This document shows positions 1 through 64,000 of a DNA stretch of 64,000 nucleotides, piece after piece (positions within the stretch are counted from its first letter, which is position 1; each line of letters begins with the position of its first letter). Below the pieces are notes generated by a model that saw only the letters and a list, made by a program, of their open reading frames with translations, did no database searches and was not told the DNA's origin. The DNA lies in contig CM102285.1 of assembly GCA_046563655.1 (NCBI GenBank), positions 10,168,001-10,232,000 of the forward strand. Reading direction: 5' to 3'. A program made the translations under genes and the position numbers. This stretch comes from Yuukianura sp. NJ FZ-2021 (Eukaryota).

Positions 1-10
1 CAAAACTTGC

Positions 11-3000
11 CTTTAGAAAGCCAACAAGGCACGGCTGTGGCTGGGAATTGACTTCTTTTTGTAACCGATCCGAAAAATCTTCCGCATTTACTTTTCCGTC
101 TACTAAACCTTGGATGAGGCCGCGTACATTTCTGGCCACTGTCTGATTTTGCTTCATTGACAGTTCCAGAAGAAATGACAGAAAGTTTTTACATTTCTGC
201 TTTGCAGTATCCGGTGTCATCTACAAAAATGCGGGTAGCAAGGAATTCATTAATCAACTTCATAAAACTGCCCATACCTCCCAAATATAAATTCTCTCAG
301 TCAAACCAAAAAAAGGAATCATACAGAAAAAAAAAAAACTCGAATTTTCAGGATTTTGTCGAGAAATTATAGAAGACCCAGGTCGAATTTTTTCAAATGC
401 TCACTCTTCCTCTCTTCAGTTTTCTACCATCAGTATCTCTCAGCTCTTTACACAAAAAAAGAAAGTCATTGATGAAAAGCTCATCGTCCGAATTTAAATT
501 CGTCCAAAAATCCGAAAAAAGTCCGAATAGAAAATATAAATTCAGGATAAAAAGACATGCTAGTAGCAGCGGCCAGAACAAAACGTTAAGAAAAAGCGAG
601 AGATACGGATGCCAGCATGGGAATGTCGGGGATGCGGATTTTGTTAGTAGTCTGAGACCGTTTTTGCTCATTTATGACATTACTGCGGAGAAATTCCAGA
701 AATGGGGGTTCGTTTTAGTTTTCGTTTAAAATTTACTTTAAAATACTGGACTACCTGGCTAACAGTAGTAGCGGTAGCAGCGATTGCGGATGAGGCAGTG
801 ATGGACGTGAGCACTGAGGAGGGAAGATGGCTGGACAGGGCTTGTGGATGTGGTGGCAGTACAACTGGATGCGGATGCATCTGCTGATGCTGCATTGACA
901 TTGAAGCAGTCATCCCCACACCACTCGGCTGGATATTTTATAATTTCCCATCCAAAAAATATAACAAATCACAGAAAACAAAAAAAAAATTGGTTTCAAA
1001 AATTATGTCTTTGAAAAGAACATTAAAAATCACATTCAATGTAAATCAAAAATTTTGACTTTTAAAAAATTCAGCATGCAGCCAACTTCACACGGCTTGC
1101 TTTTCATAATTGCAAGCAGTTTTCTCTCTACGCTCAATGTGCTTGGACACTTACAACAATTACTCAATTTCTGTAAAGTTAACATTTGAGTTCTTATTCA
1201 TTTCATTCGCTTTTTCAAAACGCGTTTTTTTTAAACGTTGTGCGCATTGACGTTGTTACTGCTCAAGTTTCTCTCACGCCTACTGCACATAAATAACACG
1301 CGGGAATAGCTGAAAACACTCAAGAAACCAAGTTTCGCTAACGATGATGCGCAAAATAATAAAAGTTATGCCCAAGAAGTTTAAAAATAAAAGATGACCC
1401 AACGCATGCACACATCTCAAACGAATGAAAATGAAAGTTTCCCCAAAAGTTAAATTTCAGTTTCATGCAATCTTGAAAGCCAAGACATTTTACATGCTCA
1501 GCTCAAAGGAAATTCACGGGACAGAGAGACAGGAAGGAAGTGTAGAGAGGCAAACAAATCAACAAAGTGCATGCAACAATGAAAGCAATATTCTAAACAA
1601 AAATATAGGAGCAAGGGAATGTGAACAAGGCATTGGAATTTCAAGTAAATTGTTTTTGGGGTGCTTTAAGTAAAAAAAGTAAATGAGGAAGTAGTCGGTA
1701 GTCCAGCCAAAAGAAGTTTTAAAAAGTATTACAGTAAAAGTAAGTAAAAGTTTTGTAAATAGGGTAGTCGAGAGAAAGAGAAGAGCATAAGAAAATATGG
1801 ACCTGGGTGATTCTAGTAGAGACACAAATGGATTTCAACTGTGAATCCAATGTCAAAATTTACCGAATTTGTTATTTGGTAAGTAAAGATCCGGTAAAAA
1901 TTCAAAAATTCAAAACAAATCAATCGTTTAGTACAAGCAATTCCCGCAAATCCTTGAAAACTAATTTTTTTTTTAAAAAAGCCAGAAAATTTCAAAATCC
2001 TTCTTGGGAAAACGAAAACCTGTAGCCGCAAACTGCATAAAACGACATCAAATCGGTTAAAATTAGAAAGTAATAAAAACAATTTTTCGTTTTCTTATGA
2101 AATGTGATAGAAATTCTGAAATTCTCTATTTTTTGGTTTGCTGCTTCTTCGTAATGATCCGTTAAAAATTAAAGAAAAACTGAAAATTGAAGAATATTGA
2201 AAATCAAAACAAAAAGAAGAGAGTTTATGAAAGAAATTGTGAAGAGGCTTGGGTAGACTTACGGAATTGCTGGCTGGAGCGGGTGGGACTGACGGAGTTT
2301 GAAGTCGACTATTGACATTCGGATTCAGAGTGGAAGAATTACTACTATGATTAGTGTTGCTGGATGTAGAAGTAGTCATGGAGGATGAGGCAGGTTGTGA
2401 CAAAGTGGTGGTAGTGGGAACTACGGCGACAGGAACAGAAGTAGGTAGTGGCTTAGGAGTCGTATTTGTCATTACATTGGGGGCAGTCACAACTCCACCA
2501 GAAGACGGTGGATGTTGAGCGTTCATGACTACAAAGGTCGTCTTGGCCGTAGATGGAGTGACATTGGTGGAGGTGGGGCCAGGAGAAGGAGCTGCGGTCG
2601 TGGATGTCAGTGGAACTGGGAATTGTACAACGACAGACGTCGAAACGGGCCCACCAACTACGGCAGGAGGTTGGGAAGAGGACTGCGGTGGGGCTGTGGG
2701 AGTGCCAGTTGCGGCAGTGGGTGCCGATGACGTGGCGGGCGATGGTCCAACTCTCAGAAGTTGGTACTGCCCATTCTCCGTCTTGACGAGGAGATGATGT
2801 CCCTGTGACCCTGGCGGAAGCCCCGGCAAAGCTTGCAGAGTGAATTGCTGCACAACACATACAAAGCACATCCATTAGTCTCCGAGAATAGTTAAAGGTA
2901 CCTACCGTACTCAATCTCCTCATTGCGTCATTGTATTGACAACTATAAGAATTGTACAAATCGTACTCCGGGCGATGGTTGACAGACCCTTGGAGAGGCA

Positions 3001-6000
3001 GGCGCTGATCGGAGAAGGGAGACAGCATGCGGGGGTCAGAGGTGAAAGTATTCTTAGGAAATGAAGGATTTGGGGGGTGAAAGTAGGCTCGTTCATGTCC
3101 ACCACTAGATGGCGGCGGTTCTAACCTACTCCTGATTGGCGTAACTCTACAAACTACCGGATACCCACCACCTCCCCCTGTCCCACCAGAATATCCTACC
3201 GGATGACCTTGACCTGACTGCTGTTCATGACCTACTGAATACCTAATTGGATTAGTTCCATAGTACCCTGATGAGATTGAACTTCCTCGTGGATTAGTAG
3301 TATACTGTGAACTGGGATGATGTTCCCTAGGAATATGACTGGTCGTAGTATGTTGAGCATAAGACGAAGGTGATTGATGAGCAATATGGGGGGAAAGTTG
3401 ACTACTATGACTAGGCCTAATACCTTGACCACTACTACTGCTAGTCCCTCCAAGAATCGGTGGAATTTGACCAACGACTGATGAGTGTGATGGAATTCCA
3501 GGAGTCGGGTAAATAAATTGACTAGATGTTGACGGGTACTTTGGAGAAATAGCCTTATCGTAAGGATCGAACTGTACAGGAGGTGGAGCGTAGGGTAGCG
3601 GTTTTCCAAGGCTGTTTGACGCTGGTCCTTGGAAGTAGTTGCTACCACCGTGAGCATGTCTCATTTGTACTGGCAGTTGAGTAGTAGACTGTGGATAGTA
3701 GTCCGTCGGCACTCTATTTTGCGTTTCCATATTTGAACTAGGTAAAATACTGGCTTGGATTGGTCTATGTGAGACTTGACCGGGCGTCCTAGTGATGTGA
3801 TGAAGCCATGGAGTTGGAGCAGCAACTCGAGACAGTTGCGGTGACGTAGGTGATGGCTTAAGTCTTGGAGACAACTGCGCATGTGCCGGTTGTACCTGAT
3901 GAGGCCGTACGTGTTGATTGTTGCGAAAATTGATTTGGTCGAATTGAGATCTATCAGGAGCAGGTTGTTGATGTGGAATGCTTAAGTTTCTCATTTGTTG
4001 ATTTGAATTTGGCGGGTACAGAGGAGATGCTTGATGGGGTTGATGCATTTGAAGGGGATGTTGTTGCTTCGAAGTAGCGTCGGGGTAAGTAGGTGGATAA
4101 TTTGGCGACATTGTCGCTGAGCCGACGTAGGAACTGTTGTATCGCGGTGAGTGTAAAGGTGGACGAGGTTCTGGAACTCTTATTCCCGCGTATTGATTGT
4201 GATGTGAAGGCGATTGATTAGGAATACTGTTTCGACGTTGCAAGTAGGCTCCAGATACTCCTGAAGTAGGACTGGTCATCACAGGAGAATGAGAAAATGA
4301 AGGCGATTTGTTCATTGGATCTGACGCAGACGCACTGATTTTCCGGACTCTTGGACTTTCTCCAAGGGGATGATTTTCTGTATACTCCAAAAATTGTGAA
4401 TGAAGGCCTGGATCATTTGTAAAAAATGGTTGATGTTGATGATGTTGCGGTTCCGCTTGAGGCTGTGGTGATAAAGACAGTAAGTGATTGTAGTTAAAGT
4501 CCGAAGGACTAAAAGTATTGGCCGAATAAGCACCGTAAGTATTCAATGAAGCGTCAGCAGGTTTTGAGCTAAAATTATTAGTACTGTGATCACGGACGAC
4601 ACGACCCTGCATTTCATGACTCGTACTATGTTGAAACGATGATGATTGCTGGATTTGATGACTTCCTGGAGGATTCGGATACGGTAGAATTTGAACTTGG
4701 ATCTGAGATGGTAATTCCTGATGATGAGGATATGTTTCCGAAGTACGACTTGACCTCTGTAGTACTGGCGAAGTTTGTGGAACTTGAAACGAGTGAGAAA
4801 TGACCGGAGTCACTGATTTTTCTCTCGTCCCGATCGGTTCCGGTTTCGGTGAAACTTGCTTCCCGGTAACAGGAAAGCGGCATGACACGTTTTCTTTTTC
4901 TTCAACCGATTCACTGCAAGCACCACTACTGTTGAAACTTCGTCCAGGATGAGTCTCTTTGACAAAAACTACTTCTGGCTCTGGTTCTGCCGTATGACTA
5001 ATTAATCCTAAATCAGGTGAAGGATTTTGATTGACGAGTAATTGCTCCTCGTAAGGTACAAGCAGCGCAGAAGACTCCGAGGGTTGAAGCTGTGGACTTC
5101 CATTATCACATCTTTCTTCTATTTTGGTCTCATCTTCTTCACTTTCTTTTTCCTTAAGACTTTCTCCACCAGCATCCCCCGGATCATGATCCAGAAGATT
5201 CTCTTGCAGGGCAAACTCCGTTCCAGAACTATCCGGCTCCGAAGGTGTTGGTGGTTGCGATGATCCAGAAATAGTATTGGAACTCATTTTGGGAAAAATT
5301 ATAATGTCACCATGACTTTCGTCAAATACTGTCACAGTAGTTGTAGTAGGCCGTGGAGACGATGCAGATGAGAAACTCAAGCCCTGATTTTCATCTTCCT
5401 GATCCTGACTACCCTTGGGTGATGCTGACCCTACCCGTGACCTCGTAGTACTATCTGGTGGACTCAAGGCTGAAACAGGGATTTGTTGAGAGGTGGTAGG
5501 ACAAGGAGAGGTTATTACAAGGTTAGTAACGGATTCAGTGGTGGCACTCTCACTCTGATTACTAATTGACTTTACGAGAACAGTTGAGCTAGAGACTGAG
5601 AGCGGAGGTGAGTGGGGAACCGTGGGTGAACTCAAAATGGAGTCTTGACACTGAGCAACGTCGTCGTTTTTTGCGTCATCAGCCGTAGGACTGGAAGCAG
5701 CACGAGGACTCAGCTCGTCAGGAGCAGCCGACGCTGACTCCCGGCTGGCAATAGTAGGTTTCTTAAGAAATTCAGACAACTCTGAAGTATATTCGAAAAC
5801 CTGGTATATACATAACGATAGTTTATAACATTAGCAACAATTAAATTTAGAGTTAATGCAACAAGGAGGGTAGGCTGTACTATCTACTTGAACAATGGAC
5901 AAGGACGAACGGGGTGTACTAAATAAACATCCAGTCGCTTCACCACCATTATTCCCGTTTAGCAAACAACATAACCAAGTAACAGTAACGTCAACTTCTC

Positions 6001-7368
6001 AGGCTTGTTTGCAGTAGTGGAACAGTTGAAATTAGAATTAAAAACGGAAGTTTAAGAGACATACTGGGAATATATAGCGACATTTCGATTCCAGTACGGG
6101 CCCAACATCGACACAACAAGGCTGGTTGGCGTTATAATTGAATAATCTATTGAATTAAAAACCGTTAACGTTATAAACCTCAGAATAGACAAATGTTCTC
6201 AGCATCAGCACATATAGGGGTACAGGTTCAAGTGCCCACCACCAACGTTTTTAAGAAAAACCGTGTTAAATTAAGTACCCATTCAGTCCTTCAGTCGTTC
6301 ACACATTTTACCCGAATTTGCCACATTAAGGTACAGGAAACCCGGAAAAGATGTAGTTTTCCCAAGCAAAAACAACACAAGGAGTTAAGTCGACAAATGA
6401 CAAATCAAATTCAACATCATACACTGCTGGAATCAGGTAAGTTGTTAAATTGGACAAAAAAAAACAATAGTAAAACTTTATCTACCCTAACCGTAACCCT
6501 AAGCATATTCTTGGCACAAATTTCATCTCTGCCCATCCGTACAGACGGCTCCAGTCGTGTATTAGCAGCGCTCCCGCATACAACTATTACTGCTTTATCC
6601 TATTCTCACGCTTGGTTCATACGATTTGCTGGACAAAACGGATTCATTATACAATTTTTTACACAATTGAATGATTTATGCTTGAAGTAATAAGTAATGT
6701 TTAACTCCGAGCAATCGATGAACCAAACTGGAGAAAATAGTCAACCTTACTATTTACCGCAATAATACATTATGTAATACTGCTGACAAATACTGCTCCA
6801 GCAAATATTGAGCGAGCGCACGAGCGGTTGGTTGGGTCCTGATACCTTACATAGCACATGTACAGGTAGAAACTGGTGAATTCGCCAATTCTTAAATATG
6901 TACTAGGCAACGGCTATTGGTAAAGTAGTTCTTAATTTTTGCGTAGGTTTTGAATGAAATGCTATGTTGTAAAACCCATTCATCAATTCAACTCTAAACT
7001 GTAAGTGTAAACATTAAAAGCAAAATGTTTTGATCTTTGTATTGCTTCCGTTATGCCTCCCATTCCCATGCTAAAGCTTAACATGCGCTTCCATAAGACA
7101 GGATCCAACCAAACGCTCGACTTTGATAAACGGCTTAAACAGAATAAACAAAGTAAACAATTTGTACTGATGATTGATTAGCTGATCTTTGTAAAGATAA
7201 ACGATAGTTACTAAACTCGGTTGTAAACGTTTTACTTACGCCAGGTTGTCCTGGTCTAGCACCAATCACTTGAGGTCCCAACATTATTCTTGGTGTCGTT
7301 ACTACCTTCGTGGCGATGGTTTGATTTGGGACGACGTTGTTGGTCGGTACTGGTTGGTCCATTTTCAT
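11..7368 (-). CDS. TAF4: TFIID subunit TAF4 (TAF110-like), 5' part; gene continues beyond position 1
   Basis: Spliced exons 7368-7240 (MKMDQPVP...GARPGQPG, gtaagt donor), 2847-2263 (QFTLQALPGLPPGSQGHHLLVKTENGQYQLLRVGP, arthropod TAF4 N-terminal motif), probable cassette 928-755 (58 codons), and 220-11 (MTPDTAKQKCKNFLSFLLELS...NVRGLIQGLVDGKVNAEDFSDRLQKEVNSQPQPCLVGFLK = TAFH/NHR1 domain). All junctions are phase 0. Confidence 0.9.
2906..5800 (-). CDS. Giant 2895-nt (965-codon) alternative exon of TAF4, S/P/Q/H-rich low complexity
   Basis: Core of the 1108-aa ORF 2453-5779. Acceptor ataccag|GTT at 5800 and donor ACG|gtaggt at 2906. A 58-nt intron (2848-2905) joins it in frame to the QFTLQA exon. 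Confidence 0.7.
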
Positions 7369-8451
7369 CTTTAACTAGTTTTAAATAAATGTTGTATAAT
7401 TGGATAAATCGATTATTTGGGGGATAGATGACTGTGACATGACACTGTGGACTGTATTAGAGAGAGACTGACTGTATGGGATGAGAGGGAGAGACAGGAG
7501 ATAGAAGTTTCCAACGACACAGTTGCTCTCCAACTAACAACTCTACGTACTACTTCCTCCAAGGTTTTCTAAAAGGCGCACAACAAAAGCAGCATTTTTG
7601 CAATTTTGCAATGGCTATTCCTCCAATTTGGCAATTCAAATTGATTTAAAGTTGGTCCAAAATTGATAAGTAAATTTATTTATTCACAAGCAAACTTTAT
7701 TAATTAAGATAAAAAGCAAACGATTTTAAACCCAAGAACAAAAAAATCGGTTTTTTGTTGAACAGAGCACCTTGTTAAATTTTGATTTCATATTGCCATG
7801 CCACCCGCACACTAGCAGTATTGTTGTTGTTTTTGAGTTTTGCCATTTTGCAACGTGCGTTTTGCAATTGCCAAATGGTAAAATTGCGAAATGCTTTTGC
7901 ATCATCATCACCCGCCGACCCAAACCACCACAGAAGCCGCCCTCCCCCGTCTCTGTGAATCCTCATCTGCGCCGGCGCAGGAGCTCTACTATTCTACGCT
8001 TCCTTCCTACAATTTAGAATCACAAAAATCCCTCGTCTTTTTTCCGTTCTGTTTTTTTTTGCCAAAGAAGATGCCTATATAAAGTGGAGAAATGCTCTTT
8101 AGGAAGATGAGACTTGGGAGTTGATCCGGAAGATGCTGGGGAGGGTACACTCAGGGTCATGCAGCATGAATGACTCGAGTCATGCTGGACTGGAGGTCAT
8201 AGTTTGATCAATCTTACAAACAATAGCATACTTCAGTTCATCTCAATAAGATTAAAGTAACTTTTTCTTAAAACTGAATGTGTATTTTTGAAAAATAGTC
8301 AGAAAGATTCAGAAATCAGAAACATGAAATCAGTTTGATCAATATCTTTTAGCAATGGCATACCTACCTCTGTGTCTCTACAAGTTTATCGCTACTAAGA
8401 TTTTTTGGAACTGAATCTGTAACGTTAAAGTTGTTGCAATTGCTTTTGGCG

Positions 8452-10469
8452 ATGCCTTCTTCATCTAATACCACAGTTGGTGGGGGAAGTAGTGCCAAAA
8501 AGAGTGCAGGGTCAAAGGTCAAGAGAAAGGTCAAGAAGAAGGACGAAGAAGCAGAGAGAAAGGCCGAGGAAGAAGCACAGGAAGAAAATGAAATTGAATT
8601 CCAAAAGGCATTGTTGGAAGTGCGGGTCAATGAACTGGAAACACTCAATCTGGGGTTAGCAATTTCCAATTTGAGTTGTCTTAAAAAAATTATTGCTTTT
8701 AGAATTAAATCTTGTTTGGATTTAGAACGGAATTGTCAGTCCGATTGGGGTTTGGTTTCAGAAATTATGATTTGAGGAATATATTTCAATTAAACAAAAT
8801 TGTAATAAAAAAAATCTTGCTTTACAAACAGCCTGAAGAGAAAGTCAGACTATTTGGAAAGTCAAAACGACATTTACAAAACACAACTGCAGGAGCTCCG
8901 AACCGAAAAGGAAGAGTTGGTTGGATATTTTGAAAGAGTATGGAAAGAAGAAAAGGTCAAGGTCACCCATTTGGAGGAGAAGGTCAATGCACTCACGGAG
9001 GTAATTTCAAATTTGAATTTTCAATACAAAATTAATTCTTATTCTTATTAAGGCTTCTGCGGCGTGTCTCTAATATCTTGAATTCAGAAAACTCAGAAAT
9101 TCAATTTTAATTCATATTTGACGTCTTTACTTTCACTTTCAACGGCGGCTCTGCGCTTTATACGTACGAAAAATAACAATTTTCGTCTTCACAGTTCTAA
9201 TTTTGACACTTTCGCTATTTCGTTTTCAGGAAATTTCAACTGCAAGGAGTTCCTATCAGCAAGTTTTGGCAAACAAGCAGTTGGAGTTGGCTGAACTGAA
9301 AGCAACATTACAAAAGGAAATCCAGGATTTGGGTAGGTCTTGTACAGATTTTTATAAAAATGAGTTCAATTGTCAATTAAATTAAAACAATGAAATTAAT
9401 TTGAAATCTGAAATTTTAAATTTGCGCAGAGCTGCAGTTAGCAAGGATAGAAGAATTTCGTGTGGAGAAGGATGACCTAACCCAGAAATTTCGAAAATTG
9501 GAACAGACGCTTGAATTTGAACGGAAGGAACATGCTGCTAAATACGAAGCACAGGAAAATGAAGTGATCATTTACAGAGAAACGATCAAGCAGGAAGCTG
9601 TGGAGATGCTTGTCCAGATTTCAAAAGACATTCAAAAAGCTGGGAAACTGTGTTTGAACGGAGCGGTGAAAGCAGCAATTGCAGCCAACGTTGAGCTAAA
9701 ACCAGCAGTAATAACACATTTTAAACTGAAATTGGAATTTCCTTTTGAACAAAATTTTTGTGTGACCTGTGACCTTTGGCCTTTTACATTTTATTGAATT
9801 TGACCTTCATTTTGAATTTTTTAACAGCTTGAAACTGCCAGTAAAGACAATTTGGCCTTACGGGATCGATTGGATAGCGCTGCCCTTGAACTTAAAAAGG
9901 CAAAAGCTACTGCTGCAAAACTGGAACATGCGAAAGCCATTGAACGGAAAAAGTGTAGCCAGTTGACAAGAATTTTACAAATTCTAGCGGAGAAGCAGGC
10001 AAAAATGGACGAGAAAATTAAGAAAGTTACACAAGTTGAGCAAGAATTAAGCAAATTACAAATGCTGCATTCAATGTGCAAATCGGAAGAAGAGATTCAG
10101 AAATTGATTCGATTTAAAACCCGGGATTTGGAGGCAGAAAATGCAGAAATCAAAACTTCAGTCCAAAATTCCATATTTCTAGAAACCGAATTGGGAAAAC
10201 TTCGGTCCATCTTCCTGAAGCTTTCTTTGACCATGAAAGACTTGACTGAGGTGAGACCATGAAATTTTTTCGATCAAATGCTGGGAATCTAATATCAAAA
10301 CTCTGATTTTTAGGCGTCAAATGAAGAAGAATTTGAGTTTTTGTGTCAAAGGTTAAAAGTAATGCTGGGGAAAGTGCATGCGGTCACTTGCGAATTTCCA
10401 AACCTGAGCCAGCAAATGAAATCGCGTCTTATGGTCAACGCTCCTTCGGTTTTGCCATATTTCAAGTAG
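8452..10469 (+). CDS. CFAP157: Cilia- and flagella-associated coiled-coil protein, CFAP157-like
   Basis: Exons 8452-8654, 8832-9000, 9230-9332, 9430-9707, 9828-10250 and 10314-10469 splice in frame with GT-AG. Basic K-rich N-terminus, long coiled coil, and LARIEEFRVEKDDLTQKFRKLEQTL resembling the conserved CFAP157 LxxLEEFRxxKEE segment. Confidence 0.7.
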
Positions 10470-10897
10470 AGGTCATCACAACAAGACAATTTTAACGCAG
10501 GGGTCATCAAGTTAATACAGATGAGTCATTTTGTACATTCCTTTGACATCCTATAAGAAAACCGATCTAGCCATTTACGATTCCTTTGGACAAGAAAATT
10601 AACACCGAAGTTATCTTAACGGGCCTCCTACGCTGTCCATTAGCCAATTTTATACACACGAAATCAAAATGTGCAGTGTATCGAACAAACGCGTAAAACT
10701 TTTTATTGCCTGATGGAACTATACTAGTTTATTTCTGTAGCTTGCCAATTTATAGTCTTTAGGGACATCATATTTTCACCACAAACAATGCAATGTACAA
10801 ACAAAGGACACAATGTCAGGTGAACTGCTCACTGCTGAAGACCAATTCCAAGTCAGAAGAAGCAACGTCTGTCTACAATTCTAACTGAAGTATCATC

Positions 10898-12889
10898 ATG
10901 TTCATTAACTGTCACCCGAGATTCCGGTGTCGCCTCCAATACTCCACTATGGGCCAATGGAAGCATCAAACTCCACATCATACAAGCTCGAATTCAGCAA
11001 ATTGTGAAAAACCTCTGGCCAATCCTAACTCAAAGTCAGTTGCAATTAGACTTACGAGGTTGCCACTGCCAGTAGTAGTCCCGGGTGGTGAAGCAATTAG
11101 ACTAACGAAGTTGCCACTGCCAGTAGTAGTCCCGGGTGGTGAAGCAATTAGACTAACGAAGTTGCCACTGCCAGTAGTAGTCCCGGGTGGTGAAGCAAGT
11201 AGACTAACGAAGTTGCCACTGCCAGTAGTAGTCCCGGGTGGTGAAGCAATTAGACTAACGAAGTTGCCACTGCCAGTAGTAGTCCCGGGTGGTGAAAGTA
11301 CGCTGATTCCGAAAACGATGGAGAGACAAGTACGTCAACCCAACCCAAAGTTAGCCAACCAACAGCGGCCAACCGTCTTATGTCAAAAATCAGTTCAGTC
11401 GTCATGCACTCCAAAGAGAAAGCGCCAACAATCGCTAATACGTCCAATAAATTCCAACGGTTCAGAAGTCACGCCGAAACGGGCATGTGGAACTACTGAG
11501 CATGGGCATGGATCCAATTGCTCCCAAGCTTCTTGTTTGCTACACATGATGGAACATCAAGTTCCGAAAATACCGGACTCAGGTAACCCCGCGAGTACAT
11601 TAGACAAGCAAAACCGCAATACCGAAAAAATTTACGTCTGTAATAACGGCGCCCTCGATTTAACAAAAAAATGTCGCATAACGGTCAATTCGACCCAAAT
11701 GCCGAGTCCTAGAGAAGTTGAAGTTGCTAAAGCCATTGCTATGCTTAACACAATGACGAAACCTCCATCGCTTCCGGCTTCTTCAAATACTTCGCACGCT
11801 GTTCCAGAGTTAGTGAAGCTCCTGCAAAGCACTAATCCTTCACTTCCGGCAAATCCCGAACCAGTCCGGTTTTTCCGAACGCCAGCTCAGCAAAAGGCGG
11901 CAGAGGCACTGGCGAGACGAGAAGTCGCAGAGTCAGCTGAAAGTCGGTTCTGGTGCGGCGGGGCCACGTACAACATTGCCGGTCCATCAACAGATACTGT
12001 ATTAAAACAAACTCCTACAGTGGTCATGCTCAATTCTCTGCCAACTCCTGAACCCACCACGGAAGATGTCAATCTAGAGGTCAACAATCCCGGACAGGTC
12101 ATGCTCGATTCTTCGCAAATTCAGACCATAGAGTCCAGAATCGCTGCGATTTCTGATGAAATGACTGGCACAATGGCTAAACTTGATTTTCTGAAGATTC
12201 AAAAAGAGGCTCTCGAAGAAGCGATGTCCAAAAGAAAATGTGATGAAACGAGATCCAAGCTATCCCTGACCAGTCCGCTCCAGCGTCATATTCATAACCA
12301 GAATAGAGCAGCTTCCGAAGGAGCTCATGAAGCATTTGACCATCTCAAACCACCGCCTCAGGCGATCCCAGTTTACGAAGAACCATTTGACAATGAAAGT
12401 TATCATATCAACCGAAGAACTTTCAGAACTGTTAGGCATTTAGTTGAAGGGCATCTTCGGGGGACAATTGAGACAATCGATTTAGAACACGAATCAAGTG
12501 AACGCAGCAGTTTCCGAAAGGAATCGGAACTACCGAAGGATTCCGAAGCGAGTTCCCCGGAAAACCAACCTAGCTCCCCAAAAAACCGATCAAGTTCCCC
12601 GGAAAACCGATCAAGGTCCCCGGAAAGCCGATCAAGTTCCCCGGAAAATCGATCAAGGTCCCCGGAAAGCCGACCAAGTTCCCCGGAAAGCCGATCAAGG
12701 TCCCCGGAAAGCCGATCAAGGTCCCCGGAAAGCCGATCAAGTTCCCCAGAAAACGAACCAAGTTCCCCGGAAAACGACGAACCTAGTTCCCCGGAAAGCG
12801 AACCTCGTTCCCCGAAAATTGAGCGTGCTTACGCGGACGACGGACCTTATCACTCCGACGATGAGTACGTTAATGAGGTCGTGTGGTAA
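10898..12889 (+). CDS. Intronless orphan ORF, 663 aa, with tandem repeats, a short coiled coil and an SP-heptad tail; start codon uncertain
   Basis: Uninterrupted 2-kb ORF in AT-rich DNA. Both internal repeat arrays keep the reading frame. No recognisable folded domain. Confidence 0.7.
   Translation: MFINCHPRFRCRLQYSTMGQWKHQTPHHTSSNSANCEKPLANPNSKSVAIRLTRLPLPVVVPGGEAIRLTKLPLPVVVPGGEAIRLTKLPLPVVVPGGEASRLTKLPLPVVVPGGEAIRLTKLPLPVVVPGGESTLIPKTMERQVRQPNPKLANQQRPTVLCQKSVQSSCTPKRKRQQSLIRPINSNGSEVTPKRACGTTEHGHGSNCSQASCLLHMMEHQVPKIPDSGNPASTLDKQNRNTEKIYVCNNGALDLTKKCRITVNSTQMPSPREVEVAKAIAMLNTMTKPPSLPASSNTSHAVPELVKLLQSTNPSLPANPEPVRFFRTPAQQKAAEALARREVAESAESRFWCGGATYNIAGPSTDTVLKQTPTVVMLNSLPTPEPTTEDVNLEVNNPGQVMLDSSQIQTIESRIAAISDEMTGTMAKLDFLKIQKEALEEAMSKRKCDETRSKLSLTSPLQRHIHNQNRAASEGAHEAFDHLKPPPQAIPVYEEPFDNESYHINRRTFRTVRHLVEGHLRGTIETIDLEHESSERSSFRKESELPKDSEASSPENQPSSPKNRSSSPENRSRSPESRSSSPENRSRSPESRPSSPESRSRSPESRSRSPESRSSSPENEPSSPENDEPSSPESEPRSPKIERAYADDGPYHSDDEYVNEVVW
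11042..11296 (+). repeat. 51-bp tandem repeat x5 encoding AIRLTKLPLPVVVPGGE
   Basis: Five near-identical copies of gcaattagactaacgaagttgccactgccagtagtagtcccgggtggtgaa. Confidence 0.97.
12551..12820 (+). repeat. 21-bp tandem repeat, about 12.5 copies, encoding heptads (S/R)SPE(N/S)RS
   Basis: Units such as AGTTCCCCGGAAAACCGATCA and AGGTCCCCGGAAAGCCGATCA. One unit carries a 3-nt insertion. Confidence 0.95.
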
Positions 12890-12968
12890 TGCTTGAAGTG
12901 AAAAAGATGACAATTTTTGTTTTATTTAAAAAATGCTCAGATTCAGACATCTCTTGAACTTGTAACAA

Positions 12969-15698
12969 TTAATCTCTAGAAAACCCGACAAATGACCATT
13001 TAGTCTCTAGATTCACTCCTACTCCTGATGTCTCTTGCTTAAATATTTCTGGATACTGGAGCAACAGTGTTTGTATTTCTTCTAGCCTAATGGTTGGTAT
13101 GATTGTTTTGACAAATGACGTAATGTAATCAAGACTTGCTCCGAATGGGTGTACATTTAAGAAGGTTGAAATGATTCCAATGAGTCTTGCTTCTGCGATA
13201 TGTGTAATAGTGGTAATACTAGAAGTATTTGTACTGCTAATGCTAGTTGTGCTTGACCTTGACTTGACTGTAGAATGATTGGTTGTACTACTACTATCAC
13301 AATTAATTTCGATTGTAGATACTTTGCTTGAGTTTTGATTGTCTGTCGTGTCGGATTGCGTCGGGGAAAGTTGGGATGCTGCGAAAGTTCTGCTGCTGCT
13401 TTCACTTGCAATATTCTTGGTGTCAATTGGGAGCTCCAGTTGCTAATTAGTTAAGACAAAAATGTCAATTAGTTAAAAATTCTTCAATTTACTTGTTAAT
13501 TGTAATGCTTGTAATTTTACTCTTTGTAAAGATTGGATTTTAGCATCTCTCTGCTCCAGTTCGCTTTTGACATCAGCCTTGATCAAATCCACTTCGTTTT
13601 TGAACGCTTCGATTTGGCATCGCAAGGAATCATTTTCTTCCTGCAACATACAGAGATGCAGCTTGTGTCAAAATAGCTAAGAAACTTTCCAATTTGTAAC
13701 TCTACAAAACTTTGGAGAAAGTCAAATCTTAAGTAAAGTTAATCTTTGTTTATGTAATGTAACCTGTAGCTGAATGTTTGATTTTTGAGAATCGTCATCT
13801 CCTGTACGTCTTTTTTTCATGTTTGGTTGATCTGAAAAATCTTCTCGATCAGAGTCTGAGAAATCCATGTCATTGTCACTTCCAGCAGCTTCACCGATTG
13901 ATGACAAAATTTCCTAAACAATGTCAATCAAAATTAGGGAATCACCACGGATGTTAAGGTTTTAAAGCACGACTTACCAGCAGTTGCTTTTTCCAAAGGT
14001 CAATGTTTTTCCTCTGTGGTTTGGTAAAGTAGTCCCATGCTTTCTTATGAGAAGCTGCCAGAAAAACTTTCTCGACTTGAGAAACTGAATTTGAAAAAAA
14101 AAGTTATGAAGTTTGTTTGCTATGTTTGAAAATTAATTTGATTTTTGAATTACATTGAATCGATATGCCTTGAATTCTTTGATTAGCCAGTGCTTTCGCT
14201 TTTTTCAGTTCTTCTGCATACTGAGATTTTTCGTTGAGGAGACGCTTAATATGCGAGTTTGTCGATTGAACCATGGAGTAGAACATGGCAGAATTCCTTT
14301 TAGAACAATCTCCACGTTCCAGCCAAGTAATCAAAGTTTGGATTGATTTTCCAAAATGCTCGTTCACTATTTTCAAAGAAAGCAAGATTTTAGAAGAAAA
14401 AAAAAGAGTTCTAGGAAACACTGTTGGGTTGGGACTCGAATTATTGGCCGACCTTTGATATTCTCAGCCAAAGTTATTGCTTCATGTTCCGAGAAGTGGA
14501 CAATAGGCGGTGGACTTGGAGGTAACAATCGCTCTTGTTCCAATCTGTCACGATGTCGCTGTTCACGCTGAAACTGTCGCTGACGACACTCCCATTCATA
14601 CAAATCGTCTCTCGCCTGTGCATAGTCAACATGAAAACGACCCAAGTTAGCAGCATCATTGTTGCTCCCAATGCGAATTCGATATCCAGAAAGTCCAATA
14701 GCCCCATCCACGTAAGATTCATTTTGGAACCGGACGTGACAGAAATTCTTTTTGCTCATGCGCACAGTAGTGATTTCACCACAGTTGTCAAATACTTCAC
14801 GCACCATGTCCTCCGTCATGTTCTCCGGTAGACCACCAACAAATACTGTTCTGCATCCACTCGGCTTCTCTCGGGTTGTTGGTAACGGTGCAACTGGATT
14901 CGGTGGAAACAGGGTGCAGGATTTGCAGTGAATGATTTCTTTTGATGGTTTTCCATTGCTCAGTGACGGCGGTAGTTCTTTTGGTGGCGTTTGAATTGGC
15001 ATACTGTCCAACGGTGGCACTGAATTCTGCAGTGGGGGATGCTGCAAAGGCAGCATCGAAAGCTCAGCTCCCGGCGGGTTGGCCAGAGCCGCTGGCGGAT
15101 GGCCGTTCAAGAAGTTGAGGCCGTAGTACATGTTAGCCTCTCCAAATACTGAGGGTGGGGCAGTCATTCCCATTAAGGGATATCCAAGTCCGCCTAGAAA
15201 TGCAGCCCCGGGCCAACCTGGTGGAGCAACTACTGGGCCACTATGTTGGAGTGGCGATTGTTGGACAATTGCTGGTGACTGTGATTGTACGGATCGGAAA
15301 TCGTCGGAGGAATCGGGGGAAGCGAAGCCATGTTGCGTTGGTTGTTGTTGGTTTAGCGGAGTTGCCGGTGATTGTTGCAGAATTTGACCACTGGCGGCCA
15401 TAATTGGAATGCCAATTCCGATTCCAACATGTCCACCTACAACCAATCAAAAATCATCTTAGAGGCTTAAAGGAAGAAGTAAAATTCGAACAATGGTTTT
15501 TTTTAAGTTAGAAACTTGACTGCTGACAGAGTGTTTACCTGATGCTGGCGCAGCGACCATTCCAATTGTAGGAATTTGACCAAGCGTGATGGGAGACATC
15601 GTGTGGGCAATGACATTCGGTGGATCTGGAATCAATCAATAATCATTTAACACTTTAGATTTTGAACAAAAATGAAAATGAAATCTGAACTTACTCAT
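12969..15698 (-). CDS. ENOX: Ecto-NOX disulfide-thiol exchanger (RRM-containing)
   Basis: Exons 15698-15695, 15625-15539, 15436-14453, 14366-14154, 14084-13978, 13913-13764, 13640-13521 and 13442-12969. Motifs IIHCKSCTLFPPNP, CRTVFVGGLPEN (RRM), HVDYAQARDDLYEWEC, WLERGDCSKRN, AWDYFTKPQRKNID and C-terminal LIGIISTFLNVHPFGAS...KWSFVGF. Minus-strand AATAAA at 12921-12926. Confidence 0.93.
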
Positions 15699-16147
15699 TT
15701 TTCCATAGCTCCAAAAAGCACCAGCGGTTAAAGTACAGGGTGGATCAAATGTCAATGTCCTGCACCGCTTTGAACCGTGTGACTTGCATTGTTATTCAAT
15801 ACGCTTCGTTGATATGATCGTTGAAGGAATGAGTGTTAGTCTGTTTTAGTTTGTTCCGAAATGGCGAAGCTCTTCTAGAAAAAAAAACAAGAAAAGGTCA
15901 TGCAACCCAGTCTTCGAGCTTTCACTTCCACTTGAAGTTTGAGATAGCAAGCTTTGCTCTGTTCCGGAAAAAGACCAAACGGCTAAAATCGGAGAACTGC
16001 GCAAGGAACTTAGAAGCTAGTCTCAGCTGCAGTGTAAATATTATTCTTCGAGGCTGCCAAATTCTTCAGGAAGTACTTCCACTACTGGGTTTCCTGTTCA
16101 GTTGGTTCAACTTTTAGTTCAAAGTGATCTTTTTAGAACTCACAGCC

Positions 16148-17578
16148 ATGTCCAAGTCCATGTGCTCAAATGTGTCAAAAACAACGGGAAATGGAAAATT
16201 GCACTTGAAACTGAGGAGACTAGGAGAGTGGGAGGCTTTCATAGTAATTAACAATGAAACCATGGCTTCAATTAGTCCACTTCTACAACAAAACAAATTG
16301 GATCCGAATCTCTGTTTTCGTGGAACCACCCTCCTGGCAGCAGCTATTCACAGGAACTCTGCAGACATTGTCAAAATGCTGCTGGAGCACGGGGCCAATC
16401 CTAACAAGAAATCAAACGAAAATGATCGCTATGAACCTCCTATTATTACAGCGACGAGGCTCAAGTACCTTCATATCGTCATAATTTTAGCGGAACAAGG
16501 AGCGGATCTAACACAAACGAATTTTTACGGGTAAAAATGTGATTTGAATTATTCTGTTTACTTAATTAAAAGTAATTAAATTACTACTAGAGTTGTTAAC
16601 AACCCGTGTAATTACATGAACAAATTAATAATTGTATTTCCAAGAATAATTGGTTTCAAACGCCTTGGGTCGAGAAATATTTAATCTGAGATGTGAAAAA
16701 CTTTCACCAAGTTCGAAACACAAAACTGAATGAGCAGGGAGAAAAAAAATTTTCCCCAAAACTTATTGTAGTTAATATTTCAGTGTAAAAAAGGCAGTTT
16801 TTTTTTCGTCCAAAAATTTCATAGTTCAGAAAAAAAAATTCGTAACGTTTTGGTTTCGGCAATATTTTGTATGTATTCAACTTTCTTTTCGACTTTCACC
16901 TCTGAATTATTTCGGTTTACTATTTCAGCTTAATTGCATTTTTCGTGGAATTCATATCCAAATTCCGAATATTTTGGTGAATTTGAACCAATACTTATAA
17001 ATACTTTTTAAAAGTTGGTAAAATTGTATGAATCCTGTTATGTTTACAGAGAAGATGCATTATACCAAGCTGTAGTGGCGAATGCTTACGGGATTCTGTC
17101 TTATTTCCTAAGTACAAAACCTCATGGAAGTTGTGTCCACGCTTCCGGAAAACTGTGTCCCATGCAACGAGCAATTTTAGAAGGTGAAAGTTATGCAAGT
17201 AAGCGCAAGTGCTTTCTAATTCTCGTCAAGTACCGCTACACTTGTTCCTGTCACCTCAGTACAAACGAATCTGCACAATTTGCTCACCTCATGACCTACA
17301 AGAATCGAGCTACCCGAAATGACTTGCTCAAGTGGGTTTACCTATCTTTTGGAATCAATCTTCTCCCTTTGGGGTCAACTAAAACGCAGCTAGGCAAGGA
17401 ACTCAATGTCTTACCGTTTCAAATGGTAACACTAACCAACTTAAGTCGAATTTCAATCAGAAGCACAATGTCAAAAGTTGCAAAGGAAAGGAAGCACCCA
17501 CTGGGAGATGAAATTTCCAAGCTTCCGTTACCACCAAAACTGATCCAGTTTGTTCTTATGAGCGAACTTGCAGTGTGA
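16148..17578 (+). CDS. Ankyrin repeat and SOCS box protein (ASB-like)
   Basis: Exons 16148-16530 and 17049-17578 (phase 2). Ankyrin repeats (GTTLLAAAIHRNSADIVKMLLEHGANPN; PPIITATRLKYLHIVIILAEQGAD) and a C-terminal SOCS box (TLTNLSRISIR...ISKLPLPPKLIQFVL). Confidence 0.85.
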
Positions 17579-18904
17579 TCTCATCTTTAATAACAAACCA
17601 CAGCTAACACAATATTTAGTCACAAAAAACGATGTATTTTAGACAAAGGCTGGTTATATCGTTTGTGGTTAATGATTGAATGAGTCTGTAGTTAGTTAAA
17701 TGTGGTATTGGAGATCTTCACTGCGAATTTAAGTGCAAATGATTGAGTTTGGAGACGCATCTTTAGCTTCAACTAAGTGTTACAAGTCCTTCGGCTCAAC
17801 CTTGAAGTAGAGTTGTTAAAGTAATAAAACTTAAGTTTGTTCCCCTCATAAAGTTAGACTAAAAAGTTCTTGTCTTAAGTTGGTTCATGAAAGAGTATAT
17901 CTAAAGTTGTCGTGCTAAAAATAAATATGCAAGGAAATAAAATCTGTGCTATTGTTTTTTTTATCAAGTCGAGGTTAACAACAGAGGAAGATGAGTTATG
18001 TTGTAACTCATTTCCATAAATCGATCTTAATTCTATGATGTTTCTTGCCTCTGCGTTCCATGAGTTTCAAATTGTTGTCTGTTTTGACATTGAGGCGCAC
18101 AAAAACCTGCACAGACAAAAGTTAGCTTTTTGTTTAGTTTGCTGTATCGTAGGGGGAAAATGGTTTCACAAAAACACCGAAATGATAGTTTGGTGCCAGA
18201 TTCAAAGTTTCCAACGAAAACGTTACGTTTTCTCCTCATCTCCTCCACATTTTTTAGTTTTCATCAGCAGGGAAACTTTCGGATGCGCAGATTTTCGTAC
18301 GCCTCATTGCAGTTTCACAGATTCTTTTTTAACTCTTTTATTTTATGTATAGCAATGTGATAATGCGAATTTAAACTAAACTGACTTCTAATTAGAGCGA
18401 AAATGGTCAAAAGATTAGATCTTATAGATAATGTAGCGTGTCAACAGCTGCAGAAACTCAAAGTTTAGCTGAAAGCTCGGCTAAAAAATTCTCCGGTGGA
18501 AACTCCCAGCTCTTCAAACATAATAAATAAAGTCACTATCGTTAGGCATTATTTGACAGTATGGAAATAATCAATTAACACAATTCAAACATGTTGTTTT
18601 GTTGACAATACTTGTAACGTTTGACCCGTTTTCAGCTTGACCATCCGTGGGAAACGGGTCAATGGGTTCCATAATCCATAAGCATAGAGGTGGCAGGAGC
18701 GTCCTTTCTCCGTGTAGAGTGAAAGCGATTTGTAACACGTTGACTTTCACTGGGAAACCTGACGTGGCGCCCACACGTCTCACTACATAATCTGTCAGCT
18801 GTTTCCTCTGTTTGTGTCCCCTGCAGCTACACATAACATACAGCGGTACACGTACTAAATTAAATTGTTAAATTCTAAATTACTAATTGACCAGAGAACA
18901 CAGA

Positions 18905-19914
18905 ATGTCAGCCGCACGAGATCCCAACACAATTCTGCTGTTCGATGTCGACGGAACCTTAACGAAATCACGTCAGGTAAAATCAGAAATCGGGAATCAT
19001 TTTGAGTTTACGGAAAAATGAAATTTTACAAGGTAAATTTTATTATGATCTCAGGAAATTGACCCTGAGATGTATTCGTTTTTGATACACGAGGTCAAGC
19101 CGAAGATTATACTGGGTTTAGTCGGAGGCTCTGATTTGGACAAAATTCTGGAGCAAATGGGTGGAAACCAAGGTAAGTTATAACTTACCGATGTCGGTGA
19201 TGCTTACAATTTCCCAGGGTAAAGCTAATTGAATTGTTTCTATTCCAAAGCTATGCAAGACTTTGACTACATTTTTTCTGAAAATGGACTCGTGGCGCAT
19301 GCAAATGGTGAACTGGTTGGTACTGAATCGATCCAACACTTCATGGGGGAAGAGAAGCTTCAACGTTTCATAAACTATGCCTTGGGATACATGTCCAAAT
19401 TGACACTGCCTGTGAAACGAGGGACCTTCATTGAATTTCGTAAGGGCATGATCAACGTTTGTCCAGTAGGAAGATCCTGTAGTCAAGCTGAGCGAAATGC
19501 ATTTGGAGAATACGACAAGGTAAATGCAGCTTGTAGCCGTACTTTATCACGGCTCCAAATTAGCTCGAATTCAAGCATGCCTGATTAATACATGTAATTA
19601 CTGATGAATTCCAGGAACACAAGATACGAGAAAAGTTTGTGGATGCCTTACAGAAGGAATTCCCTGACCTCGGGCTTAGATTTTCAATTGGAGGTCAAAT
19701 CAGCTTCGACGTTTTTCCAAACGGCTGGGACAAAACGTTCTGCTTGAGATTCCTCGACAAGTTTTCTACCATCTACTTCTTTGGAGACAAGATTCATCCT
19801 GGCGAAAATGATCATGAGATCTACGAACACGAACGAACAATCGGCATCGGAGTGACTAGTCCAGAAGATACGAAGTCGAAGGTCACGGAAGTACTAACTA
19901 AACTCGGGCTGTGA
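18905..19914 (+). CDS. PMM2: Phosphomannomutase (HAD family)
   Basis: Exons 18905-18976, 19055-19172, 19251-19519 and 19615-19914. Motifs [54 protein letters not shown] and NDHEIY. AATAAA at 19987. Confidence 0.97.
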
Positions 19915-20206
19915 CCTCCACCAAAGCTTAGCTGTATCTTCAAATTGCGACTAATGAAGTATTACCAGAGAAAGTTCTTACATTTTAATAAAACGATGGA
20001 ATTTGAATATTGAATTCGCAGTTGGCGTTGGCATGCCGTTGACGTTAAGAGTTTGCGACAAAGCAACTTGAAAACATTCAATTTCATCTACTACTCAGTT
20101 CCAAAAAGCTATAATAGTTTCTTCGTAGTACGTGTGTGTGTAGATCGTTTTGCACTTCGTAGTCTAGAAGTTCAACATTGTAGGTTAGCATTTTTCTTGA
20201 TTCCAT

Positions 20207-21131
20207 GTGAAATGGTCAAAACAATTTGGCCAAAAGTGAAATGATCAGAGGTGAAAAGGCCAGAAGTGAAATGGCCAAAAAGTGAAAATATCAGAATTGA
20301 AATGGCCAAAAAGTGAAAAGGCCAAAATCTAAAAACGCCAAAAAGAAAATGGCCAAAAAGTGAAATGACCAAAAAGTGAAAACGCCAAAAAGTGAAAAGG
20401 CCAAAATATGAAAAGGCCAAAAAGTGAAAAGACCAGAATTAGGAAAAAAAATACTTTCAGTGGGTAACTCGGTTTTCTACATTTTTTTTAATACAAATAT
20501 GACCCCCTGCCACTAAAATATATTTTTTTGCGATCTGCTTGAAATATTTCGAATTTTTAGAAGATGTAAAAAATGGGAAAATACTCCATGTTAACTTTTT
20601 CTAAACAAAAAAATCCCATTTTTTGAAAGTTAACCAAACCTAACCTAAATGCTATATCAAAATTGCTTAAGCATTTAAAAACATAACCTAACCTAACAAA
20701 ATATAAGCTAAGACCTATTTTGAGAAAAAATTAACGTGTGCCCTTATAGCGAAATTGCATTTTTCATAATTTCCCGAAAATTCGAAATTTTTGAAAGCGG
20801 GCCAAAAAATTTTTTTTCATGGTCAGGGGGTCATATTCGCAAATAAAAATAAAAAATAAAGAAAATGCGAGTTACCCACTGAAAGTAATTTTTTCCTAAT
20901 TCTGGTCTTTTCACTTTTTGGCCTTTTCATATTTTGGCCTTTTCACTTTTTGGCGTTTTCACTTTTTGGTCATTTCACTTTTTGGCCATTTTCTTTTTGG
21001 CGTTTTTAGATTTTGGCCTTTTCACTTTTTGGCCATTTCAATTCTGATATTTTCACTCTTTGGCCATTTCACTTCTGGCCTTTTCACCTCTGATCATTTC
21101 ACTTTTGGCCAAATTGTTTTGACCATTTCAC
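20207..21131. mobile_element. Non-autonomous foldback/MITE-like element with long terminal inverted repeats
   Basis: About 20207-20471 is the near-perfect reverse complement of about 20868-21131 (the ORF track shows the same peptide on opposite strands). Arms are built of AAAAGTGAAA(A/T)GGCC-type subrepeats. Degenerate inverted symmetry continues inward, and the core contains AACCTAACCTAA. No clear TSD and no transposase. Confidence 0.85.
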
Positions 21132-21191
21132 CTGCTACGTTTTTCTTTTTTCGCTAATTAACTAATTTACGTTTCTTACCTACGTGACAAG

Positions 21192-21889
21192 ATGGGCGAG
21201 TTCACACCGTGGCAGCGTATGAGAGCATATGAGACGCAGACGCGAAAAATCGAAGACTACTGGGTGAACCTGGCACGCTGGAAGGTACGGATTCGGCCAT
21301 TTTTGATGAATTTTGAAATGTCTTTTTTTGAAATCCAAAATCTATTTCTAAAAAAAATTTTTTTTAGAAAAAATGTGAAAAACCTGAGGAAGGAGTGCTG
21401 ATCGCAACGATGGATGAATGTCAGCCGCATTACACGTATTTCAACAACGGAAAAGTTAATTGCTGTTGCAAAACTCCTTACGATTACAATTACCACTACT
21501 GTGAAGGCTATGACCAGAACACTCATCGATGCGACCGCAAGCATCCTCACATCTACATGCACATTGACCTTGAGGTTCCAAAAAACTAACTTTCATCTTC
21601 AATAAATTACGAAATCGAATTAATCTAATTTCTAACGTCGGTTTAATATTAGGAAGAGTATCCGTGCCGAACCGTTCCGATATTGACTTCGTCCAACTAC
21701 GGCCACCGTCCACGAATCGATACGATCTGTCCCATTCCCAAGATCAACGAAATTCGCAAATTCTATCGCAACATTGGTGTGAACCACTGCATCGATGCCA
21801 ATGGCTACGGAACTGTCAAATTGAATCCAACCCTTGCTTTCAAGTACAACAGAAGCTTTGGGTACACTTATGCCCCGCCCGTCAATTAA
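21192..21889 (+). CDS. CFAP90: Ciliary microtubule-inner protein, CFAP90 (C5orf49)-like
   Basis: Exons 21192-21284, 21368-21574 and 21653-21889 (all phase 0). EGYDQNTHRCDRKH...EEE...VPILTSSNYGHR...FYRN matches the family pattern GYDxKLHRDDREH...EEE..PVLxSSxYG. AATAAA at 21985. Confidence 0.75.
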
Positions 21890-22114
21890 GGCATCTTGTA
21901 TTACCCAAATTGAAAATGTTTAAATGCACATTAATCAAACTTCAAGTTAACTAACCGGAACGTTACTCTACTCAATGTCATATTAATAAATGTGTAAATA
22001 ACAGCGAGTTTGCTAGCATTATCAAAATCGTTACAAACTGTTAATTTCTTCGATTATTACGAAGATTACGTCAAGTTACTAGTTGTGTCTCGTCTCACGC
22101 ATGCGTTATCTCTC

Positions 22115-23770
22115 TCAACCGGTTCCGACTGCACTTGACGTTGAGCTCTCCCTCCTCTTGCTACGACGGATACACTTTGGACAGGATTCACGTTTTGAGA
22201 AACAAATATTGTGGTAGACGGCGTTACAATGTTGGCATTGGTGAGTACCAGCGTCAAATGGAAAGATCGGTTCAATATTTTCACAGATTTCGCAAATGTA
22301 ACCTTTCCCCTGGCATATCTAAGGGCATAACATTAGCAATCAGTAATCACTAATCAGTTGCACGATTTAGAAAAATACAGATACATCAGTACGTAAACTA
22401 ATACCTGACATTCCTCTCGGATGTGTTTCAAGAATTGCGCATGGACAGACGTCAAGTATTTAATTAAAGTCCCGTTCTCCACGTCAATCAAGTCTTGCAG
22501 AGAGTACATGAACGAATTTTCAACGAAATGTTGCCTCTCCTCCAGCAATCGGAGAAGCCTGTGACTGCTGGCTTCACGGCATGTCATGAGATATCCTTTC
22601 ATTACGGTAATTTCTTCCCGTAAGCGCTGAAAATGTCGGAACGAACTTTCAACACAATAATGGCAATGTAGTAAACTGAAATTAAAAGCAAACCTTCACA
22701 GCATTTAACTCCTCAACAAAACCAAACAGCTTAGGATTTAGTGCCTCCAAATTGATGTTTGGTTTTCTAGACATCAAGGACAGGAATTGCTTCGACGCTT
22801 CGCAAACACGACGCTCTTCAAAATCCCAGTTTCGTATAATCCTCGCAGGTATGGTACTTGTGGAATTCTTATGGCAAATTGGACAGTAGTAACGTCCGTC
22901 ATAGTCACACCGCCGCGGTTCCATCCATGAGTTTTCTGAAACCCAAAACTAAAATTAAACCTGTGGGTTTTACAAAAGTGCATTCTCAGAATATGGAGAA
23001 AAAAATATGGAGACTTACTCAATGTAAAATGCACAGAACACTCAACACATTTGAAATTTTGAAATGCAATGCCCTTCTCCGGGCAAATATTTCGGATGTA
23101 CTCTGTATCCACCGATACGTTCAGAGATTGACAAGTTCGGACTACTTGGTTCAGACACTTTGAATGACACTGATAGTTACATCCTGAAAAAAAGAAACTT
23201 TATGGTTGAGCAAACAGTATTGAAAGAGTTAAGAAAAACAAAGGCGTATGTTATAATTCCTAGTCACCTTTGCAACGAAAATAGTTTTGAAGCACTGTCC
23301 AGACTACGCCATTGCATCGATCACAGTATTGCGGGGTTCTATGGATGTACTGCTTCTGAAGAACAAAATGGTGCGACTGCACAGTTCGTAGCTCTTCCGC
23401 AGAAGCAGCCGTGTCAAGTTCTTGTTCGTCTGTAAAATCCTTCAAATCCTGGAGTTTCAATCGTAGCTCAATCAAACGCTTCACCAGTTTATGACGCTCA
23501 TCCGTCACAGCCCTAGTTTGCAACACGAGGGCTTTGATCTGTTCTATAGCATTTTCCAAATCCGGAACGGTGTTGAGTGACGACATGTCTTCCTGCAAGA
23601 CAAAATAATCTCTATACCATATTTTCATCATACTTATCGTCCAACATCCTTACAGCACTAACGGCATAATAGTTTTCGTCAAGTTCAGGTGTCGATGTAG
23701 AGTCATCGCTATGTCTGCTCCCTTCTGCCGATGTTGACGAGTAATTCAAACTTTCCGTTTCCTCCAGCAT
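22115..23770 (-). CDS. DEF8: Differentially expressed in FDCP 8 homolog (C1 domain plus Rubicon-homology zinc domain)
   Basis: Exons 23770-23654, 23592-23268, 23183-23019, 22935-22694, 22626-22405 and 22318-22115. Motifs LVKRLIELRLKLQ, C1 domain (HHF...CDRC...CKGCNYQCHSKC), ICPEKGIAFQNFKCVEC, RRCDYDGRYYCPICH, IPARIIRNWDF and CQICQGKGYICEIC. Confidence 0.93.
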
Positions 23771-25604
23771 TTTGGAAGTTAACTAAAAAATTAACCCAAT
23801 TTCTGTTAACACAATCACTTTCAACATCAAATTTAATTTTCCAATACAAATTCTTTAGAGCCTTTACCTTAGCTTCGTAATCGCAATCAAAGCTTCTGTG
23901 ATTTTTTGGCTCAGCCCATCCCCTTTTTATCCGTACGTTTCTGCTCTCATATCAAACCTAATTAACGTCTTGGTCCTTATTAATAATTGTGAAATAAGAA
24001 CAATGTTCAACAATACTAAAGTGCTTTAATCTCCCTAAAAAAAAGTAAACAAACCAAAAACATTTAATTTTTGACCTGTACTATCTTCCTTTTTCTGCTG
24101 TAGCAAGCAGCTGTAGCTGTATACAAAAATAATATTCGTGTCGCTTTAGCGGTTCCACACAAACACCTCTTTTTCGCACCTCTCACCAGTGCTGTTCATC
24201 TAAAGTAAAAATTAGAATTTTTTATTCTTCAACTTAATGTTCTCCTATACCTAAATTCCCTCACTGCGTAAAAATTAATTGTGTATTTTTAATGAAGGTC
24301 TTATTAATCAACTGCTAATTATTTAATTGTAATTAATGCCACCATCCAGGAGAGACTACGACAGCTGAGTTTTCAAAACTGACCATATTGTATTACGGGC
24401 GGGAAATCTCAAGTTTGAATTCTTAACATTTTCCATTCAACCAATCCATGTCCTCCTCATCCTTCCTGAGAAGTGGCTCCGAATCGCAGAATCGAGCGCC
24501 CAAGGTGCTTGGCGTACAGGCGAAAATAAATTTAAAACCGACAATTGCAATGTATGTATTATTAGTTAAATAATATTAATGAAATAACATTAATGGAAAG
24601 AAACCTCAGCGGATTCAGGTACAGCGAAGCAATCATCGGTTTTTAACGCAAAAATTTCGTTAAGGTTCACGACACGGGTAACCCCCCATAACGAGCAGAT
24701 GGTGCGCAGCGGCAACGCTGCGAATTTGTGTCGTAAGGTGGTGAGTGGGAAGGGTGTTTTTCAACAGCAGTGTCGTAGAGCTGGGAATGAGCTTTGTTTT
24801 GCGTCTTGTAGTAAACATTTTTTTCTAAATTAAACTTCAGTAATCGTATAATCCTAAAGATCATTTCAACGGGATCACCAAGGGTCAATTGTTACGAAAT
24901 CTCGGAGGAATTCCTTTTAAATACCCGGGAATGTTCGTTAAGGTAAGAAACTGAAAGTTTACTACAACATGCCGTGTAAACTCCTTTTCCTGCCTGCTGC
25001 TGCTGCGACTGCCTCCTCAATATCCGAGATCCTACCGACTGACTGACCGAAGAAACCCACACTTTTAACATGGCTTCGCTTTCGCTCCTCGCAAAAATAA
25101 CATCTTACATAGTAATACTTATCATTCCAAGTCCATATAACATAGTACTACCCATATCATCTTCAATTCAATCCATCCGATCCCCATGTCGCTTCACACT
25201 CATCTCGTTTCATTCCAGAAAATTTAGACCTTTTTGAACAAAACCCTCCTTCGACCTCACATGAATTGATAATACAAAAAGTAGAAGAAAAGAAAAAATA
25301 GAAGTCCGGTTCTAAAGCAAATTAATCAGATTTAGTCATTAAATCTTACAGATCATCCTCTTCGTCACTAGCATCTCTAAACGATCAATTTTTTATTACA
25401 TACGGACAATTCCAAGGAAATAAGGAGAAGAGCACTGAAGAATAATCAAACTGAAACCTGGACAGACGCAGAAACTGGAAAACTGGCATGCAACGACCAT
25501 TCTGTGTATGAGTTTTTACTTAATTTGTGATTCTCTAGCGGACTACTGAAGCTAGGATCGAATATCTTCGTTGGCTGAATACAAAGTAGTGTCCTTCATA
25601 AAGG

Positions 25605-27861
25605 ATGATGCTGAGTTCTCAAGCGGTCGGTCAAAGACCTGTCCAACCCGTGGTAAGCATAAAACCAATTAACACGGTGTTGAAAATGTGTATTACAATG
25701 AACTCAGAACTGATTCCAATTTACTTTTTTCATTCTAGGCGTATACTCCTACATTTGGTAAAGATGAAGTGATAAACTGGTTTCGAAATGCTCCTGGGTC
25801 TACACGGATAGACACAATGTGTTGTCTTTTGAATTGCTGTCTCCCTTTTGAAATCCGTTTGATTGGAACAGTACTAGAAACGTTTGGGAGGAAGGAATTT
25901 CACCAGTTACGCGAAATGACTGACAGGGCAAACAAGCCGGGAAGAAGAGGAACGGGAAAAACGCTTGATGAATGTGTGGCTACATTTTATGAAAGCATAA
26001 AAGGCAAGGACGACGATGTTCGAAGAGGTAGCTCGGCCGTATCCCAGAACTCAAATACCTCAGCAACATCCTCTACTAGTTCGACAACAACCAATGTCAA
26101 TGCTCCAACGATTAATGCCAATCCTCAAACGCATTTAAATCCGAATTTTACTGCAAAACCCCTAACCAGTCATCAACTTCAACCCCAACCTCTGAGCAGC
26201 GGTGAGATAGACCATAACTTTACATCCGTTCTTGGGATTTTTGATTCTTTGTCTTCCCTCTTCAGCGTTTCGTTTACTCAAGTTTCATTTTTTTTCCAGT
26301 TGTAGCACAAGAGACTTCACAGTCGAACCGTCCTATCGCAGCTCACAAGACTGAGCCGATGCGATCCCTTCAAGTCTACGAGCCACCTCAACTTCGGCAG
26401 CAGATTCAAAGAAATCATTCTCCTGCTGTTGCTGCTCCCACGCCTATTCCTCAGCCAATTGTAAACGGAATTGGTACTGGAAAGCGGAGTAATTGTAGTT
26501 CAGAAGATGAAAACGAGTCTTCAACAAAAGATTACCGTGTTCTCGAGAATAAAGTTACAAGGCAGAAGATTATACTCTACTTGTCTCTTCTGTCCTCAAC
26601 TAATCATGAAGCAGCCCTGGTGTACTACTCTCTAATATCCCAAGTTAACAAAACGGTGGGTGACAGTGACTGGATGGAGCAAGAATCCGAAGCAACGCTG
26701 GAGGAAGTTACGCTTCTCTATACAATAGGTATTCACCATCCAGCCTTTTCCTACGAACAGCGGCTGATGCTCTCCGAAATCCTTGTCAAGGTTCGCCGCG
26801 AACTCCAGCGAAAGAAGAGTCAAGCATATGCTCAGCAGGTTTTTTCGCCTGTCCAGGCAAGTCCCTGTTCCTTTATTAATCTTCTGTAAGTACATCAATC
26901 GATAACGTCACAACGTACGGTTTACGCAGCACCGGAATAAGTTGAGAAAATTACTTAATCAGCGTTTATAATTGATCTTACATGTTTGCGACCTTGTTCT
27001 TCTATTTTACTCATTCGAAGTTTGATTTTTCAGGGTTTCGAGTCGCAGTACCCACATCACGGCCAGCAGTTATACTTTCATATACCATCTAGTATGACAC
27101 CACCTCATCTTCATTCTTCTCTACCATCATTGGAGCACATTGGGACTCCACCTCCGCAGCTTCCAGCTCAAGGAAGTTCTGGAGGACCACAAGGAATTCC
27201 AAATGCTTTGACTCGCCCTGTTCCACTTGTTGACACATCAAGACTACCTCCCGCGCCACAAATTAGTTATTATCAAACACTACCGTTTCCTCCATACCCT
27301 GGAATGCAAGGCATGGGAACAAGTACACATCCTCAGAATCCAGCGTACATCAGTGCTCCGCCACTTGTTACAAATGTTGGGCAGTTGAGCGGTGCGATTC
27401 GGTCTAGTTCGCCGAACAATATTCCAGCTCCTGCCCATGGAAATGACGGTAAGCCATCGAAGTTCACTTCAAATGATTCGGCAACTAATCACATCAAACA
27501 TTAAATTAATTATTGTTTTAGCAGGAGCAGTACCTCCTAGTGCCAAGGTGGAGAAGCTACCGCCACCACTTTACGAAAAGATACCCGCTCCATCTTTAGA
27601 ACCAGCCCCCAATTTTCCAGTTAGTCGACCTGAGAAGGTGTCTTGTTTTAACTGTGGTCATCAGGGGCATTCTGGAGTTGAATGTGAGCTAGCGTCCATT
27701 GAGCAGATGAGTCATCGTAAGTTGTTGCTTTTTACATATCTAACTAAGTTAGTAACTTACAACAAATTATGATCTTTGGGTACTAACTCGTTTCTTTTTT
27801 GTGTACAGATTTATTTCGCCTGAAATACGAGGATAATAACAATAAGAACGCGAATAATTAA
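25605..27861 (+). CDS. ZCCHC14: Zinc-knuckle protein of the ZCCHC14/ZCCHC2 family (compact, about 575 aa)
   Basis: Exons 25605-25652, 25739-26201, 26300-26856, 27034-27448, 27522/27525-27716 and 27809-27861. N-terminal VINWF...RIDTMCCLLNCCLPFEIRLIGTVLETFGRKEFHQLR, HPAFSYEQR, and C-terminal SCFNCGHQGHSGVEC...FRLKY. Confidence 0.82.
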
Positions 27862-28393
27862 GTTTCATATATTAAAGATAAGAGAAAAGATGGAAAGGTC
27901 ACGTTTTTCTTTTTGTGATGACCTAGCCTAACTTTTAAAAGCATGATACTTTTTAAAAATACATTAGACAAGCGTAGACTTGGAAAAAAGAATACTTTTA
28001 ATGGAATCGATGAGTAGAACAAACAATACTGTTTAAAACAGGTTAAAAAGTATAATTGTTCGCACGTTATTTAGGGTTAAGTTTTGACTGTTTAAACTTC
28101 TAAAATAAGATTTCTGTTCGTGTTGTTACCATTTTTTTAATTAATGATATAATATACATATACTATATATAAATCTGTAGGTAACTCTAATTTTATTATT
28201 GAATCTTGCGACGACGATATCTAAGAATTATTACACAGAGTACACATGTGCTTGGCGACACGACTTTTTCAAGCATTATTAAACAAAATCAAGTCGGTAC
28301 ATATTATATTTTTTGAATTTAAACAATGAGTTAATAATATCTATAGTTCTGTAAATCTGTTGTTTAAAACTGTTATTTTTGAGCTCCGTTTTT

Positions 28394-31300
28394 TTAAGTT
28401 TTTGCAACAGGCGCTCTGTAGTTTGAAATATTGTGCTCAATTGTAACGGATTCTCCGCCAACATGGACAATGGAATGTCGTTGTCTCTTCTGCTCAACGT
28501 AGTGATCGTCACAAAATTCCATGATTCGGTCTAAAGCAATCATCAATTGTTCTTTGGGAACAGTTAGGACAATCCGGAAGTAGTCGGGATACTCGAAGCA
28601 CTGGAATGGTAACAATTCAAAATTTCAAAATCCTCCATTTTGAATATAAAATTTGTAATTTTTTAGTATTTTTTTACTTTTCCAGGCAAGCAGAAAACAG
28701 ACTGCTCAGAAACCATGGACTCCACAAATTGAAATTCAGTTGCAAATTCTGGAAAGCGTTCCATTTCAATTCCAACCTGCAAAAGAACTCTTGTAAGATT
28801 TCCGTTTTGCATGTTGTGCAAATTTTGTTTTTTCGGTTTGGTTGGTTTTTCTTTTTACCATCAAGTACATCGCTCCTTGCGGTTTTACGGGATGAAGTCC
28901 AGCACATAATTGCAGTCTTTCAAAAGCAAGTTCAGCGTTTTCCTTTTTTAGAAAAAGTGTGTTTTTTTTTAATTTTGAATTGTGTAATAATTTCTATTTG
29001 GTTCATATTTTCAGAGAAAAATTTACTTGGACTTGAGCAATGGTGTCATCAAAGAAGGAGGTTGGAGTTTCCTTCAGAATTTCCGGAAGTGCTCCCTGGA
29101 CCAGCGTATTGCTCCCGATGATGCGCTGACTCAAAGCCTGAAGCCCGGATCGAATCTAAGACGGAATTCCAAGTCACGTAAGTAAATACTACTGTGCTTA
29201 ACATGTGAAAATGATTGAAATCCTTGATGTAATTGGTTTGCTTTGACTTCTTTACCTCAGGCTCGAAACTATTATTTCTGTCATGAATTAAAATCCAGCC
29301 CATTCTCCATCCAGGCACGAGAAATCTACACAAGAATTGTTAAAATCACATGGCCAGAACAGGGTTACAGTATGATCTGGATTTGACCTGTCACCTTTTC
29401 GTCAATCCGCTGCATGTCAGAATTGGCACATTTTTGCTCAACGTGGCTAATGGATAAAATGTTTCTCCTTTGAAAACCTGTTGAGAAAAGAAAATCAAAA
29501 GTAGAAAGAAGCCAGACACGAGGAGTGAAAAGCAAAGGTTTCGCGGAGGTCGCTTTCTCTGGTGAAAGTGGTGCGGAGCTAATGTAATCAAAGTCCTCCG
29601 TCCTATAAACCTTTGTTTATTCACGTGGAGGTTTCAATGTGAAAAGTGAAAATTAGAAAGCAGTTAACAATGAAGTCTTACGAAGAAGTCGTAGATTTCA
29701 TCGGCAATGATCGGAATGGAATGACGCTCAGCTACTTCCAAAATGGCAAGAAGATGAGAACGACTGTAGACTGATCCACATGGATTGCTGGGATTGTTAA
29801 CAACGATAGCAGCAGTGTTTTTATCAATTGCAGATTCCAATTGGTCCAGATCAACTTCCCAACCTCGCTCAGGCTGTAAGTAAAGAAGCGAATTGAATTA
29901 TTAAAAAAAAAACTTCAAGAAACTAATTTTGGTTATTTCTAGAGGCGTTTTTTTAAAAGATGTTTCTGAGAAAAACTTTCTCCTTTCTCCGCTGATAATG
30001 ATATTCAAAATGTTAAGGAAAGTTTTAGACGTTTCTTTCTTTAGAACTCGTGAAGCACTCGAGTGTTTCTTTTTAAAGAACTTTTTTTTTTTTAAAAAAA
30101 GTGCTGGTTTTAGCAAAACTTCTCACTTTTACAATTACACTTTCACATTTACGATTTAAATTCTTGAATCTTTTTGGAACTTTCAAATTCCGTTTGCGAA
30201 AAAAAGTTTGCTAAAAATAAAATGGTAATCCTTGGTCTAGACGAAACTGCAATAAAGCCATGCATTTTTGTATTACGTTGGGTTAGGAAGTGAAAGTCGG
30301 TTTCAAAGAGACTTTCTTTGGAAAGGGAGGGCGTGGGGTTTCGGATTTAAAAAGATTTCTAGTGATTAATGATCTTTTGAAACTGTAAAACTTTTACCAA
30401 AAGATTGTACTGCTTTGTCTTGATCCCATAGGCAGTTGCTAGCGTGCGGTACAGAGGGAAAGCAGGGCATGGAACCAGAATATTTTGACCTCTTCCTCCA
30501 ATGGCAGCGATACAAAGGTCAAGGGCATGTGAACAACCGCTACAAAGAATAATGTCCTGAAATACGATTTTAAAACACAACGTTTTAAGAATTCCTTTTT
30601 AAAACTAATGTTAAAATGCTAACCTCGGACGTAATTGGAGCTTCTGGAGTTGAGTAGTAATCGGCCACAGCTTGGCGTGAATTTTTGAATCCGGGAGTTG
30701 GGGCATATCCATTGTGAAGCATAGTATCAATAGATTTTTGCATTGCGCTGATGATTGTTTCATGTGGTTTTAGATTTCCAAAAACGGTAGGATCTCCTGG
30801 AAAGTCATTTTAATTTACAATTTAATTGCGGCCTTTTCATCTCACTGCGTATTTCAATTTTCATCTCTCCTTGTATGTATGATGAAGATGAGACAAGAGG
30901 TTAATTCAATGTTATAACTATGTGGTGAAACAGGTGAAATGGCAGAATTGCTGTAAAGCAGTTCACCTTCAAAGCTAATACTCTTACGTTCTGCATTTTT
31001 CTTAGAATTTAAAGCAAGAGTCACTTTTCAATATGAGCTTATTGGTTGAATTTGTAGTTTGAAAACGAGTAGTTAGTATGCTTAAATTATGATTTTGTTT
31101 TAAGAAAGTTGTTCTGTGAGTGAATAGTGCATTCGGTTTATTCGAAAAGGAAGCCCCTCCCCTTCTCAATTTCAACTATTAAAGTTGTTTTAAAGCGAAA
31201 TAAGTCTGTTGCATCACCGAAATTAGGAATTACTTGAGCATCACTTTATACAAGAAGATTTCATGACCAATGATGCACGTGATGGATGAAAGTTCTGGAA

Positions 31301-32219
31301 ACTGGATTTGAATTTAAATTTGCAAAAATTGAATAAATTCATAGTCTTGAACAACTTATATTCAATCGTAATTAGTGTCAAGTTAGCTTTTTTAGTCTGC
31401 AAAAGTTTGCAATGTTGCAAAAACTCGTTTGAAGCGCAATTCGAAATGGGTTTAACCATCCGCACGGCACCTTCAGCAGGAACCTTCATTAACATTTGCC
31501 CTTGACAGCATTTTAACATTGTTTGAGGTCAAGAGATTTTTAAAATTAGAAAAAAAAAATAAAAATTAGAAGATGATTCGATTAAGATGAGGGAAATCTT
31601 TTTTCATTTTGAACTTTCATTTGTTGATCTGGTTTTTAGTATGTTAAAATGGTTCTAATTGATATTGTCGTTTGAAATCTTTCGCAATCTTAGTCTTCGA
31701 CAGGATTACATCAAATTATGTCAGAATTTGACATTGGTGATACATTGATGTCAATGTCACTTGATGTGCGCATCAATAGCGTCACTGCGTACAAAGGAAA
31801 ATTTTGTCCACAATAATCCTGTGCAAATTCCAAATACTTGTTTGAATTTAGCGTCTATTGCACGAACGCGGAATTGTATATTTTCCAAAAAATAAAGCGT
31901 CTAGTGTCTAGAACTACTAGAGTAATGGACAAGGTGCCAAATATTACAAGTGCCATTTGTACATGCTAATGGTAATAGGATATATTAATGAGTCCATTGT
32001 TTTTCAACATTATTTTAATTGAAATGTTAACACCTTACCAATTGAGAGAGCAATCATATGCTTGTTGGGATGCGGATCCAATTTCATGCTGTCCACAATT
32101 GAGCGAATTGGATTGAAAGTGCTTTTGGCAAATTCGGAAGCCCTGATTGTCCAAGGCTTTCCTGCTTTGGAATTGGAACTGCCCTGAGCACTGGCCTTCG
32201 TGACGTCTGTAGCAGCCAT
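28394..32219 (-). CDS. TAT: Tyrosine aminotransferase (PLP-dependent, class I)
   Basis: Ten exons: 32219-32039, 30796-30624, 30556-30398, 29873-29682, 29477-29395, 29325-29256, 29155-29027, 28942-28859, 28776-28678 and 28600-28394. Motifs [54 protein letters not shown] (PLP lysine) and PQGAMYLM. Confidence 0.97.
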
Positions 32220-33626
32220 TTCAAAGAGGGGATACTTGAAGTATACTTGAACTTCGGAGCCCTTAAATTTTTTGAAAATCTTCCTCTAGCGTTCGGAATT
32301 CGAAGGACGCTAAAACCTTGACTATCAGAGGTTATTCCGAAAGAGAAAACCTTGCTCTAAAAATAGCGGAAGATCTTCAGGAGTCAGTCAACCCCTGTTT
32401 TTATGATCTGATTCTCACAAAAATAATTCAAAAATTAACTTTTAAAGATCAATCAATTACTCCTAACAAGTCATACAAATGTCCAATTGACTGTCAAAAT
32501 TTACTGGAAAGTGAAAATTAAAATAATTACGACAGAAATAAAAAATCCAGTCTTTGCGCGAGGCGAATCCTCCTGCTTTGCGAAGACGCAGTTGAAAAAT
32601 GAGCTTTGACAAGTACTTTTTCGATCTATTCATTTAAAAGGAGCCTCCTTACTTGTCTTCTATCGTTGCAGAAAGACCAGTTCAGATCCAAATCCACTTT
32701 TTGTCGTTTAGAACGAGTTTTTTAAATAACTAGCGTCATCATTATCCAGATTCTTATGCTGCTTTTGCAGGTCTTGGTCAAGTTTTTGTGAGAGACGAAA
32801 TGTGATTGGATGTCGAGGTGGGAAGAACGCCTAAAGTCTACGTTGGATTGGCGATGAGATTTTGATGGAAACTGGTTGGAATGACTAGGTGTGGCTGGCA
32901 TCACGCCATGATGGAATCGTTGTGACTTGGCAACGACACTGTTGTACCTTAACGTAAGTTTCAATAGACCTCTTACTTTTGGTTCATCCGTGCACACCTT
33001 AGGCTTTAAGTAAGTCTTGGGCACGAATACTGGTCAATTATGGGCTTCTGACGTTGAAATCACATGGGAAACAATTTAGAATGGGATTTACAATTTCTGA
33101 AATTCATTTTATTACTATATAATTTCTTTATGTGCGTAAGAGAAAAAGTACACTGATCCCATAAGTTTATTCATCTAAAAACTGTAACAAAAACTTGTCA
33201 GTCGCAGAGGTACTGGAGCTTTTGTGCTTACAAATTATAAATTACAATGTAGTTTCCTAATTGCGTACTTACTGTAATGCCTGACGTATTTTGGAGTATT
33301 TTTTTATATATGTTTTTCCCAATTTCGAAAAAATAATGTAAAAATTATCCGTTTTATGGCAAAGAAAGTTCGCAAAGAAAACATCAGCTTCAGGTTGGCA
33401 GATCTTAATTGAGTATTGACGTACAATTTGGTTTTCGAGTAAACAATAGAACTCACACGACTCAAAACCACAGTTTTATTGAATGTATAGAATTCTGTAG
33501 CGATTGCATTTGAAAAGATCTTTTTATTCAGCAAAGCACAATGAATGATTTTTAGCCAAAAACTTACAAAGTGTTTTAATATTTGAAGATTTTCCAAATT
33601 TTTGGTTATTTAGGTGAAAGTGTTCT

Positions 33627-36600
33627 TCACAATGGTATTTCTTCTTGGATTACCTAAAATACGAAAAGAATTTTCACTTGTTTCACTGAATTTTGAAAAC
33701 GATTCACGGGCTCAAGGCTCATTAACACAGAAACAAAAAGGAGAAGTGTTTTTGCAAATTCTTGGCTCGTGAACTTGTCAGCGGAAAGTTTTACACCAAC
33801 TTTCTTAATAAATCACAAATTGCAATTTTTTGTGCCAACAAAACAAGTTTCGATACCGTACTTTTTAATAATGGAATTTTTCCTACCCCAAATTACTTAA
33901 ACTTGTCCAGTTTTGCAATCGCTGTGAACTATGCAACGGTAAATGTTAAAATTAGTTTGATTAACTCACCTTTAGTAGAAGTGGACGGTAGTCTGAATCT
34001 GTCGTTCCGTATGACCTTGGTGGCATCTTTTTACATGCCCGCTTTACTATAGTTTCCAAATCGTCATTGGTTAAAATTGGAATCGGATCCAGCCGATTGT
34101 CCCAAACGAGATTTCCCAAGTACTCTGTAAAGTGATTTCTAAAACCAGCATCCAATTACCAGTTAACTCAATGCTAAATGCTAAAGCATTAGTTAACTAA
34201 ATGTTAAGTTTAAACTGAATCATTACTGGCAAACTTCTAAGCACCCCTTGTTGACATCTTGAGTACAAGTTCCATCGACGAGTCCATCAGGCGTCTCTTT
34301 TTGTAAAGCCACGGAACATTTTACAGGTCGAACTGACTGTGACGAGTCACTTTGATCTGCTTCTGACTCTGGCCCCTTAGCATTGTCCGAGAAAATAACT
34401 CCAGAATCCTGAATTTCACAAAATGTGAAAAATTGAAAGTTTGCGTTAGACTACTCTTACTTTTACTTTAAAATTTACAAATCCTACTTTGAGCAGTTTC
34501 ATAAGAAGCTCCGGTTCCTTATCCCTCAGGTAAAATAGGCAATTCCTGGGATGATGCGCATGAAGACCAAGTTTGGCACAGAATGCTGCGTTTTCTTTAC
34601 AGCGTAGCCCCATGGCAAATGGAGCTAAACATCCAGAACAGAATTCATAGCGACATTGGGAACATGTTAGATGCATACAGCCTCCTCTAGCTAACGTAAA
34701 TTTCAAATGACACTTGGGGCATTGGATGCTGTTATCGTTTAGGTATTCAGCGATGGACTTCGGTTTGACCTTCCGGGGGTCATCGCAGAAGAGGTCAGAG
34801 TTCCGTTCGTCACGATGCTCATGGTTGAACTTGTCCCACTGCCAATTTCAATTTAGCAAAGAAAAACTAAACTAAAGTTAAGTTTTAGTTGAAACTCAAA
34901 TCTAAAGAAACTCTGTACCGGTTCTAAGCAAATTGCGCATGTCACTGCGTTGCAGTCTGGACAAATGAGGTGTGTCTGAAGGGGTTCTGTGATGAAGCCT
35001 GATGAACACTATTTTCAAAATAACAAAATTGTAAATTGCAAAATTTTTCATGAATTTTACACTGAGTCAAAAACGAAAGCCAGGCAACCTTTGAACACCA
35101 TTTGAAATTCGGTGTTTGCGACAGAGTCCAATCCCTTAACTTCCTCCCAAACATGTCATAGTGGTGTTCGTCCAGAAGATCTTTGAGCAGAATTTCAAGA
35201 TGGCTGAAATAGTCCGTCGCTGAATCCGAATCCTCGGTTAGGTTAGTCGGTTCTTTGCAAAATGGGCAAGTAGCTCCCAAAATTGACTGGTCACGAATTT
35301 GAACCATAAAATACTCCGTAGCACAGGTCCGACAGCATGAATGGTTGCACCGAAGCATTGAAATCATCTACACACCAAACATCCATATTGACAATTGACA
35401 AATGCACGGGAAATCATCTTTCTCTGTAGCCTTTTGTACTATGGAAGTATCCGGCAATGACTTTTAAACTTTCCCTATTTCTAAAAAATCTGAATAAAAA
35501 AATCCGTTTTTTGAAGAAATTCTTCACACGACACGTTTTGAAGAAATGGTGTAGAGAACGACCATGAACTCGCATTTTTGTCAGATTCAAGGTTCAATTG
35601 TACAGTACAAGTTGTGCAGTACAAATATTGACAACTCACGAGTTCAACTCATGACTCAAGAGTTGAAAAAATCAGCAAACAGTGAAAGCAATACTTTCCG
35701 TAATTAAAAAGTGAAAGTCCGGCACCGGTTTCATGTGTTCTAGTTGTGCTCATTAACTTGAACTGACGCACTTCCATTTCCTAAATATTTGCCGAAGGTT
35801 TTTTGCGTTTTAGCGCTGAAATGATACTTTACCTGTTTGGCACTGAATTTCCCTGTACAGAGCTGACACTCTTGTTGGAGAAAGCTGATGGCAGTGTACA
35901 GGGATGAGCATTCGTTTGCGGCGTGAATGGAGTCACTTTCACTGAAATTCATATCCATTAATTTGTAGGCCAACTCCGCCTTCTCCAGTGTGAGAACTTT
36001 ACCAGATTCCAAAAGAATTTGCACCCCATTCTAAAAAGAATTTGAAAAAAATAGGCTTTATAAGTTTCTGAAAAAGTTTATCCCTTCCGTCATTCCAGAA
36101 TTCGGTGGAATATAAAGTTATATTTGTTACAATAAACTTTTTAATGCACTGCAATCTGCAATGATGAGCAATTTTGTCCAAAATTTTATTACTGCCGTTT
36201 CATTGCTATGCAAGATGCACTTTTTAAAAATTCTGAAAGTTTGGAGAACTTTTTAAAGAAATAAAGTGAAAGTCAATAAAGTGATTTTCACTTGATTGAT
36301 TTAAAAAACTTTTCTTACATTTTTATTCAAGTCTGAAGATGTCTCTTGAAATGCTGCTTCATTGAGTGCATATGCAACTTCTGCCCACTTTGTATCCAGT
36401 TCCCCCTCGCCTTCATCAATTGAATCATCTTCACTAGGGTAATCTTCAAGGTCACTTAGAATCTCGTTTTCGCTTTCACCAGCTTCACCCCCAGAAAAGC
36501 TTTGCAGCAGCTCGTGCTCCACTTGTCTAATTCCATTCAAGTCGTCTTCAACTGGCAGTTCAAGGGCGTCAGTTACCATGTCACCCAAAGATGACATTCT

Positions 36601-39600
36601 AGAAATGTCATAGTACGTTTCTTGGTCTAAGGTTTGGGAATTCCTGGACTCTGGATTCGAGTTGATCGTTTCAAGCATCGTTGGAATAAACTTGATTGAA
36701 TCATGTTTTGGTACGGCTTCAAACGTTCCATTTGATACAGCAATGGTTTCGTACAAACTCTCTTCTGCTGGCTCCGATGTCTTCGCCTTGGCAGATTTTG
36801 AGCTTCCCGAGCCCCTTAATAAAGATCCAGCAAAATTTCCAAGTGCTTCATAAATTTTGGTTGAAGCGCTTTTTGTATCAGGGGCAACGCGGTCATTGAC
36901 CTGACCTTGCTTTTGGTCGGTTGTGATTGGTGGAGCTGGATGATCAACTTTTGGGGTCAACTGTTGACTGCTTTGAGGTTCTTGAACTTGAGGTAAAACA
37001 ATGTCCTTGAGAAGAGTCAGATCTTGTTTATAGATTTCCGTGAGAATTTGAATTTGCTGTTCTTTTGTGGGCGGCAAATGTGTTGATTCAGCTGAAATTA
37101 GTTCCTCTTTGTTTTCACTCTCATCGACTTTCTCTTCTGGTTTTTCAATTCCATTTCCTGTGGTTGTTTTCATTTCATTGTTAGTTCCGCCACTTTGTTC
37201 TCCAGTATTTTGTTGATTCTTGAGTAAAACACCAAGTTTTTCAGCGATTAGATTCATTGCTCTTGAAAGACTCACGAGAGCCTGTGACGAAGAGGCTGAA
37301 CTGGAAGGATCCAGTAATGACTCCATTTCAGACACACTTAAATTTCCGGAAGTCAGCGGCTGATTAGCCTCAAGAGACTCGTTGTTCTGGCTTTTCATCG
37401 ATACTTTAGCTTCTGAAACACTAGTCGTTTGAGCATCTTGAAAATCAGCGATGGGTGACGCTGGAATTGGACTTGGAGGAGGTAAAGGAACTTCGTAGTT
37501 TTGAATAAATGAACTCACTTGGGCCTCTGACTCGTCAAGGTCAAGGTCACCACCATCTTCCGACATGGAGAATGCCCTGGTGGGAGGTTCAGGGTCATAA
37601 AATGTTTCTTCTGAAAATTGAAAAATTTGCAATTCAAAATGAACATGTTTGTTTCAAAAGCCTTTTCCATATTTTACAGATGCTTTAACATTTCAACACG
37701 TTTACCTTCAGCCTCGACAGCTTTAGTCTGTAAATCATTTACTTCCGGAGAAAGTGTAGGAACTGCTGGGATATTCTCAGAGTCCGAAATAATTTCAGAA
37801 TTTAAAAGATTTGGAGGGAAAGTCTCTTGAGTGGATTTGGGAGAAAGTTGAACTTCAAATGGAGCCACAGCAGTGGGAGGTGAGGTTACATTTTTAAGTT
37901 CTTGTGGTGTTTGTGGCCTTGGTGGGGCCGATTCGTTGTCTTTTCCACTCGGTGGGCCCCAAATCCTCATTAGAAAAGGCTTTAGTTGATTTTTAGACAG
38001 TTCCACATAGGCAGCATCCAGGTTGCCCTTGTTTGCCGTAAGGGCCGTCAGTACGTCTTCACGAAGAAAAGTTCCACGAGACTGGAGCTCAAGGAACTGG
38101 AAAACCAGAAATAGGATTTTCAAAAAAAGTTGAACTTTTGTTTTGTTCAACTTGTTTAGAACAGGACAAAAACCTTTTTCCTCCTTTGTTCCACACAGTG
38201 AGTTACAGCAGCCCATACGTTTCCTTTATGAAGTCTCAGCGCTTCTTTGGCTTCAAGGGCTGAAATGGTTCCGACTTCATTGAAGTCTTGACCTCGGTCT
38301 CTTCCAAACTTCGTTGCAAGAGCTTGAACAGTTTCCACCATGTTGGCCCAATTCTCCTAAAAATTTTGAAGAAAGTTGTAGAATTTGTGATCTAGGCATT
38401 TTTTTCTCTTCAAATTTTTTTAAACTTACTTCTAACCATCTCACTGGATTTCTATCAGCAGCGCACATGCGTAGAGCAACCTGAAGGTCTTCAGGAGTAT
38501 AGTTCAATTCTTCTGCGTCCTAATTAGTACAAGTCATGCTAGCAAACAATTTAGCAGGAATAATTTTACAAAAGAGAAAGTTACCTTGAGAAGCCTCGAA
38601 AGCTCAAATTCTTGCTGAGATTTAGCAGAGTCACGCCGCTTTCTTCCTCCCATCATGTCATCCATAGATAGAAAAAATTCTGCTGGAGGAGGAAATCGAT
38701 CCCAAGGAGTCATGGAACCAAAACGATTCATTCTCTCAAACTCTTCGTACCGATTCCGCGGAGGTGGACTAATGTCACGCGACGGTGGTCCAGAAATTGG
38801 CAAGCTCTGCAAAAATTGCCAAAATTAGAATTGCGAACGAAGCTCAAGCTCATCGTATCACGAACTAACAATAAGTATAAATTAGGATAGCCATGAGAAC
38901 AAAAATATCAGAGTCATTCACCCTAGTGTCGCTGGCCAACGACTGCCGACTGGACGACCTATACAAATGTCGCCCTTCATGCTGATGTCGATGTGATTGG
39001 CCATTTCCAGGCCACGCTTCTCCAGAACCCGTTCCAGTTGACGTTGACGTTAAATGAGTGGACATGCTTCGTTTGAGCTGCGAGTGCTGCTGAGCCCTTC
39101 GAGCATAGCGAAGAGCCTTTTCCGACATTTCCCTTGGTGGACTTGACTCTCTCGAAATCCCAGAGGATTGAAGAGACATTTTAGAAATTGATTTGGAACT
39201 CATCTTCGAATCACGGCCGGGTAATTCGTCGTAAGTCTAGAAATAGAGCAGGTTATGTTAGAAAGTAACTTGGAAGGAATTCAAAAATTTGAAAAGTAAT
39301 TCGATGAAAGTGAAAGTCCTTGAAAATGTACCTGAGTTGAAATTGTCTGAGGAGGTGGCGAAGTTCCTTTTGAACTCTTTTGTTCAATAGGTTCCTTTTT
39401 TAGAATAGCCGTTTCATCTTCTCTGGTTGAACAGCTTGAATTCGATTTAGATTTTGAATCTTCGTCATGTTTCCGATTTTCTCTTAGAAAAACTGAGTCT
39501 AGAATAGAATAGTCTCCAGTTCCAGAATCCACCATCTTAGGAGCTGGTTTTGATTTGGATAAAAGCGCTGGCGAAGATCTTGACGTTGTTTGATCCACTG

Positions 39601-42366
39601 TCGATTCTGAATGAAAAAGTGCATTTAAAAAGTTGTAGGTGCAAGTTCACGGAGAGTTAACTTGTAACAAAATTTTCTCCATAGGAATTTGAATTCATAA
39701 CATGAAAATACTAACCGATTTCGTCAGTTGCCTTTCCTTTTTTCAGCGTATTCAATTTGCTGCCGCGAACAAGTGAGCGATGTTTTGCAGTGATTTCATC
39801 TGAAGACGTAGATTCGGATTCGGATTCTGCCCCGCTACTTTCATACGCTGGAACTGGAACAGGATCTTGCTTGCTTGAGCTCTTGCGTACTTTTTCAATT
39901 GAAATTTTATGACCCATTGGTTGCGATTTAGAATTGGAGAAAGTCAGGGTTGATTGAATGGCATTGTCGATTTCTCGTACTTTAGCTTTCCCTTTCCTAT
40001 TCTTTTCTGTTCGTATGGGACTTTCTCTGGTATTCACCACTTGGTATCCTTTGACTGGAGTTTTGCAGCAAACAGTACAAATTTTAGTTGACTTTGGATT
40101 TATAAAAGTACAATGTTCGCAACTCCAGGGCCCCTGTGGAGTTTCCTTAAGATCATCCAGATCCACGTCATCTACAGCAGCAGATGCAAAGCATTGTTCG
40201 TCCTTGAGCTCCGGAGATGATCCATCATCACCAGAGTAATACTCTGGTTCTAGCGGTTGCGGTGGCATTGGAGACGGTTGCCTGGGTGTCACTGGTCTTC
40301 GGGCAAAAACTGGAGGAGGTGGTACATGCTTCCCTGCTTCACGAGAAATGGATCGAATCGGAGGCTGATTGATGTACGCTTGCTGCGAATCCCTCTCCAA
40401 CCTAGCAAAATCTCTTAAATTGAGCTCAACCAAACTCATCGCTTGATCTAAAGTGGCTTGAGTTCTTTGGAGCGTCGTTTGTCTCCTTGAATCTTCTGGA
40501 TAACCATGACTCTGCGGAGAATCGAACTCAAAAGGTTGTTGAAATTGAGGTTGGACAGGATTGGACCATGGCGCAAAGGCTCCTCGTCTGTCACCACGAT
40601 CCAGGTCAAATGCAGAGTTAGCTGGATGCATAGGTCTAGGTTGTGAAAAATCTCGCGGTGGGACGGGTGGCGGAGGTCGAGCTGGTGGCCTCGAGCTGCC
40701 CCGCCGTTGAAGAGTGGCAAAATGGGAAGAATCGGATGATGAAGTTGGGAATTGTTGTAGATTGCAAGCGGAGACGCTGAAGGCTCGTTGTGTTCTTGGC
40801 AAAATTTCTTCTTCGTCTTCGTCCCATCCACTATCACGACTTGGTGGCTAGAATCATAGAAATTGAGTTAGATTTTTGAAAAACAATCTAAAAAATATGG
40901 TTTCTAGATTTTTTTTTGGAAACTTGTACCAAGCAATATTTGTCTGGAGCTTTGGGAATGCTCTGCTGCCGATGATTCCGTTCCAGCTCCATGACAGTCA
41001 CCGGAATACAGTTTTCGTCACGCATTCTGCTACGATGGCCTAATCCTGGATTTGCAATAGATCCTGAACGAATTGCAAAATTTTGCACGTTTTTCGGGTT
41101 TTGCATTTGTGACATCGGGGCACTCTGTCTCCTGTCCCACGTTCCGTGGACACTTCCTGGACTCATCAGTTTGTTCCTGACAGCTATATTTTGATCTGTC
41201 ATAATAAAAAATTTAGTTATTAAGTTTTAATGATCAATCATATGAAATTATTCTTGTTGGATTTGATTACTCGTTTGTTCGATTCGTTGGCTGAGCGGTG
41301 GCATTGGCAAAGGACGTTCAATCATTGGACTTCCACTTCCCGCGAATCTTCGCAAACTGCCCATTGGATCAAATGGAAATCGTCTAGCGAAGGTTGGTGA
41401 AGCATTGGCAGATCGAAGGCCAAATAGCTTCTTGTTTCGCCTTGGTGGTGGCACAGGGCCTTCCGGTGGCGGGGGCGTTTGAAATTGCCTAACAGAGTGA
41501 ATTTTTGATGGAGGTGGTAGTGGGCGGCTCTGGAGAGGCTCAAGTAGCTGGAAGTAATTCAAACTATTAGTTTTTTGAACACAAGCAGAAAGTTTTTGGA
41601 AGAAAAGAAAGTTTGGCGAATATTTTTGCAAAGGGAATAGAAATTTTGTGCAGACCTTTCTTCTATGGTTGTGTCTTCTGGGATGTCGATGAAACATGTC
41701 GTTGCAGGATGCACAAAATAGTTGATTGTTGCACATTTCACAGACGACGAGTGGATTGGCGTTGCCGCAGAGGGCACAAGTTGCTTGACCTCCATCTTCT
41801 GAAAATTTTGACGTATTCAAACGAAATAAATCGAATTTTCAAAATTTCTTGAATATTTTTTTATACCGGAAGGATGCATTGTGTTTTGATTCATGTTTGA
41901 ATAGCTATGGAAGTTTTCAATTTCTTCGTACTCTGACTCCTCCTCGTTTGATTGAATCGGCAGATTCGATTGCGGGGGTTCAATGACCGAAGAGCGGCTG
42001 GCGCCAAGTAAATTCCGGGCTTGATTAATCTATTACATTTAAACAAATTTTAATAAAATATTATAAATTAAAGTATACTAACTTAAAAATTCAGACTTTA
42101 CTTACCAGCGAACTAGAAAACCAAGATGGCATTTGACGACCACCAATAAATAACCTTTGTGAAAGTTTGTTATTTTCTCGTACACTTTTCTTTCCAAATT
42201 CCTGAAAAAAAATACACAGAATCACATTTTTGAAAATTTGAAAAGAATTTGAAATTGAATTTGAAAATCAAAATTTTGAAAAGAGAAGAACCAATGAAAA
42301 AGCAATTTAACTTTCTCCAATTTACTTTCAACTTTAATTTTCTAAAAATCTTACATTGAACCACAT
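33627..42366 (-). CDS. RNF31: Linear-ubiquitin RBR E3 ligase HOIP/LUBEL
   Basis: Multi-exon gene with a B-box (CALCG...CEMC...[18 protein letters not shown]), NZF ([20 protein letters not shown]), UBA-like segments, RING1, IBR (FKWCSKCSSGF) and RING2 with catalytic [10 protein letters not shown], followed by [15 protein letters not shown]. Last exon VIQEEIPL* at 33653-33627. Start is either ATG 42366 (MWFN, 12-nt exon) or ATG 42132 (MPSW). Confidence 0.93.
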
Positions 42367-45300
42367 TACTTTTGACTAGACTTTGCTAAAATAAAAATTC
42401 AAATTTTTCCTGTTTTTTGTAGCAGCACGTAAAGCGGCAAGGTAAACAAAAATTTTGGCAGGATTTTGACAAACGCTGTAGAGTGAGACACAGCCTAATA
42501 TTGTTAACGATTGCCAATGAAGTAAAAATTTACCTTTGCTAAAATTTGTGCTAGAAGAAGCTGCAGAGCACCCGGCTATTTACCAGAATTAGCTTTCAGT
42601 TGCGTCTGCTTTGTTTTGCCAAAACAAAGAAGGTGAGAAGCCTCTCAGAGATCGAAATGCCACCGCTGCGCTGCGAAAAAAAAATCTAAATGTTCCTTGG
42701 ACTGGTTTGCCAAAAAAAAAAGTATTTCTAAACTCCTACTGAAACCCGAATTTGTACTTCCTTTTTTTAAAATCCGCCTATTGCCCAATTGTCTGTAAAC
42801 TGTAAAACTAAGTACTAAGACAGCAGGAAACTGTTGCTTCGGTCTTACTGCTGAGCTGTTGGCTCAAAAAAGGAGACATACAAGCCAAAATCTAAAAAAG
42901 CTCATCTTCAAATTCTAAAAATAAGTAATACGATCTTTGCCAAAAATTTCACTTTGTGTCAAGCTTCCGTCGAGAGTTTGCAACAGCTAAAGGCAAAACC
43001 AACCAGGAATTAAAAACACTAAGAATTTCAATGGAATTTCAACGAATTGGGGAAGAAAATACACAAACACGACCAATGCTTAGATTTTTAAAAAATAGAG
43101 TTGTATTTATTTCTTAGTTAGGTTTATTCAAAATTCAGAATAAGCTTACGTTGATACAATTATTTTTAAATCCAGGTGAGTGATGTGACTTACTGCACAA
43201 CTTTTTTTGAACTTAGTCCAATTTTTTTTCTAAATTTAATGATCTAAAGACCATTTGTCATTGTCTTGCTCAGGACCATTTCATCTCTAATGACGCTACA
43301 GAGCTTTGCAGAAAGCAGAAGTGTAGTTCTTAGCTGTTATTGTATAAGAGATGGCTTTCTTCATATCTCCGTTTCAATTGTTCAAGTTTTCAAAATTCTT
43401 TTCTCCTTTGAAAATCCAATTCTTTGAATTTTAAACAAAAAGGATGAAGGAGAAAGTAAGTTTTTGGATCCCGTGGAGAAAGGCCAAGAAAAGCACAATT
43501 TTCAAATGCTTTGTCCCTAACGTGCAGAAAAAGTAAAATAGAATGTCAAAGTTCAATTTATTATCTTATACTGCGCCTCATAAATCTGGCAACACAACTT
43601 GACGTTTATAGTAAATTGGAAAGGTTAAGGCGCTGCATTCCAACCTTCCTTTTTTGCAAAAGCAGAGTTTGCTAATGTCAACCATAACCCCAACGCTATA
43701 AGTGTAGGCGGCAAAGCTATAAGGCCATAACATCCTACGGTAACGCTCTAGCGCGGTAGCATTCCCAACGTTATGAAAAAAATTCAGAGGAGCTACTACG
43801 TAGTATAGGTTCGTCACACGCCGTCTAGAATGGCGTCACTTTCCACTACGGAGAAAGTGGGAGTCATGTGCTTTCTCCGTCTGAATGACCCAGAAACCAT
43901 TCGGAACACAACGGAGGAGAAGAAAGTGCGCAATTTCCGCCCTTATAAACTACGTTTTAAACGAAGGCAGACTCAAGACCTTGTGCCTTTGCATTGCTAT
44001 TTATTTCTTCAGCCTCATCTTCCCTCTTCATCTACACACGTATACAAACGCGACCTAGCCCAAAAACCCTCCGTCCAACACTAACATACACCTTTCCTTT
44101 CTAAACAGAACGCGAAGCAAAGGAATCAATAATTCAAAGATTCCTTTTGGCGACTCAAACTTTCTCTCCTGTTCAATTTCAACTTTTCCCTCCGGAATAG
44201 CCTATTTCTTCCTCAATGGACCTCAGCCATGCCTCATGACGCGCAAAACTTCCCCAGAACTTTCTCCGTTGTGCAAACGAAGGTCGTGACCTTCAATTTT
44301 CACTTTCGCCAAAAGCCTACCCGCCCATTGTCTGTATTTGACACATTGAAGGTTCTAGATTGGACCGAATCAATTTTGAGATGAGCATAGCTTAACATAA
44401 CTCTACCTTGGAGAGCCCCTTTAAGCATAACCAAAAAGATGAGAAGTTATCAATCACAAGGAAGGAATCTGACACGAGTTGTATCGGATTCAGGAAAGTA
44501 ACAATTCATTTTCTCCAGTCTCTCGTGACACTCAAAATGAAGCTTCTGAGGTGTGAGCTAACGGTTTGGGTTTTGAAAGTGTGAGAGAAAAAGCGAGACA
44601 TGACTAATCGTGTGACATGTCAGACAGAGTAAAAGTTGGTTACTATCCAATCACTCTGTAGAGTAGAAACACTTTAGTATCTTTATTACCCTGTTCACCT
44701 TTTTCGGCAATTTCGAGGTTTTAGCATTATTCGCCAAATCCCTGTTGCCTTTTCTCCTTTTACGAACAAGAGAAAATGGCGCATTAAATTTGCCAGGGAC
44801 TCCTCGGAGGACTAGACGACACAAGTTCCATTTCTACTGACATGTAGAAGCAGATGCACAAAACATGGAATTTTCCTATTAGGAAAATACAAGCCACGCG
44901 ATGGTGGCGTAGTATCGGTTTTCTCTTTCCAGGAAATGACGATACCTTTGAATATTTCAGACACAATTGAATTGTCTCAGTCAGAGGATATCCTATGCTT
45001 TTGTACGCATTTCCGTGGAAGTTTTCATGCAAACGAAACAAAACATGAATCCCGTGAGTACTTTCACTTTGAATTTGTAAATTTTCTCCAAGAATTTTCC
45101 TTCAATTATAAAATGAGATCTTTCTTCACCTACATACTTCGAGTACTGCTTTTCTCAAATAAGCGTACTATCAGAAGTTGTAAATATTTTGACTCAAATT
45201 TCATAGGAAGTCTTTATGAAGTTGGAAAGCTTCTTCACAATATTTTCGATGAATTAATTAGCATAATGAAGTCATATATATGTAATGAGAAGATTAACTT

Positions 45301-45728
45301 TTCCTTTGAAAACGGCTTTCACTGAATTGAAACTTCAGACGAAAGGATTAAAGTCAAAGCAATTTTGAAAATGAAAATAAATCTGTCTGTGAGCTCCCAC
45401 TTCCCGTTATGAGCTTACGGCAACACAACATTAGTAAAAAAAAGTATAGCCTTGGAAGTGAAAGTTAAGTGACAAGGATATGGATTGGTGAAAGCCAACC
45501 TGTGCCAACATTCGGCTGACATGGACAACCTACGTCTGTCTCTCTGTGTCTTGTTGCAAATGACGCAGTGAAAGTGAAGGCAGGTTAGGATTTTTGTTGA
45601 AAGACACTCACCGCCTACGTCAAGCGTCACACGAGCCAAAAAAGAACCAAATTTAGCCCAAACCCAATTGATAGATTCGACGGGCAAGGAGAAAGTTGGT
45701 ACAAAACAGACGCCCTCGCAGATTCCAA

Positions 45729-45741
45729 TGACCTTTGACCT
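45729..45741. promoter_or_regulatory. Perfect nuclear-receptor DR1 element upstream of the SLC6 coding region
   Basis: TGACCT-T-TGACCT. Function not shown. Confidence 0.35.
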
Positions 45742-48700
45742 TGATTCATTTTTAGTACAATGGAATTATTCTAAGAATTTAGTACGTGCTTCTCACAACT
45801 GGTACTCGAAAGTACTTTATGAAAACATTCCATGACGTGTTTTTCAACCTCCAGTTTTTTTCTATTGTAGTAAGCACTAAAAAGCTCAATTAAAAAATGT
45901 AAATAGACAACACATCGCATCGCTCGTGCCATTCGTCATTACGCGGAGTACTACGCATTCATTTTCCCGCTGTAATTTAATTGTGACAGGATGGCTTAAA
46001 TAGGCAAACGTTCCGCGTCTGTCCTTATCTTGACAGACTGAAACCCATGTCAAACAGTACAGTTTGCAAATAATGAATTAGCAAGTTTGGATACACAGAA
46101 CTACGTAAAAGTTGACGAGATGACGGAAAGCACGCGTTTTTAACGTGGATACTAAATGAAGTGACTAATCTCATCAATTGTCACTCCGGAATCGCACAAG
46201 CGCTTCAGACTGTCGCCGAATCCGAAGACTTAATCATGATTGACGTGAAAACGTCTAAAGGTTTCAAAATGTTTAGCAACATTTTTAGAGAAAAAACGGT
46301 TTGCAAAAAAAAAAATGTCTGTAGAGCGATGACTCATAAGCTGCTGCTAAACAACTCCAATAGCAAAGTTGAAATTTTAGAACAATCTCAAAAACTAATG
46401 TCAAACTTTGTTAATTTTCAGTACTAAAGTTGGAATCGACAAGCATTTTGTTTCACAACTGTTTCAACACTGCCACAACCATTCAAAAAGCAGTGAATAG
46501 AAATTTTTTACCCGGATTTTGAGCAATTCTTCACAAATTTACTCTATTTTTTAATTTTTAGTTTTATGAATTTTGAATTGCATCAAATGCTATTAAATTA
46601 AACTAAGCTAAGGAGTATCGATTTCAATTGCAGCGATGTAGCCAAGTCTGGTAGAATCTAAGACGTAAATAGACTTGGAGAATCAATCGATACATAGGCA
46701 GACAGTGTTAATGTGGTATAGCAAGTCTGCTTATTGGCACTATACACAACGTAATGTTGTGTTTCCGTCGCCATTTTAACGATCCATTGACATAAAGTGT
46801 TAAATAGAAGTGCTTAATTACGCATACTTTTTGCATTCTGTAAATTTCCATTGTGTACATTTACAAACTAGGTTGGACAAGGTCTTTGAATGGTTCGAAA
46901 TTTGAAGAACTTGTAACTACTCCCAAGTACTTTAAATCGTAAATACAAACACTAATGGCACAACTATGCTTTTGATTCAAAACCGGTTATAACTGGTTCT
47001 AAAACAATTGGTCTAGATTATTCTGGTGTGAATATTCTTCTAATGGAATCTATTACGACTGATATCAAATGAACTACAGACGTACTTCGCAGCTACTATT
47101 AATAAATATTCGGAATAGGAGATCATTCACCTCAGAACTAAAATCCAAGGAATTTCATCATCATTTTTGCAAATTTTAACACATTGCTAAATTTCGCAAA
47201 TCACAAGGCGCCACTTGTCACTCATTCAAATCTTGTCCAATCCCGACGTTTTCGAAAAACTTCGCAGTAGACAATGTTCGTCGTCACTTTGTTTCGTGTG
47301 ATGACTAAGGAAATTTTTTATACTAAAACCTAAAGTTAAAAATCTAGCGCCGTTATGAACCTAAAGTTAAAGATGTTGCGCAACTATTAGATGAGTTGAC
47401 ACTTTGTCATTTGGTGTTTAATTTATGGTTTTTGGAATTCCTTTTTGACCTCTTAAGGTCAACTGGAAGTTAGTCATGCTCAAAATGTGCAATGACCGTG
47501 ACCATTTCTTTTGCAACGTTTGTAGACTTGACCTCTCAACTTTTTGGCGTTTAGAGTTAGCCTTATGAGCACATTTTTTCCAGAAACTCAGAACTTATCA
47601 TTTTTGCAATTTTTGCTAAAAAGGGCCGAAGAATCCTGGAGACGGAAAGTTTATCTTTAGTCTATGACTTCTCTTTTCACTTGGTCACCATGAATCATGT
47701 GCCATAAAGCAAATATGAAGCATGTTCCATTTTACGTTGGGAGTCTTTAAGAGCACTAATCTGATGGACTAGGACAGCTCAACTTCCTGAGACTTGACAT
47801 AACCAGTAATCATTTTTAGATTAATAGTTTCATTTTCCAAAGTGCTTGAGCACATGAAGTGGAACGATACTTGTCACACAGAGACTAACTGACCTTGTTC
47901 TTAATAAAAACCACAAGATTGACGATATATGTAATAGATGTCATTTAATTCTGGACTCAAAGGAGTCATTTTCTATACGCCTAACAATTTAAGTCCTCAC
48001 TTTTACCAACCATTTCTAGATTGTTCTATTTTACGTAACTCGATAACTTGGCTTGAAAAGTTACGCGCTTTTCTCGGCGTCTTTTTGAGGAACATCAAGT
48101 TTAGTACAAATTTTTTCCACTGTAAACGTAGACATCTTGCAGCGAAAATTTTCCGTTGCGCATGAAATCAATACGCTTGTAAAAGGCGCAGGAAAATTTT
48201 TGGTTGCTTTGGAAAAGACAAAAACAGTTGAAACATCAACTCAAATTACTTGTGAATGAAGACTTTTTTTTAGCAGAGCTAGCGAATTTTTGAATCGAAA
48301 ATGACTCAAATCATCCAAGCAAGTGGAAGAGTCATGGACTGGCCTTGAATTTTTCGTGACCTTGTCTAAACTAAAAAGTTCACAAGACAAGTTCCATTTG
48401 AGAACCGTGTGATGAGGGGTTTCTTAAGAACACAAAAGATTTGCAGTGAAAACAGAGAAAAGTCAAGTAAACAAAGGATGTGCTTTCAAGTGGCTAAATC
48501 TAAAACGCAGAATTTGTGTCCGCAAAGGACTATAAATTAAGGACTAAAAGTTCCCGTAATTACTTTCTTTTCTGTTATTCATGATGACAACTGGAGAAGG
48601 AAAGTTTCCAATTGAAATTACCAAACTTTCCCCTGCTACTTTTTACCAACTCGTGACAAAAACACAACTTACAGAATTAAAAAATTGTGGATTCCTTTGG

Positions 48701-51588
48701 TGTGCCCTGGAGAAAGTCCTATCATGAAATACTGTTAGAGTACTAGTACTTAGTAGTTATTGTCATATTGCGTGTTGTTACAAAATACGGTGAATGCTGT
48801 CTGACCTTTGACAATTTCCTGACCACGCAATTGAGTCTATCCAGAAGAGGCTTTGAAAAATGATCATGGTCAGAAAATGATGGGGATAAACATTATGAAA
48901 CGGGCTTTCGTCACATCAACAGTTCTTTAAGTCTAAAGAATAGACATGAGAATGAGTTTAAGTGGGATTACAACTAAAAGCATGGTAAATTTCTTATTCC
49001 TGCACTTTTCTATTCGCTTTCGTTCACAATTTAACAACATAAAGGTTACTCTAGTCTTTAAAAAGCAAAGTTCTGCCTGAAATGATGCCGGTGAAACTGA
49101 AAACCTGCTACACAAATTTTCAAGTTCTACAAAACGTTTCTCAGACACTATTGAATCTGGCAACCATTGTATTGTAGAGTGTCAGGCGACAATGTCTCCT
49201 GTGAAAGTGAGGATGACGCAGAGGAAAAAGTATGTAGAATCTGATTCATTTCTAAGAAAAGCTTTCACATCCACTTGTGATCAACCTAGAAAACCATTCA
49301 GAGCATTAGAGGTTTGCAAACACTTTCAAGAAATGTAGAACGCAGAAAGACGCTGAAGTGATGTCATGTTTACTAAAAATTGATCGTCAGGTTGATATAT
49401 CAAGGAAGATGTCTCCGCCTACCTTCTCCCACACTTTCACTTCCGTTTACAGACGGAAATAGGGCCACCATCAACATTATTGCAACGTTGCATCAGCATT
49501 GCAGTGGTCACGCCACAAAACCTCCCCTCCAGGATCCATGGCAGTGAAAACTATCTGGGTCCACGAAACGTCTAGAAAATAAAGGGAAAGTGCTGTACGC
49601 AAAAACATGAGACTTTCATCGATTGGGGAAATGGATCTGAGGGAGAGCTTTGTCCAGACGGAGGACAAGAAATGGCAAAGTCGCAGCTTTGCTTAGAATT
49701 GAAATGGAAAATCTATTGTAAAATTGGATGAATAGACTACGACTTTGGGTTTGGTTATGAAAGACTTTTTGGATTACGTTTTCAGAAATGGAATCCGTAA
49801 CATCTTCTGACTGAAATTCCATTTGTGTTCCGTGTTTCTAAAATAAAAATGAGCCGTGTGGCATGTCGTTGTTGGGGGTTTTTGGAGGGCAGCAGTAGTA
49901 AGGCTGGCTATGCTTGGTTGCAAGTTTGCAAAATTTAGTACTACGAAGACAGTGGGTTTTTTTCCTACCCGGGCAAAAATAGATTTCTTTATGTAATCAT
50001 AGTTGGGAGTTTTCGGGCGGTTCGGTTTGGGTTTTCGTTGTGTCTTCTCTGCCACCACGACTTTGTTTCCGGTCGATAAGAACAGGATGCTCATGCGTAC
50101 GCTGCGCTTTCATCGCTCCTTTCTCGTTCATAATAAGAACTTTTTAGCAAGTACAGACTGTTAGAGGCACGATATAAGCCAAAAGCACGGCAGCAACGTG
50201 CAAGCGCCACCAGGTTTTGCAACCTCGCGACTTTCGAGGTTCTAAAAACTAGTGTTATAAGGTAGGTGCCTTGGGTGTTTATAGCAGCGAGCCCCGATTC
50301 TTCGGATCTCCCCGGGAGGACACACAAGTTTGGAACGCAGAAACCTTATGCTCAAAGCCCGAACTTCCAGTTTGAGTTTACATTTCAACCAAGTCGGACA
50401 TGATCAGATAGACAGACGTTAGAGTGGAAAACATAAGATTCTAAACGTAAACCTTAGAAAGCTTCTAGTCACATTTTGACTTGAGAGTGTCAACATTTTA
50501 AACAAAAGCGGAAAACATCACAAACATTCTAGTTTTAGGCTTGTGGAAGTCTTAATGACTACTTTGTTGAAAACTTTTTGCAATTTGAACCAAAGTTGAA
50601 AACAACTAGTTTTTAGGAAACAGACGCCTAGAGCTCTAGTTCCTGCGTTTCGAAGTTCTGGCACAATTCTAGGTATTGATCCACCAAAATTCAGCATCTT
50701 AGTTCATTAGTTCAAAGTTTTTGGGCAGATCAAGTTCTAAAGTAAGAATTTTGAAGAAGTACAATTAAGTTCATATCAGTTAAGTTTAAAACACTAGAAG
50801 CCACAAACCCTAAAGCCTCCTTTAGATTATTGCTCTCAAAAGAACTTTTTAATAATATATAAGTTAGTAAGATATATAGGGTAGGGTGCTAAAGAACTCA
50901 GTTTCAGAACATTATTGCACTCGAGCACGACGCTTACGAGTCTCCTTATACTCTCACATTTTGTAGACTTTAAAAAAGGTGGAGACATAGTAAGAGGGGG
51001 CGGAGTGAAGCGCACTTTACGCTGCTGCTCTTAAACGAACAAACACTTTGTGAATCTTAATCAATTGGCAGACACAACAAATCCATTGTCTCAAGACGCT
51101 TTTTCATTCACAGGATTTCGCTTGAACTTGATCCAGTGGTCACTTCAATTCTAGACCTGGAAGGCAACAGAGGTCAAATCATTCTGCGCCTCTTCAATCA
51201 TCATCATCCACAACACGTCAAGACTTTCTTGACCTTTGAGTTGAAACACAAGCGATCAAGTTGACCAGAAACACAGAAGCCATTAGGAAGGAGAAAGTTT
51301 TCCAAAAGGCTTAAATCTTCGCAGACCTCAAGAACGGAGCGAATCCCACACTTTTGGTAAATAGAAAAATTCTCTGAAAAATCGATTTTTAGACTCATAT
51401 CTTTCTCTTATCAAACCAAAACAATACTAAGAAAAAAGAAAGAGAAAGTTATGGAAATAGTTGCAAGAATTTAAAAATATTTCTTTTATTAAAAAAGTTT
51501 TGTCAGTAAAATATTCTGTGCTTTCATTTGCAGATAAAAGGAGACAAGTGCATAGGCACTTGAACAAGAAGATACACCGCGTGTACTG

Positions 51589-54500
51589 ATGGATAAAAAC
51601 AATAGTAATTTAGTGAGTCAACATCATCTAAGTGTCACCAACAGTAAGCACCCTTACAGTAGCCCTACAACTACAAATCAATCATCGGACATTGACGAAG
51701 ACGGACTCACTACAGGAAACACCATGACGACACTTGGAGTCGGAACGAATGGAATTCACAATAATGCAATGCGGGAGATCCCTTCAGAAGCGTGTTTTGC
51801 AGTGAATGGGGTACCCTTAGGGGAAAATGACCCTGCAGCAGAGGGCAACAAGGGCTGGGACAACAAGCGACAGTTCATGCTCAGTGTCATTGGCTACTCC
51901 GTTGGCCTCGGCAACATTTGGCGCTTTCCGTATCTATGTCAGCAAAATGGCGGCGGTAAGCACAATTTTGACTTTTTTGGAAGAAATCACTGCAAGTTCA
52001 CAGGCACACCGTAATTTGTTTTTAAAAAAATCAGCTTTCGCCTATTTGACCTCGACGATTTATATTTAAAATTTGAAATTTTCAAATTTTTTGACTCAAT
52101 TTTTTGAAAATTTTCTCAAAATTCTTTTTTCAAGTCCACACTTCTCGTTAGAACTTTTCAAATTTTACGCAAGTTTTCTATGTCAACATGTTGTAAAAAT
52201 CTCAATTGGAATGAAAGAGCTTCTCAACGCTTCTTTAGAACTTGAACTTGAATAGACTCTTACAGCGTCTATTGCATAATCCCATGTCCTCTGGAGTAAA
52301 CTTCATTTCAAATGTGTGCCAAAGAAGGTCAGAGGTCATAAGGCGAAAGGAATTAATCTTTTAGCCAAATTAATTAGTTAATTATGACATGGTTGGCGAC
52401 ATAATTCCTGTCCTAGTAATACAGAATCAGGAAAATCCAGGAAAAAGACTCAAATTTGCAAAAATCTTTTTTTCTGCAAAATCCGTTTACACGTGAGCCA
52501 GATTTCGCAATTTCCTAAGTGAAAAATGTAGTCTCAGAATTTTTACGACTACTCCACATGCTTCGCTGGCAGATGAATTGAAAAGTCTCTCTCGCTCTGC
52601 TTTCAGTTTCATTTCTTAGATATGGAAAGAAAAAACTTGCAAAATGATCTATATACTTCTCTTTTTCCAAATGAAATGAAGATGCTGATTCGCATATTGA
52701 CAAGTTAACTTTGAAAAAAGAAAACACATGGGTAAATTCAGGGTCAAAATTTATAGTGTTCCAGAAGAGGAAACCGCAGACGATAAGATTCCTTTTATAT
52801 TAAAGTTGAAACGTGTAAAACATTTCCACTTTTAACAATTGAATGAACAAAAAAAAATTTCTTCGAAGTGATGAGTAGTTTTTTAAGTTTTAATTTTATT
52901 AGACAAACCACAATTTACGCTTCTACATTACATGCTATTACTCAAGGAGAAAATTCGAAATTCGCCATTACGAAAATTCAAAATTCTAGACTACAAAAAC
53001 TAAAAATTTGATCTTCATTTTCTAGGAAGACTTTTTTTTTGCTTAGAAAACTTGCTGTAATTTGTTCCAACTTTGAACAGATCTTGTGACTACAAATGTC
53101 AATTAAGGTTCTATAGTTGATTTCCCTGCCACATGTTCCATCACTCCTTAGCGTCATAATGATAATGGGCACATGAGCCGTTTTCTAAACTTGGCTTGTT
53201 CAATTTGAACCGAGTGCCAACAAAATTATTGTTCTTCCTACTTTAGTTTGAAGCCCAAAAGAAATTTTGGCAGCAAATCTGTTCTAAACTAGAATTCTGT
53301 TACACTACCGGATTCTACCAGCCAATTTGTGACATCATTCTATTCCTGCGTTATAACTTCCAGGGTTTTACACTAGTTAAGTCTCATAACATTACCATGA
53401 AGGTTAAACAAAAATTAATGAAACGAACTCTACGTTCTTAGCAACAACCAACTTAAGCGTTCTGCATCAAAGACATGTTCAGAATAAAATTAAGTCGCAG
53501 ATGAATTACTAGTTCAGTTTTAGGTTTGTTGTTATCCTTAATATTCAAAACTATTGTACAAAGTTTATGTAACTAAACACCTCATTTAAGTGTGTCACTT
53601 ATGCCTTAATTGTCCATTAGCACGTGGTTTCCCATCCATAACACGGTGACGCGTGGACTTACGGTGCAATTAGTTCCGTTTAGCGATGACGCTAAAAAAA
53701 GAACTCGATTGCCGCTGTTTAGCCTACATTTCTACGCAGTGTTTTCAATTTCAATGGAATATTACCGGCGATATGGGTTCCACACAGTGAAATTTTTTGG
53801 TGCAAAGTTGATTAGAATATAGCAAGTCTTTCTAAATTTTTATAGCAGCTCAGTTGCTCAGTGTTCGAGCTAATAAAACATTCAAATTTTGCATGGGTTG
53901 AGACATGGGATTAAGACGGTACTATTTTAAACGAAGCAGTTCTTTGGAAGTTTACGGTACTTCGAGCCGGATATTTTCGGACATCGGTATTGCAAACTTG
54001 TTTTCAGCTAAGGAAAGTGAAGCTGCAGCGAAGATTTTTTAGGAAGTATTGAGTTCCATGCATGTGAGGGTGTTTTCCTGGACATGAATGATTTTTAAGT
54101 CGAAGGCAACAGTGGAAAGTTGGAGAAAGTTATCTGCATGTCAAGTAGGATTTTCAAATTGAGGCACGAGGGCAAGGGGAGCAAGGCTCAGATAGTTACA
54201 GGGACAAGGCAGGAGTTGACCTAGCATATATTCAACAAGATTTATTCAAGGACTAAATAGGAACCTTTTCTCTTCGTGTGAATTCTCATGTTAACTTTGT
54301 TCTCAAATTTTTACATCCCATCACTTTTAGTAGTTTTGTGCAAAAAGAAATCCTATTATGTTTTGGCATAGGCAGCCTTATATGTGTACAGAAGCTTCTA
54401 CAGTGGAGTTTTGAGCACGCGGTGAAAGCGAGCTCTGCTGGCCTCCAGGGAATATGTAACTTTCCTTGCTGTCCCACAAACAGCTAATTTAAAACAGCTC

Positions 54501-57500
54501 TAAATTCTAATATTATGCATTGAAGGAAAGTATTACAATTTTTGGAAATACAATTTTGTAAAAAAAAAGAAAAAAAAAAGTTCCTTCTTATACTGAGGAA
54601 AGGGAAAACCATATGAAGGAAAGCAGTATAATAGGCTTTCTTAGGATTCGGAAATAGCTCACACGTTATCGTCACGAAATTAAAGAAAAATCAAAATTGT
54701 TGTGTTCCTGAGTTAAACGTTGTTTGAAAAGTTAATTGTGATTAACTCACTAGTTAGGGACCAATTTTGAAAGATTTGTTCACATGCATGGTACATAGAA
54801 TTCGTGCATTAATTTTTCGTACTTGTCTGCAAAAACGTGAAAAAAATTGAATTGAAACAAAGTAATCCAAGCAAACATATCGCCGCCAAAGAGAATGCAT
54901 TTTCTAATTTCTATTCTTTTTGAAAAGAAACTGAGAAGCTTGAAATTTTATTTATTCTAGGCCAAGGAGAAAGTTAAAGTTTCTGGATTTGAATAAAACA
55001 AGGGCAAACGACTTTTGTCCTACTTTCTTTTGTGTTCCGAAATTGAGTTTGGCATTTCTTAACCAAAGTTTTGAACTTATTTTTTGTTTGTATCCAGAAT
55101 TCAATTACTACGTATTAGTACTATTAATACATGCACTTTCGTTTGCATTTGTATTTTTGGTGCTTCTTTCTCTATTAGAGTTTAAGCATGGAACTAGCAG
55201 GTCCAAAAGAACAGCAGAACGAAATTAAACTTTCTACAGTCTTCATTTCCATTTTCACCCAAGTTCCCACCACACAGCGCGACCTTGCCCAAGCGAAAGT
55301 AAATTTCCAATTCCGAAACTTAATTGTTTCAAAGTTTTCGTAATTTTTGGATATAACTTTCCCACTCCAAAGTCCCGGCTACATTTCGTGCACCATATTT
55401 TGTTATACAACTTTGCCAATTAATCAACTTGTCAATATTAGTATCAGAGGATGGCAAAAAAGCGACGGAAAACTTTTCTGACATTAAAACTTCCTGGTAA
55501 CTTTCTCCAAACAAAAGTTTAGATTACGCTTGATTCACTAATATCAATAACATGCTGTAGCAATATTTTTGCTGCATATATATTATTCCTACTAATATTT
55601 TAGACTTGCCGTGGTCATGAGTCTTTCAATTTTGAAAAGCTTAAAGAAAAGTAATTTTGACGTCACGTTCTAGGATTGTGGTTTGTAGGTTGGGATTGGG
55701 GGGTGAAAGTAGTTTTGCTTAGCTTAGGTCAGTTATGTTTAGTAAACTTGAATGCTATGTTTTAGACATTTTGAGTGCATGAATGAATTATCCAAGCTTT
55801 TATCTAAAATTTTAGTTCGTATGAAAATACTCAGTCTCTTTTGTTTGCAAACCACAAAAAGACAACCTTTACAAATTTTTAATTGAGTTTTTGCTGACCA
55901 CGGTCACAATTTGAGTGTTGACGCACTTAACGCCCTATGAACCATAACACTCGGCTAACTTTGAACTTATAGCGTAAATCCCCTGCGGAGTTTATAACGC
56001 GGCTTCTCTGAGGTTAGGTTATGGTTCCATAAAGTAGTCTGCGACGCAGTAGTAATACGTCCTTCCATTGTCTTCTGTGAAGGATCCTTTAATTGATTCC
56101 TTTATGAATTTTACAATGCATTGGGAGTGTAGAAATAGAACAGCGGAATTCCTAAACTTGCTGACGGAAAGTTTTGAAATTGGATACAGTCTCAATGGAA
56201 AGATGATTCAAGTTGCAAAAAAATTTGCAACGGCGTGTGTAAATTTGGCGACTGGATTCTGAGAGGAGTATCTCTCAGGAATAGACTTTTTTAGAACCTG
56301 CGTTCAGTAACGAACAGGGACGCCTTTGATCTTCATTTTTTCACAGTCACCGTGGAACCGTTTTTGAACTTAAGAAGCTCATTCATGTCGCCAAAGTCGA
56401 CAGTCAGTAGAGTGCAAAAATTCTGCACCTTTTCCAAAATGACTACATGCCAAAAAGAGATTGGATCCACCTTCTTGTACTTTCTCACCAGAAAGTGCCA
56501 TCTTGTTCATTTAAAGTCAGGGGCAAACTTGTGAGCCTAACCGTAACGTTTCTCTTATTTCATTCTCAATATTTCTTGAATTTCATCACTTCATAAGTGT
56601 AAACCTTCCACTTCTCTCAAAACCGAAAAGTGCCAAAAGCTCAAAGTAGAAAATGTTTCTGAGGCCCACATTTTAGAAAATTCAATCTCATTTTCAAAAG
56701 CGAGAAAGCGGGGTGGAGAAAAGTTTCAGACTACTTTCAAATTTAATTTTACTCGGTTTCTCCACAGCAAACAAGGATTTGTTTTTGTAGAGAAAAAAGT
56801 GACAAAAAAGGAGCTGCTTTCTCTTTGATAGTAACAACACAAAGAAAAAAAAATTATGATTAGATTTCAAACAAAATCCTGTGACTAGTCATCAGACTCG
56901 TCATAACTCTCTCCCGGTCATTCATGCTCAAATTAAAGTTGATGTGCGTATAAACACAAACGTAAAGCCACGTCATTTCACTTCAGCTTCTAGTCAGGCA
57001 ACAGCAGCAAGCGTTGTTATTATGAAAGTAGGAGTAAAATCATGCGGTGAAAGTGGAGAAAGTAAATTGCGAAGCTACTGCTAGTACTTTGTGGACAAAT
57101 TCCATCGATTTTTTTTCGTTTGCTTTCATTTTTTTTTCTGAAATTTTTCTCATTTCTGAAATTTTTGCTCGTACTTTCACTGTTCCAGGTGCTTTCCTCA
57201 TCCCCTTCATTATCATGATAATTCTGGAAGGTGCTCCACTTCTTCTAATTGAATTGGGAATTGGACAGAGACTTCGGACAGGTTCCCTTGGAGCCTGGAA
57301 CTCAATTCATCCGGCAATTGGTGGAATTGGAATTGCAAGTACAATTGTTGCCTTCCTGGTTGGACTCTACTACAATGTCATCATTACTTGGTGCTTCTTC
57401 TTTCTCGTCAAATCACTAAACGTAAGGGCCAGAAAACTTCTGAGTGATTTTTTTCTCAACTTTTTCCAAAACTTTCACCAAAAGCCATTTTTGAAACGTG

Positions 57501-60500
57501 CCAAAGTGACACAAGGTATCATTTCAGCCAAAAATGTGTCACCGCTTGCGCTTAATGTCTAGCTTAAGTTGGAAACTTTTAGAACTAAAAGCGAGTTCTG
57601 AGCTGATTTTGGTTAATGATTCTACAGACTCATCTTCCGTGGGCGGCATGTCCAATGGAAAATACCGGACCGAACGGTACCGACGTACCGGTTCTGGAGT
57701 GTGCGAAATCCTCGGAAACGGCATATTTTTGGTATCGTGAAGCCCTGGACATTTCCCCATCCATTGATCAATTCGGTGGAATCAAATGGTGGATGCTGAT
57801 TTGTCTCATTGTAGCCTGGATCGTCATTTACTTTATCATCATGAGAGGAATCCAATCCTCTGGAAAGGTAAAAATTGCGCACTTTCTCTGGTCAAAAACT
57901 GGCAAACTTTTTTTTTTTTTCAAAAAAAAAGTTGTAAGTTTTCCTAAACTAAGCCAATGAAGCGTCATGCGACGGAAACGTGCTGATTACTTTCACTTTT
58001 CTCCATTAAAGGTTGTTTACTTCACGGCTCTTTTTCCCTACATCGTGCTCACCATTTTCTTCTTCCGAGGAATAACACTGAAGGGTGCTGGATCTGGACT
58101 TTTGCATCTGTACACGCCAAAGGTGATTTTCTAAAATTGAAATTTAGAAAAAAATTAGGTTCGATTTTTACCAAAATTTTGTGTTTTTTAGTTGCACAAG
58201 TTGATGGAAATTAATGTTTGGTTGGACGCTGCAACTCAAGTCTTCTACTCCTTCGGACTGGCATTTGGATCTCTGATTGCCTTTGGCAGTTACAATAAAC
58301 CCAAAAACAATTGTGTCCAGGATGTCATGTTCATCACTGGCACAAACGCAGTGACGGCCATCTACGCGTCGGCCGTCATCTTCTCCGTTCTTGGATTCAA
58401 AGCCACCGCCATCTTTGACAGATGCGTTGACTCGTAAGCAACTTTCTACTTTCCAATTTCAGCAAATTCAGGAAGAGAATCAGTAAGGGTCTTCAGGAAA
58501 AGATTGGAAAGTTATATTTCTGCATTTAGGAACAAGGCTCTGATGGTGGAACACCATGAATTCAAGAACATTGAAATGATTACGGAAGATATTTACGACA
58601 AGTTCATGCTCGAACATTACAATGACAACTTCACCACAGGATTTCAGAATTGCAGTTTGGAGAAGGAACTGGATGAAGCGGCAGCAGGAACTGGCTTGGC
58701 ATTTGTCGTTTTCACGCAAGCAATTGTGGAGTTGCCAATTCCGCCATTTTGGTCCATCATCTTCTTCATGATGCTGCTGGCTCTTGGAATTGGATCTCAG
58801 ATTGGGACAATGGAAGGAGTCGTCTCTACGGTCTTTGAAACGTCGTACTTCAGTCATATTCGAAAGGAAGTGCTAACAGGTACGGCATAAGATGAGTCAG
58901 TTTCAGCTACTATTGAGCTGGCACTCACGTTGGCAATTTGTTACTTCCAGGAGTCATTTGTGGAATTTCTTGCTTGACTGGACTTATTTTTGTGACGGGT
59001 GCTGGTGAATACTGGGTGTCACTCTTTGATGGTTACGCAAGTACTACCGGACTTGTTGTCATTGCCCTGCTGGAAACAGTTGCGGTCATGTACATTTATG
59101 GACACGAAAGGTAAGACTGGAACAGAACGATTTTTTGGAAGCAAGAATGGCATGTTTTAGGCTAATTTTGCTTGTCCAGGTTTTCTCAAGACATTGAGTA
59201 CATGGCTGGCGTCTACCCGGGATGGTACTGGCAAATTTGCTGGCGGTTCGTTGGACCCATTATGCTCACCGTTCTTCTCATTGGATCCTTCGTGAAGAAG
59301 CTGGAGAAGTTTCCAGAATACGATGCTTGGAACAGCGTCACGGTACTAACATAAATCACTCCTGTATACGTCTACGTTGTTATATTTCTGTAACATTTGA
59401 CCTAACGTTTTTACTTTCTATACAGGGAGAGACATATAAGAAGGAATTTCCAGGGTGGACCATGATCCTTGCGCTGATTCTGGTTTTGACAAGTATTGCT
59501 CCAATCATCATTGTTGCGATCATGCATTACTTCAATATTCTTCCACCAAGTGGTAGGCCCAGGAGTACTTCGACTACCATGAGACGTATTGACACGACGG
59601 CCTCAACTCGACCGATGATGGAGGACTACGAGGTGAGCTTTGGGCGAAGAGACATGCCCTGGTACAGACGCTGGTTCCCATGACTCCTCCATCCTACTAG
59701 TCCAACCGTACATTTTGACTCACCGATTGACCCCTCCAGCGCCACTGCTAACACTACTAACCACCTCCGCTACTAAAATCTTAAATTAATTCATCGCACA
59801 TCGGGTAAATATTGACGCAAACTGGCTACTGCTCTGCATCCAGCACTCACATACATCTGATACTAACGATCTCAGTCCAAAGATTTCCAAAATCTTAAGA
59901 CAAAGTTGACTGACTAACGTTGAAAAAGTAGTCAAAAGTAAAAAGTAACACTGAGATTTTCAAAATCTTTAATAATTTTTAGAAGTTCCATAAAAAAGTA
60001 AAAGTGGTGAAAAGAAAGTTTAGTATAAAGTAAAAGTAAAATCACAAAGTTTTTATAGATGCCAAATAAAAATGACGAGTGTATACTAACTTTAAGTAAA
60101 TTAATGCTGAAACTAATTCCAGTTAAAACGTGTTGTCAAATCTCTAAAAAGCATCGTGTGATTGACACTTAGTTAACAAACTGAATCTCTATGATTGATT
60201 GTTATTTAGTTTGCTAAGCTTGGCCTATATGGTTTGTATTTTCAGTAGCAGTAGCACTATTAATTTCTCAACACATTTTTCACTTTGTTTAAAATATTTT
60301 ACTTCAAAATTTAAGTTTTAAGGACAGATTAGCTAATGACAGTGTCTCTTTTGATTTTGAAATGAACGGTGTATAGAGATCCTATGGAGGGAAACCCATG
60401 CCACAATACTTGCCCATGACTCCGTCGCGTCAGTCATACAAGATTCGAATTACTTCGGATGAGTTTCACATATAAAAATTCTACACTGACCTTTGTATTT

Positions 60501-61077
60501 GACCTTGCAAAAGGTCAACCTAAGGTCACTCACTCTCCCTATCACCACTTAAGTCACTTGGGATTCGCGTAGCTCCACTAAAAATTACACCGTACGTTTC
60601 AAAATTCAATTTTCTCCTGTTTTCATAATCTCACGTTTGTGATTTTTTTTGCATCTACAGTAATAACTTATTATAGTACGCATGGCAAAACTGGTGACGG
60701 AGCTACAGAATGTTAACCTGAGGTTACAATTTATTAGAAAGCTTTTCAGCAGTGCATTGCTAACTAACAAAATCTAATGAAATCTGATTCGGAAGTATGA
60801 AAATTAATTTAAATTTTTGACACCTAATGCAAGAATTGGTGCTTCCCCTCATACACTTCTGACCTGACTTTTGTTGCCGTTTAAATTACAAAAGTTGTAA
60901 AGTTGAATAATTGTAAAAATTGTCTAAAACTTGACCTTGTGACCTCAGGTTACGTACAGAGGCGATGTTATGCCAGAAGAGACGAGTGATGACACGGGAG
61001 AGGAACCGCTGCGAATGAAACCTCATGGTAAACACTCCAAGTCCAAGATATACCGAATGGACGTTTTAGACTGTTAA
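51589..61077 (+). CDS. SLC6 sodium-dependent neutral amino acid transporter (SLC6A15-A20/B0AT-like clade)
   Basis: Exons 51589-51955, 57189-57421, 57628-57867, 58012-58122, 58192-58433, 58530-58879, 58951-59110, 59180-59342 and 59426-59632, then alternative ends. Motifs [66 protein letters not shown] and [13 protein letters not shown]. Confidence 0.95.
52326..52338. promoter_or_regulatory. Perfect DR1 element in the first coding intron of SLC6
   Basis: AGGTCA-G-AGGTCA. Function not shown. Confidence 0.35.
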
Positions 61078-62118
61078 ATCAGTTTAGTTTACAATAAATT
61101 GGGTAGTAGAGGGAATGTTTTAAGTTGAAGCAGCGCTAAATCACAATTAGACAAGTACTAGAAAAGTTAATGACATTCGTTATATTTTTGTCATGTACTT
61201 TTGGACAATTCTGGTTTTAACTGACGGATTTCAAAAAACGGGAAAGAAGCGATTTAGTTGGGAAAATAATTTAGCACAAAAAGTCGTACCTAACTACACG
61301 TTAACCTAAATCGAATTGAATTGATGTGGATATAATGAACGCGTATTTTCGTGCTAAACTCTTAAGCAAAACCGCTTTAGTAAATCTATCGCTGTTATTT
61401 ACTTAAATTTTATTTGTAATTAAGTATAGAACTAGACTAGCCTTTAGATTTTAACTAATTTATAGATGTAGATTTCTAGTTCAAAAGGTTTTGTAAACTG
61501 TGCAATTTTTGTAGTCCAAAGTCGAATTTGCGAAAGCAAAGAACATCTTACTATCAACATGGGAAGAGACGAAAAAAATCATCCATACATAATAGACTTC
61601 ATTACAATATTTAGTTTATGAAATTTCGGTTTAATTTTATCGAATTTTAAAATTTAAAAACGAAAATAATTTCAGTTTCAATTTGATCTGTGTAGTTTAT
61701 ATTTAATTTTGATCTTTCAAAAAACAGTTTGAATTTTAAATACAATGGGACGCTCAATCTTTAGGGTGATTTTCGATTTAGTAAAAGTAGCCAGAAGGAT
61801 TTAGAAAATGTATTGTTTGTAATATGTGAAAGGAGAGAATAAAAATATATAAATTTAATGAAATTTAAAAAGTGAACCTGGTTTTCATACAAAATTCATT
61901 TTGAACATTCCATTTTCACATTTTTTGAGTTTGGTTGTCAAAAAATTGTGAAGCCACTCAACAAAATTACTTGTCAAAATCTGAGAAATTACATGTCAGT
62001 TTTTCCAAAAAATTTCAATAGCATCCAACTTACGAGTTATAAAAGTCGTAGTCGGTTCATATAGAATTTTCAGAGTCAAAAATTTTAAGCACTGTAACTT
62101 TTTTTTGAATTTTGGAAA

Positions 62119-64000
62119 ATGAACTCGTATTTGGCAGTTAGTTTGCTTACAGTCACTCTGCTTTTGGATCTGTCCAATTCCTTACTCATTTTGAATTTGA
62201 CAAGAAATAATCCCAGATACGAGTTTACCGACTACGATTTAATTGTTTCTGGAGCGAATGTTTCTATTATTGGTAATATCCGAATAACTTTACAATAATT
62301 AATAAACTTTATTAATATTAAATCAAAATCATTAATTTCAATACTTTTTCAAATGTTGACCATAGCTTTGGGAGAAGAAAGCACCACCTTTGACTCGCGC
62401 TTGAAACGCGTCCAGTACAACTTTTTAGGTTTTCACAAATTCCGTAAGTTTGTTCGAAAATTTAGACGAAAACGACTAGAGTTTGGCCGAACAATGCTTT
62501 ACTTGATGCCACAAAATCTGACCGAGTTCGCAAATTACGTAGATGTTGTAAGTAAATTAAAACAAATAGAGAGACAGACACTTCAAAATTTTGAAACAAA
62601 GTTTACCTCTACGAATCCCCACTCTAAAAACGTTTTGAAAAGAAATTTTTTGAAAATTTCAACATTTCAGGTTAAGAAGTTGTACATGCAGCCTTTAAAT
62701 GATCTGTACTTGGATTCACGCCTCCTGACTTTCTTCGAATGGCCAGTCGGAGAAAGTGACATGAACAGTAGCCAGGTTCTGCTTGAATTTGCCAAGAACT
62801 TCGGCAGTAACTGCGAAGTATTCGTTCTGTTTCGAAAACCAAACGACAGTTACATTGCCTATGAAATTTACTACATAAAAAACAAATCCTTCGTAAATGA
62901 AATCCGTGACCGTTATAACTGTACTGGAAGAAAGTGTCCAATGTTTCCTGGTCTGGGTTACCGTAGGAGAGATATGGGAGGAGTACAACTTATTTTTGCG
63001 GCACTGGTAAGTGTGGTGAAAATTTGAGAAAATCAGTTAAAAATTGTTCTGAATTTTACCTTTGCAGAACAATACCGAGAGTGAATACTGCTACACATTT
63101 TCCGAAAATGAAGGAAACGTTTCAATGTTCGACATCGATCATTCCTGCAATCAAGTTCTGTGGGATTACCAGAGACTTTTGAATTTCAGGTTAGTTTGAA
63201 AGTATTTTGCGAGTATTTCAACAATTCTGGTAATGCATTAAAAATTTTGACAATTTGCTCCTGTTACCGGAGAAAGCATCGCTGCCAAACCAGAATCTCA
63301 GTACATTTGGCATGATCCTGGAAGCAAGCTTAGACTTGGAGGCATGGGGAGAATGTTGCAAGTGGGCGAAGCGGACGTTGTGATTACTGCAACGTATTTG
63401 CTGGACTACCGTTTGAAGTACCTGACAGCTCTTATTCCAGTTGGTAACGAACCGTAAGTGTCAGTGGTACTAAAAAATTTACCTTGAATCAGCTCACCTC
63501 AGTTACGCGAACCTTCTATAATAACTGTCAATTTTTACTGACCACTTGTAGCATCCTTGCTTACTTTCTCCAACCCCAACCAAGTTCTGTACAAAACATT
63601 TACAACTTACAATTCTCTAAACGTACTTGGATGGCGACTTTCTCCCTTCTATTTGTCATTGCGGCGATGACTTCTTTATTTGCATTATTCGGAGTTCGAA
63701 ATTTCGGGGATCCGCACTGGTGGTCTTCGGAAAATTTTTTATGGGTTGTGTGCTTGGCATGTCACCAAGGTCAGCAAAACTTCAATACTGGAAGAATTTC
63801 GAAAACTTGAAATTGAGCATACCCTGAAATTTTGAACTTTAGCTTGGTACTGTACTCCGAGGTCACTCGCTGGTAAAATTCTGTTCTTGAGTACTACGGT
63901 ATTGACTCTGGTAGGATACGCTGCTTACTCCGGTGGAATGATCTCGGGTATGCAAAACTGAAGTTCAAAATCAAGTCTCGGATTCAAGCTTAAGTTTTGA
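62119..64000 (+). CDS. Ionotropic (variant iGluR) chemoreceptor, 5' part; IR75/IR64-like pattern
   Basis: Exons 62119-62272 (signal peptide), 62366-62547, 62671-63006, 63068-63189, 63277-63453, 63552-63769 and 63843-63947. Motifs YRRRDMGG, LNFS, GGMGRMLQVGEADV (S1), FLQPQPSSVQNIYNLQFSKRTW (pre-M1), ACHQ (pore) and YAAYSGGMIS (M2). Confidence 0.85.

Follow-up and report, generated by a model that had tools for sequence, protein, structure and literature searches.

TAF4 is a structural core of TFIID, in the machinery by which transcription is started. Giant, mostly disordered alternative exons that carry short docking motifs are known from the ankyrins ANK2 and ANK3, which are scaffold proteins; these are cytoskeletal, vertebrate and unrelated in sequence to the exon described here, and serve as an analogy only.

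Alternative splicing of mammalian TAF4 was treated in PMC4200853 and PMC3788782. As here, one gene gives isoforms with altered cofactor-binding parts; however, the variants in the accessible part of PMC4200853 are premature stops and deletions within TAFH or another domain, with no gain of about 1000 residues and no exchange of an exon in the N-terminal part. Tissue-specific TAF paralogues, namely mammalian TAF4b and Drosophila nht, can, mia, sa, and rye (PMC4200853, accessible part), resemble the present case in that a variant TFIID is a possible outcome, but they are separate genes, whereas in this genome TAF4, TAF12, TAF5, and TAF6 were each traced to one locus by family searches. These counts are lower bounds (at least one locus each), as fast-evolving paralogues could escape, and fit the absence of a paralogue set. 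As far as the accessible parts of the cited papers go, variants of TAF4 or TFIID arise from paralogues or splicing deletions. The glutamine-rich disordered region of human TAF4 binds Sp1 (PMC7610059, accessible part). It is a model for how the new exon might act, as a disordered region N-terminal of TAFH that makes protein contacts. Unlike it, the exon described here is rich in serine and proline, with only 7.6% glutamine and an acidic first third, and no sequence relation was seen.

In the springtail Yuukianura sp., a stretch of 64,000 nucleotides (the window) was analysed. Judged from sequence, a greatly enlarged and largely unstructured TAF4 is probably produced in springtails, with a giant exon, called G, either added to the normal next exon or put in its place.

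The TAF4 gene around exon G

The features of the locus, all on the minus strand, are as follows.

7240..7368 (-): TAF4 exon A, 43 codons, ending RPGQPG, with a phase-0 donor GTAAGT
5801..7239 (-): intron between A and G, 1439 nt
2906..5800 (-): giant exon G of 965 codons, both ends in phase 0, present once in the genome
5765..5800 (-): motif M1, VxEYxSE[LF]SEFL, with which G opens (codons 1–12) in each of the three species compared
5300..5320 (-): ESHGDII, common to Folsomia only
4382..4423 (-): motif M2, FTxDxxLxSQFLxY, in which the three species agree at 9 of 14 positions
3131..3163 (-): motif M3, [YH]P[VLI]VCRV[TSP]PIR
2918..2941 (-): motif M4, near the 3' end of G, the weakest of the four
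2848..2905 (-): gap between G and B, 58 nt, GT-AG ends, exon B in frame after its removal
2453..2455 (-): stop reached if the gap is retained, by read-through of exon B in a shifted frame
2263..2847 (-): exon B of 195 codons, phase 0 at either end, QFTLQA...KTENGQYQLLRVG
755..928 (-): exon C (PSGVGM...TTVSQ), which has 58 codons and phase 0/0
11..220 (-): first of the TAFH exons; a GC-AG intron comes next

Exon G spans 2895 nt, or 965 codons, with an AG at 5802-5801 directly 5' of the block and the donor GTAGGT at 2905; thus, the phase-0 acceptor at 5800 and phase-0 donor at 2906 of the original prediction were borne out. The ORF that holds G runs from 5830 to 2453 on the minus strand and measures 1125 aa from stop to stop, or 1115 codons from the acceptor; the 1108 aa first reported for it are a count from a TTG at 5779. 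Each of the exons A, G, B, and C has phase 0/0. As exon A ends in phase 0 and G is symmetric, G can be included or skipped without a frameshift, as had been proposed, and joint inclusion of G and B causes none either.

Exon A is probably the first coding exon of TAF4, and it is much shorter than the 273–364 aa that precede the same junction in Folsomia and Allacma. A search for the N-terminal motif usual in TAF4 found it neither in the 682 kb examined nor with one genome query, run without a positive control in that genome. The acceptor of the A–G intron is weak, in the 3rd percentile of predicted short-intron acceptors; it resembles several constitutive TAF4 acceptors and ranks 6th of the 269 AG sites in 2800–7300. 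Exon B bears the widely conserved TLQ...KTENGQYQLLRVG motif. The TAFH domain (PF07531, E 3.4e-24) was found at the left edge of the window, and the remaining TAFH and histone-fold exons lie just beyond that edge, where PF05236, the C-terminal TAF4 histone-fold family, gave four exon matches above cut-off. The core of this TAF4 clusters with those of Allacma and Folsomia at 100/99.

Counterparts in two springtail orders

The search with G itself was empty in several collections: no Pfam family matched, phmmer over 1.84 billion representatives and the ESM Atlas gave nothing, and neither did a word search over proteins of 530–1689 aa, a range that both true orthologues exceed in length. A search with exon B returned 55 TAF4 proteins, none from a named springtail. 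The orthologous inserts were found through the TAFH exon, among proteins of up to 2000 residues. In Allacma fusca, the 1849-aa protein CAG7706731.1 ("unnamed protein product") has a 778-aa insert after the same PGQPG junction, and in Folsomia candida the RefSeq isoform X1 (XP_035703143.1 / XP_035703148.1, 1828 aa) has one of 1034 aa; both proteins are automatic gene models rather than reads, and X1 is no described isoform. The name "protein lingerer" given to X1 was rejected, as Pfam finds only TAFH and TAF4 in it; lingerer/UBAP2L would be expected to carry non-TAF4 domains of the UBA type.

Pairwise similarity of G to these inserts is weak (best E 7.5e-6 and 3.6e-4) and stops at the donor of G, at M4. 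Four short motifs, two of them at the exon ends, nevertheless occur in the same order in all three species. With scores derived from the two other species, every motif of G beats 2000 of 2000 shuffles, and M1–M3 are each the sole match at that score among 1,363,996 six-frame positions (two matches for M4), with motif limits that were set after the alignment had been viewed. In a three-way global alignment of G against the whole proteins, M1 and M3 came out in the wrong places, and it was set aside. Of fourteen metagenome matches to the M3 pattern, two loci were kept; both are short frames without other TAF4 match, one of them opposite a long prokaryote-like ORF, and they were rejected as chance.

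Folsomia X1 thus resembles the present gene in its TAFH and TAF4 domains, the insert at PGQPG and M1–M4 in order; it differs in an N-terminus of 273 aa, which is longer, in diverged spacers and in an insert that replaces B in the model. In that species, isoform X1 has G whereas X2 and X3 lack it. X1 and X2 have 273 N-terminal residues and 521 C-terminal ones in common, and their sole difference is G versus B: X1 joins G to the exon C counterpart in place of the QFTLQA/KTENGQ exon. X3 skips the exon C counterpart. The Allacma model has the insert with M1–M4 at the same junction and the usual long N-terminus, here 364 aa, and reads G and then QITLQ, so that both G and B are kept; no short Allacma isoform was found in the protein collection searched (cluster of one).

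Because inserts lie at the same junction and carry the four motifs in order, G is very probably an ancient alternative internal exon of the single springtail TAF4 gene. The proposal of an alternative coding exon in TAF4 is in this way supported by the models of two further species, with the Folsomia isoforms showing both states. The position and boundaries of the exon are conserved, in gene models, across two springtail orders, and the Entomobryomorpha/Symphypleona split is older than about 300 Ma according to preprint crown dates. What is new is the recognition of the conservation and the swap, not the sequence class, as the exon is already contained in two automatic models, one of them misnamed. 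Among the matches listed in a literature search, the scope of which left out most subscription papers, none dealt with a giant TAF4 exon or springtail TAF4.

Alternative readings and the junction of G with exon B

Three other origins of the open frame, namely a nested same-strand gene starting from an internal ATG, a transposon and a chance ORF, are together very improbable. In their favor, database-wide searches with G found no relative and no Pfam domain, and other ORFs of 768–1080 codons are present elsewhere in the 682 kb. A nested gene was rejected because M1, conserved at the acceptor, lies 171 codons ahead of the first Met of G (codon 172) and would be read only if G is spliced from A. 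A transposon was rejected on copy number and Pfam families, as the genome DNA search with G gave one match and no Pfam family was found; tandem repeats were likewise not found inside G. A chance ORF was rejected because the coding frame has 0 in-frame stops over G, compared with 30–84 in the other five frames, and the longest ORF among 500 shuffles was 223 codons. The match of the exon ends across two orders argues against all three. The codon score of G was +0.26, against −0.45 to −0.67 in the flanking introns, under a model trained on unannotated long ORFs, which favours such composition. A terminal or poison exon was given equally slight credence. If the 58-nt gap were retained, the frame would continue open for 150 codons beyond the donor to the stop at 2455, giving a protein of 1158 aa that lacks both TAFH and the histone fold, or leading to nonsense-mediated decay; human TAF4 yields many premature-stop splice forms (PMC4200853, accessible part). 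Nevertheless, cross-species similarity ends at the donor and not beyond, and both other models continue from G to TAFH and the histone fold. No AATAAA or ATTAAA was found on the minus strand in 900–7400, a weak point, as the 710 nt past the TAF4 stop are also without one.

The remaining question is whether G is joined to B or replaces it. A swap, with G spliced to C and B left out, has about an even chance of being used in this species. A purely additive cassette, with A-G-B-C (1725 aa) set against A-B-C (760 aa) and the swap peculiar to Folsomia, is a serious contender of somewhat lower probability; its long form would retain the conserved exon-B motif and add a disordered arm. The Allacma model reads in this way, which counts against the swap, but it might chain adjacent alternative exons, and gene predictors often string neighbouring alternative exons together. 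For the swap stands Folsomia, where the sole RefSeq form with G lacks B. The Folsomia lengths fall with isoform number (1828, 1005, and 965 aa); if RefSeq numbers isoforms longest first, no slot is left for a G+B form of 2039 aa. Against the swap, a protein of that size would exceed the 2000-residue limit of the orthologue search.

The gap itself bears on both readings. The predicted 58-nt intron does have GT-AG ends and keeps the frame, but it is not typical of this genome as had been stated: among introns predicted ab initio with a codon-aware caller, 3 of 155 are of 58 nt or less (median 84), and the gap is shorter than all nine short homology-defined TAF4 introns (61–135 nt); its GC content is also higher (0.41 against 0.21–0.36). 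The caller, used instead of a plain histogram of donor–acceptor distances that proved too noisy, recovered two of the nine above its top threshold and four at any score. In a branch-point-like CTAAT the A lies at 2875, a distance of 31 nt to the donor; of the 76 predicted introns that contain a motif of this kind, 3 have a shorter distance, though branch-point calls are crude. Short size and high GC speak against the additive cassette. For the swap speak the position of the gap at the small end of the intron size range and the nearby branch-like A; a short donor–branch distance is known to cause mutual exclusion of exons (PMC5740500, accessible part). On the other side, the donor is ordinary (36th percentile of predicted introns; acceptor, 19th), and another 58-nt intron with good scores is predicted elsewhere in this genome. 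Because of that donor and that intron, the gap can probably be spliced, and its minimum size may even reflect selection for staying spliceable. The human 50-nt rule need not apply in a short-intron genome.

Of 103 inverted repeats, the 25 longest include no strong RNA duplex bracketing G or B, and Rfam gave no match over 1–14000 of the window. G and B may act as a swap, but they are not a duplicated-exon cluster: they differ in length (965 versus 195 codons), and the Allacma and Folsomia G regions did not match exon B by tblastn. The start of exon B matched only designed beta-trefoils among PDB sequences, through summed repeats, and these were rejected.

A predicted disordered arm with putative docking sites

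The first third of G is acidic (D+E 15.9%), and the remainder is rich in P, S, Q, H, and Y; proline makes up 14% of the C-terminal two thirds. The composition first described for G, an acidic region followed by one rich in Q/H/P/S/Y, was confirmed, whereas its prion-like character in the Q/N sense was not. A Q/N prion-like domain has at least 30 Q+N in 80 residues; the maxima are 22 here and 21 and 25 in the other species, and a classical prion domain was rejected for all three. G is predicted to be disordered low-complexity sequence. The suggested disorder check agreed, as a FoldIndex-type score was below 0 in 78%, 77%, and 84% of scoring windows in the three species; the predicted structure had a pLDDT of 33 and no helices, weak evidence given its single-sequence input.

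As modelled for Folsomia, the default mRNA would skip G and encode A-B-C-core, 760 aa here. Use of the weak G acceptor would join A in frame to G, as in the models of both other species, and G would then most likely be joined to C without B, the arrangement of Folsomia X1, for a product of 1530 aa. The cramped 58-nt gap may favour exclusion of B, and the A-G-B-C form may be made as well. Such a long form would retain TAFH and the histone fold and, from TAF4 biology, should pair with TAF12 in TFIID, with G as a long disordered arm and its conserved motifs as putative docking sites. A swap would trade the usual conserved N-terminal motif for different contacts, so that G perhaps displaces the most conserved N-terminal motif of TAF4. 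If so, a protein-doubling alternative exon kept in two springtail orders would be another way of varying the basal machinery. The full scenario is tentative and rather doubtful: a springtail-wide splice switch in the sole TAF4, kept since before the Entomobryomorpha/Symphypleona split, that trades the widely conserved N-terminal motif exon for a disordered arm of about 1000 residues with four fixed docking motifs and builds a stage- or germline-specific TFIID through splicing, a task for which paralogues serve in flies and mammals. Folsomia candida is a laboratory species whose RNA data could bear on this switch.

M1–M4 stand out from diverged sequence and are precise targets for binding assays. 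The TAFH-binding motifs are D-phi-phi-X-X-phi-phi for TAF4-TAFH and (D/E)-phi-X-phi-phi in the case of ETO-TAFH (PMC7948954). The former had no match in any G block of the three species, and the latter none at a position common to them. A complex prediction for Allacma M1 with TAFH scored 0.02, which gives no answer either way. M1 itself matches (D/E)-phi-X-X-phi-phi in all three species.

The TAF4 gene and its giant exon

The block under study, here called G, lies between exons A and B of the TAF4 gene. The phase-0 acceptor at 5800, the donor at 2906, the 58-nt gap and the in-frame exon B of the original prediction were all found in the sequence.

Exons and splice sites around G
7368-7240, minus: exon A, 43 codons, donor GTAAGT
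5802-5801, minus: acceptor AG before G
5800-2906, minus: block G, open over 2895 nt (965 codons)
2905, minus: donor GTAGGT after G, then the 58-nt gap
2847-2263, minus: exon B, QFTLQA...KTENGQYQLLRVG

Downstream of B lie exon C (928-755, minus) and the exons for the TAFH domain and the histone-fold family; A, B, C and this core joined gave 760 aa. Exons A, B and C and the block G each begin and end in phase 0, so the frame holds in A-G-B-C (1725 aa), in A-G-C (1530 aa) and in variants that lack C.

The coding frame of G contained no stop, versus 30-84 stops in each of the other five frames, and the longest ORF over 500 shuffles was 223 codons. Across 682 kb of the contig, 50 non-overlapping ORFs had at least 200 codons; the enclosing ORF (1125 aa, stop to stop) headed this set, with 1080, 876 and 768 behind it, so G is not the only large open block in the region. 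The codon score of G (+0.26) was close to the +0.32 of exons A and B, while the flanking introns scored -0.45 to -0.67, under a model trained on unannotated long ORFs and so biased toward similar composition. The genome contained one DNA match to G.

Family searches of the genome returned one locus each, as lower bounds, for TAF4, TAF12, TAF5 and TAF6. In a tree of 12 rows, from which 3 of the 14 named database proteins were dropped because the anchor pattern was unmatched, the TAF4 core clustered with Allacma and Folsomia at 100/99, which points to a springtail as the most likely source. A second TAFH-domain gene (L072, G000:C4:113744-116920) presumably resembles nervy/ETO. The junction PGQPG was preceded by 43 codons here vs 273 aa in Folsomia and 364 aa in Allacma. 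The usual TAF4 N-terminal motif, present in 62 of 99 TAF4 proteins compared, was not found in 682 kb of the contig, and one whole-genome query was also empty. The short N-terminus (7240-7368, upstream to 8450, minus) is either a real truncation or the result of a missed exon. The first TAFH exon is followed by a 71-nt intron (window 10 to the adjoining locus L002) that opens with GC, being a GC-AG intron. A further alternative exon is C, whose 40-aa orthologue is missing from Folsomia isoform X3.

Counterparts of G in other springtails

Searches with G alone (Pfam, word search, ESM Atlas and phmmer over representatives) found no relative. With the TAFH exon as query, 57 candidates yielded 47 proteins, headed among the named ones by Allacma fusca TAF4 (CAG7706731.1, 1849 aa) and two Folsomia candida isoforms (965 and 1828 aa). 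The RefSeq name 'protein lingerer' of the 1828-aa isoform (P0059; XP_035703143.1, XP_035703148.1) was rejected, its only Pfam domains being TAFH and TAF4. Right behind PGQPG, an insert of 778 aa was present in Allacma and one of 1034 aa in Folsomia; the exon is already contained, unrecognised, in two automatic protein models. As Folsomia has isoforms with and without it, the proposal that G can be included or skipped was supported, and G is very likely a real, conserved alternative TAF4 exon.

Overall, G resembled these inserts weakly, with best pairwise E values of 7.5e-6 and 3.6e-4; all three open with an acidic stretch that gives way to near-neutral sequence richer in tyrosine. Four short motifs occurred in the same order: M1 (VxEYxSE[LF]SEFL) occupies the 12 opening codons, M2 and M3 lie at 43-48% and 87-92% of the length, and M4 sits at the end. 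When the profiles were built from Allacma and Folsomia alone, the top score of each motif in G exceeded all 2000 of 2000 shuffles, and in a six-frame scan of 1,363,996 positions M1-M3 were unique at their score and M4 had two positions; both figures are flattered by motif limits set after viewing the alignment. The match in position and at both exon ends forms stronger evidence than these statistics. Since the first Met of G is codon 172, M1 is translated only when spliced from A. Among 99 annotated TAF4 proteins longer than 300 aa, a set outside which an unannotated G-like exon beyond springtails could exist, only the Allacma and Folsomia long forms exceeded 1400 aa or scored high for M1-M3. 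Folsomia belongs to Entomobryomorpha and Allacma to Symphypleona. With crown Entomobryomorpha at ~346-300 Ma in the available text of a preprint (10.64898/2026.07.05.736609), G should be older than ~300 Ma.

Exchange of exon B or addition to it

The original A-G-B-C joining was found in the Allacma model, but Folsomia X1 reads A-G-C, with X2 as A-B-C and X3 as A-B. X1 and X2 had 273 residues before and 521 after this point in common, differing solely in G vs B. A Folsomia form with both would have 2039 aa, and the TAFH-exon search covered proteins up to 2000 residues. RefSeq usually assigns isoform numbers longest first; the numbers here fall with length, which counts against such a form.

It is about as likely as not that G is swapped for B in this species. 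The gap between them, originally called typical of this genome, proved atypically short: only 3 of 155 predicted introns were 58 nt or less (median 84), and the nine short TAF4 introns defined by homology were 61-135 nt, with GC of 0.21-0.36 vs 0.41 in the gap. A branch-like A lies 31 nt from its donor; of the 76 predicted introns carrying a motif of this kind, 3 had a smaller distance. Among the causes of mutual exclusion in humans is a donor-branch distance below 50 nt, according to the available part of PMC5740500. These points and Folsomia X1 argue against pure addition with B kept, which is nevertheless possible at somewhat less than an even chance, as the Allacma model carries both exons, the donor of the gap is ordinary (36th percentile), another predicted 58-nt intron scored well, and the 25 longest of 103 inverted repeats included no strong duplex bracketing G or B. 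Also against the swap, the caller recovered only 2 of the 9 known introns above its top threshold. Exon B matters because its motif was found in 34 of 44 TAF4 proteins longer than 300 aa retrieved without exon B as query.

The A-G intron holds a 21-nt inverted repeat (6821-6841 / 7099-7119, 90% complementary, 257 nt apart), bracketing neither exon. Two high-scoring candidate introns of 37 and 43 nt (G000:C3 near 10279158 and 10302028, plus), below the main size edge of ~58-60 nt, may be false calls.

Possible role of G and neighbouring features

By charge-hydropathy score, 78% of G windows were predicted disordered; pLDDT was 33 in a single-sequence prediction, which is weak evidence. Disorder aside, the description "prion-like" holds only loosely, as Q+N reached at most 22 per 80 residues and proline made up 14% of the C-terminal two thirds. 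Short fixed motifs amid diverged spacers would be the usual sign of docking sites. In the text available, human TAF4 contacts Sp1 via disordered Q-rich regions (PMC7610059) and pairs with TAF12 through the histone fold (PMC7948954). Because the long form retains TAFH and the histone fold, it would enter TFIID and present an altered set of contacts. In all three species M1 conforms to acidic-phi-X-X-phi-phi, a pattern without a second match in the G of this species, and it matched neither of two TAFH-binding patterns listed in the accessible part of PMC7948954.

As far as the available text of PMC4200853 goes, mammalian TAF4 isoforms are deletions or premature stops; tissue-specific TFIID is made with separate paralogues such as TAF4b and nht, in contrast to the one TAF4 locus here (a lower bound). 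Among the papers listed in literature searches, none dealt with a giant TAF4 exon; an Allacma paper (10.64898/2026.09.14.751372), in its available part, concerns a later assembly than the model used. New here are the occurrence of such an exon in a core TFIID subunit, its retention across two springtail orders along with four fixed motifs, and its possible exchange for exon B.

Other features in the window
8453-10470, plus: multi-exon coiled-coil gene, head to head with TAF4, start codons ~1.1 kb apart
10889-12889, plus: S/P/E-rich ORF, 666 codons, 51-nt unit x5 and 21-nt unit x12.5
14373-15446, minus: RRM, Pfam match
17012-17578, plus: SOCS box, Pfam match
25739-26305, plus: Vts1-like, Pfam match
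36301-37653, minus: 450-codon ORF flanking the HOIP UBA match
37674-38225, minus: HOIP UBA pair, Pfam match
39711-40847, minus: 378-codon ORF flanking the HOIP UBA match
41248-41838, minus: B-box, weak Pfam match

The coiled-coil gene had no Pfam family over the cut-off, and its atlas leads were weak (GAS, and DUF4515 in 11% of one cluster); it may resemble CFAP157-type flagellar proteins. The 666-codon ORF matched no Pfam family. Both ORFs beside the HOIP UBA match, of 450 and 378 codons, may belong to that gene as large exons.
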